Origin: an uncultured Planctomycetia bacterium
Lineage (GTDB): Bacteria; Omnitrophota; Gorgyraeia; 2-01-FULL-45-10
Assembly (NCBI GenBank): GCA_964433975.1
Contig: CAYSSS010000002.1
Location: 34,441 to 98,440, forward strand
DNA length: 64,000 nucleotides
Reading direction: 5' to 3'
Made by a program: the position numbers and the translations under genes. How positions within the stretch are numbered: position 1 is the first letter of the stretch; every line of letters begins with the position of its first letter. This document shows, piece after piece, positions 1-64,000 of the stretch. The notes under the pieces were generated by a model, which was not told the origin of the DNA, did no database searches, and saw only the letters and a list, made by a program, of their open reading frames with translations.

Positions 1-1
1 C

Positions 2-3000
2 CGTAAAGTGCAATCCGCCAAGACTGCGGAATTACTCGGAAAGCTTAAGGATACAGAGCCGACCAAAGATATATTGACGGGTATCGATGAGATACTCGGC
101 GTTCCCGACATATCGGGGTTCGAAATCACTAAGCAGTTGCAAGAAAAATTCGGCCTATTATATGACGAGGACTCCATAGGCGCGCTGCTTAATACGGCAA
201 GCGGCGTGTTATCTTTAAATAGCAGCGAATTCAGGCAGAGGCTTATCAGGAGCGTGACGGATATGCTGGCAAGAAGATGCATCGACTCCCAGATAGAGTC
301 CATAAGAGAGGATTTCTACAAGAAGACCGAAAACATGATGCGTTTCGGCAACATGTCAAAGAAGACGATCATAAAAGCAGCGGAGGCCGAAGCCAGAAAC
401 GCCATGGGCGTCATAAGGAATGTCGCGGTAACGGCGCAGGGCTTCGAGAAGTATGTCCAGGAGCAGATCGGGATAGCAAAGGATACGGCAATAAAGATTG
501 AGTATTATGAAAATGCCAAGTCCGAAGCTTATACGAAGCTTCAGGCCGCAAGGGGTGCAGGCGACCGCACCGTAGAACTTGAACAGCTCGAAAGGATAGC
601 GGAGTGCTATCAAGAGCTTAAGACGCTCGATCCAAGTAACGTTGATTATTACGATTCGCAAATAAGATACTTCAGCCAAAGTATTTCCGTATTAAGAAAA
701 GAACTGGGCAGATCAGATTCCGGGGTAGAGACCATAAGCCCGATAGTGAAACCGTCCGGCAAGAAAAAGACCGGGCTTCTTACTGAGATACGGGAAGAGG
801 TGTTGGGCCCGCAGCGCGCTTATGTAGCCAGGACGGTCTCTAGCCAGGCAAGGCGCATTTCCGCACAGGAAGTGGCAGAGATGATGGCCCGCGCCGAGGG
901 CAATGCCGCTGTTATGTCAGAGGCGGTGGATTTGCAAGACGGCAGTGCAGCCGAATTTGGTCTCGATGGCACGATGGTGCTGCGATGCAGGGAAGAACAG
1001 ATTGCCGCGTCTTTACTAAAGGCGAAAAAAGACGGAAAACTCGGGAAGCCTATAGTATGCCTGCCTCCGGACGATGATCCTGCAATAACCAGTGCGCGTT
1101 GTCAGAAGATACGGGAGGAATTAAGCCAGATGAGCCAGGAAACCCTCTCCGGGCTCGGAAGCAGCAGGGTTGTCCTGATAGGCTTCAGCCAAAGCGAACC
1201 CGGTACCGCCGCTGCGTCAGGAAAATTATTTGTTATGCATCTGGGATACAGCCAGACAGACCCGGAAAATGAATTTAACAGGGCCCTCATGGGCCTTGCT
1301 GACGCGGAAGACAGCTCGGGGGCCGGTATCACGCGCCTTATAAAGGAAAGCGCCGGCAAAGAAAAAGGAGTAGTGGAAATAGACGGGTACAAATTCGGTT
1401 TTGCCGATACGGACGATGGCATAAGAGTCATAAGAGGCAACATCACGGAGGACGAAGAGCTGGTGTTAGGGCAAAGCAATAAGAATGTAGCCGGTTTTGT
1501 CAAGAGCGTCGGGTTACATATAGATATAAACGGAAAAATAACGCTTGGCGACAGGCAGGAAGGACTTTTAAGCGCGAGCGATTTCATAAATGAAATGAAG
1601 GTCAAAGGTTTCATCAAAGGAGTGCCGGCTTACAGGGATTATTCAAAAGGCTTCTCAGGCTTCTTAAGCAGAATCCTGGATGCGATAGGTTCGATGAGAA
1701 AAAAGATAGTCGATAATATTACCGGCGCTGATAAGAAACATAGAGAAACCGTAAAAGATTTTATATACACATGGAGAGGGCTGCCGCAGGCATTTGACAG
1801 AAAAGCGCTGGTGGCCGAGAGGGAGAGCCTGCGTTCACAAGCGAATAAACTAACAGGCGATGCTAAGAATAAGAAGAACGAGAGAATAGCGGCGATCGAC
1901 GACATCCTGGTCAGGGCAGAAGAGGTCAGGGGCTTGATGAGAGATCTGCGCGGAAAAGATGAGGCGAAGAGGACCGCGGCCGCGGCGAAGCTGGTCGAAA
2001 TGGCGAAGAAACTCGGCGATCCACAACTCGACGCATTGCTCGCGGAATTCGGTGATGAAATAATAAAGGGCCTTAAGCCGGTAGCCGATGGTAAGGTTTC
2101 AATGCCGGCCGGAACTGCTTTAAGGACCGAAGAGATTAATTTTGTATTAGCCGAGGCTTTCGCGGTAAAGGGAGAAGCTGGCCTCAGACGCGGCCTTACC
2201 TATTATAACAGGGCAGCATCATCCGCAGCCATGAATGGAAACAAAAAGGTCGAAGGTGACGCCAGGGTTGAACGCGCTAAAATTTACAGCCAAGGAAATC
2301 CAGTAAAAAGAATAATTGACATGGCGGCCGGTTATAAAGCGGGAAAAATAGCAATTGGCGTAGTCAAATTCGGAATTCCGATAGTGATAGGACTAGTGGT
2401 ATCAGTGTGCGTGTTCCATCTACCCATAGGATGGGCGCTTGCATTCGCCGTGCCCGGCGTAATAATGAAGGCATTTAAATTATTACAGGGATCGCAGAAA
2501 GATGCTATACAAAAGGCCATTGCAAGAGGCGACTACAAGGCGGTCCAGAAATACCAGAAGATGGAAAGCGTTAAAAATACCTTTGCAAAATGGACAGGCT
2601 TTAGCTTTGTTAAGACATTGATAAATGGTCTTATTTCGATTCCTCAGACGCGCGCTGCGGAGAAAGAAGCGATTAAAGCGGCGATGTTGGGTAATGAAGA
2701 AGCAATAGTGTTAATGTTTGATAAGCCGAGAGACCTTAAAACGAGAGCCGCTAACGCAATGAAGTCACTGACAGGCGCGCATGCAGCGGAAAAGAATGCT
2801 TTGTTCGGTGCCATGACGACCGGCGACGCGAAAGCGCTCGAAGCGATAGCGAATGATTCTACAAGATCTGCTGCAGTCAGGGCATTCGCGTACAGGAGGT
2901 TGGCTGCGGGGTTTGGCGAAAAGCGTACCGCTCTGGTAAAGGAAAGAGAAGCTGCCGAAGCCAGGAGAAGAGACTTAGAGGCAAGACGCAATAAACTCAA

Positions 3001-6000
3001 TGAAGAGGCCGGCACCGATAAGAAATTGGGAGCCATTGATAACGAGATAAATGATCTTATAGAGGAAGGCGCAAGTATAAGCAACCAATTGGATAATCTT
3101 GACAAGGCAAAGGCTAACGCTGAAAAGGTGATAAAAGAAATTGAAGACGCCGCAAGGGCAGCGCTTGATAAAGAAATAGAACAGCTAAGAGCGGAAAAGG
3201 AGCAATTTGATTCTGTAAAGGCAAGAGAGGATGCCGAGATTAAATTTGCCGAGGCACAGAATGAAAGGCCGGCTCTGGAACGACGCATGGGTGAAATAAC
3301 AAAGAGGGTGTTTGCGCTTCAGGCCAAAGTGAGTGAAGTAAGCGCCGAAAGAGATAAAGTCAGCAAGGAATTAGACGGTGTAGAGAAAGGGCTAAGGGCG
3401 ATCTCAGATCAACAGAATAAACTCGCAGCTCAGGCTAAAGAGATGCAGGGTATGGAGGAATATTATTCAGGCAAAGCGCTTGAGGCGGAGGGCAAATACA
3501 ATGAAGCCATTGAAAGATATAATGATTGCCTGAAGAAACTCAGCGAGGACAGGAAGAGAGACCGTATGGCGGCGATGCTGGGTATAGTGTCCTGCCATGA
3601 AAAGGCAAAAGATTTTTCTAAGGCGCATCTCACGCGCGGCCGTGCGTTAGCTCTAGGAGTGGTCATAGAGTTCGTAAGCATACCGGATCTTGCTAATATA
3701 GACAAGACGATAGCTGAGGCAGGGTCGGCATATGATAAGACCGTAGCGATGAGAAGGAAGATAGGACTTTTGAAGAGCATGATAGAGGATCCTGTAAATG
3801 CAGCAAGAAAAGAATTGCTGCAATCGGCTTTATATGGTACGTATGCAACTCTCATAGAAGTGATCAAGGGTAAAGGTAATGAAGCGGCAGAAGACAGGAC
3901 GATAGCCGAAATGAAAAATAGGCAGAGCGAGAAGAAACGCGAGCTTGCTAAAGAGAGCGCCAAGCAAAAAGATTATAGGGATTGGTGGATGAGTGTTGCA
4001 GATGACGATAAGCTTAGGGCCGATGCGGAGTTCGCAGAAAGCGAATGGCGCAAGGGCATCAAAAAACTTGAGGAAGAGATAACAGGTCTTGAGGCCGAAC
4101 TGAAGAAGCTCGAAACTGAAGCGGCGAAGAGGATGAATAGAAACACAAAAGAGATACGCGAAGCAGAGCTTGAACAGGAAAGTCTTTTGAATTCAATTGT
4201 TTTAAAAGAATTACGTGCCGCTGTCATTGCCGATTCACAGAATATAGAAGCTCGCCTTGAATTAGCGGATACCTATAGCAAGGCGAGGAACGTCAAAGAA
4301 GCGGCGAGGCAGTATCTCGCGGTTCTTGCGCGCGGTGAGAAGGCAGGCGAAGAGAACTTGAAGAAGGCGTATGACGGACTTGTGAACTTGCTTGAAAATA
4401 ATGTTCTAGAGCAGGCAATGGCGGAAGAACTTGTGAAAGCACTCTTCAAAGATGATTCAATTGTAATCCGTGAAAATGCTCAGGGCAATCTTGTAATAAA
4501 AGCGCTCAAGAAGATGGCTATAAAAGGAGTCGATATTGACGGTTTAATAAGCGCGGAGTCTGACAAGAGGAAGAATGCCCTGCCGGCGGATGCCGACGAG
4601 TCCGATCTCGAAACGATGAGAAAACAATCAATCCTTGACGAGATGACGGCCTCGCTTACCGGTAAAGATGAGTCATTCGAAGCAAAATTCGCCGCGGCCA
4701 TGGCCGGCAAAGATGATATATCAAAGATGAACGCATTGGTAGAGCTCATAAATAAATACGGTTTTGATACGGCGGAAGGAATAATTGCCCTGAACGGCCT
4801 CTTGGGTGTCGTCGAATCGGTCGCTATGACCGCGGCGCCGACCCGCGGACCTCCGGATATAATAAAAGAGATGATACGCCTACTTATTCCAACCACTACA
4901 GATCATGCCATGCGAGAGGCGCAGGACGCTATTCGGAATTTGAAGCATAGAGGCGCGGTAGTAGATCTGCTCAATAACATACTTATCAGAGAATCAAAAT
5001 TCATCGGAGAAAAGGACAACCTCACAAGGATATTTGCCATCATAGATGCAAACGATAGGCTTACGCTAGAAGAGGCCGTCTCGCTGAAGATCGATCTACT
5101 CAAGAAAGAATATGTGCTGCGCCCATCAGTTGAAATCTATATACAGATAGCAGATCTGTATAATGACATTGGCCAGAGCGACAAGGCAATCAAATATCTC
5201 GAAAAAGCCCTAGCGTATGACAAGAATTCCAAAGAGGCTTGTCTGGAACTTGCGAAGATCTACCTTGCAAAAGGCGATATTCAGAAGGCGCAGGACATGG
5301 CCATGAAGGCCCTGGAATTAGATGCCAAGTTCGTCGACGCCCATCTCATTATAGGCAGGATCCGGATGAATGAAGCCAGATACAGAGATGCGCTTGGCTC
5401 ATATAAGACAGCGCTAGAGGCGGACCCGAAGAATAAAGAGGCGCAGGACGCCATTGACAATATCTACATATTGTCAGGTGAGGGGAAGCCGGATGTTGAT
5501 TTCTACCTCACTCTTGGAGATCGCTATATAGAGGAAGGCCAGTTTGAGGCGGCAAGGGAATGCTTCTTAAAGGTACTGGAGAATAAGCCGCAAATAGGGG
5601 ATAAAGCGAGAAAAGAGAGAAAGTCTATATTAAGGGCCTATAAAGAGAAAGAGGCGCGCGCATATTACGGCCTCGCGAGAACATATGAAGCTATAGGTGT
5701 TTTTGACCTGGCAGTCATTAACTACGACATGGCGATTAAGTCGGGTCTTGAAACTGCAGACGTGTACAGGAGATTGGCGGATAGCCTGCAGAAACAGGGT
5801 AATCCGGGCTGGAGAATATCGCGCAGAATAAAGTCATTATACGTCAAGGCGCTTAAGTTAGAGAAAGATGACGCCGGAACCATAGAGAGCCGCGCGAAAG
5901 CTCTTGAATCATCCGGTAAGAAAGAAAGCGCCGTAAAAGAATATATGAAAGCCGCGGACATTTACAAGAAAGCCGGAAAACACGATGAAGCCATGAGGGT

Positions 6001-9000
6001 TCATGAAATAGTCCTTGCCATAGATCCGAACAATAAGGAAGCTATTATAGGCAGGATAGATGCATGTATTTCTAAAGATGACCTTGAGACGGCAGAGGGA
6101 TTAGTAAAGGATAAGGAAAACCTATTAAAAGCATTCCAGGAAGAGCTCGCTAAACAATCCGGAAATGCAGCGCCGTTATTAACAGAGATTAGGACCATGC
6201 TTGCCACATTCATTAAGTCACCGATGAAGACAGGCACCAACGATCGTCTGAAAGATCTGAAGAGCAAAGTTGAAGAGCTTGTTGGTAAAGGAATACTTAC
6301 CGCAGATATGGTCGGCAGAATTCAAGAATTACAGGAAATGGCGGAAGAAATTACGAAGTCCGGTGTCAATTTAACCAGCCCGTACTCTTTGGACCTCATA
6401 AGAGAGATGAAGAAACTCGCAAGGTCCATACGCCAAGAGATAGCCGATGCTGCCGGCGTTGATATAACGACATCTCTTGAAGCGGCAAAAGAAGCCTTTA
6501 GGGATAAAGGCATGTTAAGTATAGATGAAGTCTTCGGGCTTCACATGCGTCTGGCTCAAGCCTATATAGCACAAGGGGATATCACGAATGCCCAACGGCA
6601 TATTAAAGCAGCGGAAGCTATAAACTTCGACGAGAAACTTGAACAAGACAGGGCACAGGATATAAAGGCATTGAGTGACAAGATCAAAGGTATCGTTGAC
6701 AAGCGTGATAACAAGCGCGATGCTGAAAAATATGCGAGGAAAGCCGATAAGCTGATCAAAGACGCTGGCAAGTCGATAGCGGATGAAACAAGGCTGGCTG
6801 ATGTAATTACAGATCTCGTCGAAGTGGCACGCCTGTATGAAGATGCTCTAGCAATGGACGGCAGGATTAATTATGCGGCCATGAAGGCGATGGAAAAGAT
6901 AGCCGCATTATTGGAAGAAGCCTTGATGAAGATAGCTGTGATCGAAGCGGAGATGAAGGTTGTTAATCTAACAAGATTAGAGGTTGCAGAATCCGCAAAG
7001 ACGCTTAAAGGCGTGATCACTAAGATAGTCGACAGGGCACTATCCATATTTGCCGAGGCTAATAAGATAGCCGATGCCGAAAAGAACCGTTATCTGAAGA
7101 AGTACGCAGCCGTACTATACTCAATAGCAAAAGATATGATAGACAATCTCGAGAGTCTAAATAAAAACCTAAATGTCACTATCGGAGAAGAGCTGAATGG
7201 CAAGATGAGCGAGTTAAGAGCGTATGTGGATGAGGCGGGGCTCAGTAAAGAGTCACCTAAATCAATGATCGACGGTATAAATGAAAAAGCGCTCGCGGCA
7301 GTCAAGAAACCCGCCCCCAAGGTAAAAGACTCAGCTAAAATAAAGAATGTCGAAAAAGAGGCCGCAAATGCAGGCGTAGGAATTGAGCAGGTATTTGAAT
7401 CGATGACATTAAAAGATAGAAAAGGCGCGGCGCATCCTGTCACGGCAAAAGAAGCGAAACGCATGAAGGATCTCGCGTATTCGTTGCCCGAGGAGATTGA
7501 AGGAGAGGTCACACCGGCGAAGCTCTACATTGCGATATCTGAAAACGTGAATGATGCGACTGCCAGGAACATGCTATTAGGCGAATTGGCGGCTAGCAGC
7601 CTCTTTACGGTCAAGGTCGAAGGAGGTATATCGCTCAAGACAGTTGAAAGCACATCATCCAAATACGGCGTCTCCACGGAATATATCTTTATTAATCTCG
7701 TTTTCAGAGATGCCGATGGCACTGCGAAACAGGTGTCTGCGGAGGATGCTAACTTGCTGGCGAAGGTATTTGCTAAGATACAATCGGTTAATCCGGAGTT
7801 GCTGAGGTTTATCAGCATCGGAAAGTTCTACGGATTTGTGACAGCAAATATAACAACTGCTCTTAAGATTGCCGACAATGATAAAGAGTTAGGTAATGCC
7901 CTGGGTATTTCGGAAGAAGTTGTGATATTAACAGCTATAGCTCATGTTGAAAAAGTGGCACAAGCCGAACAGGCCCGCGCTGAGAAACTTGCGAAAGAAG
8001 AACAGGCAAGAGTTGAAGCAGAGCGCAAAACAGCGGAAGAAGCTGTTGTAGAAGCGAAGAAGATCGCCGCAAGAGCAGCTGCCAGCGCTAAGAGAAAAAC
8101 TACTATAGCGGAGAAGAAGAGAATAAAAGACGAGGAAGAAGCGCGCAAGAAGGCCGAAGAGAGGGCGATCGCCGAAGTAGCAGCCGAGCAGGCAAGATTG
8201 GATTCATTAAGACGTGCTGCTGAAGAAGAAGCTGCCAGAATGGCCGAAGAGACAGCAATCGCCGAGCAGGCAAGATTGGATGCGTTAATACAAGCTGCTA
8301 AGGAAACACGGCAAAGAGAAGAGGCTGAACGCAAGGTGAAAGTTGCAGAGGCATTAGGCGTGGTACAAGCCAAGCTTGCTAAGCGGGAAGCTGAAGAGAA
8401 GGCGGCCGGAGAGGCCGAAAGACAGGCTGAGGCGCAAAGGGCAACTCAAGCCAGGGCCAAGGCAGAAGAAAAAGAAGAGGCAAAACCGGCAGTAGAATTG
8501 ACGCCGGAAGAAGCCAATCAGTTATTCAGGGCCCTCTCCCGGACTCCCGAAGAAGAAAAAAAGATGCTCAGGGACGTTGAGGAGCAGGCAAGGACAATAG
8601 AGATGATGTTGTTGCGGATTCCGGAACTTGTAAAAAGCAGCCAAGCCGACGCCAGAGAAAATTTTGAAAAAGCATTGGATTTATTAAAGCGATTGATAAA
8701 TAACGTAGACAAAAACTTCGTTCTTCAGGATGAAATAACATCTAAAGCTGAAATGATCGTGCATGATCTGAAAGTACTGGCTTCGATACAGCAGCAGCTC
8801 GTGCCTGCAGAATTAAAGAAGCCCAAGTTCCCGAGTTTTGAGGGTATGCCTACATCTACTCTAAGCTTTAATGGAGCGGCAGGGGTTGTATGGTTCTTCA
8901 GGCAGACGGCCTACTGGTTCAGAGTAGCTATTGGTAAGATACAGACAGCGATTGCCGAGAGGAAAGCAAGGCGGCAAGCCGTCAGAACCAAAGAAGCCGC

Positions 9001-11020
9001 GGTTTCCGTCGGAAAAGCGCAGGCGCCGGCCCGTACGGAAGAAGAGATAATTGATATAATGGTCAAGCAGGGTGAGGGGTGGACGATTGAAAGCCGCGCC
9101 GGAGAGGAAAAGTATAATATCATAAAAATGAGAGTAGTAGCCCATGAGCTGAGGGTGGCGTGGAATAATCCTCTCGGTCAATATGTGCAGGCGGCAATAG
9201 AGCTAGAGAAATCAGGAAACGCGCCTGATGCACAGCGTAAATTAAAAGAGATGCGCGGCAATGCGAAGAAGTTTTACGAAAATGAGGACTTCCTGTCCCT
9301 CGACTTCTATGCAATAGCGGATGCAATAAAAGATAGGATTGACTCGATAAAGGAAAATCCGGCCGCAATAGAACTCTTGAAGAATGAACGCAGGATGCTG
9401 AGCGATGCTGCCACAGAGCTACTAAGGGGCATTAATATGGAGGATACCAGCATTATGCCGCTGCGAGGAGTTCAGCCGCCGCTTGCGATGATGAGCGCGG
9501 CGCCGCCGGCCAGCATGGTAGGCATGACGAATATCTTCAAGCCTATAGGAAGACTGCCGACGAAGGCGCGGAACGCCATAGAGGCGGCTTACTACGGTGA
9601 AGAAAGGGTTGATAATGAGGTGGTTGTAAGATACTCCGGAATAGAATATTCAGGCGCGACCCTTAAAGAAGCACTTAAGGGCCTTCCTAAGGAAGTCGCG
9701 GATGCCGTGAGGAAAGAAGCAAAAGGCGCTTACGAAGCCTCTTACGCCATTCTTCAGGGCGGACGGGTAAGTTTAAGCCGCATAGCGGCGTTCGACGTGG
9801 CCGAGGACGGGACGGTAAGGAGCGTGAGTTGCACGGAGGATGTATCATCTGAAGACGGCGTACCGGTTGAGCGCGGCCATCTGCATTTGAGGCCGATCAA
9901 GAGCATGGAAGAGCTACGCGGCGATATGATCGCCATGATGATAAGAAAAGAATCATATGGCAAGTATGTAGATGAACATATATGGCAGATAACGTCCGAC
10001 GGCATTAAAGAAAGCATTCTGAAGCATGAGAACGGTAATTTTGTCCTGTATCAGGACGGAAGACCCTACGCGCCGGATGGTAAAACGTTTGCATTATCTG
10101 CCAACGATGTAATAGGCAAAATGTCGATCAAACAGGCGAGCGAAGGCCTAACGCGGTCAACTGCATGGCAGGTCGGCGCTGTCATCGCTATGCCGTCGGA
10201 GAAGTCGGGTCCGTTTGTAAATAAGGTCCGCGAAACGATAGGCGTGAAATCTGAATTCATATATATAATCAGGCAGATACTCGATGCCTTTGAAAGGGCG
10301 CCGATGAAAGACAGGGTCCCGAAAGATGAAATATACGGTGCCATCGGCCGAATCAGCATGGGTGACGGAAGCGCGTTCCATAATCTGGCGTTGTCATTGC
10401 GAACGGCAGGTGCCTTCAAAGGTGACTGCGCCACATTCATAGATCTGCGCAGCGTGAAGGGCTTCAATCTGAATGATATGATACAGGCGGTTAAAAATAT
10501 GGCTCGCGGCGCGGGTGCTGGGTCTCCGCTCAAAATAGGGATCGTTGTAGATACTAAAGTCGACCCAATAAAAGGTGTGGATATTATCAGTGATAATACG
10601 GGCCGAAGCGCATTTGATGTCGTCGGAGAATATGCTCGTATGAAGGGCATAGATACTCAAAACATTTCAATCGGCGTACCTGAAAACGATGAAAATATTG
10701 CCGCAGCAGAATCTTATATCAGAACCAATCTTAAGTCAGCGTCCAGCATATTGATCGCAAATGCAGACGGACTCAATAAAGCCGAAGATAAAGCCGCGAT
10801 ACCGGCACTCAATATCATAAATCTACTCGGTAAGCTTGCGACCGCGCAGGAACTTAATGTAATGACCATAGGCTGCAGTACAGAAAACGTTGGTAAGTTC
10901 GCATCACTGATGCAGCAGTTGAATGGTATACTCAGACTGATCGTCATAGCCAAAGAAGATATTGGAAGAAGGGTTAAAGAGTTCATCGGTGCCATGCAGG
11001 CCACCGCCCGTTCGTTGTAA
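2..11020 (+). CDS. Giant (>=3,672 aa) TPR/coiled-coil protein, 5'-truncated by the window edge; ends with the C-terminal domain and tail shared by the giant proteins
   Basis: The frame is uninterrupted from position 2 to TAA 11018-11020. The track starts it at GTG 8, but no in-frame stop lies upstream and no signal peptide or N-module is visible, so the true start is probably upstream of the window. TM hairpin at ~2344-2475 (IAIGVVKFGIPIVIGLVVSVCVF / GWALAFAVPGVIM). Textbook TPR units at 5126-6090. Long E/K/A-rich heptad-like stretches. C-terminal tail GILRLIVIAKEDIGRRVKEFIGAMQATARSL. Confidence 0.88.
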   Translation, partial: RKVQSAKTAELLGKLKDTEPTKDILTGIDEILGVPDISGFEITKQLQEKFGLLYDEDSIGALLNTASGVLSLNSSEFRQRLIRSVTDMLARRCIDSQIESIREDFYKKTENMMRFGNMSKKTIIKAAEAEARNAMGVIRNVAVTAQGFEKYVQEQIGIAKDTAIKIEYYENAKSEAYTKLQAARGAGDRTVELEQLERIAECYQELKTLDPSNVDYYDSQIRYFSQSISVLRKELGRSDSGVETISPIVKPSGKKKTGLLTEIREEVLGPQRAYVARTVSSQARRISAQEVAEMMARAEGNAAVMSEAVDLQDGSAAEFGLDGTMVLRCREEQIAASLLKAKKDGKLGKPIVCLPPDDDPAITSARCQKIREELSQMSQETLSGLGSSRVVLIGFSQSEPGTAAASGKLFVMHLGYSQTDPENEFNRALMGLADAEDSSGAGITRLIKESAGKEKGVVEIDGYKFGFADTDDGIRVIRGNITEDEELVLGQSNKNVAGFVKSVGLHIDINGKITLGDRQEGLLSASDFINEMKVKGFIKGVPAYRDYSKGFSGFLSRILDAIGSMRKKIVDNITGADKKHRETVKDFIYTWRGLPQAFDRKALVAERESLRSQANKLTGDAKNKKNERIAAIDDILVRAEEVRGLMRDLRGKDEAKRTAAAAKLVEMAKKLGDPQLDALLAEFGDEIIKGLKPVADGKVSMPAGTALRTEEINFVLAEAFAVKGEAGLRRGLTYYNRAASSAAMNGNKKVEGDARVERAKIYSQGNPVKRIIDMAAGYKAGKIAIGVVKFGIPIVIGLVVSVCVFHLPIGWALAFAVPGVIMKAFKLLQGSQKDAIQKAIARGDYKAVQKYQKMESVKNTFAKWTGFSFVKTLINGLISIPQTRAAEKEAIKAAMLGNEEAIVLMFDKPRDLKTRAANAMKSLTGAHAAEKNALFGAMTTGDAKALEAIANDSTRSAAVRAFAYRRLAAGFGEKRTALVKEREAAEARRRDLEARRNKLNEEAGTDKKLGAIDNEINDLIEEGASISNQLDNLDKAKANAEKVIKEIEDAARAALDKEIEQLRAEKEQFDSVKAREDAEIKFAEAQNERPALERRMGEITKRVFALQAKVSEVSAERDKVSKELDGVEKGLRAISDQQNKLAAQAKEMQGMEEYYSGKALEAEGKYNEAIERYNDCLKKLSEDRKRDRMAAMLGIVSCHEKAKDFSKAHLTRGRALALGVVIEFVSIPDLANIDKTIAEAGSAYDKTVAMRRKIGLLKSMIEDPVNAARKELLQSALYGTYATLIEVIKGKGNEAAEDRTIAEMKNRQSEKKRELAKESAKQKDYRDWWMSVADDDKLRADAEFAESEWRKGIKKLEEEITGLEAELKKLETEAAKRMNRNTKEIREAELEQESLLNSIVLKELRAAVIADSQNIEARLELADTYSKARNVKEAARQYLAVLARGEKAGEENLKKAYDGLVNLLENNVLEQAMAEELVKALFKDDSIVIRENAQGNLVIKALKKMAIKGVDIDGLISAESDKRKNALPADADESDLETMRKQSILDEMTASLTGKDESFEAKFAAAMAGKDDISKMNALVELINKYGFDTAEGIIALNGLLGVVESVAMTAAPTRGPPDIIKEMIRLLIPTTTDHAMREAQDAIRNLKHRGAVVDLLNNILIRESKFIGEKDNLTRIFAIIDANDRLTLEEAVSLKIDLLKKEYVLRPSVEIYIQIADLYNDIGQSDKAIKYLEKALAYDKNSKEACLELAKIYLAKGDIQKAQDMAMKALELDAKFVDAHLIIGRIRMNEARYRDALGSYKTALEADPKNKEAQDAIDNIYILSGEGKPDVDFYLTLGDRYIEEGQFEAARECFLKVLENKPQIGDKARKERKSILRAYKEKEARAYYGLARTYEAIGVFDLAVINYDMAIKSGLETADVYRRLADSLQKQGNPGWRISRRIKSLYVKALKLEKDDAGTIESRAKALESSGKKESAVKEYMKAADIYKKAGKHDEAMRVHEIVLAIDPNNKEAIIGRIDACISKDDLETAEGLVKDKENLLKAFQEELAKQSGNAAPLLTEIRTMLATFIKSPMKTGTNDRLKDLKSKVEELVGKGILTADMVGRIQELQEMAEEITKSGVNLTSPYSLDLIREMKKLARSIRQEIADAAGVDITTSLEAAKEAFRDKGMLSIDEVFGLHMRLAQAYIAQGDITNAQRHIKAAEAINFDEKLEQDRAQDIKALSDKIKGIVDKRDNKRDAEKYARKADKLIKDAGKSIADETRLADVITDLVEVARLYEDALAMDGRINYAAMKAMEKIAALLEEALMKIAVIEAEMKVVNLTRLEVAESAKTLKGVITKIVDRALSIFAEANKIADAEKNRYLKKYAAVLYSIAKDMIDNLESLNKNLNVTIGEELNGKMSELRAYVDEAGLSKESPKSMIDGINEKALAAVKKPAPKVKDSAKIKNVEKEAANAGVGIEQVFESMTLKDRKGAAHPVTAKEAKRMKDLAYSLPEEIEGEVTPAKLYIAISENVNDATARNMLLGELAASSLFTVKVEGGISLKTVESTSSKYGVSTEYIFINLVFRDADGTAKQVSAEDANLLAKVFAKIQSVNPELLRFISIGKFYGFVTANITTALKIADNDKELGNALGISEEVVILTAIAHVEKVAQAEQARAEKLAKEEQARVEAERKTAEEAVVEAKKIAARAAASAKRKTTIAEKKRIKDEEEARKKAEERAIAEVAAEQARLDSLRRAAEEEAARMAEETAIAEQARLDALIQAAKETRQREEAERKVKVAEALGVVQAKLAKREAEEKAAGEAERQAEAQRATQARAKAEEKEEAKPAVELTPEEANQLFRALSRTPEEEKKMLRDVEEQARTIEMMLLRIPELVKSSQADARENFEKALDLLKRLINNVDKNFVLQDEITSKAEMIVHDLKVLASIQQQLVPAELKKPKFPSFEGMPTSTLSFNGAAGVVWFFRQTAYWFRVAIGKIQTAIAERKARRQAVRTKEAAVSVGKAQAPARTEEEIIDIMVKQGEGWTIESRAGEEKYNIIKMRVVAHELRVAWNNPLGQYVQAAIELEKSGNAPDAQRKLKEMRGNAKKFYENEDFLSLDFYAIADAIKDRIDSIKENPAAIELLKNERRMLSDAATELLRGINMEDTSIMPLRGVQPPLAMMSAAPPASMVGMTNIFKPIGRLPTKARNAIEAAYYGEERVDNEVVVRYSGIEYSGATLKEALKGLPKEVADAVRKEAKGAYEASYAILQGGRVSLSRIAAFDVAEDGTVRSVSCTEDVSSEDGVPVERGHLHLRPIKSMEELRGDMIAMMIRKESYGKYVDEHIWQITSDGIKESILKHENGNFVLYQDGRPYAPDGKTFALSANDVIGKMSIKQASEGLTRSTAWQVGAVIAMPSEKSGPFVNKVRETIGVKSEFIYIIRQILDAFERAPMKDRVPKDEIYGAIGRISMGDGSAFHNLALSLRTAGAFKGDCATFIDLRSVKGFNLNDMIQAVKNMARGAGAGSPLKIGIVVDTKVDPIKGVDIISDNTGRSAFDVVGEYARMKGIDTQNISIGVPENDENIAAAESYIRTNLKSASSILIANADGLNKAEDKAAIPALNIINLLGKLATAQELNVMTIGCSTENVGKFASLMQQLNGILRLIVIAKEDIGRRVKEFIGAMQATARSL
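5126..6090 (+). other. TPR repeat array (domain of the 2-11020 protein)
   Basis: Successive 34-residue units fit the TPR consensus, e.g. IADLYNDIGQSDKAIKYLEKALAYDKNSKEA, LAKIYLAKGDIQKAQDMAMKALELDAKFVDA, GRIRMNEARYRDALGSYKTALEADPKNKEA and ADIYKKAGKHDEAMRVHEIVLAIDPNNKEA. Confidence 0.8.
7945..8490 (+). repeat. E/A/K/R-rich low-complexity coiled-coil tract with an internal duplicated unit
   Basis: The translation is almost entirely E, A, K, R and Q (AEQARAEKLAKEEQARVEAERKTAEEAVVEAKK...). The unit AIAE(VAA)EQARLD(S/A)L is duplicated: DNA gcgatcgccgaag...gagcaggcaagattggattc (from 8167) versus gcaatcgccgagcaggcaagattggatgc (from 8257). Confidence 0.6.
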
Positions 11021-11038
11021 AATAAAGCAAAAATTTCT

Positions 11039-11050
11039 AGCCCCGGCCTG
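11039..11050 (+). repeat. Left copy of the 12-bp direct repeat AGCCCCGGCCTG bracketing the Bro-N cassette
   Basis: Exact 12-mer at 11039-11050, 19 nt after the stop of the first giant gene. It occurs again at 12407-12418. The flanks are loosely similar (gaaaacGGTgAttTTgC versus agaatGGTaAaaaTTaGC). Confidence 0.55.
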
Positions 11051-11067
11051 GAAAACGGTGATTTTGC

Positions 11068-11095
11068 TTGACAAAAATATGCTGTATGGTATATT
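11068..11095 (+). promoter_or_regulatory. Sigma70-type extended -10 promoter for the Bro-N gene
   Basis: TTGACA (11068-11073), 16-nt spacer ending in TGg (11087-11089), then TATATT (11090-11095). The ATG lies about 95 nt downstream. Confidence 0.55.
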
Positions 11096-11188
11096 GAGTT
11101 TGCGTATATATTCCCGTTTGGATCTTTAAAAAAGATTTAAGCGGGCTTTTTATTTTATACGATACCATAATCAAAGGAGGAAAATACT

Positions 11189-12058
11189 ATGAAACAGTCG
11201 CAATCGCTTGTTCTTTTTCATCAAAACACGGTCCGCCGCTATTGGGATGAAGGTAAGGAGCTTTGGTATTTTTCCGTCGTGGATGTGGTGCAGATATTGA
11301 CTGATTCTACAATCCCAAGACGATATTGGAGCGATCTTAAAACGAAACTTCAGGCGGAAGGAAGTGAAGTGTACGAAAAAATCGTACAGTTGAAAATGAC
11401 TGCTCCAGATGGAAAACAAAGAGAAACCGACTGTTTATCCACTGAAGATTTGTTTCGTGTCATTCAATCCATCCCTTCACCTAAAGCGGAACCGTTTAAG
11501 CTGTGGTTGGCAAGAGTTGGATACGAGCGCATACAGGAGATAGAAGATCCGGAGCTGGCGACTAAAAGAACGAGGGCTTTATACAAAGCCAAAGGTTATA
11601 GTAATAATTGGATTGAGAAGAGAATGCGGGGTATCGCTATACGAGAAGAATTAACCGATGAATGGCAGAAAAGAGATGTCAAAGGACAGATCGAATATGC
11701 CATTTTGACATCCGAAATTTCCAAAGCCGCTTTTGGCGTAACGCCAAATGAATACAAAAAATTGAAAGGTCTGGCCAGAGAAAACTTGCGTGATCATATG
11801 AATGATTTAGAGCTTATTTTCTCCATGCTCGGCGAAGCTGCAACCACAGAAATAACACGCAATAAGAATGCGCGAGGATTTAAACAGAGTAAAAAAGCGG
11901 CACGCGAAGGTGGCCAAGTAGCAGGCAGGGCGAGAAAAGACCTTGAATCAAAAACCGGTAAGAAAGTCATTTCGCAGGAAAACTACCTCCCAAAACCACC
12001 TGTAAAATTAATTAAAATTGAGAAAAGTGATGAAGGACAGAAAAAAGAAACAAAATAA
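11189..12058 (+). CDS. Bro-N domain / DNA-damage-inducible protein D (DinD)-like protein
   Basis: 290-codon ORF. ATG 11189 sits 8 nt after the SD AAAGGAGG (11173-11180). The N-terminal half (VRRYWDEGKELWYFSVVDVVQILTDS...YWSDLKTKLQAEGSE...LKMTAPDGKQRETDC...SIPSPKAEPFKLWLARVGYERIQE) matches the Bro-N/DinD family pattern as I remember it. The C-terminus is Lys-rich. Confidence 0.85.
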   Translation: MKQSQSLVLFHQNTVRRYWDEGKELWYFSVVDVVQILTDSTIPRRYWSDLKTKLQAEGSEVYEKIVQLKMTAPDGKQRETDCLSTEDLFRVIQSIPSPKAEPFKLWLARVGYERIQEIEDPELATKRTRALYKAKGYSNNWIEKRMRGIAIREELTDEWQKRDVKGQIEYAILTSEISKAAFGVTPNEYKKLKGLARENLRDHMNDLELIFSMLGEAATTEITRNKNARGFKQSKKAAREGGQVAGRARKDLESKTGKKVISQENYLPKPPVKLIKIEKSDEGQKKETK

Positions 12059-12296
12059 TAAACGCTATTTTTATTCAGTCGTGGAGGAGGGAATACAAAA
12101 TCCCGAATACTTTGGCTATAGAGGGGGTCGGATAGAAATAACCGATACTAAGTCTGATTCGTCCTACCCAATAGCGGAGGCAAGATTTCTTATCCCAAAA
12201 GAATTTATAGTTGGCTTCAGGGAAACATTCGATTTTAAAGAAAGTAATTTACCAATAATAATAAATTGGGGAAAAGAATTATACGAAAACAGGTGA
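12018..12296 (+). CDS. Hypothetical small protein (doubtful); a more likely start is ATG 12030
   Basis: 92-codon ORF that overlaps the 3' end of the Bro-N gene. The track start is TTG 12018 and an ATG follows at 12030. No recognisable motif and no clear SD. Kept only because it is the sole + strand ORF in an otherwise unassigned 580-nt gap. Confidence 0.3.
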   Translation: MRKVMKDRKKKQNNKRYFYSVVEEGIQNPEYFGYRGGRIEITDTKSDSSYPIAEARFLIPKEFIVGFRETFDFKESNLPIIINWGKELYENR

Positions 12297-12406
12297 CATG
12301 GAATCGACCAATGTATAACCATCTTCCGACCCCAGCTCGAAAGTACGATCCACCCCCGCGGTAGACGTATCCCATAGATGAATCCCGCTCGTTGTAACCG
12401 ATTCCC

Positions 12407-12418
12407 AGCCCCGGCCTG
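12407..12418 (+). repeat. Right copy of the 12-bp direct repeat AGCCCCGGCCTG
   Basis: Exact copy of 11039-11050, 1,368 bp downstream, in the non-coding spacer before the promoter of the 12636 gene. Confidence 0.55.
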
Positions 12419-12552
12419 AGAATGGTAAAAATTAGCAACAACAATAGGTTAGTTCTTCCATAGCAGGACACTCCATAACTAAAATCACATAACTAATTGT
12501 ATTACAAGTACTTATGTTTTTGTTAAGCAACAAAAAAGGCAATGTATACACA

Positions 12553-12580
12553 TTGACATATACATTATAAGTGGTATACT
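12553..12580 (+). promoter_or_regulatory. Sigma70-type extended -10 promoter for the 12636-30438 operon
   Basis: TTGACA (12553-12558), 16-nt spacer ending in TGg (12572-12574), then TATACT (12575-12580). It is followed by an A/C-rich leader of about 50 nt (aaacactaaacaaaagatagataaacaaaacaaagga) up to GTG 12636. Confidence 0.6.
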
Positions 12581-12635
12581 CATCTGTAAACACTAAACAA
12601 AAGATAGATAAACAAAACAAAGGACATCCCCGATA

Positions 12636-14500
12636 GTGAATGCTTGGCGCAAACAGACAAAAGGATCAGCCACAAGAGAAGAGCTTGGGACGAAGCCGCT
12701 TATCATGGACTTGCAAAGTCCTGGAAATAAAAAGTGGCTTAGGGCCGTAGCTCTTTTTTTAGTTATAGCGTTTGTTAATCAGGATATAATCTGGGCGCAG
12801 GGCGGGGATCCCGTTTGGGCTAAGGGCGCGAACGGGTCTTTTAATTTAAAGCCGAAGGTGAACGGCCATGGCGACGTATCGATTCCCAAGGATATAGCCG
12901 TTACAAAGGACGTCTACAGCGGCGCCAACGGCAAGACGATCATAAATATCCAGGATGCCCACGCGTCGCTTACCGCGCAGGAGTCCATAGTATCCATATT
13001 AGACTCATTAGTAACCAATTATGACCTTAAATTGGTGGCTATAGAGGGCTCTTCAGGCTATATAGACACATCACTCTTAAAGACATTCCCGGACGAATCC
13101 ATCCGTAAAGCATCGGCCAAGTACCTGATGAAGAAGGGCAAGCTCTCTGCAGGCGAGTTCTTTTCCGTAACTTCGGACAAGGAGATCGCCTTATATGGCA
13201 TAGAGTCAAAGAAGCTCTATACCGAAAACGTAGAGCAGTTCAAGAAGATCTACGAGATAAACGGGGCTATATCGAAGGATATAAGAGGCCTTACAGCCGC
13301 GTTCGAGGATCTCAAGGACAAGATATATTCCACAGATCTGAAGCAATTGGAGAGGAACTCTGTCCTACATAAGGACGGCAAGATCGGCTTCTCAGACCGC
13401 TGGGAGTTCGTCTACGCACTGGCCTCAAAATACAACATAAGCTATAAGAAGTACGAAAATCTCGCAAAGCTAGTCGAATCCCTGAAATACGAAAAGAAGA
13501 TAAATTTTAACAAGGCCACAAAAGAGCGTGACGCCCTGATCGATGCCTTAAGCAAGAAGGTCGTGAAGCAGGACCTCGAGCAGATGGTCCTGAAGAGCGT
13601 ATCGTTCAAGATGAATAAGCTGTCGCAGGGCGAATATTACCTCTACCTGCAGGAGCTGGCATCGCGCTACGGCATAGATCCCGTGCCGTACGGGCACCTC
13701 ATAAACTACACCAACTACATAGCTCTGTATGAGTCCATAGACATAATGGCGATCTTTGAGGAGGTCAAGGCCTATGAGGATGAGATAGAGGCGAAATTAT
13801 TCACCAATGAATACCAGAAGAAACTGCATGATTTCTCGGGCTTTGTCGATCTGGTATCGAACCTTTATGAGCTGAAGCTATCCAACGGCGACCTCGAGGC
13901 CTTTGTGGTAGATATGAATAAATTCAACGCTGCCGATATCGCGCAGTTCATCAAGGCCGCCTCGCTGAAGTACGGGGTCACCATAAACGGCGACTACGAC
14001 CTTGGCGCTATCTTCGACAATATTCCGACCGCACTCTCTTTCTACAGGACAGCGGAAGAGAGAAATACAGCTATCCTCGCCAATACCATAAACCGCATGG
14101 ATAGAGAGGGCCAGAACGTGGCTGCGCTCGTTACGGGAGGTTTCCACACCAAAGGCCTCACGGAAATATTGAAGCAGAAAGAGACCTCATACATCGTAAT
14201 ACTGCCTAAGTTCGACGCCTCCAAAGGCGACAGGCCGTACGTGGCGATACTCACCAACAAAAAGGACCCTTACGAGGACCTGATCCGAAGCGGCAAGTGC
14301 CAGATATTGGCGGAAGAGTACCTGGGCGAAGGGATATCGGATCCCATCATGACAGAGGCGTTCATCGTAGATGTCATAATGACGAACCTGGCTGTGGCCG
14401 CCATAGAGAAGAAGAATGTCGACAGCGTGGCGCAATTATGGATCGACAGCTATGCCAGGGCCTATGATAACCTCAAAACAAAAGGCATAATCAAAGAGCC
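12636..14500 (+). other. Shared N-terminal module, copy A (extended signal peptide plus ~560-aa domain; tentatively Tiki/ChaN/TraB-like)
   Basis: IINIQDAHASLTAQESIVSILDSLVTNYDLKLVAIEGSSGYIDTSLLKTFPDE ... ALVTGGFHTKGLTEILKQKETSYIVILPKFDASKGDRPYVAILTNKKDPYEDL. It is colinear with copies at 42426-44340 (very close) and 30566-32150 (more divergent). Confidence 0.75.
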
Positions 14501-17500
14501 GCCTGCCGGCGTTCAAGAGAAGCCCTTTGTGTGGACATATGGATACAGGACAGTCGAAGTACTTAAAGACGGAACTATCGAGAACAGGCCATCTAGCGCG
14601 GGAGAGGTGGAGGAATATAAGAATGCGTACCGCAAAGAGGGCGCCGCCAAAGGCAAAACGGTTTCTTTCGAAGAGAGGCTTGCGAGGTTAGAGACCACCA
14701 CCAAGGAGATGCTCGCAGAATCGATAGCCGGATCTATCAACAAAGCAAAGGCCAAGAAAAATTTTGACGAGGAATTTGAAAGAGTCGCAAACCGAAAGGG
14801 CGCGTACAAGGCCCTTACCGACAAAGAAAAATCCGAGATCAAGAACGATGTCCGCGGCAGGATGGACAGGTACTTGGCGACGAACAGCAATGTGGCCCCA
14901 ACCGATAATCCATTAACACCAAAATACATGGCTGGCGCAGTTAGAGCTATTGTACAAAATCATCTTGGCCCAGTTACGGAGGATATGGCTAGGCTTGGAC
15001 CAGAAGCGCTCCCCGCTCCTGTTATGCCGAGGATTCCAACTGCGAGAGAGGTTAACTATGGGGTCAGCCGTATTCCTTCGGGCGAGCCTATACCTTACGA
15101 AAGAGCGATAGCGAGCATAGCAGAAGTAGTAAGAAGCTCCAGAGAGCCCGTCATAGTAGTCATAGATGGAAAGACTGATAAAAGCGATCTGAGCCAAAAA
15201 GCGGGCAAGACTTATACCGCAAAGAGCATGATGGATGACGAACTATATGGCCCCAAAGAAGAAAAGATTCACATTTTCGGGGATAGTTTTGCGAAGACGT
15301 TTAATAAGGTAGCAGCCGGCAAGAACATAGAACAGGCTATTGAGGTACCTTACCAGAAGATCATAGATGACAAGGATTCAATAAATAAACGCACTTTATA
15401 CGAAGAGTACATAGGCCGTTATTTTGCCCACCACCTCAACGAATTGTTAGTTGAAGGGAGACGCGTCATAGTCTTTGACGAAGCGTCAGCCATCTTTAAT
15501 TTCAGGATGGCAATGCAGTATCATAAAGAGCTTCCTAGCAAGATAAGAGTGGTCAATGTGTATATTGAGGCTGAGAATGGACAGCGCACTGTGCGATCCG
15601 ACCAGGGATTGTGGGGTGGCGATATTAATCCGATCAAAGAAATTTCACCTAAGCCGCCCGCCCTCGAAGAATTAGCGATAAACTTAAGCGAAGTCTTTAT
15701 TTTAAGAGCAGGAGAAGCCGCAAATACTAATATCGAAGGTATTAAATTCGAAGCCGGTATGACGGACCTGCCCGATGCTATCTTCGAAGCTGCTCAAGGA
15801 GAGGGTGCCGATGAGATTGAGATAATATTGAGCAAAGATTTAAAGACTGCAAGGATCAAGTTATTTGCTTCCGGCAAAGAAATTGCAAATCCGCTGCCAT
15901 CATTTAATTCAGACTGTTTCGGTGGATTAGTTGGCAGCTGTTATATGCATGTAAAACCGATGGACCCCGGTGGCTCTTGGGAAAAAGATTTTAGCAAGGA
16001 ATTCATTAGCAGGAAAGGAACGCCGCTTTTAGTGGCACACGAAGTAAAGGAAGGCGAGCACTATCTAAGGATTTCTATACCTAAAAAGCCGGCCGCGCCG
16101 GAAGCGCCAAAGGCGCCGGAGGGCCTCGGCGTCATACCTAGCATGAGAAATTGGTTTAGCGATGGCTTATTCAGAAAATTATTCGACAAAAAATATGACA
16201 CGATGATGACTATTTATGATGTGCTCCTAGGGCCCTTATTCGAAGAAGCGGGATTCAGGGGTATTCCTATAAGCATTGCAGTGCTGATGCAGACCGGCGG
16301 CTTTAATAACGCGTTTATCTTTGCAAGTCTTGCTGTGGCTCTTATAGTCACATTCGCAGCATTTGTGTTGCTGCACCCGAAAGAAGCGAGGGGCCCACCC
16401 GTACTCATAGGAATAATGGCCTCTCTTACTCCCTTCCTATTTTTATCGATGGGCATGCCTCTCTTGTATTCACTGCTTGCCACCTTTGGAATACACATAA
16501 TCATAAACAGTGTTGCACTTATACAAACAGACAGAGATAAATTCAAAACGCGCGCTATGATTGACGAGCTCACGAAGTTAGGAAATAGGTGGGCAGGAGT
16601 AGAAGCTCTAAATACGGAGATAGGGCATGCTTCCAGGAACGAAGGCCGGCGACTATCATTCATTATCATGGATATAGACAATTTCAAAGAGGTAAATGAT
16701 GCCTACGGCCACCAGGTCGGCGATGATGTGTTAACGCAAGTTGCCGATATTGTAAAAAAACGTATTAGGCAAGAAGATACGGTGTTCAGGTATGGCGGTG
16801 AAGAGATCGCGGTAATAGTGCCAGAGTCCGATGTCGATGGAGCAAGCGCCCTTGCATCAGATATTAGGCTTGCTATAGAGAACGGGACGAACCCGATAAA
16901 AGTCACGGTAAGCATAGGGGTTTCACAATATCGCAGAGATCCTAGTAGGGATTCTGTGAGAGCCTATGACATAGAGGATGAAAAGAGGGTCACAGAAAGA
17001 GAGATCAAGGGAGTTATTGAAAGGGCGGATAAGGCGCTTTATTTAGCGAAACACGAGGGAAAAAATACGATTCGCAATGAAAGAGACCGGCCGGGCATAC
17101 CGGCGCCGGGGAAGCTTGCTATGCCGGCAATGGGTTGTCCATCCGATGAGGCAAGTTTTGTCAGTGCAGGATATCTCCCGGTGCTAGGCGGTATAGCGGT
17201 CGCCGCGATAATCGTAGCAAGCGCCGATATCAATACGCTCAATTTTGTGCTGTCGGGCCTTTCCGGATTAGCGGCATTTTACATACTACGCGCGGTAAAA
17301 CTTAAGTTCACGGCATGGTCCGGCGCTATCCTCGCAACCTTATTGGCGGCAATGTTATCGGGAATACTTCCTTTAGGTCCGCCTTCGCGCGTCACGCCCG
17401 AGCAACTTACGCTTCCGGCAGTTACAGCCGCAGCGCCCATTCAACAGGCGATGCCGATTACAACCGCTCCTGTCGCAGCGACGCAGCCAGCGCCTGTTGC

Positions 17501-20500
17501 ACCTGTGCCTGCCGCAGTAGAAAAGGCAGAAAAAAAATTAGTAAAAGCGCCGGACATTATAAAATTGCTGAACGAAGGTTCCAATAAAGAACTGTTGAAT
17601 GCCGATGCCAGGGACGCTACGATACTTGGCTGTGAAGGAATGACCGAAGAAGATGCCGCCAAGATAGAATTTATTATGAGATCTATCACGGCAATCGAGC
17701 TCGGCCTCTATTATCCGCAGACCGGAAATCCGCTACAGACGGACCGCATATGGGTTGAAAAATTCATAAAAGATCTGACCAAAAATGAAAATGGAATAAA
17801 AGATAAAAATACCGCTTTGGTGAATTGGCTCAGGAGCATTGTAAAAATACTCGATAACACCAAGGGCTCAAGGTCGATTAAAGCGGCGGAAAGGATCGAG
17901 GCCCTTGCAAAGAAATTGGAAAAGGACCTTGGGGCAAGGCAAAAATTAGATCTGGAAGAATATTTCCTCCGGACCTCCAGGGACTTGAGAGGCCTGATAA
18001 CGCAGGATTCTTATGCGGCTTACCGCGTAGGGGCATACGCTTTCAGAAGAGGGGAGATCGATCTAGCTACCGTAAAGAAAGGTGATTATGCCGCTATAGC
18101 AAAGGCGTGGAAAGAAAAGTGGAATACATGGCTTGGCCTTGGCCTTGTCAGCAGGGCAGAAATAATAGCGATGATAGCGGATGCTAACGAAGCTGACTTT
18201 AAGATAGGCATGCATATATTTAATATCGCAAGCCCGACATACGAAGAACTGGTAAGGGCAAAGCGCAAATTACGAGAAATATATTATGAAACAAGAAAAA
18301 AAGGTATAGACAAAATGACTCCGGACGAGCTTCAGGGCCTGCTCGCCAAAATTAAAAAGAATGAAGACGGCATAAAAGCAGCTCAAGAAAAGTTTACAGT
18401 TATTTTAAAAAAGCTATCCGGTGTTTTAACGGGCGAATTCTCTAAAAAACTGCTGGCCGAAATAGATGCTGGGTTTTCGGGCGCGTGCCTGGAAGCGAAA
18501 GAATTGGGCGGCTATTCTGCAGATGGCTTCAAGGCAAAAATAGAAGCGAGGATAAAGGCCTCAACCCAGCCGAAGGCTGGAATCAGATTAAATATGTCGG
18601 GGATCATGACAGGACTTACATTCATCCTACTCGCCAAGATGGGTTTAGCGCCTATATCGATCGGGATAGCCGTGATTTTGGTGAGCTTGATCGTTCTGGC
18701 TGTAACAAAAACCGGGATTATTTCAAAAATTCCGCACTTCATCCTTCGTATCTACGCTTTCGCGGATCGCGTAAATGGGAGATATCAAAACTTAAGAACG
18801 GGAAATAAGATTAGCAAAAAGATGCGAGCACACGGCTATGGGCGACCGCCCAAAGTGGAAAAGCCTCTCAGGCCCGGCGAAGAGCCGAAAGTGGTGACGA
18901 CAGGATTTGTTGGATCGCCGCTCTTATACAAAGATCCGTATCGAGAGAGCCTGAAACTAGACCCTTATGATAAAGCCCATTATAAATGGGACCCTGAAAT
19001 CCATCGCTGGTATCGCGACGACCTGACGAATAAGAAGACAGTACTCGGAACATGGGAAGATGTTCAGAGGGCCAAAAAAGAGAACCCAACGGATATGAAA
19101 TACCACGTTGTCATAAGGATGAAGGACCGTTGCTCTGTATATGTTTTTGATGCGCACCATGACTCGCAATACTATCTACAAGAGGCATATGAGAGGAACG
19201 AGATAAAGAGAAGCGGCAACAAAATACTATGGTTGGATGATCATCCGGATATGGCGGATCGAAATGCTTTGGCCGATGCGCGTATAGCCAGAGAAACTAT
19301 CGAAAACGGATGGGCGTCGGGGGACGAAGGCGCTTTTATGTGGGGCCATGCAGGGCCTGTATGGGATAAAAGGGTTCCGGTATCAGGTGCGTGGAAAATA
19401 GATAAAAAGTTGGTCGGTTCATATAAAAGCTTTAATCTCGCCAAATATGACAGTGATCCGGCGTTGAAAAGAATGCTGGAAGAAGACAAATTAGCTTTAA
19501 TAGTAGATACGGATGTGGCTGAAGCAGGGCCTACAATCGCATTCCTGAACAAACTCCATGGCCGTACGTCCACCGTACATATTACCACATCACCTTCAGA
19601 AACCGAGGAGCTTACCAAAGCCGAACAAGATGGAGCATATGGTATGATGGATGGCTTAATCTCTCCAGAAGGCTATGGCACCGTAGAAATCAGCCGGAAG
19701 CTAGCGCAATTTTTCACCGGGTATAACGCGGAAGAGAAAAGACCTCCCAGGCCCGGCGCGGGCGTACTGCCTATAACTAGAAAAATATTTGGCGAGAAAT
19801 TCGGCAAGAGCGGATGGGTGACCTTTGGAATCGCTCCCATCCTGGAAGAACTTATTTTTAGGGTGGCGCCGCTCTTCTTGCCCATGGTGCTGGCAGTTCT
19901 ATTTGTGCCGGGCATAAATATTTTAGATCTCACTTATTTTAGCCCCACCTCACTAATGGCTTTTTCAACAAGTCTTGGGGCCTCTGGCTTCATCTTTACC
20001 CGGCTGCACGGTGATACTAAAAGAGAAGCTATGATTCCGGCCATAATAAGCGTTCTTGCAGGGGCCGCAGGCATAGGCGCGGCATTCTTCATCCTGCCGC
20101 ACTTTACCCTGCTATATGGAAACATTGGTTTGCTGTACGGCGGTTTGATCGCCTGGGGAATATTCAGCCTTAAGCATATCATAGCCAATGTGATTACGGT
20201 CATATTCAAGCTCCCCTATCTTATAGCGAACCTTTTCAGGAAACCCAACGCAGGCGGAAAGTCCGAGATATCCCCGCAACAAGAAGTCGTAGATGTCAAA
20301 ATACACAGGAATAGGGCGCGCGCCGTGGCAATAAGAGTGCTGAATGTCATGTATCCGGGCAAGGATAAAAGAGAACGGGCCGCACTGGAAAAAGAACACG
20401 CCGCCTTTGTAAGAAATTTTGACGACAGAAGAATGATCCCCGGATTCGAGAGAGAGCAAAGGGACCGCCTTCTGAAGATAATAGGCATGGCAGACTCTGT

Positions 20501-23500
20501 GCTGGCATATGTCTTCCCGATACTCGATTCTTATAATCTACTCAAAAAGCATATAGAATCAAAAGAGGCGGACAATATGCATATATACATATATAATTCT
20601 CCCGAGGAGGTAGGATATCAGCCGCCCACGAGAATAGTAATAGCGGCGAATGACAGGGACCATCTTGTGGTCGATGCCACGAATCTGGTTGTCAACAAAT
20701 TATCGAGTATAATCGGCAAGACAATATATATACCACCGAGGTTATATTCGTATTCCACATCTCATTATGATAATCGGTATCCGATCTTGTATTTTGACGT
20801 CGTATGCATAGATAATAAAACTGGCGCGCAGCTGCCGCTAACGGAAGATGACATAGCGAAAATTTACGATAAATTCAACCTGCGGCCGATATTCGAAGGT
20901 TCAGCCGGCCCGGTCAAAATATACGGCGTAAGGAAGGAAGAATTAAGAGAGGCCATCGAGCCGGCTATGGACAAGGCGATATGGAAACGCAATACGGCGG
21001 CGGAGAGGGCGCTTAAGAGCAAACCTTCCGGCGGAGCAAGGATAGCCGCAGGCGGCGCCGTAGTTGTGCCGGAAATAAATAGCGCTGATTTTAAAGAGAA
21101 GATATGCCGTTGGTGGGATACCGACAGGTTCGTGCGCCTCAAAATAGCCTCAGCCATACAGGATCTCGGAGCCGCCATCGATACCATAACGGCGACACCA
21201 GGCATAATGCACCTTTCGATGGGGGAGATCGCAAAGCGCATAAAGGAAAAGATAACCCATCCGCACAGGCAAGAGGCGATGACCAACCTCATGATAATAA
21301 TAAAGACAGATATTATACCGCAGACCATGCGCGATGGCCCTAAAGCTAGAAAGATAAGGTTATTGCTGGAAGACAGGATCATAAAGAAGATCAATAGTTA
21401 TCAGCAGGAGAGCAATGATTGTCGCAGTGTAGGAGACGAAAAAAAAGCGGAAGAGTTAAAAGCGCTCGCGGCCGAATTTAAAACGCTCGGCGATGAGTTG
21501 ATGAAAGAATTTATAAAGAGAAGTGACTGGGTTCCCGATGAGATGGTGGAGCATGAATGCAACCGACTTAAGGAAGCCGTTGAGAGTATAAAGGCCAAAG
21601 TAATTGCCGGCGCCAGCATGGTAAACGTTCAGATTGCAATGTCATATAATGGTCCGATGAATGCCCTTATCGAGAAAGGCAAGGGCATGATAAGGCAGCC
21701 ATGCCCCGATGACCCTATACAGACTCAGCATCTATCTGCGGCCAGCGCTATGCTTGGCCTGGCAAAATTCGCGGGAGATTACTCCAGGGAAGCGAAAGAT
21801 TTAGGTAACTCCACAGGCGAATCGATCTGGAGGGATTTTGAACATCAGCTCCTTATAAGCGCCGGGCTTCTTGAGATAAGGCCTGTCATAGGCGGGTTAT
21901 TAAAAGACGAGATCATACAGATGGAAGAAGATAACCTGCGGGATATCCTGGGTACGATAGGGCGCCTGCATAACCAGATGGAAGAAGACGGCATGATATC
22001 GCCGTACAGCATGCCTTTCATACAAATGTTAAGGGCGGAAGCCATTCCCGAGATAAAAAATGGGAATACCGCCACCAAAGCCGTAAGCAGTATCATGGAT
22101 GCGGCGATAAAAAAAGAAGAGAACCCAAAAGCGAAGCGCGCCATGACCAGAACATCGGATATGATACTACAGGAGCTTAACGCCATAAGGGTGCTCGACG
22201 ATTCCGACGGCTCGATAGATCTTGAAAAGCCCATAGTGATAGTCACCAAAAACCTCGATCTCTATGTGGCGCTGAAAATTTTCAGAGAGAGCAACAAGAT
22301 AGCGGCCATAATCACGGACGAGGACGTACCTACCGCGCACTGGGCGATAGTGGCAAGCAGCAGAGTGCCCGTATTTACAAGCACCCGTTCGGAGACCGGC
22401 CAGGCCGCGACGTCGCTCATAAACAACAATGACATGGTATTTGTATATGAGATGACCGGGGCGATACGCGCGGGCGCCTCCTCCGAGACGATCATGGCGC
22501 TCGATATGAAGAAGGCCGAGGGGGCTATACTGCAGTCCGCGGCGGACCCGAGAAGGCTTGAGGATGCCAAAACTACGGACGGCGTTTCCTGTAATTTTAC
22601 GATAGACATGAGGGACCCCAGGGATTTCAGAAAATCGCTGGACTACGGCTTTAAAGACGTCGGCCTGTTACGCTCGGAATTGATCTATCAGGAGAGCAAC
22701 GGCCTGCCTTCCGATGAGGAGCTGGAAAGAATATTCACACGAATAGCTGATGCCACCGAAGGAACTGTCACCATAAGGATGTTCGATATGCAGCCCGATA
22801 AGAAGCCATCATATCTTCCGCATACCGGTCTTAAGGGTACGGCATACTTATTGAGCGATGGAACGCGGGATACAATCACTATGCCGCTCTTACGCGCTAT
22901 AACGAGGGCGTATTATAGATCAAAGGCGCGCAATATACGGATCTCATTCCCGAACGTTATGGACGGTCCGGAAGCATCGCAGGCCCGTAGTATTGCCACG
23001 AGCGTAGTAGCGGATATCAAGAAAGAGCTTGGCCTGACGACGGAAGCGCCGAATATGCCCATCGGAAATATGATAGAAAAGAAAGAAGCCGTAGATAACA
23101 GAAATGATATCGCAGCCAATTCCGATTTTATCAGTATAGGTACCAACGACCTTAGTGACGACATACGCGGTATTAATGACAGGACAAGCGCAGCCGGCTC
23201 TACAGAGTTTCCTTTTGAACTGGCAAAAGATATCATGCTTGTTTACGAGTCGGTGTCGCGCGCGAAGATCCCTCTCAGCATATGCGGTGAACGAGCTCAG
23301 GATTTAGAGACTATTTTAGTCGGCCTTGCAGTTTCGCAGGGAGAATCAAACAGGATAACATTTGTTGTGAGGCCCGATCAGGTGGCGCGGTTGAAACAGA
23401 TCGTAAGAAATACCGATATTTCAAAATTCATCTTGGAGGCAAAGTCTTATATCGCTAAATTTATCGAAGAGGCGCCTCCCGAAGAATCAGACGCGTATCC

Positions 23501-24902
23501 TGAATTTGAAAAGCGCCAAAAGGCGCTGGAAAAGGAGTTCGACGCCCTGCTGAAAAAGATCAAAGAGCGCCTGGTAAGAGCTTCGGTGATCGACGCGTTC
23601 AAGAAGATAGAGAAGCCGCGTCAGCCGGAACTGCCATTAGAGATGGGATCACCCAAAGGCCTCGGCCCGCAGGCCGGGGCGATGCCTGTGTGGGCAGCCC
23701 TTATACCTATAACCCTGGCTATTGGCGTTGTGCTACTCTTAGTAAAAGCGGGCATTATGCTTCGAGAGGCATGGAAGACGACGGCAAAAGCGAAACCGTC
23801 TATTGTAATAGGGATACCGGATATCGGCGAAAGCGGGAAACAGGATATGCTGCGTATCGCTATTAATAATGTCGCGCCGTCATTCGCGGAAAGAATAGAA
23901 ATAGTAACTCTTCCCGGTAATACAAACGATACGGAAAATTACGAGCAACTGAGATCAGGTCCCAAAAAAGCCGATATAGTCATCCCGATTGCGCGCGAAT
24001 TTGTACAGTCTGCAGGTAGCGTGGACGATACCGAAAAGCGGATCAGCAAATTTCTTAAATACATGACGGGTGAATATTTCACGCATACCAATCCGGATAT
24101 TATGAATTGGAGTGATGAATTGTCAAAGATTAATAGCGCCCAAGGACAGAGAGCTTTTTTAACGAGCGTTCTGGCAAGGCTAACGCCTGTGCTACAACCG
24201 GCAGTAGCCCAAAGGCTGGCGACCCTCGATCTATACAACACAAGGATGGCTAATATAGCCCGTCAGATCGGTGTTAAGCAGAAGGCATCGCCTGGCGTAG
24301 AAGCATTTATCGAAGAGACTAAAGAGCCGCATCTTTTGAGTATGCGCGCCGATTCATTCGGCGAAGTAAAGCTATTAGCGGAAGAGCACCGTAATAGGAT
24401 GAATGCCAGTGGCAAAAAAGACTATCCTGTCAAATTGCAGATAAGGCTTACGGTGAAAGACGAAAATGAAAAACAAAAACTCGAACTTCAGAAAACCGCG
24501 CTGCTTCAAACCATGGATATAGGTATAGACACGCTCAGTCCGGAAGACCTGATATTGGTGTCGGGAAGCGAAGCAAATGCCTTAACTGTAAGCGGAGTAT
24601 ACGAAAAGTATACAAAGACTTATGACAAGAAGAGGGTGGCCATTGTCGATACCGTGCGGGAAGGTAGGCTCGAAGAAGTGCCCGAAGGCATTGTCTTCAT
24701 GGAATATGAGGAAGTGGCTAACCCGAGAGTATATGATGCCGCTATAGAGCTTATTGCCAATAAGCCTGCTCAACCGCCGCCCGGATTCAGGCCGTCAGAT
24801 AACGGCAGGTGGTTTATACTATTGCCTCCGGTGAAAAAAGTAGAATTTAAAAAGCTGAAACAAGAGATAGAGAGGTATAACGCAATCATCAGAAGCGCTT
24901 AA
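12636..24902 (+). CDS. Giant (4,088 aa) exported/membrane multidomain protein: N-module, 2x CPBP protease, GGDEF, UPF0489-like, EI/PEP-utilizing module, shared C-terminal domain
   Basis: Uninterrupted 12.3-kb ORF from GTG 12636 to TAA 24900-24902. It has an extended signal peptide (…[26 protein letters not shown]). Domain motifs are listed in the sub-features. Internal TM segments lie at ~17160-17385, ~18598-18715 and ~23680-23765, and a Pro/Ala-rich linker at ~17395-17530. C-terminal tail [31 protein letters not shown]. Confidence 0.92.
   Translation: [4088 protein letters not shown]
16215..16520 (+). other. CPBP (CAAX protease / bacteriocin-processing) intramembrane glutamic metalloprotease domain #1
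   Basis: All three family motifs appear in order within hydrophobic helices: EEAGFR (EExxxR), FVLLH (FxxxH) and HIIIN (HxxxN). Confidence 0.75.
16560..17085 (+). other. GGDEF diguanylate-cyclase domain (GGEEI variant) with an intact RxxD I-site
   Basis: DELTKLGNR...[28 protein letters not shown]...[18 protein letters not shown]...SIGVSQY...[15 protein letters not shown]. GGEEI is at 16794-16808. RQED is at 16767-16778, five residues upstream of GG. Confidence 0.88.
19000..19640 (+). other. UPF0489-like (arginase/deacetylase-fold-like) His/Asp-rich domain, tentative
   Basis: [14 protein letters not shown] (about 19141) and [15 protein letters not shown] (about 19225-19265) resemble the paired xDxHHxxL / DxHPD motifs of UPF0489 family proteins, as I recall them. 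Confidence 0.35.
19815..20210 (+). other. CPBP intramembrane glutamic metalloprotease domain #2
   Basis: EELIFR (EExxxR), FTRLH (FxxxH) and HIIAN (HxxxN) appear in order within a multi-helix hydrophobic block. Confidence 0.75.
22230..23400 (+). other. PEP-utilizing enzyme module (Enzyme I / PPDK-type phosphohistidine swivel domain plus PEP-binding TIM barrel)
   Basis: Swivel domain: [28 protein letters not shown], where His 22338-22340 aligns with the phospho-His of the GGxTSHAAIxARxxGIP motif. Barrel: [11 protein letters not shown]...[12 protein letters not shown]...[14 protein letters not shown]...[11 protein letters not shown]...[14 protein letters not shown]...[12 protein letters not shown], which is colinear with PtsI/PPDK C-terminal domains. 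Confidence 0.8.
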
Positions 24903-24915
24903 CATAGTTATAGGG

Positions 24916-25485
24916 GTGAAGATGATAAAATTGACCAAGTATATAATTACGGTGAGCCGGCTCGCCAGGATAATAGATTCCAGCGATGTCTGCAGGCGCC
25001 GGCATTGTTATAAGGTAGAGCGCTGTTCGCTCTTAATAGCCCAGAGAATAGGTCTTTCATCCAAAGAAGTCAGGGTAATAAAGATAGCCGGCATGCTGCA
25101 CGATGTTGGGAAAATAGGCATAGATCTGTCCATTATTAAAAAGCCCGCCAAATTAACGGCTGAGGAATGGGCGCAGGTAAAAAGGCATCCTGATATAGGC
25201 GCCAATATTGCGGGGCAGTTAGGTGTTCTTAAAGAAGCCTCAGATATTATAAGGCATCATCATGCGTGTTTCGGAGGAGGCGGTTATCCGGACCCAAAGA
25301 TAGCGGGCGAGAGGATTCCGATCGGATCGCGCATAATATTCGTAGCTGATGCTTATGATGCGATGACGAGCGACCGTCCTTATAGAAAGGCGATGTCGGA
25401 AGAGGCTGCCATTGATGAGCTGAAAAGATGCCGAGGCCGGCAATTCGACCCGGATATAGTAAAGGCATTTGTAAGTATTAAGTAG
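24916..25485 (+). CDS. Stand-alone HD-GYP domain protein (putative c-di-GMP phosphodiesterase)
   Basis: It starts 13 nt after the stop of the 12636 gene. ATG 24922 behind the SD AGGGG (24912-24916) may be the real start rather than GTG 24916. Motifs: GMLHDVGKIGI (HD), KRHPDIG, IIRHHHACFGGGGYPD (HH...GYP), FVADAYDAMTSDRPYRKA. The HHExxDG core reads HHACFGG, so activity is uncertain. Confidence 0.85.
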   Translation: MKMIKLTKYIITVSRLARIIDSSDVCRRRHCYKVERCSLLIAQRIGLSSKEVRVIKIAGMLHDVGKIGIDLSIIKKPAKLTAEEWAQVKRHPDIGANIAGQLGVLKEASDIIRHHHACFGGGGYPDPKIAGERIPIGSRIIFVADAYDAMTSDRPYRKAMSEEAAIDELKRCRGRQFDPDIVKAFVSIK

Positions 25486-25506
25486 AATAATATATGGAGG
25501 GATGTA

Positions 25507-28500
25507 GTGGGCGATTCAAATATTAAGCCAATTTTCAGGATCATATCGCTTATTCTGATCACCACCTTTATAGCATTAGATATCTCATGGGCTTACCCGC
25601 CTGATCCAAGCGTCCGGAACTCCACGCTAGCTGCGCCTTCACTACTACAGCAAGAGCCGATAAATGATCTCGCTGCGCGCCGGCAGCAATCTACGATCTC
25701 CGATGGTACCATCTTAGGCGCTGTCTGCAGTATTGCCAAATTTCTTCTTGAAGAAAAGATCAAGCTCAAGCATTTAGACCAGGTCCTGACAAGAGAGCTT
25801 GGAAGCGCCGTTCAGGGCATGGATCTGTCCCGCGTTATGGTCCAAGAGAACGGTGTGGTGCTTATTCCTTGCAAGATAGAAGGCAAAGAGAGGATTATAC
25901 AGGTGGCGCTGAAAGATAATGCCGCCGTCAAAGACCTGAAAGGCCGCGAGTGGCCCGTATTGGATAAATATGTAGTAAAAGAACTGCCCGAAGATCACAA
26001 GGATCCGGAAAAAATAGTAAAAGAAGAACGGCTTAGTTTTGTAATGATAAAGCCGGATGGCATAGCCGAAAAAGATCTGATAATAGAGAAGCTGGAAAAG
26101 AGGCTGAAGACTGATGGAGGCCGGATAGTCAAAATATTCGATCCGGTGAGATTGGATGAAGCCAAAGCGCGCGAATTCTATAGGGAGCATATGGAGCTCC
26201 CGTTCTTCAGAGGCCTTGTCACTTATATCCAGTCCGGCATGGTAATACCCATATTGGTGCAGTCCGGGAAAATAGACGCTATAAAGAATGTGCGCGATGA
26301 CGTAGTCGGCCCTACTATGGGTATCATTAAGACGACAGGCGCTGTCGCCGTAGGCACCATAAGGGGTGACCTCATGGCGGATGCTGATAGGCGTGCCCAG
26401 CCTATACCGAATAGAATTCACGCGTCCGATAGCGTTGCAAACGTCGTGCGTGAGGCAAATCTGGTTATCGGCAAAGATACATTTACCGAAGCATTGAGAG
26501 ATCTTGTTCAAGAACCGATCATTCGCGAAGGCCTTGACGTCCAGAAAAAGTCCGGCTCATTATACGAGGATATCATTGCCTCGATCAAACAGGATCTGGA
26601 TAGGCGGGGCGAGGTTTCCTTTGAGGAGTTGTTTGATTTAGTCCAGTCGCTGGTCCCGTCCTCAATGGAAAATCTTCATAAAGCGCTTGTGAAACTGAAG
26701 CCGCTCTCCGAGCGGAAAGATGGTGTCGAAGATACCGAAATATTGACTGCGATAGCGCGGGCGAAAAAAGATTACGGATTATCGGATAGAGAAACCGAGA
26801 TCCTCCGGCTGGCGTTCCTCGGCACGGGGCAAGGAATGAGCCCGAGATTTGAAGAGCTTGAACCGAGGGTTTTGTTAAGCGGGGGCACGAACACAGCGGT
26901 AGAGGATAATCCGGTTTATAACACCATGACTACGGCGATAGTCGCGAATAATTTTGATTACTCATCCAACGATACCGTAAGAGCATCCAATGAAACGCTT
27001 AGCGTAAACCTTGTTTCCAAGACAGCTGTAGTGACAAGATCTGACGGCGGCACCGCCACATTCACAAAGATAGCACTTGTAAATACCGCGGTATCGCCGG
27101 TGCCCAAAAAACTTTTGAGGGCGGGCGACTACACGGATTCATTGGGCCGCGCATGGAGCGTTTACGGCCGGTTGTCCGAATTAAAAGGGTTCAAAGACGC
27201 GGCCGGAACGCCGATAGATATGACTACGAAAAAAATAGTAGTCTTTACGTACGCAGACAGCGTACAGAAGTTATTCTCCAAGGCATCCGTATATGATCGC
27301 TCCGGCGTTCTATCCCTGCCAAGGCAATCGGCTCTGACATCTATAAATATCGGCGGACGGGATTTAAATATATACGGCACATTCAGCGCATTTAAAAACG
27401 CGAAGTACACCGTAACGCGGAAAAACTTAAAGATCACTATAGTCAACCGCAGCAATAGCCGTGACAAAAAGACATTTTCCGTAGGTCCTAAGAGATCGAT
27501 ACTTTCAGAGATGAACCTAACGGCCGATTATCTTTATTACACCGTGAGAACCAACGGAGTTTCAAAGTTAAAGTCCTTCGATCTTCATACCGGAGCGCCC
27601 CTGGCAACGATCAGTCCGGTTGATGTCAATACGCATCCGGCGGTGCCGGCCCAACCGAGCCTGGTATCGGTCCAATCCGGAGACAGACGTCTCTTTGTCC
27701 GGGACCGACTGCCCGACGGCACGCTCGGCCAGCAATACGCGCTTATCTCAAAAGGCGTCAACTGGTCTCCGGCTTCCATCGGCATGGACCCGGCGGCCAT
27801 CACCCAGGAATTCGTTAAATGGTACCAGGCCGACATTCCTTTGATGGCGCAGATGGGCATAAATGTTGTGCGCGTCTACCACGATTTTGGTACGGGCCAG
27901 GACGCTATGAATATACTGGACATGTTTTATAATTACGGCATCAAAGTGATAATGACAGTCGACTCGCCGCAGCATGGCGTCATAGCGGATATGAATAATA
28001 TATCGACGGTGGTCGATGCCTATAAAAACCATCCTGCCATATTGATGTGGGCCATAGGTAATGAGTGGGATATAAATAACTATTATGGCACCTTTACGAG
28101 CCTGGAGCAGTCAGCGCAATTTACCGAGCAGGCCGCTCAACTGATAAAATCCCTCGACTCAAACCATCCGGTTACGAGCGTCATAGGAGATATAGATAGG
28201 TCAGGCGCAAGCCCGCTTTCTACGGCAAATAATATCGTGAATAATCTGGTTCCTGATATTGATGTGTGGGGGATCAATGTATACAGAGGCTTGAGCCTGG
28301 GAGTAGTGTTCCAGCAGTGGAGGACGATATCCCAGAAGCCGATGTTGATAGCGGAGTTTGGGGCGGATTCCTATGACCATAGGATAAACGGGCAGAACCA
28401 GGCCATGCAGGCCTCTATGGACACCGGTATCTGGGACGAGGTATTTTTCGATTTGTCCGCCGAGCGGACCGACGGGGCAACTGTAGGCGTACTTGCCTTT

Positions 28501-30438
28501 GAATGGAATGATGAATGGTGGAAAGACGGCAGCAACGCCATCCACAATGTCGCCAGCGGAACAAATTACAGCCAGCCGGATGGATATGCTGACGAAGAGT
28601 GGTTTGGCGTAGTGGGTATTGACCGCGCTCCGAAAACCTTATATAGCCAATTACAGACGAGATATCTCAACGGCCAATCCGCGGTAGTTTTAAATTCCAA
28701 TCCTACAATAACCGTAACATCCCAAGGCAACCAGTCCGGCGCTTCATCTTTTTCCGTCAACGGGAAGAGCGCCTTTTATAGGGCCGGAGGCGCCGGAGGC
28801 GGGCGAGGCATTAATGTAGCGATTTTAGACAGCCATACCGGGATAAGGATGGATGACGCGCGCACGTTCGACACGTGGACAGGGCAGGGAGGATTCGGCG
28901 GGCTTCATACGAACTTTCAGCAATTGATCGATTATTTGAACAGTCTACCCGATGGCACGGTGATATCGTTATCGATATGCGATGAAGGTGGTTTTACAAT
29001 GGTAGACGGCACACCGTGGCCGAATGACCCTTATGTGACAGCCGCTTATCAGACGCTGGAATCTCTGGGAAGCACCAAGATACGAAATGTTGGTTATTGG
29101 GGAGGCTGGGCGATGGTGACGGTAAAGGGGCAGGGGGTCGTAGCGGAGGCATATTCATCCCCGAATGCGCCGGTAATGATTCAGGCGCAGGTCTCGCTTA
29201 TGCTCGATCCGAATTATGGCAAGCGTTCGGCGCCACGCGCGCAGAATATGGAATCTACTGCCATTATTGCAGCCGTCAATAAAGAACTAGATCAGAAGAA
29301 AGAATGGATGTTTCCGGAATTATTCTCCATAGTACAATCCAAGGTTCCGGTATCTATGGCCGGCCTCACAAGCGCGCTGACGGATCTACAACCGCTGTCT
29401 CTTCATAGCGATCTGAATGCCGACATCATAGTAGATGCGGTAAAGCAGGCGGGAGAAAAATACGGTTTGTCGGAAGGCGAAACAGAGATCCTCCGTCTCG
29501 CGCTCCTAGGCCCGGGCCAGGGCGCCGGTGAGATAGCGCCGGAGGCCAAAGATCCGGACGCTGATGCGGCCCGGCTTGCCGACATAGTGAAGTCTTCGCT
29601 GAATGATGAGAGGGCGAAGTTCATTGCGGTGGGTAAGAAGGTTGCCGGGCATCTTGATAAAAACATGACTACAACCGAAATAACAGAGAGAGTGAACAGG
29701 GCTATATCCGCCATAGAGGCATTAGACAAGGAAAGTGTGTCGCCTGAAATGCTGGCGAGCACGCAGTTCTTAAAAAAGAACCTCAATCAATTCGAGGCGG
29801 ACGGGGGCGTCGGGTCGCTGATAATTCTCGCCAGGCGCGCGAAGAGGGAAGGCCAAAAACTTATAATAGGCCTTGAGACGGACTGGATACCCGGCGGTAA
29901 TACAGAACACAGCCTTCAGGAGAAAGCGATCTTTGCGCTCATGAATGAGATAGGCGATATAGGCGAAGCGCTGAAATCCATGGGTCTCGATAACGTAGAG
30001 ATCGTCCGCGGAAGCGCGGATAGTTTAGCCGATTCCCTGAAGATGGCGGCGGCAAAGACGGATAGATTCAACAATACCGGCATGCATAATATCGTCGTTA
30101 TGGCGTCGAAAGATACGATAGCTTCAGAAAGCTTCAGAGAATTCAGAAACGCCGGCGAAAAAGATAAACCGTTCCTGACAGGCATAGACCCGACGGAGCT
30201 TATAAAGTTATACGAAAAGTACGGCGAATCGATCAGTAATCAGCTTCATATAAAGCTGGCGGCATGGCTTTATCTGACCCTGGAAGTTGCCGCCGGGAAA
30301 GAACCGCCAAATCTGTCATGGATAAAATACGACAGCACGGCGAGGATATTACTACTGATGCCCGGCGCGGAAATAATAGATTATGAGTTGCTTAAAAACA
30401 CCTATGCAGCTGAAAAAGCGGCATTGGCAGCAGCTTAG
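25507..30438 (+). CDS. Large (1,643 aa) exported multidomain protein: NDK, LEPR-XLL motif, clan GH-A glycoside hydrolase, FAM3/ILEI-type domain, shared C-terminal domain
   Basis: GTG 25507 lies 6 nt after the SD GGAGGG and 21 nt after the HD-GYP stop. Signal peptide IFRIISLILITTFIALDISWA|YP. Domain motifs are in the sub-features. C-terminal tail RILLLMPGAEIIDYELLKNTYAAEKAALAAA, then TAG 30436-30438. Confidence 0.92.
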   Translation: MGDSNIKPIFRIISLILITTFIALDISWAYPPDPSVRNSTLAAPSLLQQEPINDLAARRQQSTISDGTILGAVCSIAKFLLEEKIKLKHLDQVLTRELGSAVQGMDLSRVMVQENGVVLIPCKIEGKERIIQVALKDNAAVKDLKGREWPVLDKYVVKELPEDHKDPEKIVKEERLSFVMIKPDGIAEKDLIIEKLEKRLKTDGGRIVKIFDPVRLDEAKAREFYREHMELPFFRGLVTYIQSGMVIPILVQSGKIDAIKNVRDDVVGPTMGIIKTTGAVAVGTIRGDLMADADRRAQPIPNRIHASDSVANVVREANLVIGKDTFTEALRDLVQEPIIREGLDVQKKSGSLYEDIIASIKQDLDRRGEVSFEELFDLVQSLVPSSMENLHKALVKLKPLSERKDGVEDTEILTAIARAKKDYGLSDRETEILRLAFLGTGQGMSPRFEELEPRVLLSGGTNTAVEDNPVYNTMTTAIVANNFDYSSNDTVRASNETLSVNLVSKTAVVTRSDGGTATFTKIALVNTAVSPVPKKLLRAGDYTDSLGRAWSVYGRLSELKGFKDAAGTPIDMTTKKIVVFTYADSVQKLFSKASVYDRSGVLSLPRQSALTSINIGGRDLNIYGTFSAFKNAKYTVTRKNLKITIVNRSNSRDKKTFSVGPKRSILSEMNLTADYLYYTVRTNGVSKLKSFDLHTGAPLATISPVDVNTHPAVPAQPSLVSVQSGDRRLFVRDRLPDGTLGQQYALISKGVNWSPASIGMDPAAITQEFVKWYQADIPLMAQMGINVVRVYHDFGTGQDAMNILDMFYNYGIKVIMTVDSPQHGVIADMNNISTVVDAYKNHPAILMWAIGNEWDINNYYGTFTSLEQSAQFTEQAAQLIKSLDSNHPVTSVIGDIDRSGASPLSTANNIVNNLVPDIDVWGINVYRGLSLGVVFQQWRTISQKPMLIAEFGADSYDHRINGQNQAMQASMDTGIWDEVFFDLSAERTDGATVGVLAFEWNDEWWKDGSNAIHNVASGTNYSQPDGYADEEWFGVVGIDRAPKTLYSQLQTRYLNGQSAVVLNSNPTITVTSQGNQSGASSFSVNGKSAFYRAGGAGGGRGINVAILDSHTGIRMDDARTFDTWTGQGGFGGLHTNFQQLIDYLNSLPDGTVISLSICDEGGFTMVDGTPWPNDPYVTAAYQTLESLGSTKIRNVGYWGGWAMVTVKGQGVVAEAYSSPNAPVMIQAQVSLMLDPNYGKRSAPRAQNMESTAIIAAVNKELDQKKEWMFPELFSIVQSKVPVSMAGLTSALTDLQPLSLHSDLNADIIVDAVKQAGEKYGLSEGETEILRLALLGPGQGAGEIAPEAKDPDADAARLADIVKSSLNDERAKFIAVGKKVAGHLDKNMTTTEITERVNRAISAIEALDKESVSPEMLASTQFLKKNLNQFEADGGVGSLIILARRAKREGQKLIIGLETDWIPGGNTEHSLQEKAIFALMNEIGDIGEALKSMGLDNVEIVRGSADSLADSLKMAAAKTDRFNNTGMHNIVVMASKDTIASESFREFRNAGEKDKPFLTGIDPTELIKLYEKYGESISNQLHIKLAAWLYLTLEVAAGKEPPNLSWIKYDSTARILLLMPGAEIIDYELLKNTYAAEKAALAAA
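26029..26475 (+). other. Nucleoside-diphosphate kinase (NDK) domain
   Basis: RLSFVMIKPDG...AREFYREHMELPFFRGLVTYIQSGMVIPILV...GTIRGDL...NRIHASDSVANVVREANL. The catalytic His codon is at 26419-26421 within the NxxH[GA]SDS signature. Confidence 0.85.
26557..26845 (+). repeat. Intragenic ~95-aa protein repeat, copy 1 (ends in YGLSDRETEILRLAFLGTGQG), immediately followed by ELEPRVLLSG
   Basis: IIASIKQDLDRRGEVSFEELFDLVQSLVPSSMENLHKALVKLKPLS...AKKDYGLSDRETEILRLAFLGTGQG aligns without large gaps to copy 2 at 29253-29535. Confidence 0.7.
27730..28670 (+). other. Clan GH-A (beta/alpha)8 glycoside-hydrolase domain (GH5/GH2-TIM-like)
   Basis: KGVNWSP...GINVVRVYHDF...NHPAILMWAIGNEWD (candidate acid/base NE, 28058-28069)...DVWGINVY...PMLIAEFGADSY (candidate nucleophile E, 28351-28362)...LAFEWNDEWWK. 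Confidence 0.7.
28770..29170 (+). other. FAM3 / ILEI (PANDER-like, GG-type) domain
   Basis: GRGINVAILDSHTGIRMDDARTFDTW...LIDYLNSLPDGTVISLSICDEGG...AAYQTLESLGSTKIRNVGYWGGWAMVTVKGQG. This is colinear with FAM3C as I remember it: [25 protein letters not shown]...FLKAIQDGTIVLMGTYDDG...[26 protein letters not shown]. Confidence 0.75.
29253..29535 (+). repeat. Intragenic ~95-aa protein repeat, copy 2 (ends in YGLSEGETEILRLALLGPGQG)
   Basis: IIAAVNKELDQKKEWMFPELFSIVQSKVPVSMAGLTSALTDLQPLS...AGEKYGLSEGETEILRLALLGPGQG. It pairs with copy 1, and together the two copies bracket the hydrolase and ILEI section. Confidence 0.7.
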
Positions 30439-30468
30439 TTAAAAAACAAAAAAGTTTGCTTATTCTCG

Positions 30469-30496
30469 TTGACATTGTCCTATTGTTTGATATACT
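30469..30496 (+). promoter_or_regulatory. Sigma70-type extended -10 promoter for the 30566 gene
   Basis: TTGACA (30469-30474), 16-nt spacer ending in TGa (30488-30490), then TATACT (30491-30496). It is followed by an A/C-rich leader (aacaaacgtaagcaaacaaaaag...) and the SD GGAGG (30555-30559). Confidence 0.6.
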
Positions 30497-30565
30497 TATT
30501 AACAAACGTAAGCAAACAAAAAGTAAGTAATTGCAACTCACAGCCAAGACTTACGGAGGTAACGA

Positions 30566-32150
30566 GTGATTTTACCAAGACTAACTACAATGGCGCGGCT
30601 TAAAAAGGTCGTGGCTATAGTTTTACTGCCCACGTTTATTCTCTCCAACATTGCGTTTGCTGAGACATCAAAAGTTGCCACGACAAATACGCCTTCTAAG
30701 CCCGTAGAGACAGTTACCAACCCGGATAAGATAGTAATTCCCCGTGATTATGGTTTGGTAAAATCCAGATATACCGCCAAAGACTCTAACAGGCTTATTG
30801 TGCACATCCAGGATGCCCATTGCAATTATGAGGCCCAGTCAAATATCATAAAGATACTGGAATGTCTCGTAAAGAACGACGGCTTGAGCCTCGTATCGGT
30901 GGAAGGCGCGGACGGATTCATTGACACATCATGGTTCAAGGCATTCCCGGACAAAGACATAAGAAAAGAAGTCGCCGACTACTTCATGAAAAAAGGCGAG
31001 ATAACCGGGCCTGAATTCCTCTCCATAACCACAAATTCCAATATAAGGCTATTCGGCGCCGAAACGCGCTCGTACTATATAGAAAATCTGAACGCCTTCA
31101 CCTCAAGCTACCCTCTCAAAGAAGATACCGAAAAGTATTTCAATCAGATAAAGGCTGTCCTTAATAAACTTAAAGCCTACATATACAGCGAAGAATTGAA
31201 GGAACTTGACTTAAAGAGTCAGGACTACGAATCGAAAAAGTTGTCATTTACTGACTATGTCAAGTATTTGGAAACTCTGGGCTCCAGATATAAAGTAGCC
31301 GTAAGGCCGTACGAAAACCTGTTCAAGCTGATAAGCGTCCTTGTCTATGAGAAGAAGATAGATTTTAACGTTGTCGATAAGGAACGCGCCGCCGTCATTG
31401 ATACGATCACTAAGAAGCTCGACAAGGAGAGCCTGACGGAGCTCGTCAATAAGTCGCTCGAATTCAAGTCCGGAAAGATCTCCTCGGCCGAATATTACGA
31501 TTATCTAAGGGCGCTTGCCGTGAAATACGGGATCTCTCTCTCGTCGGAATATCCGAACCTCTTCAACTACATAATCTATAATCCCGTATATTCCAGGATA
31601 GAGAATGAGCATCTCTTCGACGATATAAAGAAGTTCGAAGAAGCCCTGAAAGAGAAGATCTTCGCCAATAATGACCAGAGAGAGCTCGAGAGGCTGTCCA
31701 GGCACATAAATACGCTCCTTGGCCTGGCCAATATAAAGTTATTAAACGGCGATTTCGATTACTACAAAGAGCACAGGGACGAATTCAGCCATGAAGCGTT
31801 TGCCTCCTTTATAAACAAGATGTCTGGGCGCTATGGATTTGCGTATGAAGTAGACCAGCCATCCGAGGCCGTAAAAGAGAGCATGCCGAAACTCGAAGAC
31901 TTTTATTCCATAGCGATAAAGCGCGATAAGGCGCTGGTCGATAATACGCTCAACGCGATGAATAAGGAAGACGCCCGCATTTCCGTGCTGGTGACCGGAG
32001 GCTTCCATTCCGAAGGCATAACCAAGCTATTGGAAAAACAGGGCGTGTCATATATAGTGATATGCCCCAACATCACGAAAGAAGTAGAGACGCCTTACAT
32101 CAAGATACTTACGAACCAGCGCACGCCGCTGGAAGAGATACTCTCGGATA
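30566..32150 (+). other. Shared N-terminal module, copy B (divergent)
   Basis: LIVHIQDAHCNYEAQSNIIKILECLVKNDGLSLVSVEGADGFIDTSWFKAFPDKDIRKEVADYFMKKGEITGPEF ... ISVLVTGGFHSEGITKLLEKQGVSYIVICPNI...PYIKILTNQRTP. The motif order matches copies A and C. Confidence 0.7.
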
Positions 32151-35100
32151 CGGGAGCTACAGCCGACACGAAAAGTGTCAAGGGCAATATGCTCGCGCCG
32201 TTTTCGATAGCGTGGGCGATAGGGCTTGACGAAAAACAATTAAACAGGGTCAGCCAGGCAGTTTTACGGTCTGATTTACATGGTACAACCATTGCGATGA
32301 AAGACCGATGGCTTGGGCTCAATCTCAAGAATTGGATCTACCGGGCGCTTCAATATGCTAAGAAATACAATATTCCTGCCGATAAAGAGATCGTCAGGAA
32401 CGCGTATATTGCGGCTATGAGGCAAACGGCAGGAACGCTTAAAAATTTCGTTCATGACAAAACAGAACGCATTATCGCTGACCCGAATTTCAAGAGCGTG
32501 TTCGACGAGGTATTCGATACCTTCCAGAATCCAGCGCAGGATAAACCGGCGCAAGGCGAAGTAAAGGCGCCGGATACGAGCGTGAGAGAGAAGAGTGTCA
32601 AGGCAACGCTAGGCGACGATAGTATCGATCCGATCATAAGGGACTACAAAACTAAGAAAACCACTATATGGGATGACGGAAAATCAACGACGGGCAACGC
32701 CGGATACATTCAGATAATAACCCTTTTGAAAAGTATCGTAAACGATCTGGATGATGAAGTTTTCCGATCCATATTGGAAGACGGACTTATTAATGCTGGT
32801 TCAGACGAGCGATTAATAAATGCTTTTACAAAAGAGAATCTCCTAAAAAATCTAGAGCCTAGTTCCGACTTTAAGGTAATCCTCGTACAGCCGAAAGACC
32901 AGATCCCCGGCATACGCATCCCGGGCATACTCATGACCAGGCCGGGATCCAACTTCGGGCACTACAGCCTCAACAATAAATGCATATATACAGGCCAAAC
33001 TGAAATTGATGAATTGTTGGCAGATGGCTCTTCTGAATCACTGAGAGAAGCGGCTACCCTTCTTATGCATGAATTAGCCGAATATACGGTTCGGAGCATT
33101 GCGGCACCGGGGACAAAAGCGGAACATGGGGAAGATGCAGGTGATATATCATTAAAAGTGCATCGCATAGCCGAACTGTTAGAGAGGCGCATAGTCGGGC
33201 CTTCAAAAATACACAAAGACGATAATATCCTTAGCGCTCTTGACGATACCCTGGAAATAAGGACCATGACATATTTCGACTCGATAACGCCGCATCTGCT
33301 GGAAGAGGCCAAAAAGATGTTTAATCTTAAGGATGTAGATGTGATGTATCTTGGTCAAATATGGTCACAGTACCTTAAAAGAAATAAACCATCGCCCAAG
33401 ATAATAACAGACCTTTCCATAATACAGCATCCTAAATATGATCCTGACGGCATCGATCCTAACTTCATACTCATGTCAATGTTGTTAGAGTTGGCTCCGG
33501 CTGAGAGGGCAAGATTAGGCCTGACCGAAGAAGCGATGGAGAAATTAATAGCTAAAGAATACCCGAAATTAAAGACTGAAACAAATAGGCTAAAAGCGGC
33601 GAATGATATTGTGCTTACAATCAACTCCCTTGACGGCGGCATAGGCGAGAATTTCGGCCGTCTTAAATGGCTTCAGGAACGTGCTAAGGCAGCCGGCAAG
33701 TCACCCAAAGAGATTAAAAACATAAGAATGACAGCCAAGGGGACAGATATCGGTTTCGATGTAGAATATAAAGGTAAAAAAGAGTTCGTAAGCATAGCGG
33801 AACTTAAACTAATGCAGGTCATTGAGTTGGCAAGGCAGTGTAAGTTCCTTCATATAAGGTTCCAGCCTCTCGTCAACTGGCAGTCAAAGGAAGCCTACGA
33901 TACATTGTTGAATACCTATTGCCTGGATGACCGCGTTGATGACCGCGTTGATGACGGGAAGAAAAGTAAAAAGACTTACGGCAGGGTCATGCAGGAATTA
34001 GGCATAAACATCCTTGATATGATTGAGCAGGCGGACCTGCCGGCAGTCAAAAAAAACATGGGCAATATATCATTGTCCCCGCACGCGACACGTCAACCCG
34101 GCGGCCACGGCCAATTTGGATTCCTGTTTTTATACGATTCCTTTTTTAATAGCGCACTGGATACCCAGAAAGAGGACGGCAAGACACACATACGCGTTTT
34201 CTATAATGGAGATAATCCGAATAGCCATGCCGATCCTTATGTAGCGGGCGAAATGGCACGTAAGCATTGGCCTATAGTAAAATTAACTACGCTTGCCATG
34301 CCGATAGATAAGAAAGGCGGCAAGGACGGAGTCAGGGTCATAAAAGAGGGAAATGAAATAACCTTTGTGCCGGCCCAAATGGAAGAAGGGGACGCAAAGA
34401 GCGCGAAACAATTGCCCGTATTTCATAAGGCAGGGCTGCCGGGAGGTTTAGGGAAATCCGGACAACAGCCTTTCAACACGAATATATTTTATATAAATAC
34501 TACCGTTCTTCATGACATCCTGAAAGAATTACTGGAATTAAGAGACGGTAATGGTAAGGAGATCATAACGAAAGAGGAGTTTTGCAGGATCATAAGCCCC
34601 ACTCTTATTGATAAGGCGGGAAAGGTAAGCACTGACGGAAGAGAATACATACCGCTTGACGGCGCGATAGGGACCGCAATGCTTAATCTCAACGAATTCT
34701 TCCTGACTAGCAAGGATCCGAGAGTTAAAGATATTCTGAGCCCATATGGTATAGACCGGATAGTTTATTGCGTGAATGTGCCTAGGACAGAGTTTTTCAC
34801 GCCTAATAAGACATGTTCTGACGGATGGATGCAGTTCTATAGTGACTATTATACCCGTTTGGATACTACCGACTGGATGCTGCACGACCGAGAAGGAAAA
34901 ACCGAACCTCCTGAATTTGATGTAATTGATGACGAAATGTACTGGAATGAATTGCAGAACCTGGTAGATTCATTTGGTAATGCTAGTGTCAGGGGCCCTG
35001 AAGGATCGAACCTGGTCCTGAAATCGCTAAGGATAAGAGGGGCAGTCAAGCTTAAAGACGCGCAACTTACCGGGGATGTTGTAATAATAAATAAGAGCGA

Positions 35101-38100
35101 TAAAAATGTCGATCTGACAAAGGCCAATGAGCTAGCATCTTACCTTCAAGGCAGTAGATTAGCATTAAACGATATACTGATCATTGTGGAAAAAGATGGC
35201 ACTATCACTTATAGATCTCTGGCGGAGTTATATGAACATGACGAAAACACGGTCAAAGGCATCCTTGTCGATCTCGGCGTCCCGCAAGGGGTGATAGATT
35301 TTATGCTGATAAGCATGGCAGCGGCGAAATTAAGCGCTGAGAGAAACGGTACCGGCGCGATACGTGGGAAGGGCGGAGAGCTTACCCTCACCGAACATGG
35401 CACGAGAACTTATGGCATATCCGCGTCACAGGTTCTGCTAGCAAATGAAATGAAGGGCGAGGCGACCGTAAATGGCGCCATAGCGAAACTCGTGATGGCT
35501 AAAAAAGCCTTTACATTTCTCCCTGATTATCAGAGGCTTATCAGCTCCGACAAAATTCTGCCGGTATGGGAATGCGGCTTAAACTCTTTAAACGATACTC
35601 AGGAAGACAATGTCGCTCAACTCTATAAAATTATCGGGAAATCGGGGTTAAATTTTGTTATAATCAAAGGCCTGAGAAAAGAGATAGAGGCCCGGGTGCC
35701 GAGCGCGGCGGATCTGATATTCCATCCGGGCGTCACAAGGAAGTACGTATATATGGATGAGAATGACTTCCTTCATCTTCTGTTGTTTTCCAACGGCGTG
35801 GAGCTGATAAGAGAGGCGCTGGAACACGAAAAAGCGGATATCGACAATCCGGGGTTATCCGAAGAGGCGATCGAAAAAATAGCGCCGACGAATAATGTGA
35901 GGTTAGCATTGAAGATGAAAGATTTGAATGTAAAGGCGTTGTTACGCACCGCAAAGACGGAAGTAGAAAAATATCTCACAGCGCAGCATGACTCCAGGGA
36001 AATAACCGACGAGATATATGAAAGTGCAAAGGCCACCTACAAGAACCTTGAAGCGTGGGTCACGGATGAGCATATAAACAGGGTATCTCCGATGACCAGG
36101 CTGGCTATACTTGATGCAATTAAACAAGCCATCCAGGATGGTAACTGGTTTGACATAGTGGATGTATTCAGGCAGGATGTCACATTCGGCACCGCCGGTA
36201 TACGTGAAAAAGCCGCGCTTACGGAAGAAGCGCTCAAAAAACTGGCTCAATACGGGCCCGGAGCCGGTATCTTGAAAGGACCCAACACGATAAATGACAT
36301 AGTGTTGCTGATAAAGACGGCAGGCGTGATTCAATACGCTAAAAAGAACGGACTGCATAAGGTAGCTATCGGTTATGACAGCCGTATCGCCGGAAAACAG
36401 TTCGCGGAGCTTATAGCGCAATCTTTCCTGGCGCATTCCACAAAAGGCCACGAATTCACCATTTATATGTTTGACGAAGCGAGCCCGTTCCCGGAGCTTT
36501 CGTTCGCTGTCACTACGAAAAACGTCAGGGCAGATCTTGGCATATTGATCTCCGCCAGCCACAACCCCTCAAATTATAACGGCTACAAGATCACCAACTA
36601 TACAGGCATGCAGCTTGCAGGCAACATGAGAGATGCCATTGTAGACGCTATTAAAGGAGTGACAACAAAAGATATACAATTGAAACCGATTGAGGAAGCC
36701 AAAGACGGCCAACTGATATGGTTGGGCGGCAAAGAACGCATCGTCGGCAAGGATTATAAAGACGGAAAATACCACAGACAGTTGATAGATATGCACACTT
36801 TACACGTAGAGCAGGTTAAGAAGTTCATCATTGATAGAGACGTAGTCAGGCAATACGCTCCCCGGGTAAAAGTAGGATATGCCGCATTTAATGGCGCAGG
36901 ATACAGGGCAGTCCCGAGGTTATTACAAGAACTGGGTTTTACGGATACCAAAGTCATAAGTTCGTTGCAAGAAATGAATGGCATGTTTCCGGCGTTTGGT
37001 TGGGGTGAACAGCCGGACCCCGGAGACCCTATATCCGCCGACATAGCCGTGCGTGAATTTGTAAAAGAACACGGGCAGCGGGCATTCGATGACCTTGATA
37101 TATTGATCGGCACGGATCCGGATGCTGACAGGGCCGGATTGATAGTTAAGGTCCCGGAGCCGCAGCAGAAATTTTTTGGTAAATATAAACTATTATCAGC
37201 GAATGACGCGTGGACGCTTCTTTTGTGGTACCGGATGCAGCGTGAGACCGAACTTAACGGCGGAAAATTACCGGACGCCGGCAACAAATATATCACATTT
37301 TCACATGTTACCACCGACGCGCTGGAGCGGGTAGGAAAATTGTTTGGCGTGGATTCATTGGGTGAGATGAAGAATAAGGAAGGCGAAGAGGCCGGTGACT
37401 ACCTTAACGGTAAACGTTCATGGGTCGGGTTCAGCCTGATAGCCGAATTCTGCCAAGAAGCGCGTGCTGCCGGTAAGACTAATCTTGGCGGCGCGGAAGA
37501 GAGCAACGGCTTCAGTATCCTCGGAGGGCCTATAGCACAAGGTGAGATCCTGGCGAATGACGGCCACGTTAATGATAAGGACGGGGCGTTCGCAGCTTTA
37601 CTGCTGGCGGAAGTCACGGCGTACGCGAAATCTAAAGGAACAACATTATTTGGATTATTAGACAATATATACCTTAACCCTGGCGTGGGTTATTTTGCCA
37701 CAGCCAATAAGCCAATGCCGAGGGTGGGCGCTTTTAAAGGCGCGGAAGGTATTACGAAGAAGATGAATTTATTGAAACAGGCGCAGGCCTGGATGAAAGA
37801 GGCCAATGGGAAGGTAGGCACAGGAAGTCCGTTCATGTTGGCCGGTTTGCCGGTGATAGGCGCTATTGAGTTCAAAACAGCGAAATATGACGAACAGCAT
37901 TATGCGGGGTTTCCGGATGAAGGCATAAGATTTTTCTTTGCCGACCCTGATTTAAAACCGGGAGACCCGTTTACGAAGAGCAGAAACTATATTACGATAA
38001 GGCCGGCAGGTACGTCACAAACCCTGCGTTTTTATGTTCAGCTCTTTGCAGACGACATTGATGGACAGAATATCGGGAACGTCAAATATAGAGATATGAG

Positions 38101-41098
38101 AAGGGCAGAAGCCTTGGCGCTTCAGACGCAAGTTGAGTTGCTTGAGGCCGCGGACTATAGGTCGGATATCAGCAATGTGACCGACCAGATGTTGAAAGCC
38201 GGATATGAGCCTGCTAATATAAAGAAGCTCATATCCATGCAAATTGATGCAGCCGCGCAGAGAGAGATTGCTAAAAAAGCACCTGGTGTTACAGTGGAGC
38301 TGCCGGTGGCCCTGTCGGATGAATTAGTGGCACGGATGACGAATATAATAAGTACGATGGCCACGCAGACAGGCCGATGGGCGACTGAGCAATTTGTCGA
38401 CGGTGGAAAGACTATGCTCGGATGGATGAATCTTGGCGCCTGGAGAAACGGCCCGATGGCAAGTATGATGCAGGATATGGCCGATTTTGCGCGACAGGTG
38501 CAGGAAGAAAAAGCGAGAAAAGACTCGAAAGATCCGGAAGAAATAGCAAAGGGCGTAACGACGGACATCGTGTTTATCGGCCAGGGAGGGTCGGTAGAGT
38601 GCATCAAGACATTAAGCGCTATTTTTGGCGTCAGTAAAAAAGCGCCGAATATCCATATCATAGATACGACTGACGAGGAGTATATCGGACAGCTTAAAGA
38701 AACGCTGCCTTATAAGACCACGAGGTTTGTGGTCCTGTCAAAGTCTATGACAACAGGCGAAGTCCATTCCGGATATAAATTATTCTTTGACGACGCGATG
38801 AAGAGGACTGGTTTAAGCGAAAAGGAAGTCGCAGAGAAATTTACCCTTATTACAGATAGTGGTAAGGCATCGGTTAGTAAAGTTTCCGGAAAAACAGTTT
38901 TAACCGTAAGCGAAAAAGTCAGAGAGCCGTTCAGAACGGAAGTATTGAAGCGTGGCTTTTCCAATGTCTTTTATATCGAGCCGAACACCGGCGGGCGTTA
39001 CTCATGGGATACCGCCGTCGGAATACTGCCGGCAATGATCATGAGCGAAGATATTGGGAATGTAAATAAAGTGTTAAATGGCGCACAGGGCATGGAGGAA
39101 ACGGCAAAGAACCCATATTTCGCGGATAATGCCGCGGCCCAGTACGGCGCGTTCAAGTACGCGATGCAGCTTGAAGGGCGCAATCGCCCGACGCTGGTAC
39201 TCCCTGACGAGATCGCGGGCTACGGGCCATGGTATGGCCAGCTGGATACGGAGAGTCTGGGCAAGACAAATGAAAGGTCAAGCGTTGTCATAGACCATGA
39301 AGCGTTTGCCGTAAATCCCGAAGTCTATACCCAGAAACGATTCTTCGTGCGCGTTAAACTTGGAGCAAGTGATACAAGACTCGATGGCGCCGTGAGGAAG
39401 CTCAAATCCTACGATTTGCCGGTATTTACAATAACTCTTCCCAATTCATCTCCCGGTAAAGTCAACTACGAGGACTTCGGGGCGTTCCTTAAATTAAGCG
39501 AATTCGCTACGGCTATCGCCGGATATCTTATGGATATAAACCCTGTCAATCAGCCCGGGGTGGAATCGTATAAGAGGGCGCAGGAGCTCTATCTTAAGAA
39601 CGGCGTACCGGCATTCAACCCTGCGTACACAACCACATCCGGCGCAATAACGCTCAATTATGAAGCGGCTATAGGTGAAGAGAGCGAAGGCAGGATAAGC
39701 AAGGCAAGGCTTGAAGAGGCGTTGAAGAGCCTGGGCAGTTCGACCGCCGCCGCGAAATACGCGGCCCTTACCTATCTGGCAGTTACGGAACACGGGCGTG
39801 ATTATGCCACCATGATGATATTCAAAAAGCTCGCTTTGCAGCCGTCCCTCACAGAATCGCTGAACTCATGGCGCAAAAGCGTGCGTCTGGCGTTCACGCA
39901 AACAAACTTCAGGGTAGATACTCTGGGAGAAGAGGCGCCGTGCATTCTGCATGCCAAACAGCAAGGTTTCTCGCAGGGTGAGAATTCGGGCTTCTTTACG
40001 ATCGTGCGTTTTTCGCAGTACGGTAATAACAACATAGTGGTTCCGGGTTCAGAAGAAAATTACGGCGCAAAGCGGACATTTTCCGAATTTACCAAAGCGC
40101 AGGCCGCCGGCACACTGGCAGCCTTAAGCGAAGCCAAGCGGCTTGGAGTCATGGTGGAGATAGACAATAGCAAACCCGAAAATATTGACAAGAATGTTCA
40201 GGCATTCGCGGATTTTGTCGAAGAGGCCAACAAGCATCTGGATAAACTGGTCGAGCTTTCACAAGAAAATACGCCAAAGCCCATTGCTACCATGACAGCG
40301 CCACCGGAGAGTACCGCTAAGGCCATAGTAGAGCCGACCAATACGGAATTGACAGGGACTTCGTCGATAGATACATATGCCAGTTTACCCGTCAGCGAAA
40401 AAGTCGAAAGAATAATCGCCAAAGTTCTCCAGCAAAAGGGCACGGCTATTTCGCCGGCGATCGTTCAAAGAATGAAAGTTGAGCTGACAGCTTTAGAAAA
40501 CACTATTGGCAGCATAGGTCTACCTAATATAGAACGCAAGCCAATAATCATTGCCCACGATACTGGGCTTGATCCGGAGTCCGATACGACAGACGTCGCC
40601 CAGGCCGCAGAGGCCTACCTCGAAGAGCATTACGGCGGAAAGTTTATAGTCGCGAGGGGTAAAGGCGAAAAACTGATCGAACAGATCCGTATCGCAAGGT
40701 CCAGATTAAACGATGAAAATGCAGCCGTTGTTACTATCGCCGGAGACGAAACTCTCGACGCCATAAAAGCGGCCGCTGCGAAGTCATCTAATACAAGCGT
40801 AAAGGACTTGGCAGGGACGATCCTGAACGTACAGATAAATCCTAGCGAACCTTATGTTCCGTTCGTGATGTTATATAGCCTTGCCTTCAGAATAGTATAT
40901 GATCAAGTGGACGACGATACGGTAAGTCTCCTGAATGCGTTCATGGATTATGTGACCGCAGGCGATAATGTACAACCGTTTACTTCAGCCGATCTGAAGC
41001 AGGGCATTATAAGAATATTACCCAGGACGGGACGCATAAATCCTACCGAGGCGCGCGAAGCATATCTCGCGCAAGCCGCAGCTCTGAGATCGTTGTAA
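30566..41098 (+). CDS. Giant (3,510 aa) exported protein fusing the N-module with UDP-sugar pyrophosphorylase, phosphohexomutase and glucose-6-phosphate isomerase, plus the shared C-terminal domain
   Basis: Uninterrupted 10.5-kb ORF. GTG 30566 lies 6 nt after GGAGG; the alternative start ATG 30590 gives MARLKKVVAIVLLPTFILSNIAFA|ETSK. Domain motifs are in the sub-features. C-terminal tail GIIRILPRTGRINPTEAREAYLAQAAALRSL, then TAA 41096-41098. Confidence 0.92.
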   Translation: MILPRLTTMARLKKVVAIVLLPTFILSNIAFAETSKVATTNTPSKPVETVTNPDKIVIPRDYGLVKSRYTAKDSNRLIVHIQDAHCNYEAQSNIIKILECLVKNDGLSLVSVEGADGFIDTSWFKAFPDKDIRKEVADYFMKKGEITGPEFLSITTNSNIRLFGAETRSYYIENLNAFTSSYPLKEDTEKYFNQIKAVLNKLKAYIYSEELKELDLKSQDYESKKLSFTDYVKYLETLGSRYKVAVRPYENLFKLISVLVYEKKIDFNVVDKERAAVIDTITKKLDKESLTELVNKSLEFKSGKISSAEYYDYLRALAVKYGISLSSEYPNLFNYIIYNPVYSRIENEHLFDDIKKFEEALKEKIFANNDQRELERLSRHINTLLGLANIKLLNGDFDYYKEHRDEFSHEAFASFINKMSGRYGFAYEVDQPSEAVKESMPKLEDFYSIAIKRDKALVDNTLNAMNKEDARISVLVTGGFHSEGITKLLEKQGVSYIVICPNITKEVETPYIKILTNQRTPLEEILSDTGATADTKSVKGNMLAPFSIAWAIGLDEKQLNRVSQAVLRSDLHGTTIAMKDRWLGLNLKNWIYRALQYAKKYNIPADKEIVRNAYIAAMRQTAGTLKNFVHDKTERIIADPNFKSVFDEVFDTFQNPAQDKPAQGEVKAPDTSVREKSVKATLGDDSIDPIIRDYKTKKTTIWDDGKSTTGNAGYIQIITLLKSIVNDLDDEVFRSILEDGLINAGSDERLINAFTKENLLKNLEPSSDFKVILVQPKDQIPGIRIPGILMTRPGSNFGHYSLNNKCIYTGQTEIDELLADGSSESLREAATLLMHELAEYTVRSIAAPGTKAEHGEDAGDISLKVHRIAELLERRIVGPSKIHKDDNILSALDDTLEIRTMTYFDSITPHLLEEAKKMFNLKDVDVMYLGQIWSQYLKRNKPSPKIITDLSIIQHPKYDPDGIDPNFILMSMLLELAPAERARLGLTEEAMEKLIAKEYPKLKTETNRLKAANDIVLTINSLDGGIGENFGRLKWLQERAKAAGKSPKEIKNIRMTAKGTDIGFDVEYKGKKEFVSIAELKLMQVIELARQCKFLHIRFQPLVNWQSKEAYDTLLNTYCLDDRVDDRVDDGKKSKKTYGRVMQELGINILDMIEQADLPAVKKNMGNISLSPHATRQPGGHGQFGFLFLYDSFFNSALDTQKEDGKTHIRVFYNGDNPNSHADPYVAGEMARKHWPIVKLTTLAMPIDKKGGKDGVRVIKEGNEITFVPAQMEEGDAKSAKQLPVFHKAGLPGGLGKSGQQPFNTNIFYINTTVLHDILKELLELRDGNGKEIITKEEFCRIISPTLIDKAGKVSTDGREYIPLDGAIGTAMLNLNEFFLTSKDPRVKDILSPYGIDRIVYCVNVPRTEFFTPNKTCSDGWMQFYSDYYTRLDTTDWMLHDREGKTEPPEFDVIDDEMYWNELQNLVDSFGNASVRGPEGSNLVLKSLRIRGAVKLKDAQLTGDVVIINKSDKNVDLTKANELASYLQGSRLALNDILIIVEKDGTITYRSLAELYEHDENTVKGILVDLGVPQGVIDFMLISMAAAKLSAERNGTGAIRGKGGELTLTEHGTRTYGISASQVLLANEMKGEATVNGAIAKLVMAKKAFTFLPDYQRLISSDKILPVWECGLNSLNDTQEDNVAQLYKIIGKSGLNFVIIKGLRKEIEARVPSAADLIFHPGVTRKYVYMDENDFLHLLLFSNGVELIREALEHEKADIDNPGLSEEAIEKIAPTNNVRLALKMKDLNVKALLRTAKTEVEKYLTAQHDSREITDEIYESAKATYKNLEAWVTDEHINRVSPMTRLAILDAIKQAIQDGNWFDIVDVFRQDVTFGTAGIREKAALTEEALKKLAQYGPGAGILKGPNTINDIVLLIKTAGVIQYAKKNGLHKVAIGYDSRIAGKQFAELIAQSFLAHSTKGHEFTIYMFDEASPFPELSFAVTTKNVRADLGILISASHNPSNYNGYKITNYTGMQLAGNMRDAIVDAIKGVTTKDIQLKPIEEAKDGQLIWLGGKERIVGKDYKDGKYHRQLIDMHTLHVEQVKKFIIDRDVVRQYAPRVKVGYAAFNGAGYRAVPRLLQELGFTDTKVISSLQEMNGMFPAFGWGEQPDPGDPISADIAVREFVKEHGQRAFDDLDILIGTDPDADRAGLIVKVPEPQQKFFGKYKLLSANDAWTLLLWYRMQRETELNGGKLPDAGNKYITFSHVTTDALERVGKLFGVDSLGEMKNKEGEEAGDYLNGKRSWVGFSLIAEFCQEARAAGKTNLGGAEESNGFSILGGPIAQGEILANDGHVNDKDGAFAALLLAEVTAYAKSKGTTLFGLLDNIYLNPGVGYFATANKPMPRVGAFKGAEGITKKMNLLKQAQAWMKEANGKVGTGSPFMLAGLPVIGAIEFKTAKYDEQHYAGFPDEGIRFFFADPDLKPGDPFTKSRNYITIRPAGTSQTLRFYVQLFADDIDGQNIGNVKYRDMRRAEALALQTQVELLEAADYRSDISNVTDQMLKAGYEPANIKKLISMQIDAAAQREIAKKAPGVTVELPVALSDELVARMTNIISTMATQTGRWATEQFVDGGKTMLGWMNLGAWRNGPMASMMQDMADFARQVQEEKARKDSKDPEEIAKGVTTDIVFIGQGGSVECIKTLSAIFGVSKKAPNIHIIDTTDEEYIGQLKETLPYKTTRFVVLSKSMTTGEVHSGYKLFFDDAMKRTGLSEKEVAEKFTLITDSGKASVSKVSGKTVLTVSEKVREPFRTEVLKRGFSNVFYIEPNTGGRYSWDTAVGILPAMIMSEDIGNVNKVLNGAQGMEETAKNPYFADNAAAQYGAFKYAMQLEGRNRPTLVLPDEIAGYGPWYGQLDTESLGKTNERSSVVIDHEAFAVNPEVYTQKRFFVRVKLGASDTRLDGAVRKLKSYDLPVFTITLPNSSPGKVNYEDFGAFLKLSEFATAIAGYLMDINPVNQPGVESYKRAQELYLKNGVPAFNPAYTTTSGAITLNYEAAIGEESEGRISKARLEEALKSLGSSTAAAKYAALTYLAVTEHGRDYATMMIFKKLALQPSLTESLNSWRKSVRLAFTQTNFRVDTLGEEAPCILHAKQQGFSQGENSGFFTIVRFSQYGNNNIVVPGSEENYGAKRTFSEFTKAQAAGTLAALSEAKRLGVMVEIDNSKPENIDKNVQAFADFVEEANKHLDKLVELSQENTPKPIATMTAPPESTAKAIVEPTNTELTGTSSIDTYASLPVSEKVERIIAKVLQQKGTAISPAIVQRMKVELTALENTIGSIGLPNIERKPIIIAHDTGLDPESDTTDVAQAAEAYLEEHYGGKFIVARGKGEKLIEQIRIARSRLNDENAAVVTIAGDETLDAIKAAAAKSSNTSVKDLAGTILNVQINPSEPYVPFVMLYSLAFRIVYDQVDDDTVSLLNAFMDYVTAGDNVQPFTSADLKQGIIRILPRTGRINPTEAREAYLAQAAALRSL
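33540..35150 (+). other. UDPGP-family (eukaryotic-type) UTP-sugar-1-phosphate uridylyltransferase domain
   Basis: LTINSLDGGIGENFG (compare LNGGLGTxMG), QPGGHGQFG (compare PxGHGD), RVFYNGDNPNS (compare NxDNLGA), IDKKGGKDG (compare KGG), QPFNTNIFYIN (compare FNTNNxW). A beta-helix-like tail follows (LKSLRIRGAVKLKDAQLTGDVVIIN). Confidence 0.75.
36040..38060 (+). other. Alpha-D-phosphohexomutase (PGM2/PgcA-like phosphoglucomutase/phosphomannomutase) domain
   Basis: All four family loops are present in order: FGTAGIRE; GILISASHNPSNYNGYK (phospho-Ser codon 36557-36559); IGTDPDADRAGL (metal loop); GGAEESNGFS (sugar loop); IRPAGTSQTLRFYVQ (phosphate loop). Confidence 0.88.
38400..40160 (+). other. 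Glucose-6-phosphate isomerase (PGI) domain
   Basis: IVFIGQGGSVECIKTL (compare IGIGGSxLG), FVVLSKSMTTGEV (compare SKSGTTxET), NTGGRYSWDTAVGILPA (compare GGRxSxxSxxGxxP), WYGQLDTESLGK (compare QLxMESxGK). Confidence 0.82.
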
Positions 41099-41122
41099 CA
41101 TATCCATAAAAGGGGTCAGGCC

Positions 41123-41168
41123 CGCCTGCCAGCAAGCAAATGACTTCAGGCGGGCAGGCGCTTTTTAT
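41123..41168 (+). terminator. Candidate intrinsic terminator after the 30566 gene
   Basis: A perfect 8-bp GC-rich stem, CGCCTGCC (41123-41130) with GGCAGGCG (41153-41160), is followed directly by CTTTTTAT (41161-41168). The 22-nt loop is large, which lowers confidence. Confidence 0.5.
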
Positions 41169-41323
41169 ATAGGCACCTGATTCTTTTTCTTTTTTCATCA
41201 TATCCCATCAGTATTTTCCGATCAACTAATCTAGCTTCTTACTACACCGGCCCGGCGTAGGTGGTGTAGTTGTGCTTGATGTGCCAAATTGGCGCCTCAA
41301 GTTATTGCGGCCCCTGTTATTTA

Positions 41324-41351
41324 TTGACAAGTGGCTGGAATTTGGTAACAT
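41324..41351 (+). promoter_or_regulatory. Candidate extended -10 promoter for the lipoprotein/CBM pair (would give a leaderless or near-leaderless mRNA)
   Basis: TTGACA (41324-41329), 16-nt spacer ending in TGg (41343-41345), then TAACAT (41346-41351). ATG 41358 lies 6 nt after the -10 element. Confidence 0.4.
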
Positions 41352-41357
41352 GATATT

Positions 41358-41615
41358 ATGCATCAACTCATGCGATCCAAGGAAAGAAACCTCTTCATAT
41401 ATATAGCCGTGATGGCTACTATCGTTATCTGCGTATATGGCTGCAGCAGCGCGCCCGCGAAGGTGAGCAGGATAAACTTAAGAAGCGAAGAGGATGTGCT
41501 CAATGAGACCAGGGCAAATGTTGAAAGACATTTAAATGACGACGGCATCGTGCGGGCTAAGCCGAAAGAAGTTAATGAGCCCGCAACCATAGAAACTCCC
41601 GCCAAAAACGATTAA
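41358..41615 (+). CDS. Small putative lipoprotein (85 aa)
   Basis: Its signal is MHQLMRSKERNLFIYIAVMATIVICVYG|CSS: a basic n-region, a hydrophobic core and the lipobox-like V-Y-G-C. The rest is hydrophilic. No SD is visible (see the leaderless hypothesis). Confidence 0.55.
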   Translation: MHQLMRSKERNLFIYIAVMATIVICVYGCSSAPAKVSRINLRSEEDVLNETRANVERHLNDDGIVRAKPKEVNEPATIETPAKND

Positions 41616-41662
41616 ACCGTCCGAAGAGAGAGGTAGTTATTTTTAAAAGATACGTACGTATA

Positions 41663-42199
41663 TTGATTATCGCTATCTTATTGGCCGCGCTTACGCAGGT
41701 TGGCTCTTTCGCGGCAGTGAAATCGGACTCGGGCGATCTTTTGATAGCCGATTTTAACACCCGCGGCAAGATCAACACCCGTCGCTGTACCGGATCTTTC
41801 GATAGCGCGATCAGGCGCGGCGACTCAGGGTACTCGCTTAAGATCAAATACGACGTATATTCCAGGAGTCCAGTGTATAGCTCGGTGCGGATAGCGCTAC
41901 CGGACATCGATGCCTCAGATTACGATAATCTTTCATTCTGGCTGAAAGGTAACGGCAAGACGGGTTACAGCACCGTATTCAAGATCGAGCTTGAGAGCTC
42001 AGGAGGGCAGGCGGGCTATCACTACGTAACCAGTGTAATCGATCACTGGCAGGAGATCGTCATTCCTCTATCCAAATTCAAAGGTTTAACGGATATTTCC
42101 AGCCTGACAGCGCTTTCTGTAGTCTTTGAAGATAAGATAGCCTCGAATAAAAGGGGAGTTATCTACATAGATGACCTCAGATTTACCATGAATAAGTAA
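41663..42199 (+). CDS. Secreted CBM11/CIA30-like beta-sandwich (carbohydrate-binding-module-like) protein
   Basis: LIADFN...GDSGYSLKIKYDV...LPDIDASDYDNLSFWLKGNGKTGYSTVFKIELES...HWQEIVIPLSKFKGLTDISSLTALSVVFE...GVIYIDDLRF fits the CBM11/CIA30 pattern. The track start, TTG 41663, lacks an n-region and an SD. ATT 41639, 5 nt after the SD AGAGAGGT, would give MFKRYVRILIIAILLAALTQVGSFA|AV. Confidence 0.65.
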   Translation: MIIAILLAALTQVGSFAAVKSDSGDLLIADFNTRGKINTRRCTGSFDSAIRRGDSGYSLKIKYDVYSRSPVYSSVRIALPDIDASDYDNLSFWLKGNGKTGYSTVFKIELESSGGQAGYHYVTSVIDHWQEIVIPLSKFKGLTDISSLTALSVVFEDKIASNKRGVIYIDDLRFTMNK

Positions 42200-42333
42200 T
42201 ATTTCAGTTTTTCAACATATGTCAAGACCTGCTTTTCTTCTCGCATGATCAAACACCACTCTAAAAACTGTAACTCATTATAAGCATTAGTGTTGTAAAA
42301 ATGTTAAAACACAAAAAAGTCAGTTGTCGCCTA

Positions 42334-42362
42334 TTGACTCTGTACCATAATAATGTTATACT
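42334..42362 (+). promoter_or_regulatory. Sigma70-type extended -10 promoter for the 42426 giant gene
   Basis: TTGACT (42334-42339), 17-nt spacer ending in TGt (42354-42356), then TATACT (42357-42362). It is followed by an A/C-rich leader (aataggaacaaaaaggcag...aacacaac) and the SD GAGGG (42410-42414). Confidence 0.55.
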
Positions 42363-42425
42363 TCAGGTGTAATAGGAACAAAAAGGCAGTTCTTAACACA
42401 ACATTTTTTGAGGGTGATATAAAAA

Positions 42426-44340
42426 ATGTTTGCTTGGCTAAGCCGAAGAGATTCGGCGAATAAAAATTCACTATCGGTCTTTAGTAATTTAGACCCGATA
42501 TCCACGCGCGAAGAGCTCGGCCGGAAATCTCTTATCATGGACTGGCAGAGCGCGCGAAACAAAAAATGGATCCGGGCCGTTGCACTTTTTTTAATAGCCT
42601 GTTTTATAAACCAGGATCTGGTTTGGGCACAGGAAGGCTCTCCCGTTTGGTCTAAAGGACAGAACGGGAATTTTGCTGTAAAGTCTCAAGTCCCCACCCC
42701 GCGTGGCGCAATACCAATACCCAAAGACGTTGCCGTAACGAAGGAAGTTTACAACTCCACCAATGGCAGCGATAATACCATAATAAACATTCAGGACGCC
42801 CACTCATCTTTAGCCGCTCAAGACTCCATAGTATCCATACTTGACTCATTAGTAACCAATTACGACCTGAGGCTGGTAGCCATAGAAGGCTCCACAGGTT
42901 ATATCGATACTTCTCTCCTAAGAACATTCCCCGATGAGACGATCCGCAAAAGGACGGCTCAATATCTTATGCGTAAAGGCAAGATGTCTGCCGGCGAATT
43001 CTTCGCCATTACTTCAAGTAAGCCCATAGCATTATACGGCATAGAAGATAACGCCCTCTATCGCGAGAACGTAGACCAGTTCCGTAAGATCTACGAGATA
43101 AACCTAGAGACGAAGAAGGATATGGACGGCCTCCTCAAAGCGCTGAACGGCCTGAAGGCCAGGATCTACACAAAAGAGCTGAGGGAGCTCGATGAAAACT
43201 CGGTACTTCATAAAGACGGCAAGATAGCCTTCAGCGACAGGTGGCAGCTTGTGTTAAAGCTGGCGAATAAGGTGAAGCTCGATTACAAGAAATACGAAAA
43301 CCTCTCGAAGCTCGTTGAGTCAATGAAGATGGAGAAGTCGATAGATTTTGAGATAGCCAATAAAGAGCGCGACGCCCTTATCGATACGTTGACCAAGAAG
43401 ATATCCAAGCAGGACCTCGAAGAGCTGATATTAAAATCGATAGCTTTCAAGAGCGGAAAGATCTACCAGGGTGACTACTATCAATTCCTGCAATCGCTTG
43501 CCCAGAAGTGGGGCATCCCTCCGGAGCCGTACAAGAACCTGATAACCTACACGGACTATATTACCCTCTACGAGTCGATAGATATCCTTGCCATATTCGA
43601 AGAGGTCAGGGCTTTTGAGGATGCGATCAAAGAGAAGCTCTTTACCACCAGCGAAGAGAGAAAGCTCCATGATATCTTAAGGTGCGTAGGTTTTGTGAAG
43701 GACCTCTTTGAACTGAAGCTCAATAACAACGACTTTGAATACCTCGACAAGAATATAAAGGTCTGCAATGCCCAAACGATAACCGATTTTATCAGGTCCT
43801 CCTCGGCCAAATACGGCCTTGTGCTGGAAGGCGATTACGATATCGGGAAGATATTCGATAATATTCCCACGGCCATAGGATTCTACAAGACTGCCGAGAT
43901 GAGGAACAATACGATGCTCTCCAATACTGTAAAGAGGATGAAAGATGAAGGGCGGGATCTGGCGGCATTGATCACAGGCGGATACCACACCAAAGGCCTT
44001 ACTCAACTCTTGAAAGAGAGAGAGACATCATACCTCGTAATACTTCCGAAATTTGACGCCTCAAAAGGCGAGAGGCCGTACGTGGCCATACTTACGAATA
44101 AGAAAGACGCCTACGAAGATATGCTCGAGAGCGGCAAGTATCAGGTGATGACGAACGCTTATTTCGGCGAGAATATCACAGATCCGGCTAAGGTCCAGGG
44201 ATTTGTGAGGGACGTGATAATGGTAAGCCTTGGCCAGGCAGCGATACAGGGTAAAGACATAAAGAGCGTAAAGAGGCTTTGGATAGACAGCTATAATAAT
44301 GCTTATGAAGACCTGAAGGCAAGAGGCATCATAAAAGATG
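42426..44340 (+). other. Shared N-terminal module, copy C (closest paralogue of copy A)
   Basis: IINIQDAHSSLAAQDSIVSILDSLVTNYDLRLVAIEGSTGYIDTSLLRTFPDE ... ALITGGYHTKGLTQLLKERETSYLVILPKFDASKGERPYVAILTNKKDAYEDM. A 44-nt DNA stretch (42825-42868) is 41/44 identical to 12984-13027. Confidence 0.8.
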
Positions 44341-47300
44341 ATAGAGTCTTTGCTAAATCCCGCAAAGCGCCTCAAGCGTCCGGTGTAGAAGGTAATAATA
44401 CCGGCGATACGACTCTCGCTATGTCATCCAACCTGCCGCTCGGCTATTCGCGCAAAGCTTTTAGGGATCTGGTAGGTTCGATAGACGCCCTAAAGTTAGG
44501 GAGGGACTGGGCGGTAGCGAAATTGGGAGATACCCATGTTACAGTAAGGCTCTTAGAAGACGGGACGGTAACCGCGGAAATTTCCACTCCCGCAGAGGTG
44601 GTGGAGTATAAAGCGGTTGTGGGTAGGGACGCGGCAAGAAAAGGTAAAACGGTTTCGGCAAAAGAGGCTCCGGAAAAGATCGAAGCGCTGAAGGCCACCG
44701 GGGTTCGCGTAGATGAGATTACAAGATCGTTCCTCGCAGATTTTATAATCCCCATAGCAAAAAGCAGCGATCGAAGATTAGACGACCAAATGATTATAGA
44801 TATTTTTTCCAGAAAGGGCAGGGGTGACCTCGAGAAATTATATTCAAGCCTTAGTCCTGAGGGAAGACAAGAGGTCAAAGATATAGTATCTAAGGCATTA
44901 AGCGTGGCGCAGACCAAAGTAGAGCTGCCGGAATCAGGCAGGCCTATGACTTCAGGTCCTGCAATAGTACCGACAGCGCCTAAAGCGCCGGCTCCTAAGT
45001 CCGTTTCAGTAACGCCCGTAATACAGTCAGACAAATTATTAAACGAGTATAGAGCGCTACAGGAAATATTAAAGAAAAATGGTGATACGCCGGAATTAAG
45101 GCGGGAACTTGTCCGATTGGCCACTGAGGCATACCGCACTTTTATAAATCCTCAATACAGCGAACTCAAATTCCAGACAGAAGCTAATATGGCATTATGG
45201 GGTTCCGAAAAGGAAGCGGTCAAGGTTCCGTGCGGAACAGGAAAGACAAAGATAGGCGTCACAGGTATTTTATATGACATTATGCTTGAGGCGGCAGCAG
45301 GCCGGGCGGGATCCGGACTCGTAACCACCACAACGGCCGCAAAGGCGCTCGATGGCGCCAGGGAAGCGTCTAAGGTCATCTGCCCGTTATCGGGTGCGAT
45401 GGTCATAGCTATCCAGCCGCCATCCAAAGCAGGCGAGGATAAGGCCGCATATGTATATGAATATGAAAACGGCAAAATGACCGAGAAAATTGTTGAGGCC
45501 TCCGCACTACCGGGGCTGTGTAGAAATAAAAATGTCGTAGTTTACGGCACGGCAACAGATTTTATGCACGGCTCGGGGCTTGAATTTGTGAGGGCCAAGC
45601 CGTCGCAATCATTCTTTACGGCAAGAGAATGGGTCTGGTATCTGGATGAGGGCGACCATGTTTTGGAAACAGAGAGAAGTAATAAGTACACGATCAGCGG
45701 ACAACCAATAGCTGATTGGAAAGAGCGCAATAATTTGCGCAAGGCGGTCATGGGGTTAGTTGCCGCGCCAGATGCAGAAAATGGCAGCATCAATTACGGC
45801 GATTTTTACTCAACAGAGGTTAAAGGAGAAAAACTCTATTATAAGGTAGACAAGTCGCGCGAGGTTTCGCTTACTTCCCATGGTAAAAAATATATTGGGG
45901 AATGGGCAAAAAAGAACGGATATGATGAAGACCGCGCGTTAGAGTATGCGGTTCAGGCTCTCACGGCTCTTTATTCCTATACGAGATTGGATGATTACGA
46001 AATACAAGATGGTGACATAGTCCCTTTGGGTCCCGGACTTCAGGCGGGAAAAGAGTTCGGCAATGGTATCAGCAACACTCTAAGAGCGTTATGGGGCCTT
46101 GAGCTTAAAGCGGAAACGAAGGATATCGTATTCTTGCCGATAGCGCCGATGCTAAGCGCTGTAAAGAATTGGAAAGGCAATCCTCTGGTAAAGAAGATAA
46201 GGTCGATGTCAGGCTCACATAATGAGACCTTGATGCATGAATATTATCCAGATATCCACTTCACGGATATAATTCCGGAAGGCCTGGAGATACAGAAGAC
46301 AGAATATAACCCACTTTTATTCGGGAAGAAGTCTGATAAGTATGAAGCCCTCGCCGAAGGCGTCATAGCAACTGCCAGCGGTTCGCCGGAAAAGCCGGGC
46401 TCTGCCGCCATAGTATGTTTTACCAATTCCAATACAATGGCTGAATTCATGAAGGTGCTGGGTTCTCCGCAAGGATGTGCCGTAGAGACTATCGATATAG
46501 AGACAAGAGTGGCGGCGGCCAGGAAAGACGGCAAGGCTATAACCCCCGAAGAAGCGATACTCGAAGTAGTGAAAGAGCGCGCCGGCAAGAAAAATACTAT
46601 AACAGTGATTACATATCTAGGCACGAGAGAGCTGGACTATAGAGAAGTCGACGATAGCGTAAAAGAGACAGGATTTACATTCTATAGCGGTGAAATGGAC
46701 AAGAACTTCGCCTCCTTCGTACAGGAAAAAGGACGCATCGGAAGACTGAGATTCGATCCGGTATCGGGACAGTTCGTGCTTGCGCCCGGCGTCTGGAAAG
46801 CCTATTGGTCCATGGAAGACACAATAGTAGAGAAAAGGGGGTATTTATTTACCGAAGAGTTCAATCCTTTGAGAAGGACGCTCGAAGGCATGAATGGCAG
46901 GCCTCTTATGATATCTGACGAAGGCCTTGGGCTTGTAAATCTGCCGCAAATCTCGCAAGGCAGGATAGCAAAATCGAATACCATAAGCGAATTCTTCCGT
47001 ATACTGGATGGGGAGCTTGCCGAGAGCGCTGAAAAGGAAGAGGCGATTGACAGATACATATTCGATCATGAGATAAATTGGGCAGGCGAAGCCCAAGAGG
47101 CCAACATAAGTACGGTGTGGGACGAATATATAGCTGTAAAAAACAGGCTCGGAAGCGGCCAATACGCAAATGGGCTCTTGAGCAATGAAAAACATAATCA
47201 GATGTTTACGGAAAAGATAACCGCTATCATAAGCGCTCTGGCCGGAGTAAAAACAGACATCGACCAAGACAAAGCTATCAATGACCTTGTGAAGGCGCTT

Positions 47301-50300
47301 AAAGATTCTTTCGAGGAGCAGTTCGGTATTCCGGACCTCGGTGTTCCAAAAAATATCTCTGATAAAGTGGCATACGAAATTTTAAGCCGATCCGACCTGG
47401 GCGCGGCATTGGCAAGCCATGCATTGACGGTCTTCGGTGAAATCGCAATGAGCGGCGTTGACAATGAGGGAAGCGATTTCTGGTGGGATATATCCGAGGC
47501 CCAAAGAAAGCTAGGTAAGCTAAAATGGGAAAGCCAGATGGCGGAGGTTAATTCCACAGTAGAGAACGCAATAACGAGAACCAGGAGATTCGCGGATACG
47601 CTCAAAGGAATGAACGAAGCCATAGCCAGTGTTTTCATCTCTCACATATATTATGGCAAAGAAGAGGCCTTACCGTCCGTTGAAACTAAAAAAGAATTTT
47701 CATTCGGATCGATCAAGGATAAGGCGATCAAATATGTTGTCAAGCCGGCGGGCATCGCCGCGTTATTTACGGCCGGAATCTGGCTATTAAGCAAAATATT
47801 CGCATTGACATCTCTTGTACCATCTATATTGCAGGGCAACTTCAATAATCCGAAATTCTTACAGACTATCGCTTCGTGGTTTGAAGCATTCCACATGATA
47901 CCGGAATTCCTGCGCTTATTGCCGGCCGGAAATATGATAGTGCTTGTGGCCATCGGAGCCGTCGCTTACCTTGCCTTAAGGCCTCTTATGAAAAAGATAG
48001 CGGCTAAAAGCGGCATAGAAGAAGCGGGACGGCTAAAGGCGCGCGGCGCGGGGACGGCCGGAGAGAGATTCGTCGTAACAAAGTATTTACTGAACAGATT
48101 TGTGTTCAGCATTACCAATAATGTATTTCCCATAATATCGGTGATCCTAATGGGTATCTCCGTAACGGGGAATGGATCAAATATCTTTAGCAGCATACTG
48201 AGCAATGTTATAGGATCCCCGACACCTCTCTTATTCATTTCAATGGCGCTCATGATCATTTCGATGGCGACCCATCTTATAGCCATAGGAATCTCCTATA
48301 ATAAGGTAAAGTCCAAAGTATCGTTTGAAAAGAGAACAGAAGCGGCGCTGGCATTTAAATTATTCGGAGCAACTCTCCTCTTGCCTTTAAGTATTACCGC
48401 TATTTGGGCGATCGCAGGCGTGGGCGTTATGTCCGTAGTAGCGACTCTATTCATATTGGCCATTTTGCCGTACATCATATTGAATACGTTCAAAACAGAT
48501 GACGAAAGATCGATCTTCGGAAAAATAAAAGAAGCATTTACGAAATCCTTCCTGAAAGAATGGGCCATCAAGACAGGCATAACGGGAGGCCTCCTGACAT
48601 ACGCTGCCTTCCTGCTTTTGCCTCTTGTTGTAGCAAATCCCGCCTCTCTTCTGGGGATCTTGGGGATTGGGGGCATATTAATGATGGTTCTTCCTATATA
48701 TCCTCTCGTGAAGGCGACATATAGAAGCTTTAATATGTTAAAAGATGTGAGGTCGCTGGGTAAGGAGAAACCTAAAAAGGCGGCGATCTCAGCGGGTATT
48801 CTGGCGGAATTAGGTATCTTAAAGTCCAGAGATTTTTGGATGTACGGCGCAGGGGCGGTTGCGTTGGCAGGGATGTTAGTGGGGCTCGCCAGGACGAATC
48901 CTTATATGGCGGTCGGCATATTGGCGGCTGCCTGTTTAGCGATAGCATCTTTTATGTTATTCTTAAAGAGTAAAAATTCGCTGGCATTGAGGTTGGCCAG
49001 GATATCTCCGGAAAAAATGTTGAAGGTTTTCGGAGTTATGACGCCCATTGTTGCAATTGGCGGGCCTGCTTTAGCAAGCGGGCTTCTTGTTACGCAAAAG
49101 ATGCCTGATGTTGAGGTTGCGAGAAGAGAAGAACAATCAAAGCAGGCACAAGCGGCGAGAGATAGGTTCCAGCAGTTGCCGGCAGAGACTAGAGAGGCAT
49201 TGGTAGCGGAAACAGGAGATATAATGAGCGGGCGTATTCCGGGAGAGGCTCAGGCGATGGCGCCGAAAGCACCCGAAGCCGCTCCACATACAGGGCTCGC
49301 TCCGCCCGCGACTGCAAAACCGGAGTTACAACCCGCGACTCAACCCACAAAAGCAGAAGAACCCAAAAAGATCGAAGAAAAGAAGGTGCCGAAAGAGTTC
49401 ACCGTTAATTGGTTAGCCGGAAATACAAGCCAGCAAGAGCTTCCACGCAGTTTCAGCATACCCGATAACAATCGTCAGGCAGTATTGGACGAGATCAAGA
49501 ATACAAATAAAGAAAATCCGGATACTGAAGCCGCTATTATTGCTTACGGCACGTCAATATATGACGGCCCGCTCTGGCAAATTGCAATGCAATTAGGAGA
49601 TAGGGATCAGGCCGCTAAAGCCGATACATTGACGGATGTTCTGTTGGAGGGCGCATTAGGCAAACAACATACTATAAGACACGAGGGCGGCCTTATATAC
49701 AGGATCATAAATTCCAATGGCGAATATGAATTTACAAATCCTCTTACAGGCAAACCGGACACCTGGAAAGATTGGGATCCGAGAACCGGAGATAACGCGT
49801 GGGCGGGTATAATAGGACCGCTTCAGGTAGCGTATAAAAAATATAACGGTAAGATCCCGGCCGACGCCAAGGAACTGAAGCTTGCCAGAGAAACCGCAAA
49901 AGCCGCCATGCTATTGATCGATGGTACGACCGGCGGATTCAGGATGGCTCCACAAGGTGTAGGGCCTAAGGACAAACCTCTCCACTTCTATAACGCCATC
50001 TCTACCGAAAATAATATCTCCCTATACGCGGGCTTGAGTATGCTTTACAAGATCACCGGTGACAAGGAATACAAGACAGCGATGGACGGCATAGAGAAAT
50101 ATCTTGAGGGAGTTTTCAATAAAGATACAGGTACATTCGACCAGGGGATGACTCTCAAGGATGGCAGCTGGACCAAGAATACTCAGTTTGCCACAGACTG
50201 CCAGACGTGGGCAATATCCGTATTAGGGCCTAAGAAGCTAGATGAGATGTTTGACGCCGGTACTGCCATGAAGATGTGGCAGGCGACTAAAACGAAGGCG

Positions 50301-53300
50301 GGACAGTTCGCGGACAATAAACTGATAGGCGTTGCCTATACCGAAGGCCAGACCGATGTAATATCGATCGAATGGACCGCCGGCGCGATAGAGTCGGCGT
50401 TAAAGATAGCAGATTATTACAAGGACTCGAACACGGTATGGACAGAAGAAGCGCTAGCCGATGCTGCCAGCATGAGAAGCGGCATAGAGAAGTATAGAAT
50501 GGATCTGGGCGATGGCAAGGCCGCATATCCCTATGCCTCAAAGCGCGTATATATACCATTTGAGCCCACAGGATGGTGGGCCCCTCCGACAAGCGTTGCC
50601 AGCACAGCCTCAACCGCATGGGTCGCGTTTATTGATAATAACTTCGATCCGTTCGTCTTAGGCGGCCGCGGCGGCATACCTATGGCATCGGGAATAAATG
50701 GTTACATGGAGCGCAAGGCCGAGGCCGTAAAAGATATGGGTAAGGCTATAGAGAAGCTTCGCGAAAAGGTATTACCGGATGCAGAAACTCCCCAGGATCT
50801 GAAGCCTTTCATGAAAGAATTTACAGAGAGTGTAAATAAACAGCAGAAGAAGGTGGAGGATTTCGCTTCCCAGAGTTTTGAAACGCTCGAAAACATGATG
50901 AAAGCCCGCCGCGCTTTCAACATGGAAGTCGCAGGGCTTCACGCCAGGTTTAGAAAAGAATTCGAGAATATAAACGCCGCGTTACAAGCGACCGAAAAAG
51001 CCACGAGCGTAGAGTTAGGGCTCCAGGACAAAGCCCGCTGGGAGGATGCTCAACAGACGCTTGCAGTTGACGACGATTTTATGTCAAGGAGCGTGGAATC
51101 CTTCAAGCCCCAGGCGGAATCGATCTATCGTTTTGAGGCGAGGGCGTTTGACAAAGATGACAAAGAGCGCAAAAGAGAGTACAGAGCCGACTTTGTGACA
51201 TCCAAAACGGTGGTGCTGAGAAGAACCTATCACGCGCTTTGGGTCATTCCAACCGGTTCCGATACAAGGATAGTTGATCTAAGTACGATGAAAGCCAATG
51301 ATCCCACTACAATAGACGGACGGAGCGTAAAATTCTTCTATGAGGACAAATCCGGGAGGCATTATGTAACACCCGGCGACCCGCTTGCCACAGGCGCTCT
51401 TGTCAACGGCGATGAGTACGAGATAGACAAAAGCGGGGAAGTGAAAGCGCTGCTCTCTAGTAAGGACGGGGATACAACAGTCATAAAAAGATCCAGAGAT
51501 GCCCAGGACTATCAATTTGAAGCGAAGTATTCAGAAAAAGACACATGGGGCAGCATCGGATATCTCGACGCTTTAAGGAAGGCGCAGATCAACGGGACAA
51601 AATTTACCGAGCGCTTGAATATAAACCAATTCGTCGCCATATATCTCCAGGAAAACCTGATGAAAGAGATAATCCAGCGCGACGCGGATCTCGCAGGGAT
51701 AAATATCAAATATGTTACTTTTGAGGGAGGGCCTAAAGGCAGCGTGGCCGTAAACGGAGCCGGCAGCGCGAACTTTGCCATAACACTACATTTCGATTCC
51801 CAGACGCTTTCCAAGAACCAGAAGGCGGCGTTGGAGAAGCTCATGAAGGATAAGAGGCTAGACGTCTTTGTATCAAATCTTACAAGTCTGGCGATAAATG
51901 ATTACACGGAGCTTGGAAGACAGCAGAAAGTTTACGCCGAAGCCGTCAAAGCGGTCAAGGCGGCTTCCGCCGCGGTTTCAGAAGACGCGAAATCGCGGGA
52001 AGAGAAACGGCACACTGATATAGCCGAAAACAAAGCCCGCTATGAAGACGCATGGGAAGAACTATTGTCGCAGTATGACGCTATAGAAGGGACTCAGCTA
52101 AGGCTGCGCGGAACGCTGGGCCTTACAAGCCCGTACTTTAACGGTTTCTTCATAGGCGTGGAAGATCTGCCGGATCGTCCGGAAGGAAGGGCCGATTCCG
52201 AAAAACAGTATCAGCACCAGGCCGATCTCTTATCTATCATGGCCGCCAGGCAAGGCGAGGATACGGCGGGACGGCCACTATGGGCCCTGGACCCAAGCTT
52301 GAGCGTGGCCTCAGAGGGCACGGTATCCTTAAATATATCGGCGACGATAAATATCACCGATTTTGGCTATACCTCCGCGGCCAAGCGTGCCGCTAAGACC
52401 GAGGCCGATCTGCAGGAGATATATTGCATACTCTCTATAATGGCTCGGGCTCTTAATATAAAGGAGTCGGAGTTAAACAATAAATTCATCGAGGACAGAT
52501 TAAAATCACTGGAAGGCCAGATAGCCATGGCGCAGGAGCTCTATGATCAGGCAGCGCAGGGGCGCGGCATCACGAACCGGGACCTCAAGAGAAACGACGC
52601 GGCTCGGGTACTGTATGGGCTTAAGAAAGAGCGCGAGGCGCTTGCCTCAACTTTGCAATACCTGATAATGACCCAGGATCCGGAGGCTCTCAAACTCAAG
52701 TTGATTGCGCCGAAGTCTCGAAGTGAAAAGAGTCTCGGGGACTGTCTAGAAACGCTTAACAAAAATATAATCGGAGATGCCAGGCCCGCCGAGCTTCCGG
52801 ACAGAGTTAAGGCGGCGATCAAAAATTCCTCAAACTTTACGGGCGCTTATGAGACCATCATTGCGGAGTGTCCGAGAGTGTGGGGGATGGAAGAGGCCAG
52901 GATGAGGCAGGCCCTGGTTGACGACAGATGGATAGCGACCCTGCTCAAAGACGATCCCAGTCTATCCGCCAATATAGGGGCCTCCTTGAGCCCCATTCCT
53001 GGTGTCAGCGCCGCTATGATGCTGGACTTCAGTCTGCTGCGTTCGGAGAGAGAGGCCTTCCTTAAGGAGATGGCCACGGCGGAACGATCCGGCGCAAAGA
53101 ACTACGTTAGCGTCGTCAGGAATTTCTATTACAAAATGCTGATAACCGGATGGTCCAAGGATATAGAACTGGGCACCACGATAGACAACCTGGATAAGAC
53201 GATAAAAGAGCTTGAGGCACACTACAAAGAGGTCAGCAGCGGATTTGATGTCCCGCCGGCTGAACGGAGATATAACAAAGCGAATCTGCTCGAGGCCAAG

Positions 53301-56300
53301 CTGAGTCTCGAAAATGCGAAGAGCATGAGAAGGCAATATGTAATGTGGAAAGAGGTAAACTCCCTCAGGATCAAGGAGGCGCTCGGTTATTCACTGAACG
53401 ACACATTGGACCTTGAGAGGAAGGATATCGCGTCTGTGCTCGGCGCGGCCTCGAAGGCCATAGAGAAATATGTCGCGGAAAATTATGATCCAAACGCTCC
53501 CGTTATGTATGCCCGCGATATGTATATGGCCTCTATCTCCGAGATAGGCGCCTCGAAATCGACTGAGCCGATCAGGATGAGTGTGGGCATCGGTTATCCG
53601 ACGGGCGTGGTGGTGGATGTAGGCGAGCCCGCATCCAGGCTCATTGTCGAACCATTACTTAATATCTTAGGGTTCAGGAGCGTCAGGCAGCGCCAGCAGG
53701 ATAGGTGGCAGATTGCCGCCAGAATGAAGAATAATGAAAGAGCGCTTGGGTTCATACTCGCCAGGCAGGACAGAGAGAATATGTTACGCGACCTGTCGGG
53801 GCAATATGAGGTGGCGAAGGTGACGGTGGATAGTATCGAAGGCCTGATAAAGGATCTGAAGGCAGAGATAGAGAGAGTCCCAACGATTTTAGGCTCGGAT
53901 GAAAAACGCCTGAGCGATATGAGATTGGAAATCATAAACTGTGAAGGTCTCCTCGATACGGCGCGGATCCAGTCCCACAGGCTGAAGGCTATGGTCGATC
54001 TTGAAAGCAGGCGTGATAAAGCTATGGATAAGGAACAGGCTAAGACTCCCATCGTTGTCACGGACCTGACATCGCTTGTAATGAATACGCTTCCTGAGAA
54101 CACGGATATACGGGACTTGATGGATACGAACGAAGCAATAGCTACCTACAAGATGAATCTCAAAGAGTCGGAGGGCATGAATATCCACGAAGGGATCCCC
54201 GTGGGCGGCACATATACCGGCCCGCAGACATGGGGCGCGGTAAGTATAGGCGTCGATTTTGCGCACCGCATTTATGAGCAGATACGCGAGAACGAGAGGC
54301 AAGGCAATAAGCTGCGGCTCGAGAAAGCCATCACAGGCAAGATAATCGGATACAGCTATTTATGGTCCGCATACCGGACAGAGGCCTACATATACGCGAA
54401 TCTTTTAGACAACAAGGCGCAGCTCGAAAAGACCGGGGGCAAGGCCGCAAGGAATGAACTGAGGAAGCTTATGCCCAAGCTGGAAGCGAGCAAGCAGAGT
54501 CTGATATCCCTTAAGAAAAATCTAGAGACGCAATTGAACCGGCAGGTCAGGATACAGGGATACGAAGTGGAGGATATAGAGAAGGATGATGGCTATAAGG
54601 CCGTTCTTGCCAAGGGCCTGATAGTACAATTCTCCCTCGATACTGAAGATCTCAGGATGAAGCTTGTGGATCTGGGGATGATAGATGTAGCCGAAATGAC
54701 AGAATTATCCATAGATTCGCAGCGCCTTTCCGTGCAGAATTCCGAAATGCTGATAAAAGGCTTTTCAGTAAATGCCGTAATACCAAAGATGGTGGATACC
54801 TCGCTCGGCATGGCGGATTCCGGCGGGGGCACTACGGCAGAAGACCGCGCGACTTTAAAGACGCTGCGTCAGACATATAAGACTCTTAAGTCACAGGCTC
54901 CACCGAAGCCGGCCCCGGGTGAGCCCCATCAGAGGTATGACAACTACATGCAGGGGCTTAAAGACTTGCATAAAGTAATAGGCAAGCTGGATGAGTCTGT
55001 CTCGGGCGCGTCATCGGCAGGTCCCGGTTTCTCAGGCGACCTGAAGACGCTCTTATTTGCCTCATTAAAATTGCCCGATCTGGCCGACATGTCCAGCGCA
55101 GAGGCCGCGCGCGTAAAACTCGAGCAGGCCCAATTGCTGGCTCTATTAAACAGCGATGAGACGTGGAAGGATATGAACGAGCTATTAAGGCAGTATAACA
55201 GCAACCTTGGCCTTCTTCGAAGCGCCATAAGGATTCAAAGGAATGCCCTGGATAAACTGATGCTGATGGAGAATAACGCAATAAGCTATCCCGTGCAGGA
55301 GCTGATCAACGCGCGGAGAGCTTTTGATGAGGCTACGCAGAAAGTCTTCAGGCGGGCGGAACACTATATCAGCGTACAGAATCACATCAATGTGTTGCTG
55401 CTACATTTTCGTCCGGACGGGTCTCTGCGGCTTGAGAATCTGGTCAAGCTAGAAAAATTATCGGTGGAGGCGTCTCCTAGCCTGGAAAGCCCGATGGTGG
55501 CCCACGATAAATTCCAGCAAGAAGCCGATGCGAAGATTAAAGCCTATCAGGAAGCCTTAGCGGCCCTTATCCAGAAAGGGCAGGTAAACGGTGACGGAAA
55601 GGCATATGTCGAGGCCGTGGAAAATGCGGACAAATCGATAAGCAGGCTGATGTCGGCGCTGGCCACCGGAGAGAATTATATGAAGAAGGAAGACAAGGTA
55701 TATTACGCTACGGAGTTCACGGAGATCCGCGACGCGTATGGCGATCTTGTCGGATTCAAAAAGGTAGGGACCCCTTATATGAAACTCGAGGATATTTCAC
55801 GTCAGGGCGGTGTTCGGGCGCTGCAAAGTAAAGAGCTTGAAGATCCGAATAAGCAATACAGGACGACGTTCCTGGCAGAGGACGGCACCATCCACCATAT
55901 AATACGCCATTTTGTGGCCGTAAGGTACAGCAGTAAAGGTCAGGTGCTGACGGGCTATAATATGGTCAGGGACGACGGTATAAAGGGTATGGTAGCCGAG
56001 GCGGGATTCCGCAACAGTGAAGAATTTGAGAAGGTATTCGGATGGACGCAGAAGGAGAGGGAGGATAAAGGTATCCTTGGGGTAAGTGAGGAATTTTCTC
56101 CTGAAAAGAAGGCGTCTCTTGGCCCGGACGCGTGGAAGACGGCAAGGATATGGCAGGTCTCCCGCCCCACCCAGGAACTGATGGCGCTGAGATATTTCGC
56201 GCGGGGAGATTATAAGGCGGCCATGACGGCGTATAACGGTTGGATAAAGATAAAGATCCAGGACAGAGTTACTCCGAATCCATTCAATGAGGCGCCCCAG

Positions 56301-59300
56301 ATAATATTCGGAAGCGGGATAAGCAAATTGCAGTCGACAGACTTCCAGATCTCGAAGCTGGAAGTAGAAAATGCGGCAAAGTATGAAAAGGCTCTTCTTG
56401 ACGGCGCCTTCGTGACGCCGGATTATGAAAAGGATCCCAGTAAACCTCTTACGGATTTCGCTAGCCTGCGACAGGGTCAGTTGAGTCTCAGAAGGGCGCT
56501 TGGTGAAATCGCGGACAAGATAGGCAAGACCAAAGATCCGAATATACGGGCTAAACTCATCGAGACAGCAAAAGATATGATGGCAAGCGCTTCATGGCGC
56601 GAAAGCGACGGCACATTCCGCACCGTAGTATACGGTGTAAAGGCCGCCCATGAGTATAAGCGTCAGGTAATGCAGGCTTATATTAAGAACATGGGTCTAA
56701 CACAAGAAAAATTCACCCTCTTATTCGAAGAGAAGTACGGCAAAGGCTCCATAAATAATCCCACCGAAGCACAATTAAACGAATTCTTCACCCTATATAC
56801 AGGCATAAAAATAGAGTCACTGCTCGGCAAATACGACAAGAAAGACGGCAAAGAGGGAGACTATAAAAAGGATTCGTATGGCAGGACATGGCTCCTGGTC
56901 ACCGACGATAAGCATAATAAGCCGCCAAAGGTTGACGTTTACAATATAAATGGTGAGCTTGAATCGACGTATGCCGGCGGAATCGATGAAACTAAAGACG
57001 ATAAAGGCATATATAAAGGCATCGAGGTAAAAGGTACGGACGTTAACGTCATCAGCAATTATAGGATGGATGTCACGAAGCGTTATGACTCCACGCGCGA
57101 GATCGCCCAGACGAAGACATATTTCATAGATAGAACCAATCCCGCATTGCCTAGAGACGTGCTCGACAGCTACGGGGTAGGGGATGAACTTGATAGCAAC
57201 GTAGTGGAAGATCATAAGCTTCTTGTCGACGCCGCGGGTAACTACCTGAAGAAGGACGGTTCTATTGTTAAGCCTGAAGATGTTGCTGGGTGTGACGTCA
57301 CCCTGCTTGCCTACAATCCGGCCACAATAACTTATGAGCTCGGCCTTATCCAGAAGCAGTCAACAAAATTGGACAGGGTCAATAAGGACAAGTCCGACGC
57401 TATTACGGTATTGACGAAGTACGATCAGGCAGACCCCAGGAAGGAGACCGGCCGGGATTCTTATTACGAAAAAAATTCGGTCGAGAGCGCCCATCTATCG
57501 GCGGGTTTCCCGGTGACGCCAAAAGATGTCAGGCCTGAGGATAAAGATAAACACAAAGCGTTTGTAGAATCGCATAAATTTCTCTATGATGGCTCCGGAA
57601 AGATGCTTCTAGATGAAAATGGCATGCCTCGTTATGGTGCATTGATAGAAGTTTACGACGAAGTCGGCAATCTCAGGCGCCAGGAGATACCGGATACATT
57701 AAACGGCGGCACCATAAAAGATGGCACTATAGTAGGGCCTAAGATAGTTATAGACATTGATTTAGGCAAAAAAACCGGCCGCGAAACTAGTCGCAGGGCA
57801 AAGTACGTGGATGCTGTCGGCCAGGAGACGAAATTATCGGAAGGCGTATTTTTAGGTAATGACATTAAAGACGGTTCTGCAAGGGTCTTAGTTAGCGTCT
57901 TGAAAGAAGACGGTTCGCTTGCCTATAAGAAGATAGAGATATACGACGCTGTCGGTAACTTAATCCGCCAGGAGATACCGGATGCATTAAACGGGGGTCG
58001 TATCGTAGGTGAGGGTAAAGACGCAAAGGTTGCAGGTGCGCATATATTTATGACAGTTAACATAGCTGAAGGCAGAGAGGCAGGTCGTGACGCCTACTAC
58101 GTAAACAAAAACGGTGAAACCACGCACCTTTCAAGCGGAAAACCCACTGATGAATATGACAAAGCCGGCAATAGAGCGATAATAATAAACGTATTGAACA
58201 AGAGTAACAATGTCATTTATAAGAAAAAAGAAATGTACGATCCGATCGGCAACCTGAAAGCGATGATAATAATAGATCCCAGCGGCCAAGTCTACGCTAA
58301 AACAATAGTTGTATATGAAAATGGAAGAGAAGAGCGCCGCTATCGCTATCTGGTGGATAAAGACGGGAACTTTACAAGCCCAGACGGTAAAATTATTTCA
58401 GGTGAAGTGCGCTATTCAGATGGCATGGTTGTTAGCGGAGCGGGAAATATAGTTGCAAAGCCTGTATCTACCGGAAAATTTGTAGGCTACGGTGAAAATG
58501 GCGCAAACATAGTAGACATAACCGAAAATAATAATATCACAAGATCAACTCTAGATATTTTCGGAAACTTAATAGAAAAAAGAATAGGCAAAGAATTGGT
58601 AATTAAGTTTAATTATGATGAATTTATGCGTCAATTATCCACTGAAACATCCTTTAACGGACAAGTAGTCAAAAGCGGTAAGACTACGGGATATGTTATT
58701 ACAGACGAAACAGGGGAAAATAGAAAAGTTATCGGGCTGGACGATAAAGTGCCAGATGGTTGGAAAATTGTAGGAGTAAAAACTGAGATTACAGAGAATT
58801 TGTGGAAGACATCGTGGTCTGAATATTATGACCTTTTCGGAAATATACAAAAAACCGAAAAGCCTGTTACAGGAACAAATTTTGCCGAGGTGACAGAATT
58901 TGAATACAGATTCGGCATGATTCACGGTAGCAAATCCTATTTATATGGATTTGACCCCAAGACTAATTCGGTAAAATATACAGAACCTAATATGCCTCTC
59001 AAGACATCCACGGTAAGTTTTGATGCCGAAGGTAATATGATTTCTTTGGTAAAGGATGAAACAACGCACTGGTATTCACAGGAGAGCATGGACGCGGCAG
59101 GCCGACTGAAAGCAAAAATAGGCGGGGCGATGGATGAAAAAGGGAATTTCAAACCTATATACATAGAGATGCCCGAATATGAAGGACTTTACGGGGCTTA
59201 TGGTATCGGCGAAAGAAGTTGCACATATAAATATGACGCTAATAAAAAAATAACCGATTACAAACCAGAAGACGTCATTATCAAGGCTGTCAGGGACAAA

Positions 59301-62300
59301 AATGTTGTTCCAGAAACGGCGAACGGTGTTCTCTACAGATATGACTTGCGTGTCAATGAGACGGCGGCTATATTCTCCTGGGAAGAATTGCAGGATAAAA
59401 GGGGCAGGCTTGCCGTAAAATACTCCCTTGGGTTACATGACGATAAAACTACGAATCCTGTAAGAAAAAACGCGACAAAGCTTGAATATGACGATGTTGG
59501 TCAGCCCGGACTTGCATTTTCCGGTATTGCCAATCGAGGCACAACATACGCAGTGGATGAAAAAGGAAATATCGATGAGACAAAAATCATCAACCAGTCT
59601 GTTTTTGAAAAGCGCGACCCGGAGACCGGAAACATATTAGTCAGAATTAATAATTTCAAAAAGAAACTGGTATGGCAGGAAGAAAAGGACGGAAAAGGCC
59701 GTCTGGTTAATTTATATAAAGGGAAAGTTGACGACAAAGACTGGGAGAAAGGCGAATTCAAGCGCGAGAGAGTCACCATTTTACATTACGACGCTTCTGA
59801 TGCCTGCAGATGGCTTATGGACGTGGCTGATATGGGCCAAACCTACGCTCTTAATAAAGATGGTTCATATTTTGGAAACGTGCCGTTTATGATTTCATGG
59901 TTTGCGGGATTTTCATCCGAAGGATATATTAATAACCAGGTTGTAAGCCTCAAAACAGTAGAATTCTGGTATGAACTTAAGGATCCGACAGGCGTTTTAA
60001 TGTCCTCGCTGGTTACATACGAAGACCAGGATAAATATATCATGCCGATAAAAACGGGTCTGGCTACAGATAAAACGCCCGAAAGTAGGTGGAGCAAGAT
60101 AAAGGGCTATCAGAAAAACCCGTTAATGAAATTTACGCCCACAGTGCGGGAAGATCTGATCTATGAATATGGAGCCAAAGATTACGGAGTTTACGGTATT
60201 GCAGATGCCACCAAGACAACCTTACTTGATTATCCTTCTTCAGGAAAGCAGTACGTACGCAGCTCTTCGGAAATAGTGTCCATCGATGCCGACGGAAATA
60301 TAACTTATTTGGAAATGGATCATTTGACAGAGTTAGCCCGCAGAATCGTCAAGAATAAAAACGGGTTACCGATCGAAACCCGGGTTGGATACATAAAACA
60401 TGGTGCAAAGCCGGAGGAAAATATTTTTATAGCCATCGCCGAAACCAGATCAGTTTATGGCGAAGGCGAAAAAGATTATGGCCGGTTCGATATCGCCGAC
60501 TCTGTTGAATCATGGCGGACGGATGAGAATGGAAAACGTATTTTCACAACCAGCAAATCAAAAGTCGCAGGCCTAACCGACAGAGGTGTGGTGCAGGCGG
60601 AAGAGACGCTTTACAGGATGGCGCCCGGCGGCACGGATGTTAAGAGCCACGTGTACAACAATTACTACAAAAACCGTGGCAATCGTAAGATGATAGAGGA
60701 TGCCTTTTTGCGTTCGGTGATAAACTTCGGTAAATGGGGCTTTGAAGTTGATGCTTATACGGAAGATATAGGCTTCTATCCGACTCTCGTAAATAAAGAT
60801 AACAAGCTCGGCGTTGACAGGAGCAAAGAAGCGATTATTACGAAAAAGAGCAAGGTGAAAACCCGGGGCGTCATGCATAATCCGTATTTCCCGGACAAAG
60901 ACGCTGAATTCTACACAGTCAGCGAAGTCGAATATTACGATAAAGTGGGCGGCTTATCATATAAGGGTGAACAATGGAGCGATAGGTTCGGCAATCCGGT
61001 TGTCGATATCAGGATAATCGAAGAGGAGAAGAAGGACAGGGATGGCAAGATAATTCCTGGTACTGGTAAGCGTGTAGTCTCCTATCATTTTAATAGAGAC
61101 GGTGAAATCCCGTATAGTACGGCTGTTTCGGCCGAGAAATATACAGCAAAGCTTAATATGAATAGCAGCGTTAAGAAAGGGATTAACAACGCCGAGTTTT
61201 TATATTTTTATATTAACAGAAAAGAACCTGCAAAGTATTCGCTTTTGGTGAGCGGTAAAGATATGGATGGTAATGATAAGTCGATTCTTTTAAATGACCT
61301 ATGGAGTCCATGTGCTTTTAATGATTTGAACCTTCCAAACACGGTAAGCTCCATAACAAGGTCAACCCTAGTAGCTGACTCGCCATGGATAGACGACGAT
61401 GTTGTCATAGCCATACCGGTTATAGAGCTTGTGGCAAAAGGTTTAGATCCCGCAAGAATAGATTCAATGTCCATAAGAGTAGATGGACAGCATAGCGAGA
61501 TAAAGGTTGGAGACGTTATGCGTTTGGGCGAAGGCAATGTTGTAAATAGCGCATTTACAAAAAAGGATATTGAGGATTACGAAGAAAAACGTGCGAACGT
61601 ATCTACAGATAAATCCGGTAATAAACATATCACTAAGAAAGAAGCTAATGAATCCAGCGAGCTTGAACCAAACCATGTGACTACCGTGGTAAGGCCGGAC
61701 AATACCAGGTGGTATGAGACAAAGAAAATTAAATACAAGAACTATATGGGGCAGTTCGAGGAAGGATCGATTACAACGGTTTACGGGCCAGACGGGCTCT
61801 ATCCCATAGGTACTATTTTTACCGGATCAGGAATCGACGGGAAAGTGGTATTTTATCGTAATGCTACGATTGAAGAAGGGCCATACACGTATGAATTAAG
61901 CACTGATCCTAAGAACGAGGTTGATCAACGCTTGGTATATAATTCAAAATCCGTAAATCCCGAAAAACCAATTTTTATTTTGGCAGACGGTGTTGTGCGC
62001 ATTTCTCATGTAGATAATACGCCTGAGGCTAAAGCATATAATACTCGTGATAATTTGCCATCGGAGTTCCTGTGGAGAAAAGTGTTTGGTACAACAGATC
62101 TTGAAAATAGGGTGAGGGATATAAAATTACCCGCCCTTAGGACCGACGAAATAAATGGCTTAAAGAAAAAGTGCGAAGATGCTTTATCCGGTTCCGATGT
62201 TATTGGACCGGAAGGTAGTGTAAGCGTAGAACCTGCTCCTGTAGTAGTAAGTGACGTAAATAAAAATATCAATGCCGCAATCCTGAGATTACTGCCGATA

Positions 62301-64000
62301 CTGATCCTTATCGTATCCCTTATAATCCCCGCTATCAAATTTAGATATAAAAAAGCCGATAAAGACCAGAAAGCTGTGAAGCCTCCAAGCAGCCCAGGGA
62401 ACGGTGAAGCAGGGCCGGCGCCCACAGCTGGCTCATCGGTGACCACAGCCGGGGATGTGGCAGCTACCAAAAAGGTAACTATGTGGAGAAGGGCTGCGGG
62501 TATTCTGAAAAAAATAATGCCGGGTAAAATAACGGGCATGCTTATTATGTTTGCCGGCGTTCTGGCATTATCCGGATGTTTCGGAACGGGCGCGCCAATT
62601 ATTAGCCCTGCGCTATCAGGAATAGTCCTAACATGGAAACTTTGGGTATTCGCGGTTATGTTTATGCCGCTTGTTATACTTTATAACTATATAACGGGCT
62701 TGGTGAAATCGCTGTGGGTGAAGGCGCACAAGTCATCTATATTAGATGTCCTGGAAAATGCCGAGAAAGGGGGATCCAAGTGTATAGATAGCGATTCGCT
62801 TGGTAAATCAACAACCCGCTTTATGAAGAATGTAATGGGAAGCGAAGATAAAGATATAAACATGAATACTGTTACGCCAGGTGCTGCCGGCGGAGTTTAC
62901 TTTAGAACCGCAGACGGTAACATGGAAGGACTATTTTCGTTTCAGTTATTTCATATATACGCGTTACTCAGCAATTTTTATAAGAATGATTCGGCAAAGC
63001 TTGAGGCCCTCGACCAATTTGCTAAAATAGTTTCCCTGGCTATAGTGCGAGAGGTAGTGCGGGGTGAGCCGGAGGAGAGATTGGACCTCAAGTACTTTGT
63101 CAAGGGCGACTATGATGAGCACCTGTGGGCGAAGATAGAGATATACTTGAGTCAATACGCGGCGCGGCTTGTTCAAGATATCGCGGCGAACAAAACCGAT
63201 GAAGTTAATAAGCTTTGGACCGAATTGCTCACCAAAATTCGACCGGACAAAGAGGCTATAGAGCAGGAAGGTGCTTTGATAAATTCGAGGATTCAGCAAT
63301 TAAGAACAAAGGCCCAAAAAGCCACTGGAAGTAATGCAAATGAGTTGAATCACAATATTACTAAGCTCTCGAACATGAATATAAGCGATTTGGCAGGTGC
63401 CGAGGTTTTCTTTAAGGGTGTAAAAGAATTTATATCCGGGGAAAAGATAGAGAGAATATCGCACTTCTACGCTGTTTATTATCCGCCCATATTCGCGATG
63501 TTTCTATCAGTATTGGGAGCAGTTCTGTTTAGAGAAGGAGGAACGATTTCCATATCTGCAATATCAGCAGGTGTCGCGTCGAGCCTGCCATTGTCGATAA
63601 TCTCCTTGCCAACACTGGCTCTGGTACTTGGAGTTGTTTCGCTCGGGATAATCATGAGTGAGTTTGTATATATGTACAAATTCAAAACAGGAGGAAATTT
63701 AAGACGGCTCCTGGCTTTAGCACCGTTTGCTATGTTTTATATAGTGGCGCAGCCCTTTATTACAGGCTCTCCGATAGTTGCAAGTTTCAACATAGCTATA
63801 TTACTTCTTGCAGTGGGCGCGATCGCATTAATCGAGGGGATATCTCTCGCCGCGGCTAAAAGATCATTTATCGGTACCGCGCTATTCCACATGTTAAGGC
63901 CGGCTGCCGGCGCCGGAAGGCCGAGAACAATAATGCTGGTTCTTCTAAGATACTTTATCTTCATAGGACTTGGTGTGTGGGGATTTAATGTTATCGGAAA
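42426..64000 (+). CDS. Giant (>=7,191 aa, 3'-truncated by the window) exported/membrane protein: N-module, SecA-like motor, ~10-TM block, alpha/alpha-barrel-like domain, long helical region, YD/RHS-type repeats, second TM block. NOT in the supplied ORF track
   Basis: I translated the frame with codon starts congruent to 0 mod 3, line by line, from ATG 42426 to 63998 and met no stop. The N-terminus [14 protein letters not shown]...[43 protein letters not shown] parallels the 12636 protein. The track shows only antisense shadow ORFs across these 21.6 kb. Confidence 0.9.
   Translation, partial: [7191 protein letters not shown]
45030..47150 (+). other. Divergent SecA-like ATPase module (NBD1 - PPXD-like - NBD2)
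   Basis: It is colinear with E. coli SecA as I recall it. [13 protein letters not shown] matches MRTGEGKTL (Walker A). [18 protein letters not shown] matches [39 protein letters not shown] matches [36 protein letters not shown] matches [41 protein letters not shown] matches [41 protein letters not shown] matches [28 protein letters not shown]...YWSMEDTIV matches NQLRGRSGRQGDAG...FYLSMEDALM. The NBD2 motifs are degenerate. Confidence 0.7.
47740..49100 (+). other. Polytopic membrane block (~10 predicted TM helices) directly after the SecA-like module
   Basis: Successive hydrophobic stretches of 18-25 residues, e.g. [186 protein letters not shown] and [19 protein letters not shown]. Confidence 0.65.
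49440..50640 (+). other. Possible (alpha/alpha)6 six-hairpin glycosidase-like domain (tentative)
   Basis: Helix-pair signatures typical of alpha/alpha toroids: [119 protein letters not shown]. No family could be assigned by eye. Confidence 0.35.
56820..61100 (+). other. YD / RHS-type repeat field
   Basis: At least 12 YD-type motifs, e.g. [152 protein letters not shown]. I did not see a canonical PxxxxDPxGL shell-closing motif. Confidence 0.7.
57645..58500 (+). repeat. Tandem ~96-98-aa (288-294 nt) repeat units inside the YD field
   Basis: Units start at 57645 ([27 protein letters not shown]), 57933 ([28 protein letters not shown]) and about 58227 ([20 protein letters not shown]). Units 1 and 2 share cgccaggagataccggat[a/g]cattaaacgg (28 of 29 nt). 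Confidence 0.75.

What the first reader, a model, noticed from the sequence alone, without database searches (positions are those of the whole stretch)
11039..12418. Bro-N/DinD-like cassette bracketed by 12-bp direct repeats between two giant genes
The exact 12-mer AGCCCCGGCCTG occurs at 11039-11050, 19 nt after the stop of giant 1, and again at 12407-12418, with loosely similar extensions. These are the only two non-coding gaps on either side of a 1.37-kb segment. That segment contains its own promoter, a Bro-N/DinD-type gene (a family common in phages and mobile DNA), a doubtful 92-codon ORF and ~120 nt of unassigned sequence. An exact 12-mer shared by two gaps of ~170 and ~340 nt is unlikely by chance: roughly 170 x 340 / 4^12, about 0.003. 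Deleting one repeat copy and the intervening DNA would join giant 1 directly to the giant 2 promoter region.

Inference: the cassette was inserted with a target-site or att-core duplication. No integrase or transposase is present, so the mechanism is unknown.
Basis: partly seen in the sequence, partly recalled or inferred. Interest (0 to 1): 0.55.

Follow-up and report, generated by a model that had tools for sequence, protein, structure and literature searches.

The report
Foreign two-gene insert between giant genes
A 1.3-kb piece of foreign, phage-type DNA carrying a candidate anti-phage gene and a small unknown gene sits between two giant genes of an Omnitrophota bacterium, bracketed by a duplicated copy of the first giant gene's tail; this is an ordinary kind of horizontal gene insertion.

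Summary
AGCCCCGGCCTG occurs exactly twice in the window (11039-50, 12407-18). The repeat is longer than reported: giant 1's last four codons plus stop, a variable spacer, the 12-mer and about 11 loosely matching bases (11007-11061 versus 12384-12429).

The bracketed DNA is foreign and mosaic:
- Module A (11062-12021) has a promoter, a leader hairpin and a Bro-N/DinD-like gene that matches PADLOC PDC-S13.
- Module B (12022-12299) is the "doubtful" ORF. It is a real, conserved 88-aa gene found in phage-like contexts.
- Then come 84 unassigned bases.

Each module turns up elsewhere in a different context. GC3 is 0.34-0.39 against 0.52 for the giants. None of 65 related Omnitrophota loci carries the insert. 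Deleting 11051-12418 leaves a normal 248-nt junction.

There is no recombinase and there are no terminal inverted repeats. Two phage lineages show filled versus unoccupied sites where a DinD homolog is flanked by a duplicated terminator. Flanking repeats are equally common around neighbouring genes, so they are not DinD-specific.

Best reading: recombination-mediated insertion that left the short target sequence on both sides (moron- or PeSL-like). A relic of a deleted giant paralog is not excluded. No empty site was found for this locus. Modest interest.

The parts
2..11020 (+). Giant gene 1. It is 5537 aa in the full contig and is cut by the window start. It ends ...ATARSL*.
11007..11061 (+). 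Left repeat copy: the last 4 codons and stop of giant 1, an 18-nt spacer, the 12-mer, and about 11 weakly matching bases. It ends where module A begins.
   Evidence: (D9, D14); the boundary with module A comes
11039..11050 (+). Exact 12-mer AGCCCCGGCCTG, copy 1.
11062..12021 (+). Module A: a self-contained Bro-N/DinD-like gene unit. Its left edge is where homology to L068, L069 and L002 starts. Its right edge is where homology to the orf88 module of L170 starts.
11068..11095 (+). Sigma-70-type promoter: TTGACA, 16 nt, TG-extended TATATT (11 of 12 matches). It is conserved in L002, L068 and L069.
11113..11155 (+). 15-16-bp hairpin plus a T-run, lying between the promoter and the ribosome-binding site (a PeSL-like promoter and stem-loop leader). 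It is kept in three variants through one-sided, wobble-compatible changes.
11189..12058 (+). Bro-N/DinD-like gene, 289 aa. It matches PADLOC candidate defence family PDC-S13 and phrog_15286. Its last 11 codons or so are encoded by module B.
12022..12299 (+). Module B: the small conserved gene orf88 (CDS 12030-12296). The family has no Pfam or PDB match, and its homologs lie in phage-like arrays of small ORFs.
12300..12383 (.). 84 unassigned bases. There is no Rfam hit, no similarity to giant C-termini, and no homology to L170.
12384..12429 (+). Right repeat copy (non-coding): CCCGCTCGTTGTAA, a 9-nt spacer, the 12-mer, and a weak extension.
   Evidence: it is identical in the sibling-sample contig L070
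12407..12418 (+). Exact 12-mer, copy 2.
12553..12580 (+). Giant 2 promoter: TTGACA, 16 nt, TG-extended TATACT.
12636..24902 (+). Giant gene 2 (4088 aa).
41090..41165 (+). The end of giant 4 has the same layout: TCGTTGTAA, 20 nt, then AGGCCCGCCTG. Here the GC-rich block is the 5' arm of a strong intrinsic terminator.

Best explanation
The stretch from about 11062 to 12383 is horizontally acquired DNA of phage or defence-island type. It was inserted into the short spacer that normally separates two tandem giant genes of an Omnitrophota chromosome.

It is a mosaic of two independently travelling single-gene modules plus 84 unexplained bases:
- Module A is a promoter, a stem-loop and a ribosome-binding site in front of a Bro-N/DinD-like gene of the PDC-S13 candidate defence family.
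- Module B is a small conserved phage-type ORF, fused onto the last codons of the first gene.

The insert is bracketed by an imperfect direct repeat of about 45-55 nt made of host sequence: the tail of giant 1, the 12-mer, and a few more bases.

I infer that the repeat is the footprint of the insertion route. A single crossover (Campbell-type) between incoming, probably circular, DNA and the giant 1 gene-end sequence would leave that sequence on both sides. The exact 12-mer would be the longest identical stretch, and so the likely crossover point. This is what is described for promoter and stem-loop (PeSL) cassettes and their mini-circles in T4-type phages, and for integrase-less att-flanked elements.

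Shown: the foreign, mosaic nature of the insert and the reality of the repeat. Inferred: how the repeat arose, which enzyme did it (host or phage homologous recombination, or a site-specific recombinase acting in trans), and whether the unit can still excise.
For: **The repeat is real and target-derived.**

**Module boundaries come from independent copies.**
- L068 and L069 (other context: a GIY-YIG gene, a DinD pseudogene, an AAA_14 gene) match the window only over 11062-11561, at 86%.
- L170 matches only 12022-12299, at 80%. Its upstream gene is an AAA_14/DUF4143 gene.
- L002, from a sibling sample, starts at about 11063-11065. It is 100% identical from about 11250 onward but only about 80% identical before that, which indicates allelic recombination inside the module.

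**Foreign composition.** GC3 is 0.388 for DinD and 0.341 for orf88. Windows of the giant genes average 0.524, sd 0.064, which puts DinD in the 1st percentile. The other small native genes run from 0.49 to 0.59.

**The gene family moves widely.**
- Homologs are about 70% identical across many phyla, including archaea.
- Copies sit between cas7 and cas4, between hsdM and hsdS, and in viral contigs.
- The gene matches PADLOC PDC-S13 at E 1.6e-125.

**The insert is absent from relatives.** No DinD was found in any of the 65 related Omnitrophota loci. The ones with direct giant-to-giant junctions have gaps of 123-301 nt. Deleting 11051-12418 gives a 248-nt gap.

**There is precedent for repeat-bracketed insertion.**
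- Five of 45 non-redundant DinD-homolog loci have flanking direct repeats of 18-102 nt at 79-97% identity. Each has a different, locus-specific sequence, present exactly twice.
- Two filled-versus-unoccupied comparisons exist. L158 versus L168: left flank 99.7% identical, an 844-nt insert, a repeat of about 22 nt. L166 versus L163: the same hairpin is duplicated around DinD in L166, while L163 has a single hairpin followed by a different Bro-N gene.

**The left repeat ends at the independently defined left edge of module A (11062).**

**PeSL architecture and mini-circles** are described in PMC2839356.
Against: - No empty site or circular junction was found for this locus. The only close relatives (L070, L002) carry the same insert.
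- The two copies differ by a 9-nt indel and several substitutions concentrated in the spacer. The coding-end block and the 12-mer are conserved. That pattern looks like divergence under selection between paralogous gene ends, not a fresh duplication.
- Giant 4's end has the same layout, so the motif may simply mark giant-gene ends.
- Flanking repeats are as frequent around neighbouring control genes (6 of 75, counting one CRISPR-array artefact) as around DinD homologs (5 of 45). The precedent is therefore general and not specific to this gene.
- In the same systematic test the window's own repeat scored only z = 2.3, because the score penalises gaps.
- The model needs the incoming DNA to have carried a look-alike of the giant 1 tail, which implies earlier residence at a homologous site.
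- No recombinase is in the window.
Confidence: 0.5

Rival explanations
1. Relic of a lost giant gene. A further tandem giant paralog once lay between the foreign genes and giant 2. It was deleted except for its last 14 coding bases and its 3' flank. The two 'repeats' are then just the conserved ends of two neighbouring paralogs, and the foreign genes entered without any duplication.
For: - Giant genes here are tandem paralogs with a conserved C-terminal tail (...A-x-[SA]-[AVL]*).
- Giant 4's end shows the same layout of TCGTTGTAA, spacer and GC-rich block.
- The conservation pattern (coding end and 12-mer kept, spacer diverged) is what selection on two functional gene ends would give.
- From copy 2's stop-like TAA (12395-12397) to the giant 2 start is 238 nt, which is also a normal junction length.
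Against: - Nothing upstream of 12384 resembles a giant C-terminus at the protein or profile level. The RSL reading frame is closed by a TAG only 11 codons upstream.
- This reading needs an extra gene and a deletion whose breakpoint happens to lie 14 nt before a stop codon.
- Copy 2 matches giant 1's end better than giant 4's end: 13 of 14 plus 12 of 12, against 9 plus 10 of 12.
- The left repeat ends at the module A boundary, which this model does not predict.
Confidence: 0.2
2. Site-specific integration by a tyrosine or serine recombinase encoded elsewhere (a CIME- or satellite-like, integrase-less element). The repeats are attL and attR, with the 12-mer as the core. The element's attP mimics the 3' end of the target gene.
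For: An identical core flanked by imperfect similarity, positioned at the 3' end of a gene and restoring that gene's last codons, is the classic signature of elements that integrate into gene 3' ends (established knowledge). There is an exact 12-nt core, with homeologous flanks on both sides.
Against: - There is no recombinase gene in the 64-kb window; the ORFs are the giants, an HD-domain protein and two small proteins.
- The insert is a mosaic of modules that occur separately in other contexts without this att-like sequence.
- The 12-mer is absent from 169 other fetched loci, apart from one chance hit inside cas1.
- Flanking repeats at other DinD loci all differ in sequence and length, which argues against a dedicated site.
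Confidence: 0.12
3. Classical transposition with a staggered-cut target-site duplication.
For: Direct repeats of host sequence bracket a foreign segment. Related giant-to-giant gaps do attract transposable elements: IS200/RAYT-like and DDE transposase genes are found in L026, L049 and L059.
Against: - There is no transposase.
- There are no terminal inverted repeats at the repeat-insert junctions. The best inverted pair (11064-80 with 12514-30, 15 of 17) does not sit at the junctions and is at chance level, with about 1 expected by my estimate.
- The duplication is 45-55 nt and imperfect, far longer than known transposase staggers.
- The interior is a mosaic.
Confidence: 0.03
4. The repeat is a functional or structural host motif (a regulator site or REP-like element), or a coincidence, and has nothing to do with how the genes arrived.
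For: - Only about six intergenic gaps exist in the window, and three of them carry a version of the motif.
- The gapped alignment score alone gives only P about 0.012.
Against: - The exact 12-mer has P about 0.007, and there is also a collinear 13-of-14 block.
- Neither copy folds into a hairpin.
- The distances to the downstream promoters differ (18 versus 135 nt).
- The motif is absent from about 65 related Omnitrophota loci.
Confidence: 0.1

Closest known systems
Phage 'morons' (independent promoter, gene and terminator units inserted between two genes; Juhala/Hendrix concept, cited from memory)
   Same: A small accessory gene with its own sigma-70 promoter and a stem-loop, dropped into the spacer between two co-oriented resident genes. 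It has atypical base composition and is absent from relatives.
   Different: It lies in a bacterial chromosome between giant genes, not in a phage genome. The stem-loop lies between the promoter and the gene, not after the gene. Two modules are fused. It is flanked by a duplicated host gene end.
PeSL mobile regulatory cassettes of T4-type phages (PMC2839356; PMC4122927)
   Same: The first gap reads: stop codon, AT-rich stretch, strong sigma-70 promoter, stem-loop, Shine-Dalgarno sequence, start codon. That is the composite PeSL layout. In phages, recombination between short repeated intergenic motifs inserts, deletes and circularises single genes, which would leave exactly this kind of imperfect direct repeat.
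   Different: The repeated sequence here is the gene end plus the 12-mer, not the promoter and stem-loop. Only two copies are known. No mini-circle evidence exists. The host is a bacterium.
Integrase-less att-flanked elements (CIMEs) and elements that integrate into gene 3' ends
   Same: An identical core with imperfect flanks, sitting at and restoring the 3' end of a gene. No recombinase lies inside the element.
   Different: No cognate integrase or parent element is known. The element is only 1.3 kb and mosaic. Repeats at other loci of the same gene family are unrelated in sequence.
PADLOC PDC-S13 candidate defence gene, and E. coli DinD
   Same: Full-length match to the PDC-S13 model (E 1.6e-125). 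It has an N-terminal Bro-N domain. Homologs are embedded in type I R-M and type I-C CRISPR-Cas operons.
   Different: It is not an equivalog of E. coli DinD (24 bits against a cut-off of 242). A defence function for PDC-S13 is only a candidate annotation. Nothing was tested here.

Membership tests
Bro-N domain family (Pfam PF02498) | Match to the Bro-N model above its gathering score | tested here: met
   42.8 bits against a cut-off of 25.6, residues 15-108
E. coli DinD equivalog (NCBIfam NF008573) | Whole-protein score above the curated cut-off | tested here: not met
   24.4 bits against a cut-off of 242, and only the C-terminal half aligns
PADLOC PDC-S13 (candidate single-gene defence system) | Full-length match to the PDC-S13 profile | tested here: met
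   E 1.6e-125, residues 1-278 on profile positions 1-278 of 286
PADLOC PDC-S13 (candidate single-gene defence system) | Protection against phage | not testable with these tools
Homologs embedded in R-M and CRISPR operons are only circumstantial support.
Transposon or insertion sequence | Transposase gene inside the element | tested here: not met
   The bracketed segment holds only DinD and orf88, and neither matched a transposase model
Transposon or insertion sequence | Terminal inverted repeats at the ends, next to a short fixed-length duplication | tested here: not met
   There is no inverted repeat at the junctions. The best pair (15 of 17) is elsewhere and at chance level. The duplication is 45-55 nt and imperfect.
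Integrative element with att sites | Direct repeats sharing an identical core at both ends | tested here: met
   A 12-nt exact core with imperfect flanks
Integrative element with att sites | Integrase (tyrosine or serine recombinase) in or next to the element | tested here: not met
   None in the segment or in the 64-kb window. A trans-acting enzyme cannot be excluded.
Integrative element with att sites | Empty site (attB) with one copy in a relative | tested here: inconclusive
   The 65 related loci are too distant (58-70% aa identity) for a base-level comparison. The close relatives L070 and L002 carry the insert.
PeSL-type regulatory cassette | Stop codon, AT-rich stretch, sigma-70 promoter, stem-loop, Shine-Dalgarno sequence and start codon within one intergenic spacer | tested here: met
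   Spacer 11018-11191: promoter 11068-95, hairpin 11113-45, GGAGG at about 11176, ATG at 11189
PeSL-type regulatory cassette | Many repeated copies flanking variable genes; mini-circles formed by recombination between them | tested here: inconclusive
   Only two copies of the repeat are known, and they are not the promoter and stem-loop itself. Circles cannot be tested without reads.
Integron gene cassette | attC hairpin site after a promoter-less ORF, with an IntI integrase nearby | tested here: not met
   The gene has its own promoter. No hairpin lies at or next to either repeat. No integrase is present.

The most novel reading that the evidence does not exclude
Single-gene accessory or defence cassettes, in phages and in bacterial chromosomes alike, spread by a recombinase-light, duplicative route. 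The route copies 20-100 nt of the target's gene end or terminator onto both sides of the insert. This creates excisable mini-circles that reinsert at homologous empty sites. The Omnitrophota insert would then be a chromosomal example of PeSL-like modular shuffling outside T4-type phages.
Probability: 0.15. Interest if true: 0.55.

Novelty: new member of a known kind. Interest (0 to 1): 0.3.

Why it matters
The result shows that the only soft spots in an array of giant genes, the 120-300-nt spacers, do take up foreign DNA. Here that DNA is a candidate anti-phage gene (PDC-S13) with its own promoter and leader, plus an uncharacterised conserved phage ORF.

The result also adds examples, including two filled-versus-unoccupied site pairs in phages, in which a small accessory gene is bracketed by a duplicated piece of the local terminator or gene end. 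That bears on how 'morons' and embedded defence genes get inserted without a dedicated transposase. Beyond that, the locus is an ordinary horizontal acquisition.

Tried and rejected
**Searches for homology or known elements that found nothing**
- Relic coding sequence: tblastn of all giants, and a profile of 15 giant C-termini, against 12059-12420 found nothing.
- RNA elements: no Rfam match at E <= 1 in 10500-13500, and no tRNA in the window.
- Hairpin at the 12-mer: neither copy folds better than shuffled sequence (z = +0.8 and -1.4). The giant 4 analogue, by contrast, is a real terminator.
- GenBank phages: no DNA match to 11021-12635 and no protein match to orf88.

**Searches for close relatives that led nowhere**
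- Giant 1 C-terminus against species-representative genomes: nothing.
- Giant 1 C-terminus against the 5.8-billion protein set: nothing. That search was wasted.

**Ideas tested and dropped**
- Terminal inverted repeats: the best pair (11064-80 with 12514-30, 15 of 17) is what chance gives and is not at the junctions.
- 'Flanking repeats are a special property of the DinD family': rejected after the control on neighbouring genes gave the same rate (6 of 75 against 5 of 45).
- orf88 usually travels with DinD: no. It is absent from all DinD-homolog loci, and DinD is absent from the orf88 loci.
- L170 and L068 are parts of one locus type: no similarity.
- Fold of orf88: the model is confident (pLDDT 82), but no PDB or viral match was better than E 0.06.
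Full report
**1. The observation**

The 12-mer AGCCCCGGCCTG is present at 11039-11050 and 12407-12418 and nowhere else in the window. The first copy begins 19 nt after giant 1's stop codon (TAA, 11018-11020). Both copies lie in the only two non-coding gaps on either side of the small genes: 168 nt and 339 nt.

A first-order Markov simulation gives P about 0.007 for any exact 12-mer shared by the two gaps.

- CCCGTTCGTTGTAA, which is giant 1's codons ...R-S-L plus the stop (11007-11020), recurs as CCCGCTCGTTGTAA at 12384-12397.
- The spacers are 18 and 9 nt.
- Next come ATTTCT/ATTCCC, the 12-mer, and about 11 loosely matching bases.

A gap-penalised local alignment on its own scores only P about 0.012. 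The collinear second block makes coincidence very unlikely; my analytic estimate is about 1e-4 for that block alone. Neither copy forms a hairpin.

**2. What surrounds it**

The window is one long array of co-oriented giant genes:
- giant 1, at least 3672 aa in the window and 5537 aa in the contig
- giant 2, 4088 aa
- an HD-domain protein
- giants of 1643 and 3510 aa
- two small genes
- a giant of more than 7190 aa

The source is an 88.5-kb ENA metagenome contig. Relatives of giant 2's N-terminus are almost all Candidatus Omnitrophota, a phylum already known for giant genes (bioRxiv 10.1101/2023.11.21.568195).

The giants share a conserved C-terminal tail (...A-x-[SA]-[AVL]*). The end of giant 4 has the same nucleotide layout as the repeat: TCGTTGTAA, 20 nt, AGGCCCGCCTG. 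There the GC-rich block is the 5' arm of a strong terminator. Copy 1 is therefore native giant-gene 3' sequence, and the orphan is copy 2.

**3. What lies between the repeats**

(a) *Module A, about 11062-12021.*
- It has a near-consensus sigma-70 promoter (11068-95, with a TG-extended -10 box), a 15-16-bp hairpin with a T-run (11113-55), a GGAGG ribosome-binding site, and a 289-aa gene.
- The protein has a Bro-N domain. It is not an E. coli DinD equivalog. It is a full-length match to PADLOC's candidate defence family PDC-S13 (E 1.6e-125) and to phrog_15286.
- Homologs are about 70% identical across very different phyla, including archaea.
- Homologs sit between cas7 and cas4 of a type I-C CRISPR-Cas operon, between hsdM and hsdS of a type I R-M operon, and in many viral contigs.
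- The left edge of the module is fixed by independent copies. L068 and L069 hold a decayed copy next to a GIY-YIG gene and an AAA_14 gene, and they match the window only over 11062-11561, at 86%. L002, from a sibling sample, begins at about 11063-11065.
- L002 is 100% identical from about 11250 onward but only about 80% identical in the promoter, leader and first 60 coding bases. Alleles of the module therefore recombine.
- The hairpin is kept in all three variants through one-sided, wobble-compatible changes.

(b) *Module B, 12022-12299.*
- The 'doubtful' ORF is real. It is 88 aa from the ATG at 12030 and has 122 cluster representatives at E <= 1e-3.
- A tight family alignment shows the window's copy keeps every invariant residue.
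- There is no Pfam or PDB sequence match. The model is confident (pLDDT 82), but no fold match was found.
- Homologs lie in phage-like runs of small ORFs. Some are fused to P-loop kinase-like domains.
- The closest homolog locus, L170, matches the window only over 12022-12299 (80% nt) and follows an AAA_14/DUF4143 gene, not DinD.
- It follows that the last 11 codons or so of the DinD-like gene are supplied by module B, and the two modules were joined secondarily.

(c) *Bases 12300-12383* match nothing.

**4. Is it foreign?**

Yes, on four counts.
- Composition: GC3 is 0.388 (DinD) and 0.341 (orf88). Same-sized windows of the giants average 0.524, sd 0.064, which places DinD in the 1st percentile. 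The other small native genes run from 0.49 to 0.59.
- Absence from relatives: none of the 65 related Omnitrophota loci carrying a giant 2-type gene start has a DinD homolog.
- Junction length: where one giant directly follows another in those relatives, the spacer is 123-301 nt. Removing 11051-12418 from the window leaves 248 nt.
- Other mobile genes in the same kind of gap: in relatives with larger gaps, the extra DNA holds IS200/RAYT-like genes, a DDE transposase, or toxin-antitoxin-like pairs. These spacers are where mobile DNA lands in such arrays.

**5. How did the repeat arise?**

No recombinase is present, and no terminal inverted repeats sit at the junctions.

To look for precedent I collected 45 non-redundant loci with DinD homologs. 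For each I aligned 400 nt upstream against 600 nt downstream.
- Five loci have strong direct repeats (z > 4.5) of 18-102 nt at 79-97% identity.
- The repeats hug the gene: 25-76 nt before the start codon, or overlapping it in L072, and 1-58 nt after the stop.
- Each has a different sequence, is present exactly twice, and is usually the local terminator.
- Under that gap-penalised score, the window's own repeat reached only z = 2.3.

Two comparisons show insertion directly.
- L158 versus L168: the left flank is 99.7% identical. L158 has an 844-nt DinD insert and a duplication of about 22 nt of a terminator arm that is single in L168.
- L166 versus L163: the same hairpin is duplicated around DinD in L166.

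The control matters. Neighbouring genes in the same loci show such repeats just as often: 6 of 75, one of which is a CRISPR-array artefact, and most of the rest are again duplicated terminators. Repeat bracketing is thus a general trait of accessory genes in variable regions. It is not a DinD speciality.

That is the behaviour described for PeSL cassettes in T4-type phages. There, recombination between short intergenic promoter and stem-loop motifs inserts, deletes and circularises single genes (PMC2839356). The first gap of the window has that PeSL layout: stop codon, AT-rich stretch, promoter, stem-loop, Shine-Dalgarno sequence, start codon.

**6. Verdict on mechanism**

My preferred reading is a single crossover between incoming, probably circular, DNA and the giant 1 gene-end sequence. 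The exact 12-mer would be the crossover region and the diverged flanks would be the homeologous arms. This reading explains:
- the imperfect repeat
- why the repeat includes the gene's last codons
- why the left copy stops at the independently defined edge of module A

I put it at about 0.5. The enzyme is unknown: homologous recombination, or a site-specific recombinase acting in trans.

The main rival, at about 0.2, is that copy 2 is what is left of a deleted paralogous giant gene. The uneven conservation (coding end and 12-mer kept, spacer diverged) and the look-alike at giant 4's end speak for that rival. The lack of any further coding similarity, and the closed reading frame, speak against it.

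A classical transposase duplication is unlikely. A generic host motif cannot be excluded from 64 kb alone. However, the 12-mer is absent from the 65 or so related Omnitrophota loci, and the only other hit is a chance match inside cas1 in an unrelated locus.

**7. Novelty and score**

This is a new example of a known kind of event: a moron-like acquisition of a widely travelling candidate defence gene, with a recombination footprint. The setting between giant genes, the mosaic of two modules, and the uncharacterised orf88 family are minor points of interest. Interest is 0.3.

Noticed in passing
window 12030-12296: orf88 belongs to a well-conserved, unannotated small-protein family. The core motif is KRYFFSVVEE..NP.Y.GYRGGRIEV.D...YEARFLIPEEF..FR..FDFKESD. 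There is no Pfam or PDB match, and the confident AF2 model has no fold match. Some members are fused to P-loop kinase-like N-terminal domains (P0137, P0161) or to zinc-ribbon-like extensions (P0131).
   Followed up: partly
window 11068-11188; L002 1-126; L068 1459-1584: The DinD module places a terminator-like hairpin and T-run between its own strong promoter and the ribosome-binding site. The arrangement is kept in three diverged copies. It could be an attenuator, an insulator against read-through from upstream, or a short RNA of about 50 nt.
   Followed up: partly
L002 versus window 11063-11250: A sibling-sample contig is 100% identical to the window over most of the gene but only about 80% identical in the promoter, leader and first 20 codons or so. 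This is a sharp recombination breakpoint inside the module.
   Followed up: partly
L070 position about 12 (window 12063): The sibling-sample copy lacks one base in the KRYF codons of orf88, which truncates the called protein to 71 aa. This is either decay of orf88 in that strain or an assembly error.
   Followed up: no
window 10990-11020, 24870-24902, 30400-30438, 41060-41098; related loci: All giant proteins here and in related Omnitrophota end in a short conserved tail of small or hydrophobic residues (...ARSL, ...IRSA, ...LAAA, ...LSSAA, ...VSVAA). This could be a sorting or secretion signal.
   Followed up: partly
window 12520-12635, 30440-30565, 42300-42425: Giants 2, 4 and 5 have the same upstream layout: ACAAAAAAG, 10-16 nt, TTGAC(A), 16-17 nt, then a -10 box ending in ATACT. 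Giants 2 and 5 also have clearly paralogous N-termini (...REELG.K.LIMD.QS..NKKW.RAVALFL...).
   Followed up: no
L068 900-960, 1252-1305, 2270-2385: An inverted-repeat element of about 55 nt (GATTGCTTCGTC ... CCTCGCAATGACG) occurs four times in 1.5 kb. It brackets both an 87-aa GIY-YIG gene and the DinD pseudogene, and looks like a REP- or MITE-like family.
   Followed up: no
L026 8898-9539, L049 2241-2858, L059 7959-9798: In related Omnitrophota, the enlarged spacers between tandem giant genes hold IS200/RAYT-like transposase genes, and in L059 also a DDE (rve-type) transposase. I identified these by eye from sequence motifs, not with a profile search.
   Followed up: no
L074-L076 4001-4828; L077/L078 4001-4849: Close homologs (72-77% aa) of the Bro-N/DinD-like gene are embedded inside defence operons: between cas7 and cas4 of a type I-C CRISPR-Cas locus, and between hsdM and hsdS of a type I R-M locus, overlapping hsdS by 4 nt.
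   Followed up: partly
L158/L169 versus L168; L166 versus L162, L163, L164: These are hypervariable spots in gut-type viral contigs. The same terminator hairpin is followed by different cargo genes in different relatives. Where a DinD homolog is present, the hairpin or its 5' arm is duplicated on both sides.
   Followed up: partly

Follow-up and report, generated by a model that had tools for sequence, protein, structure and literature searches.

A candidate two-domain Sec-type signal peptide on very large envelope proteins of Omnitrophota

Leaders of two giant genes

The window, i.e., the whole 64,000-nucleotide stretch of DNA analyzed here, comes from an uncultured Omnitrophota bacterium and contains ORF B (12636..24902, 4088 aa) and ORF E (42426..>64000, >7191 aa). 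A preliminary description had assigned about 35 residues ahead of the hydrophobic core to both proteins. Translation yielded 36 such residues in B, in accord with that figure, but 50 in E, and the stretch of E that had been placed at 42480 really begins at about 42498. The apolar core consists of 11 residues in either protein, A37-V47 in the case of B. The features of the two leaders are as follows.

12553..12580, + strand: sigma-70-like promoter of B, TTGACA, 16-nt spacer, TG-extended TATACT; 11/12 matches
12619..12624, + strand: Shine-Dalgarno-like AAAGGA of B, 11 nt ahead of GTG; duplex -5.3 kcal/mol
12636..12638, + strand: GTG start codon of B (long start); the gene call of the source assembly agrees (4088 aa)
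12642..12648, + strand: GCTTGGC element of B, codons 3-5, Ala-Trp-Arg; family-wide nucleotide-level constraint
12651..12671, + strand: variable N-domain linker KQTKGSA of B, disordered in the AlphaFold2 prediction
12672..12737, + strand: juxtamembrane motif TREELGTKPLIMDLQSPGNKKW of B, conserved at the peptide level; spans the basic n-region
12705-12707, + strand: internal Met24 of B, inside the juxtamembrane motif
12738..12776, + strand: h-region LRAVALFLVIAFV of B, with the 11-residue apolar core
12777..12797, + strand: c-region NQDIIWA of B; predicted signal peptidase I site after Ala54 (12797/12798)
12798..12818, + strand: predicted mature N-terminus QGGDPVW of B; Gln at +1; G, P, and W invariant
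42334..42362, + strand: sigma-70-like promoter of E, TTGACT, 17-nt spacer, TG-extended TATACT; 10/12 matches
42410..42417, + strand: Shine-Dalgarno sequence GAGGGTGA of E, -6.1 kcal/mol
42426..42428, + strand: ATG start codon of E (long start)
42432..42438, + strand: GCTTGGC element of E, codons 3-5
42442..42457, + strand: small hairpin GCCGAAGAGAUUCGGC of E, directly 3' of the GCTTGGC element
42504..42569, + strand: peptide motif TREELGRKSLIMDWQSARNKKW of E, with internal Met38 at 42537-42539
42570..42629, + strand: h-region IRAVALFLIACFI and c-region NQDLVWA of E; predicted cleavage at 42629/42630
42630..42650, + strand: predicted mature N-terminus QEGSPVW of E

Residues 1-23 of B include the peptides QTKGSATR and EELGTKPLIMDLQSPGNK.

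The two leaders were identical at 31 of 45 aligned residues (69%), approximately the same level as in the downstream domain (65% over the first 300 aa). The leader motif stands far above chance. B and E also contain many internal hydrophobic segments together with cytoplasm-type domains such as GGDEF and PEP-utilizers_C, both of which are found in B. Thus, they are polytopic membrane proteins rather than simply exported ones, as had been supposed. The signal peptides of two further paralogues in the window, D (30566) and C (25507), are short and of the usual kind, so that the extension characterizes a subgroup, as its assignment to the closest giants, B and E, had implied.

Spread and conservation of the leader

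The motif was found in most of 66 database homologues, from Omnitrophota, and in the genome loci L004-L082. An ungapped alignment of 34 sequences over 55 residues was possible; its many invariant columns include LIMD, S, W, F, Q, and G-x-P-x-W, so the retention of the motif among homologues was borne out. Across the family, 28-74 residues precede the core and form a disordered tail with a net positive charge, which ends in the consensus (T)REELG-x-K-S-L-I-M-D-W-Q-S-x-R-N-K-K-W. It is followed by an apolar core of 11-12 residues, a polar N-Q-D-h-V-W-A, and then Q-G-G-x-P-h-W. The family members share a common descent, and part of the motif's conservation could stem from this instead of from a role in targeting.

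A profile of the N-terminus only (69 positions) was searched against 1.84 billion cluster representatives. It matched 134 clusters at E≤1e-3, 54 of them at E≤1e-10. Where sequences extended far enough past the match, the same QDxH domain almost always came next. This domain had no Pfam or NCBIfam match; the best hit of a PDB sequence-profile search was troponin C (E=0.013, meaningless), and the best Foldseek hit in the PDB had E=0.36. A ChaN/TraB-like fold, suspected from I-x-I-Q-D-x-H...E-G, was discarded for lack of support in Pfam, NCBIfam, PDB, and Foldseek. In fragmented assemblies, the N-terminal profile can serve to locate where giant genes truly begin.

The extension had also been proposed to serve oversized substrates. 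Equally large family members have short signals: D is complete at 3510 aa, the relatives L038, L080, L074, and L042 each comprise at least 3,596 aa, and P0124 reaches 4568 aa. A size-linked role is thus not supported. For the comparison of extension with size, starts were called by Shine-Dalgarno (SD) strength in 79 loci. The difference in the number of transmembrane segments between the long and short classes is unreliable, since L005, L024, and L049 were classed as short through an SD pick at an internal Met. Small extension-bearing proteins of 618-1923 aa were set aside as well; each of their ORFs runs into an overlapping, continuing frame, which probably reflects frameshifts or assembly errors.

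Translation start and the GCTTGGC element

The extension appears to be translated, with putative starts at GTG 12636 in B and ATG 42426 in E; the promoter-like sites of both genes lie upstream of these long starts. In dozens of loci, no stop codon interrupts the reading frame as far upstream as an M-x-A-W start in the same frame. The codons of STREELGxKSLIM display an entropy of 1.6 bits at the third position, as opposed to 1.0 and 0.92 bits at the first and second positions, respectively, and all synonymous codon families of Arg, Leu, Ser, and Gly are in use in the extension. The SD energy at the upstream start averaged -7.7 kcal/mol, with 76% of values at or below -6. At the internal Met, the mean was -3.4 kcal/mol (4% at or below -6), and at background internal ATGs it was -2.6 kcal/mol (10% at or below -6). 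Hence, the start-codon evidence (-7.7 versus -3.4 kcal/mol) favors the upstream position over the second Met; a start at the latter is what the preliminary description had named as fatal to the extension. Three PGAP starts lie at MDWQS; in each case, the upstream extension is open and has an SD of its own, and these database starts are truncated annotations.

Two other accounts of the start must be weighed. The internal Met could be the real start of a normal 32-residue signal, with the upstream conservation belonging to a 5' leader RNA. The sequence from this Met onward is indeed a textbook signal peptide, the Met is invariant in 34 of 34 group-1 sequences, the NCBI annotation begins there in several homologues, codons 3-5 are truly constrained as nucleotides, and a good SD precedes the internal Met in two loci, L005 and L049. 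Nevertheless, we regard this account as quite improbable, given the coding-type wobble at the third positions of STREELGxKSLI, the reading frame that every locus checked keeps open up to a conserved start, and the near-background SD strength of the internal Met. Moreover, distant subgroups replace the Met by I, V, or T and keep the D/E-W-basic motif. Use of both starts, which would yield a long and a short preprotein from one mRNA in a ratio set by the CUUGGC element, could draw on the same invariance in group 1, on the self-sufficiency of the downstream part as a signal, and on the location of the cis element on the upstream start. It too seems improbable, as the internal Met has no SD and is not conserved beyond groups 1 and 2.

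The description of the extension as a conserved peptide held, except that at codons 3-5 it is the nucleotides, rather than the peptide, that are constrained. GCT was present in 35 of 35 cases, against a background of 17%, and the GGC core in all 35 canonical copies. The pattern at the start is AUG NNN GCUUGGC on the coding strand. CUUGGC is a short, strand-specific motif in an A-rich context, found either as a single copy over the initiation region or, in some relatives, L062 and L081 among them, as out-of-frame tandem arrays in the leader, where 3-10 copies recur at intervals of 9-30 nt. A hairpin follows the element in about a quarter of the relatives and is absent from B. RNAalifold detected no consensus structure around the start in the 34 ungapped sequences, and Rfam covariance models gave 0 matches at the gathering score across the whole window. 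In a metagenome-wide scan for triple CTTGGC arrays, the matches listed comprised only unrelated regular tandem repeats, and the family appeared in 0 of the 80 loci listed.

Beyond encoding the leader, the first codons appear to act as a nucleic-acid element, most likely one in the mRNA through which translation is controlled. CsrA sites are defined by a GGA core. The CUUGGC motif resembles CsrA/RsmA-type sites in being short, strand specific, and GG-containing, in its A-rich context, and in its placement near the ribosome-binding site or in arrays. It differs from them in its GGC core and in lacking a conserved hairpin. A CsrA-type site, with GGA usually in a hairpin loop, was rejected for GCUUGGC on these grounds (GGC in 35/35; no RNAalifold structure).

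Signal-peptide anatomy and comparison with known systems

On balance, we favor, with modest confidence, the view that the leader is a long, two-domain Sec-type signal peptide that is cleaved and that occurs specifically on one paralogous family of very large envelope proteins in Omnitrophota. Its apolar core runs uninterrupted for 11-12 residues in 34 of 34 sequences, within the approximately 7-15 residues expected of a Sec signal. The eight residues before the core, where a Sec signal has its basic n-region, carry a mean net charge of +3.2, with a minimum of +1 (65 loci). The c-region is polar (N-Q-D-h-x-W-A) and conforms to the -3/-1 pattern of signal peptidase I: in group-1 sequences, position -1 is Ala in 97% and position +1 is Gln in 94%, and position -3 is V in 71% and otherwise an uncharged I, T, A, or G. 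A2 has Ala at position 54 throughout, and A1 conserves Ala54 to at least 90%. Signal peptidase I is predicted to act at V-W-A/Q-G-G, between A54 and Q55 in B and between A68 and Q69 in E. From the internal Met onward, approximately 32 residues constitute a canonical signal peptide by themselves. AlphaFold2 assigned low confidence to residues 1-28 and 55-89, modeled residues 29-54 as a helix, and predicted with confidence the domain that starts at residue 90.

Alternatively, the first hydrophobic segment might be an uncleaved N-in signal anchor. In that case, the extension would stay attached to the polytopic giant as a tail in the cytoplasm, where it would bind either a partner or cytoplasmic domains of the same chain, e.g., GGDEF. 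The many later hydrophobic segments and cytoplasm-type domains of B and E would suit such an arrangement, as would the continuous 26-residue helix of the AlphaFold2 model (29-54) and the Trp residues at both ends of the segment, with a 20-residue span from Trp34 to Trp53. Peptide-level conservation of the tail would also make more sense if the tail persisted in the protein than if it were removed with a leader. We consider an anchor possible but unlikely, because the core is only 11-12 residues long and is followed by polar N-Q-D, and because Ala at -1, an uncharged -3, and Gln at +1 are among the best-conserved positions, a signal peptidase I signature that an anchor would not need. The same c-region is kept in the short-leader paralogues. 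That the leader is instead a twin-arginine (Tat) signal, a type in which a long n-region is typical, is highly improbable. Distant subgroups have W-(R/K)-R-R-H-A-F-F-I-K before the core, which resembles S-R-R-x-F-L-K, but B and E have R/G-N-K-K-W-(I/L)-R, without the Arg pair. Furthermore, the core is strongly hydrophobic, the c-region contains no basic residue, and Tat-signal models had no match in NCBIfam (E≤1) or Pfam (E≤10, seven N-termini). Nor is export by Tat plausible for polytopic proteins of 4,000-7,000 residues.

Three other signal types were considered and dismissed. E contains the lipoprotein-like L-I-A-C, but the Cys is not conserved and is replaced by Ala in B. The prepilin G/F-T-L-x-E motif is absent. 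A double-glycine leader is at odds with the strongly hydrophobic core, and the G-G falls after the Ala-Gln site. Domain scans found no C39 peptidase domain in the window's proteins A-E.

If the leader is a cleaved Sec-type signal, its basic and aromatic juxtamembrane motif may remain on the cytoplasmic face, fixing an N-in orientation, and could make contact with the membrane interface, a targeting factor, or a translocon factor. Such contact would tune the onset of export of the first large periplasmic domain and, possibly, the speed of signal cleavage. Signal peptidase I would then cleave behind V-W-A, so that the mature protein would begin with Gln. The same mode of action has been proposed for the long signals of autotransporters. 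A more speculative and rather doubtful extension of this scheme treats the leader as a combined control module for very costly genes, in which a CUUGGC operator gates initiation and the N-domain has a role after targeting. CUUGGC, in arrays of up to 10 copies, might then be the operator of an RNA-binding regulator or a small RNA, and the N-domain might keep the signal engaged in the translocon, or it might be set free in the cytoplasm upon cleavage and so announce the onset of export.

How proteins of thousands to more than 100,000 residues are made and inserted is a question that Omnitrophota pose; two preprints state that Sec/SRP/YidC handling at giant length is untested (bioRxiv 10.1101/2023.11.21.568195, 10.64898/2026.06.07.730766). 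The leader family provides a concrete handle in the form of invariant leader residues open to mutation, a predicted site of cleavage, and a short cis element at the start codon. Of practical use, it exposes public start annotations at MDWQS as truncated.

Conserved n-region motifs beside the core are familiar from YSIRK-G/S and KxYKxGKxW, the long signals of very large Gram-positive surface proteins. The leader likewise has a family-specific n-region motif adjoining its hydrophobic core. The motif and the phylum are different, however: the YSIRK and KxYKxGKxW profiles (PF04650; TIGR03715) had no match in Pfam at E≤10 or in NCBIfam, accessory SecA2/SecY2 context is lacking in the window, and domain scans of its giants revealed no SecA-like domain. 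Another parallel is found in the Omnitrophota giants with signal peptides and transmembrane segments, as the available text of the same two preprints (bioRxiv 10.1101/2023.11.21.568195, 10.64898/2026.06.07.730766) describes them. They share the phylum, the tandem giant genes, and a composition in which a signal peptide is combined with numerous transmembrane helices and with domains of metabolism or GGDEF type, whereas SecA_DEAD and C39 domains, emphasized there, are absent from the proteins of the window. In that text, we found neither a conserved N-terminal extension nor the QDxH family of N-terminal domains nor a start-codon motif mentioned. With Gln directly behind the predicted point of cleavage in 94% of group-1 sequences, the leader recalls the Q-rule, by which signal peptidase I substrates have Gln at +1 that is cyclized to pyroglutamate; the rule has been called Bacteroidetes specific (PMC5837995, PMC10653852), and the likeness is a resemblance only.

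The preliminary description had likened the extension to the ESPR of very large autotransporters and TpsA proteins, whose long signals have a two-domain layout with a proposed role (PMC2805444). The analogy holds for the layout, with a conserved extension ahead of a self-sufficient Sec signal, but the leader is not an ESPR. PF13018 had no Pfam match in the full proteins or, at E≤10, in seven isolated N-termini. Type V secretion domains (autotransporter beta-domain, TPS, and trimeric adhesin) were absent from A-E. The leader thus has no sequence relation to the ESPR, its proteins have no beta-barrel or TPS domain, and ESPR hosts are Proteobacteria, whereas here the proteins are polytopic inner-membrane proteins of Omnitrophota. 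Alike are the conserved extension of approximately 25-50 residues before an autonomous Sec signal, its net positive charge, and its occurrence on very large envelope proteins. Within the N1-H1-N2-H2-C scheme of the ESPR (PMC2805444), the L-I-M-x-W patch and the basic cluster that follows mimic H1-N2; N2-H2-C is clear in the leader, and "H1" amounts to approximately 5 residues (L-I-M-x-W), the remainder being polar and disordered. The Omnitrophota leader is a parallel solution to the long signals of autotransporters, not a homologue of them.

Conserved N-terminal extension of the giant proteins

Five giant genes, A to E, lie in tandem in the window.

Giant genes and their domains
8..11020, + strand: A, 5' end cut; TPR repeats
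12636..24902, + strand: B, 4088 aa, GTG start; GGDEF (residues 1307-1477), PEP-utilizers_C (3310-3593)
25507..30438, + strand: C, 1643 aa; NDK, GH2 TIM barrel, ILEI
30566..41098, + strand: D, 3510 aa; PGM/PMM and PGI
42426 to beyond 64000, + strand: E, >7191 aa

The peptides quoted for B and E in the preliminary description matched our translation exactly. The figure of ~35 residues before the hydrophobic core held for B (36) but not for E (50); the apolar core that follows spans 11 residues in both. Across this region, B and E are identical at 31 of 45 aligned residues (manual count), and the motif is present in most of 66 database homologues and in loci L004-L082. The extension is thus conserved and not merely basic, as had been proposed, and the observation is confirmed and widened from B and E to a whole protein family. 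All homologues found derive from Candidatus Omnitrophota MAGs.

The leader opens with M-x-A-W-(Q/R), continues through a linker of ~5-40 residues that is conserved within subfamilies only, and reaches (S)TREELG-x-K-S-L-I-M-D-W-Q-S-x-R-N-K-K-W-I-R; the apolar core and N/H-Q-D-h-V-W-A-Q-G-G-x-P-h-W complete it. In a gapless alignment of 34 sequences over 55 residues, L, M, D, S, the Trp before the core, F, Q, G, P and W were invariant, and the I of LIMD was 94% conserved. Distant subgroups carry G-M-A-D-W-R-K-R-H-A-F-L-F-K or G-(I/V)-x-x-W-(K/R)-(K/R)-R-H-A-F-F-I-K instead of the motif. Therefore, the common core is (D/E)-W-basic-x-basic adjoining the membrane, and the internal Met of LIMD is not universal. 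With starts called from Shine-Dalgarno (SD) sequences, 28-74 residues precede the core in 65 of 79 loci and 22 or fewer in the other 14.

A 69-position profile of the N terminus only, searched against 1.84 billion representative proteins, matched 134 clusters at E<=1e-3 and 54 at E<=1e-10, with lengths up to 7,834 aa. Nearly all matches with enough sequence run into the same domain (I-x-I-Q-D-x-H...E-G..G-Y-I-D-T-S). In B it occupies window positions 12900-13535 (residues ~90-300), and D and E carry it in the same region. Its pattern is IINIQDAH..AQ..EG..GYIDTS..FPD, with invariant D107, H109, Q115, E137, G138, G141 and P152. AlphaFold2 modelled this domain confidently (pLDDT ~90); no match was found in Pfam, NCBIfam, PDB sequences or Foldseek-PDB.

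As far as sequence can tell, the extension is translated. In the 13 codons of STREELGxKSLIM, entropy was 1.0 bits at first codon positions, 0.92 at second and 1.6 at third, and conserved residues drew on mixed synonymous codons (CGN and AGR for Arg, six for Leu, TCN and AGY for Ser, all four for Gly), a pattern of selection on the peptide. At all examined loci, the reading frame extended without a stop back to an in-frame start. Mean SD duplex energy was -7.7 kcal/mol at the upstream start (76% at or below -6), as opposed to -3.4 kcal/mol at the internal Met (4%) and -2.6 kcal/mol at background internal ATGs (10%). Together, these results favour the upstream start over the second Met, initiation at which, the preliminary description had warned, would remove the extension. 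An ENA metagenome contig (ERZ27248937 k141_318752) matches the window, and B is called there at 4088 aa, so the long start is used in that call. Three NCBI gene calls that start at MDWQS (P0004, P0021 and P0039) proved, when the DNA was checked, to have open upstream extensions that begin MSVWQ, MGVSQ and MLAWQ and are served by SDs of their own; these annotations are thus truncated. In-frame open extensions of 19-35 residues with a separate SD were missed at loci L001 (1444-1500), L002 (1420-1500) and L003 (1396-1500), where annotated starts lie at 1501 (MDWQS).

Signal peptide or membrane anchor

Net charge averages +3.2 over the eight residues that precede the core, which itself spans 11-12 apolar residues. 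The c-region is polar, with mostly V and otherwise uncharged residues at -3, Trp at -2 and Ala at -1 (97%). Few positions in the first 300 aa are as well conserved as this Ala; such conservation points to recognition by signal peptidase I. From the internal Met onward, the predicted anatomy is that of a textbook Sec/SPI signal. In 94% of close relatives, the mature protein is predicted to begin with Gln (12798-12800 in B; 42630-42632 in E), which resembles the Bacteroidetes Q-rule (pyroglutamate N termini). In an AlphaFold2 model made with a 48-sequence alignment, residues 1-28 and 55-89 had low confidence, 29-54 formed a helix, and a confident alpha/beta domain began at residue 90.

As far as the sequences show, the region is genuine: it is conserved, is translated and forms the N-domain of a predicted long signal peptide. 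The main rival reading, an uncleaved N-in anchor with a functional cytoplasmic tail, is less probable; the Sec/SPI anatomy and the model layout together favour a cleaved two-domain signal peptide, predicted to span residues 1-54 of B and 1-68 of E. It is somewhat more likely than not that the leader is a cleavable two-domain Sec signal whose cytoplasmic N-domain would tune the start of export.

The signal-peptide coding part of B also contains a terminator-like hairpin followed by a run of seven T (window 12734-12763); E shares the T run (CTTTTTTTA, Leu-Phe-Leu).

Nucleotide signals around the start codon

The long starts are preceded, at a distance of 55-65 nt, by strong promoter-like sites whose -10 boxes are TG-extended. 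The giant genes run head to tail on one strand, yet each has its own near-consensus promoter-like site.

Promoter-like sites and start-codon elements
12553-12580: B, TATACT -10, TG-extended (promoter scan)
42334-42362: E, TATACT -10, TG-extended (promoter scan)
30470-30497: D, TATACT -10 (read by eye)
12642-12648, coding strand: GCTTGGC directly after the start of B
42432-42438, coding strand: GCTTGGC directly after the start of E
42380-42398: 5'-UTR motif AAAAAGGCAGTTnTTAACA

The 5'-UTR motif recurs ~30-45 nt 5' of the start codon in E-type genes (also L004, L005, L007, L014, L015 and L017).

At the first codons, conservation acts on the nucleotide sequence and not on the amino acids. The canonical start is ATG/GTG NNN GCTTGGC (n=34). 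Codon 3 Ala was GCT in 35 of 35 cases, whereas these genes use GCT for only 17% of their Ala residues (binomial P ~2e-27, ignoring relatedness), and codon 5 Arg was CGN in 14 of 15 versus a background of 44.5% (P ~1e-4). In ~1.27 Mb (both strands), [AG]TG-NNN-GCTTGGC occurred 36 times, always at family gene starts: 34 occurrences were the starts themselves and two lay out of frame within the L081 start array. Six relatives repeat the CTTGGC core 3-10 times (CTTGGGG in L058); in every case the copies are on the coding strand, where a family gene begins.

CTTGGC arrays, coding strand
L081: 9795-9978
L062: 9858-10008
L079: 9799-9903
L045: 9960-10008
L056: 9873-9933
L058: 55-110

Array spacings are not multiples of three (18, 19, 18, 24, 17 and 27 in L081; 14, 23, 9, 14, 15, 13 and 20 in L062). 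Therefore, the same core yields A-W-Q, L-A-x or L-G-K when translated, or stays untranslated in the leader. The flanks of the copies have diverged. D, which has no extension, lacks GCTTGGC. RNAalifold found no shared structure around the element, and Rfam gave zero matches in the window. We read GCTTGGC as a putative cis element that overlies the initiation region and is specific to one strand; its most likely role is that of a site in the mRNA for a regulator. A small hairpin, GCCGAAGAGAUUCGGC (42442-42457), directly follows the element in E and is absent from B; about a quarter of relatives (L004, L014, L010, L005/7/8, L009, L051) have similar hairpins of other sequence.

Protein size and comparison with known systems

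The extension had been linked to oversized substrates, a link that finds no support here because short-leader family members are equally large: D is complete at 3510 aa, L038, L080, L074 and L042 each encode at least 3,596 aa, and P0124 has 4568 aa. Thus, giant size does not depend on the extension. Where an ORF with the extension looks small, an overlapping frame carries on after it in each case, and the assembly is probably frameshifted. In MAG contigs, the frames continuing after stopped family ORFs (L068 12400-20796, L017 15652-20898, L071 11599-12171, L043 6353-11014) run for hundreds to thousands of codons, so the apparent sizes of those ORFs are unreliable; the stops may reflect frameshifting or misassembly, and could also be real.

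Nor are B and E simply exported substrates. Hydropathy scans found many further hydrophobic segments in B (residues 1228-1296, 1514-1581, 1989-2023, 2406-2630 and 3685) and E (1776-2222 and 6619-7187), which thus are polytopic giant membrane proteins. They are of the same SP+TM kind as giants described for Omnitrophota in two reports (bioRxiv 10.1101/2023.11.21.568195; 10.64898/2026.06.07.730766). SecA_DEAD and C39, stressed in the Omnitrophota giant-protein literature, are absent from all giants of the window. D (PGM/PMM and PGI) and C (NDK) each have a short, ordinary signal peptide (MARLKKVVAIVLLPTFILSNIAFA|E in D; ...FIALDISWA|YPP in C), and the scan found zero further hydrophobic segments in either, which would place sugar and nucleotide enzymes of a cytoplasmic type outside the cytoplasm.

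Tat, YSIRK and KxYKxGKxW profiles gave zero matches; distant subgroups carry W-R-R-R-H-A-F-F-I-K, which resembles a twin-arginine motif, but B and E lack it. The suggested analogy with the ESPR stood in part. Membership was rejected: the ESPR profile gave zero matches to the isolated N termini even at E<=10, and, unlike ESPR proteins, the family has no type V domain, belongs to a different phylum and shows a hydrophobic patch of only five residues where H1 would stand. The broad two-domain layout is what carries over. Long autotransporter and TpsA signals have two domains (NtraC, or N1-H1-N2-H2-C) (PMC2805444), and the leaders described here are like them in combining an N-domain with a self-sufficient C-domain signal, in the net-positive N-domain and in the charged transition.

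Follow-up and report, generated by a model that had tools for sequence, protein, structure and literature searches.

The window, by which we mean the whole 64,000-nucleotide stretch of Omnitrophota DNA that was analyzed, carries on one strand a series of very long open reading frames (ORFs), of at least 3,670, 4,088, 1,643, 3,510 and >7,192 amino acids (aa). The 1,643-aa protein, here called the scaffold protein, is translated from a GTG start codon behind a Shine-Dalgarno sequence (Table 1) and is a 100% match to P0001 of our protein collection, on an NCBI/ENA contig of 116,345 bp. Genes C, D and E of the window, E being the scaffold gene, are separated by gaps of 14 nt and 21 nt. Gene C carries GGDEF and PEP-utilizers_C domains, D encodes a protein of HD-GYP type, and PGM/PMM and PGI domains occur in F. 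Neither Rfam nor a tRNA scan gave a match in the window. C39 peptidase, S8 peptidase and SecA-like domains were searched for as well; none was found at E ≤ 0.01 in the scaffold protein or at E ≤ 0.001 in the other window ORFs. An antisense ORF at 25774..26511 was considered as a gene and rejected as a shadow ORF; it has no Pfam match.

Table 1. Features of the scaffold gene and its immediate neighbors (window coordinates)
Feature	Coordinates	Strand	Residues	Basis and remarks
HD-GYP-type gene	24916..25485	+	189 aa	PF13487 HD_5, 109 bits; HHHACFGGGGYP motif; 21 nt before scaffold gene
Shine-Dalgarno GGAGG	25496..25500	+		6 nt 5' of GTG start; direct sequence reading
Modular scaffold protein gene	25507..30438	+	1,643 aa	ORF list, translation; identical to P0001
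N-terminal Sec-type signal peptide or signal anchor (predicted), ...FRIISLILITTFIALDISWA/YP	25507..25590	+	aa 1-28	Sequence features
Conserved N-module	25507..26004	+	aa 1-166	63% identical to P0002, 59% to P0003, 32-34% to P0133/P0134
NDK domain	26029..26478	+	aa 175-324	PF00334, PDB sequence matches, AlphaFold2 and Foldseek
Kpn-loop segment with insertion 1, MGIIKTTGAVAV	26317..26352	+	aa 271-282	5-7 residues over canonical, after GPT
Segment with insertion 2, DADRRAQPIP	26380..26409	+	aa 292-301	6 extra residues, before NRIH
Catalytic His305 codon (NRIHASDS)	26419..26421	+	aa 305	Alignment to solved and canonical NDKs
Linker module copy 1, ends ...LSDRETEILRLAFLGTGQG	26572..26841	+	aa 356-445	Internal repeat, 52% identical to copy 2
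Clan GH-A TIM-barrel glycoside hydrolase, GH2_C/GH158-like	27796..28686	+	aa ~764-1060	PF02836, E 1.1e-11
ILEI/FAM3-like domain	28804..29133	+	aa 1100-1209	PF15711, E 5.4e-16
Linker module copy 2, ends ...LSEGETEILRLALLGPGQG	29263..29526	+	aa 1253-1340	Internal repeat
Conserved C-module, LIIGLETDWIPG motif, ends ...AALAAA	29560..30435	+	aa 1352-1643	57% identical to P0002
PGM/PMM + PGI gene	30566..41098	+	3,510 aa	Pfam; downstream conserved neighbor

Architecture of the scaffold protein

An earlier note on this DNA had described a nucleoside-diphosphate kinase (NDK) domain embedded in a 1,643-aa signal-peptide protein, and this was borne out by PF00334 (73 bits), by AlphaFold2 with Foldseek and by a Sec-like N-terminal segment. 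From the N terminus, the protein consists of the signal and N-module, a first cargo (NDK), a linker, a second cargo (a beta-rich region, a GH158-like glycosidase and ILEI), a second linker and the C-module. The first 28 residues hold K7 and R11, then a 13-residue hydrophobic core, then SWA/YP, the slash marking a candidate cleavage point. Positive residues precede the hydrophobic segment and acidic residues follow it, and no further TM-like segment was found along the 1,643 aa. The motif is kept in P0002-P0005, P0133 and P0134, and a stand-alone Omnitrophota homolog of the glycosidase (locus L004) has a similar signal, ...AAWA/GD. Since this conservation is unusually high for a cleaved signal peptide, the motif could instead be a retained anchor.

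The N-module has no Pfam match. The linker module, of ~85 aa, recurs at cassette ends in P0002, P0003, P0133 and P0134. The C-module has 29 further homologs, mostly Omnitrophota fragments; it is modeled by AlphaFold2 at a pLDDT of 90, and Foldseek against the PDB gave no meaningful fold match (best E 0.019, TM <0.3). Residues D81, R92, Q99, T107, W109, N145, N177 and S183 of the C-module are invariant. Searches of the neighboring giant ORFs with BLAST and jackhmmer found no N-module, linker or C-module, and only a short C-terminal motif is common to them. Pfam and NCBIfam searches of the scaffold protein gave no match to RTX repeats, to a cysteine-protease processing domain or to toxin domains.

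The second cargo includes a glycosidase that has the motifs NEW (aa 851-855) and AEFG (aa 948-951); its nearest solved structure is the GH158 enzyme 9oro (E 1.8e-10). The earlier note had placed NDK before a glycosidase. The glycosidase is real (PF02836, GH158-like), but the two are not adjacent, the barrel beginning about 450 aa past NDK. The ILEI domain gives sequence matches to FAM3C and to the POMGnT1 stem domain. A contig scan with the full protein, its best locus (L001) lying in an Omnitrophota MAG, was dominated by homologs of this glycosidase/ILEI part from many phyla, and NDK occurs in none of the 80 loci kept. Most of the full-length homologs from other phyla start with classical signal peptides (e.g. 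L002, L003, L004, L007, L010, L013 and L029).

The NDK domain

PF00334 matches aa 177-324 with an E value of 2.9e-20, over profile positions 3-133 of 135 and well above its cut-off of 27 bits, so that this profile confirms the assignment of the interval first proposed for the domain (26029-26475, that is, aa 175-323). All PDB sequence matches of the domain are NDKs. An AlphaFold2 model of aa 165-335 has a mean pLDDT of 87, with a core above 93, and the top 50 Foldseek matches in the PDB are likewise all NDKs (probability 1.00, TM 0.5-0.7); the model has the alpha/beta ferredoxin-like fold of the family. That the core motifs and catalytic His are intact also held: alignment finds all ten canonical active-site residues, K182, Y225, F233, R263, T270, R286, N302, H305, S307 and E316, the first six of which correspond to K16, Y56, F64, R92, T98 and R109 in Dictyostelium numbering. 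Aligned to 3VVT and canonical NDKs, the catalytic motif N-x-x-H-(G/A)-S-D is present as N302, H305, S307 and D308, with E316 as partner.

The Kpn loop is not of canonical length. A single insertion had been noted here; an insertion is present, but there are in fact two, one of 5-7 residues after GPT and one of 6 residues before NRIH. The region is modeled with low confidence (pLDDT 46-68), so that an effect of the insertions on activity or oligomerization is conceivable. Against the NCBIfam equivalog for Ndk, NF001908, the domain scores 72.3 bits, below the cut-off of 155. Judged from its residues and predicted fold, the domain is probably an intact NDK module that is competent for phosphotransfer.

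A distinct clade of embedded NDKs

An exhaustive search among 1.84 billion proteins revealed a distinct clade with eight representatives: the scaffold protein, P0133, P0134, P0136, P0006, P0138, P0139 and P0152. The other seven score 72-137 bits per domain, against ≤60 for all stand-alone NDKs, the nearest of which are only 36-42% identical to our domain. The clade is known only as domains inside long modular proteins, and its seven complete members, the scaffold protein included, have 934-4,741 aa; P0152 is a 261-aa fragment. A word-indexed search with the NDK domain alone returned only stand-alone NDKs (32-43% identity), and the exhaustive search was needed to find the embedded clade. A metagenome scan with the clade alignment found one clade member, L088, on a contig of the length recorded for P0139 (46,435 bp), the remainder being ordinary NDKs of 26-38% identity; a scan with NDK plus linker as query gave no match. 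An Omnitrophota or Omnitrophica label is attached to P0006, P0201, P0279 and P0304, of which P0006 is the one labeled member of the clade. Related long proteins bear the name "nucleoside-diphosphate kinase" in NCBI and JGI pipeline annotation.

Both insertions are common to the clade, and the motif of the second, D.DR..QPI.N.IH, is kept in all seven other members. An alignment of six members shows no variation at His, Lys, Tyr, both Arg, Asn, Ser or Glu. The phosphate-binding Thr is replaced in some (GPL in P0006, GPP in P0139, GPI in P0152) and retained in the scaffold protein. Compared with P0133/P0134, the scaffold protein is best conserved in its NDK segment (48-50% identity); the N-module reaches 32-34% and the C-module 35-42%. 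P0139 has neither a signal nor a TM segment, and in P0006 the NDK comes after an N-in two-helix hairpin; both are predicted to be cytoplasmic. Cargo partners elsewhere include alpha-glucan phosphorylase, a PEP-utilizing enzyme, GT2, APH kinase, hexokinase and guanylate kinase, which are typical cytoplasmic enzymes. Proteins with tandem NDK domains topped the exhaustive search. They are annotated as chytrid TXNDC3/6-type and are not clade relatives; they rank so high because of the tandem domains.

Exchange of cargo at a conserved locus

The genes around the scaffold gene are conserved. Orthologs of the HD_5 gene lie directly upstream of P0002 (68% identity) and P0005. On the other side, the N-terminal 594 aa of the 3,510-aa protein are 73% identical to the product of the gene downstream of P0002, and P0003 also has a PGM/PMM + PGI-type gene downstream. 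Loci L081-L083 keep the order giant gene, HD_5 gene, scaffold gene and PGM/PMM + PGI giant gene, with no NDK, and L085 and L086 show partial versions of it. In the genomes GCA_041643095.1 and GCA_041643025.1, the positional ortholog carries HEAT repeats and lacks NDK. P0002-P0005 share the N- and C-modules with the scaffold protein and hold HEAT, DUF218, guanylate kinase, hexokinase or ROK domains as cargo. Since the gene at the same locus of related genomes holds different cargo, we infer that cargo is exchanged by recombination. NDK looks like exchangeable cargo rather than the housekeeping enzyme of the cell. The GC-content profile has no sharp step that would mark a cargo boundary.

Discussion

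With a probability of roughly 0.5, we favor the explanation that this NDK is intact cargo of a distinct clade, carried on a swappable scaffold, exported, and accessory rather than housekeeping. An Omnitrophota-specific NDK clade would ride only as cargo within long modular proteins, recombination would swap the cargo between conserved scaffold ends, and the whole polypeptide, NDK included, would be exported behind its one N-terminal signal. There the enzyme may convert NDP to NTP and back, at the envelope or where an epibiotic or predatory nanobacterium meets its prey or host, in an accessory, niche-specific role. Export is most likely because there is one N-terminal export signal and no later membrane helix, and because the co-resident glycosidase/ILEI part is otherwise secreted. 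The predicted sidedness follows from the positive-inside rule and from analogy. On the other side of the argument, we know of no NTP or NDP in the periplasm, and NDK requires them. The predicted cytoplasmic location of the P0139 and P0006 domains, and the cytoplasmic type of the cargo partners elsewhere, also argue against export.

The opposite orientation would make the protein a membrane-tethered metabolon, with an uncleaved N-terminal anchor and the bulk of the chain on the cytoplasmic face, where NDK regenerates UTP, GTP or ATP locally. The operon encodes sugar-phosphate and GGDEF/HD-GYP proteins, and the beneficiaries may be NDP-sugar and glycan enzymes or c-di-GMP synthesis. This fits the tight packing of genes C, D and E and the GGDEF, PEP-utilizers_C, HD-GYP, PGM/PMM and PGI content of C, D and F. 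It also fits the two clade members whose NDK appears cytoplasmic, and the clade's sugar- or glycan-related, nucleotide-dependent partners: alpha-glucan phosphorylase (with GlgE and GT5 gene neighbors), GT2 and PEP-utilizers_C. Sugar-metabolism modules of TM-only long proteins have been read as cytoplasm-facing in a 2026 preprint (10.64898/2026.06.07.730766), in favor of such an arrangement. However, the charges around the sole hydrophobic segment predict N-in/C-out, the end of the N-terminal motif, SWA/Y, resembles a signal-peptidase site, and the glycosidase/ILEI cargo lies on the same chain with no intervening TM segment and belongs to a family that otherwise bears signal peptides. The second cargo, moreover, is a hydrolase rather than a glycosyltransferase. 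We regard the metabolon as possible but doubtful. Processing offers another route to a free enzyme. If the linkers, which end in L-A-L-x-G-P-G-Q-G, were processing sites, NDK would be released as a ~20-30 kDa enzyme in either compartment. Their pattern LS..E..IL...G.G is loosely like the double-glycine leaders cut by C39 peptidases. Each cargo cassette of the scaffold protein is closed by a linker, as in the relatives where the module recurs, and West-Roberts et al. have proposed that Omnitrophota giant proteins are proteolytically processed, at cleavage points that are unknown. Against this, no C39 or S8 peptidase domain was found in the window ORFs, and the linker is conserved along its full ~85 aa, which suggests a folded domain and not a simple cleavage site. 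We therefore consider a polyprotein unlikely.

According to the earlier note, housekeeping NTP balancing would have been absorbed into a giant-protein operon if this were the only ndk of the genome. All catalytic residues are intact, the pipeline names on related long proteins agree with such a role, and no second NDK was found within the 64-kb window or in the fetched loci. Still, the idea is not supported and seems to us very improbable, because the domain scores 72 bits where the equivalog cut-off is 155, because its clade is separate from every stand-alone NDK and found only inside long modular proteins, and because the syntenic ortholog of the two related genomes lacks it. In the closest relatives of the scaffold the place of NDK is taken by guanylate kinase, hexokinase or ROK kinase, and NDK is probably exported; both speak against the idea as well. 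In E. coli, ndk is dispensable, since adenylate kinase and pyruvate kinase substitute for it, and a sole copy therefore need not be housekeeping. KEGG module definitions also give pyruvate kinase as the alternative for the purine steps. Finally, the fold could have been kept as a pseudo-enzyme, a non-catalytic module for nucleotide binding, oligomerization or scaffolding. The Kpn loop, where both insertions fall, has a central role in oligomer contacts and in the active-site wall and was not modeled with confidence; Thr is replaced in P0006, P0139 and P0152. Yet the scaffold protein retains this Thr, eight of the other active-site residues are invariant in the six aligned members, and no other part of the protein is as well conserved among paralogs as NDK, which leaves this explanation scarcely credible.

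Several known systems bear comparison. The domain shares with canonical Ndk/NME proteins (PF00334) the fold, the ping-pong catalytic His in N-x-x-H-(A/G)-S-D and the full nucleotide- and phosphate-binding set. Those enzymes, however, are soluble oligomers of ~140-150 aa, whereas here NDK is a domain of a 1,643-aa protein with a secretion signal, with two Kpn-loop insertions and small insertions elsewhere. NDK domains also sit within long multidomain proteins in the eukaryotic NME8/TXNDC3 and NME9/TXNDC6; the chytrid TXNDC3/TXNDC6 proteins differ in having tandem NDK repeats, only ~33% identity, none of the clade insertions and an unrelated architecture. Secreted NDKs of Mycobacterium tuberculosis, Pseudomonas aeruginosa and Porphyromonas gingivalis act on host nucleotides; these are free-standing Ndk enzymes of the ordinary kind and are not known to carry Sec signal peptides. 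The scaffold NDK would resemble them in working beyond the cytoplasm of its producer, and Omnitrophota have been proposed to live on other cells. Unlike them, it forms a single cassette within a modular protein that has a Sec signal and also holds a glycosidase, and its secretion is predicted. A secreted NDK acting on a host, the other possibility raised by the earlier note, would be compatible with the signal peptide and with the secreted type of its cargo partner.

In MARTX and polymorphic toxins, conserved termini likewise flank cargo that varies among close relatives at the same locus. This is analogy and not homology: the RTX repeats, cysteine-protease domain and toxin domains of MARTX were not detected here, no structure in the PDB matches the C-module, and the cargo consists of metabolic enzymes. 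By extension, the scaffold may serve epibiotic or predatory Omnitrophota to deliver cargo: exported enzymes (NDK, guanylate kinase, hexokinase, ROK kinase and glucan phosphorylase) would act at or inside prey and drain or rewire its nucleotide and sugar pools, the cargo being shuffled like polymorphic effectors by recombination at the conserved locus beside the HD-GYP gene. We find this extension improbable.

Also comparable are the giant and long multi-enzyme proteins of Omnitrophota, "Archaeovorins" and "multi-enzyme metabolic clusters" among them, in which metabolic enzyme domains have already been described (bioRxiv 10.1101/2023.11.21.568195 and 10.64898/2026.06.07.730766). The phylum, the same-strand array of very long genes and the N-terminal signal or TM segment are alike, as are the cytoplasm-type PGM/PMM, PGI, PEP-utilizing, hexokinase, ROK and GGDEF domains embedded in long polypeptides and the paradox over which side of the membrane they face. 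At 1,643 aa, however, the scaffold protein is far shorter than the entries of the ≥10-kaa and ≥30-kaa catalogs of those preprints, and C39, S8 and SecA domains are absent from our locus. NDK is unmentioned in the text of either preprint and in one supplementary file of the 2026 preprint; ndk (K00940, PF00334) appears in the Omnitrophota papers and supplements only in KEGG module definitions, and term searches of both preprint texts did not find a scaffold of N-module, linker and C-module with syntenic cargo replacement.

Textbooks know NDK as a stand-alone housekeeping enzyme; in this phylum, whose bacteria are ultra-small and probably host-dependent, a dedicated clade of NDK domains serves as interchangeable cargo on a scaffold with a secretion signal. 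At 1.6 kaa, the protein is a tractable example of an Omnitrophota puzzle, that of ATP-dependent "cytoplasmic" enzymes on polypeptides predicted to be exported. It offers experimental handles in its conserved N-terminal signal, its C-module and a linker motif that possibly marks processing or recombination boundaries. If export is true, extracellular nucleotide manipulation would be part of an epibiotic lifestyle; if the enzymes lie on the cytoplasmic side instead, these bacteria would build membrane-tethered metabolons through domain shuffling.

An intact NDK domain within a long protein

The open reading frame (ORF) of the target, the 1,643-residue scaffold protein P0001 (25507 to 30438), starts with GTG, with GGAGG 6 nt upstream. 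An earlier note had placed an intact nucleoside diphosphate kinase (NDK) domain within this long protein, and the analysis bears this out. The Pfam search that the note proposed returned the NDK family well above the cut-off, and the region aligns with solved NDKs over its full length. When the AlphaFold2 model of the domain, whose core has a pLDDT above 93, was submitted to Foldseek, it matched exclusively NDKs, with a probability of 1.00. The defining residues of the active site are all kept: K182, Y225, F233, R263, T270, R286, N302, H305, S307, and E316. The note had also described an insertion in the Kpn-loop region; it is present, but compared to canonical enzymes there are two, one of 5 to 7 residues after GPT and another of 6 residues before NRIH. 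This stretch is the sole poorly modelled part of the domain (pLDDT 46 to 68). The glycosidase that the note placed after the NDK does lie downstream, about 450 residues further on rather than adjoining it.

Features of the target and of the window
Feature	Residues (aa)	Window position	Description
N-module	1-166		63% identity to P0002
NDK domain	177-324		Pfam, E 2.9e-20, 73 bits, cut-off 27
Linker module, ~85 aa, copy 1	356-445	26572-26841	copies 52% identical
Linker module, copy 2	1253-1340	29263-29526	
GH2_C-type TIM barrel	774-957		Pfam
ILEI domain	1100-1209		Pfam
GH158-like + ILEI cassette		27600-29250	
C-module	1352-1643	29560-30435	57% identity to P0002
C-terminal motif, ~30 residues		10930-11020, 24810-24902, 30345-30438, 41005-41098	ends all four complete long ORFs
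N-terminal motif of two giants		12636-12850, 42423-42700	4,088-aa and >7,192-aa ORFs
Bro-N domain protein		11189-12058	289 aa
CBM_11 protein		41663-42199	178 aa, signal peptide
Promoter match		30469-30496	TTGACA, 16 nt, TATACT, extended -10 TG
Conserved gene neighbourhood		12636-41098	
ORF of >7,192 codons		42423-63998	runs off window end

A clade of embedded NDKs

The NDK domain was searched exhaustively with HMMER against 1.84 billion representatives, and the matches were re-scored per domain. Seven proteins match the target NDK at 72 to 137 bits and 44 to 54% identity (P0133, P0134, P0136, P0006, P0138, P0139, and the fragment P0152). Stand-alone NDKs all scored 60 bits or less in the same search, leaving a clear gap to the embedded clade. 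Besides the target, the clade has six complete members (934 to 4,741 aa). In these, both Kpn-loop insertions recur, with the motif D.DR..QPI.N.IH conserved, as do smaller insertions specific to the clade. Their Pfam partner domains are alpha-glucan phosphorylase, APH kinase with HEAT repeats, PEP-utilizers_C, and GT2; P0139 has no Pfam match besides NDK. P0006 comes from an NCBI Omnitrophota MAG, and P0201, a more distant embedded NDK, is also from Omnitrophota. High-scoring tandem-NDK matches were rejected as relatives; they are annotated as chytrid TXNDC3/6-type proteins, unrelated to the clade.

The closest stand-alone NDKs are only 36 to 42% identical to the target NDK, which scores 72 bits against the NCBIfam Ndk equivalog, far below the cut-off of 155. 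The earlier note had raised the idea that this domain is the sole housekeeping ndk, and we consider this unlikely. The nearest stand-alone enzymes in the exhaustive search are two 147-aa proteins, P0170 (annotated just "MAG: bacterium") and P0173. Both have an insertion at the position of the second one, 5 to 6 residues before N.IH, and lack the first; the embedded clade may derive from a stand-alone form of this kind.

Scaffold modules and cargo replacement

In a search with the full-length target, some proteins matched its ends alone. Judging from its sequence, the target is a cargo scaffold: between conserved modules, the cargo differs across the family. In the target it is the NDK, followed by a beta-rich region, a GH158-like glycosidase, and an ILEI domain. 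P0002 carries HEAT repeats; P0003, DUF218, HEAT repeats, and guanylate kinase; P0004, hexokinase, HATPase_c, and DUF218; P0005, ROK kinase and DUF218; P0133, NDK and glucan phosphorylase; and P0134, NDK, APH kinase, and HEAT repeats. Each cargo cassette of the target is closed by a linker module ending in LS..ETEILRLA(F/L)LG(T/P)GQG (LAL.GPGQG), which is also found in P0002, P0003, P0133, and P0134 and was not found in the giant ORFs neighbouring the target. The module may mark a processing site or a recombination boundary, and it loosely resembles a double-glycine leader.

The C-module is widespread among Omnitrophota fragments. Its confident AlphaFold2 model (pLDDT 90), an alpha/beta domain after long helices, found no meaningful counterpart among PDB structures (best E 0.019, TM below 0.3); invariant residues, in module numbering, include D81, R92, Q99, T107, W109, N145, N177, and S183. 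Between the target and P0133 or P0134, conservation is highest in the NDK, at 48 to 50% identity versus 32 to 34% for the N-module and 35 to 42% for the C-module, which points to purifying selection acting on the enzyme. By these comparisons, the pairing of N-module and NDK is an old one. At the level of cargo, the target's closest relative is a locus in a Lac Pavin Omnitrophota MAG (JAPLMH010000085.1, 2 to 3646), which matches residues 356 to 1643 at 44% identity across linker, beta-rich region, GH, ILEI, linker, and C-module. That contig ends exactly where the N-module and NDK would sit, so that an NDK and GH pairing would fall beyond its edge.

In GCA_041643095.1 and GCA_041643025.1, the gene order around P0002 is that of the target: a giant, HD_5 (HD-GYP), the scaffold, and a PGM/PMM and GPI giant. 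Identity to the counterparts in the window is 68% for the HD-GYP protein and 73% over the first 594 residues of the downstream giant. Given the same order and conserved neighbours, P0002 is the positional orthologue of the target. It has no NDK, and past the N-module it does not align with the target until the last linker; this synteny shows that cargo was replaced at the scaffold locus. The contexts of P0003 and P0005 are partly similar to that of the target. The neighbourhood is conserved in several Omnitrophota assemblies (L081 to L083, L085, L086), in the order giant, HD-GYP (HD_5) protein of ~187 aa, variable-cargo scaffold, and giant with PGM/PMM and PGI/GPI domains. GGDEF in the upstream giant of the window hints at a link to c-di-GMP.

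The gene array

In the window, very long ORFs follow one another on the same strand (the first of at least 3,670 aa, truncated by the window start; then 4,088; 1,643; 3,510; and more than 7,192 aa), and three small genes lie between them. The C-terminal motif consists of a hydrophobic strand (e.g., ILLLMP, FILLPP, IIRILP), a helix, and small residues last (...ALAAA, ...IIRSA, ...ALRSL, ...TARSL). The same ending is found in all complete proteins of the embedded-NDK clade (...LIAA, ...LQSA, ...LTAA, ...ASAA, ...SAAA, ...LMAA). It could be a sorting, secretion, or protease-recognition signal; its -LAA ending resembles ssrA/ClpX and Tsp tags. Two giants share a near-identical N-terminal motif, REELG.K.LIMD.QS..NKKW.RAVALFL...F.NQD..WAQ.G.PVW.KG, and its ...WA ending resembles the ...DISWA-YP signal of the target. 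The longest ORF has dense clusters of TM-like helices at residues ~1777 to 2223 and ~6620 to 7188. Its first 4,000 residues have no Pfam match at E <= 0.001, and the remainder gives PsaS alone, below threshold. The Bro-N gene, between two giant genes, is separated from the next giant ORF by a 577-bp non-coding gap; Bro-N domains are common in phages and mobile elements. The CBM_11 carbohydrate-binding protein likewise lies between two giants.

The best sigma-70-like promoter match in the 24 to 31.5 kb region sits in the gap after the target gene, and there is no comparable site ahead of that gene in this region. This suggests that the GGDEF/PEP-utilising giant, HD-GYP, and scaffold genes are co-transcribed, and that the PGM/PMM and PGI giant has its own promoter.

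Side of the membrane and possible function

The only hydrophobic segment of the target is N-terminal, preceded by K7 and R11, followed by acidic residues, and ending in SWA-YP. It is predicted to be a Sec-type signal or signal anchor, N-in/C-out. This motif is conserved throughout the scaffold family and resembles the signal of L004, a stand-alone Omnitrophota glycosidase homologue. Homologues of GH/ILEI at 30 to 55% identity occur in Verrucomicrobia, Acidobacteria, Planctomycetes, Myxococcota, and other phyla, and the full-length ones mostly begin with classical signal peptides. The stand-alone homologues of the cassette that bear a signal peptide (L002 to L080) extend to Gammaproteobacteria, Chloroflexia, and Oligoflexus. 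This spread over many unrelated phyla suggests that the cassette moves horizontally. Since no membrane helix lies between them, the NDK and the GH/ILEI unit should share a compartment.

The most likely reading, to which we give a probability of about 0.5, is that the NDK cassette is active and exported: it would leave the cytoplasm together with the glycan-degrading cassette and work on nucleotides, either at the envelope or at the interface with prey. The Omnitrophota have been proposed to live as epibionts or predators. Counting against export, a cytoplasmic location is suggested for some clade members: P0139 lacks a signal, and the NDK of P0006 comes after a helical hairpin of N-in orientation. 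The partner enzymes, too, are mostly ATP-dependent. The main alternative, which we regard as possible but clearly less probable, is a membrane-tethered metabolon facing the cytoplasm, with the NDK regenerating NTPs for NDP-sugar or c-di-GMP chemistry. Three observations suggest it: the close packing of the GGDEF/PEP-utilising giant, HD-GYP, and scaffold genes in an operon; the PGM/PGI giant downstream; and the genes next to P0133 and P0134, which are related to glycogen. Processing at linker motifs could be added to either of these as a further hypothesis.

Two Omnitrophota preprints meet the same sidedness paradox (10.1101/2023.11.21.568195; 10.64898/2026.06.07.730766). The former suspects missed TM helices as the answer; the latter places multi-enzyme content on the periplasmic or extracellular face of signal-bearing proteins and on the cytoplasmic face of TM-only ones. 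Metabolic domains they report in giant proteins are PGM/PMM, PGI, TPI, FBP aldolase, PPDK, hexokinase, and ROK. Term searches of both preprints and one supplementary file of the 2026 one found no mention of NDK, and a full-text literature search for Omnitrophota with nucleoside diphosphate kinase gave no result. Neither the N-module/linker/C-module scaffold with locus-conserved cargo replacement nor the shared C-terminal motif was found by term searches of both preprints. The target is a compact, testable instance of the Omnitrophota giant-protein puzzle.
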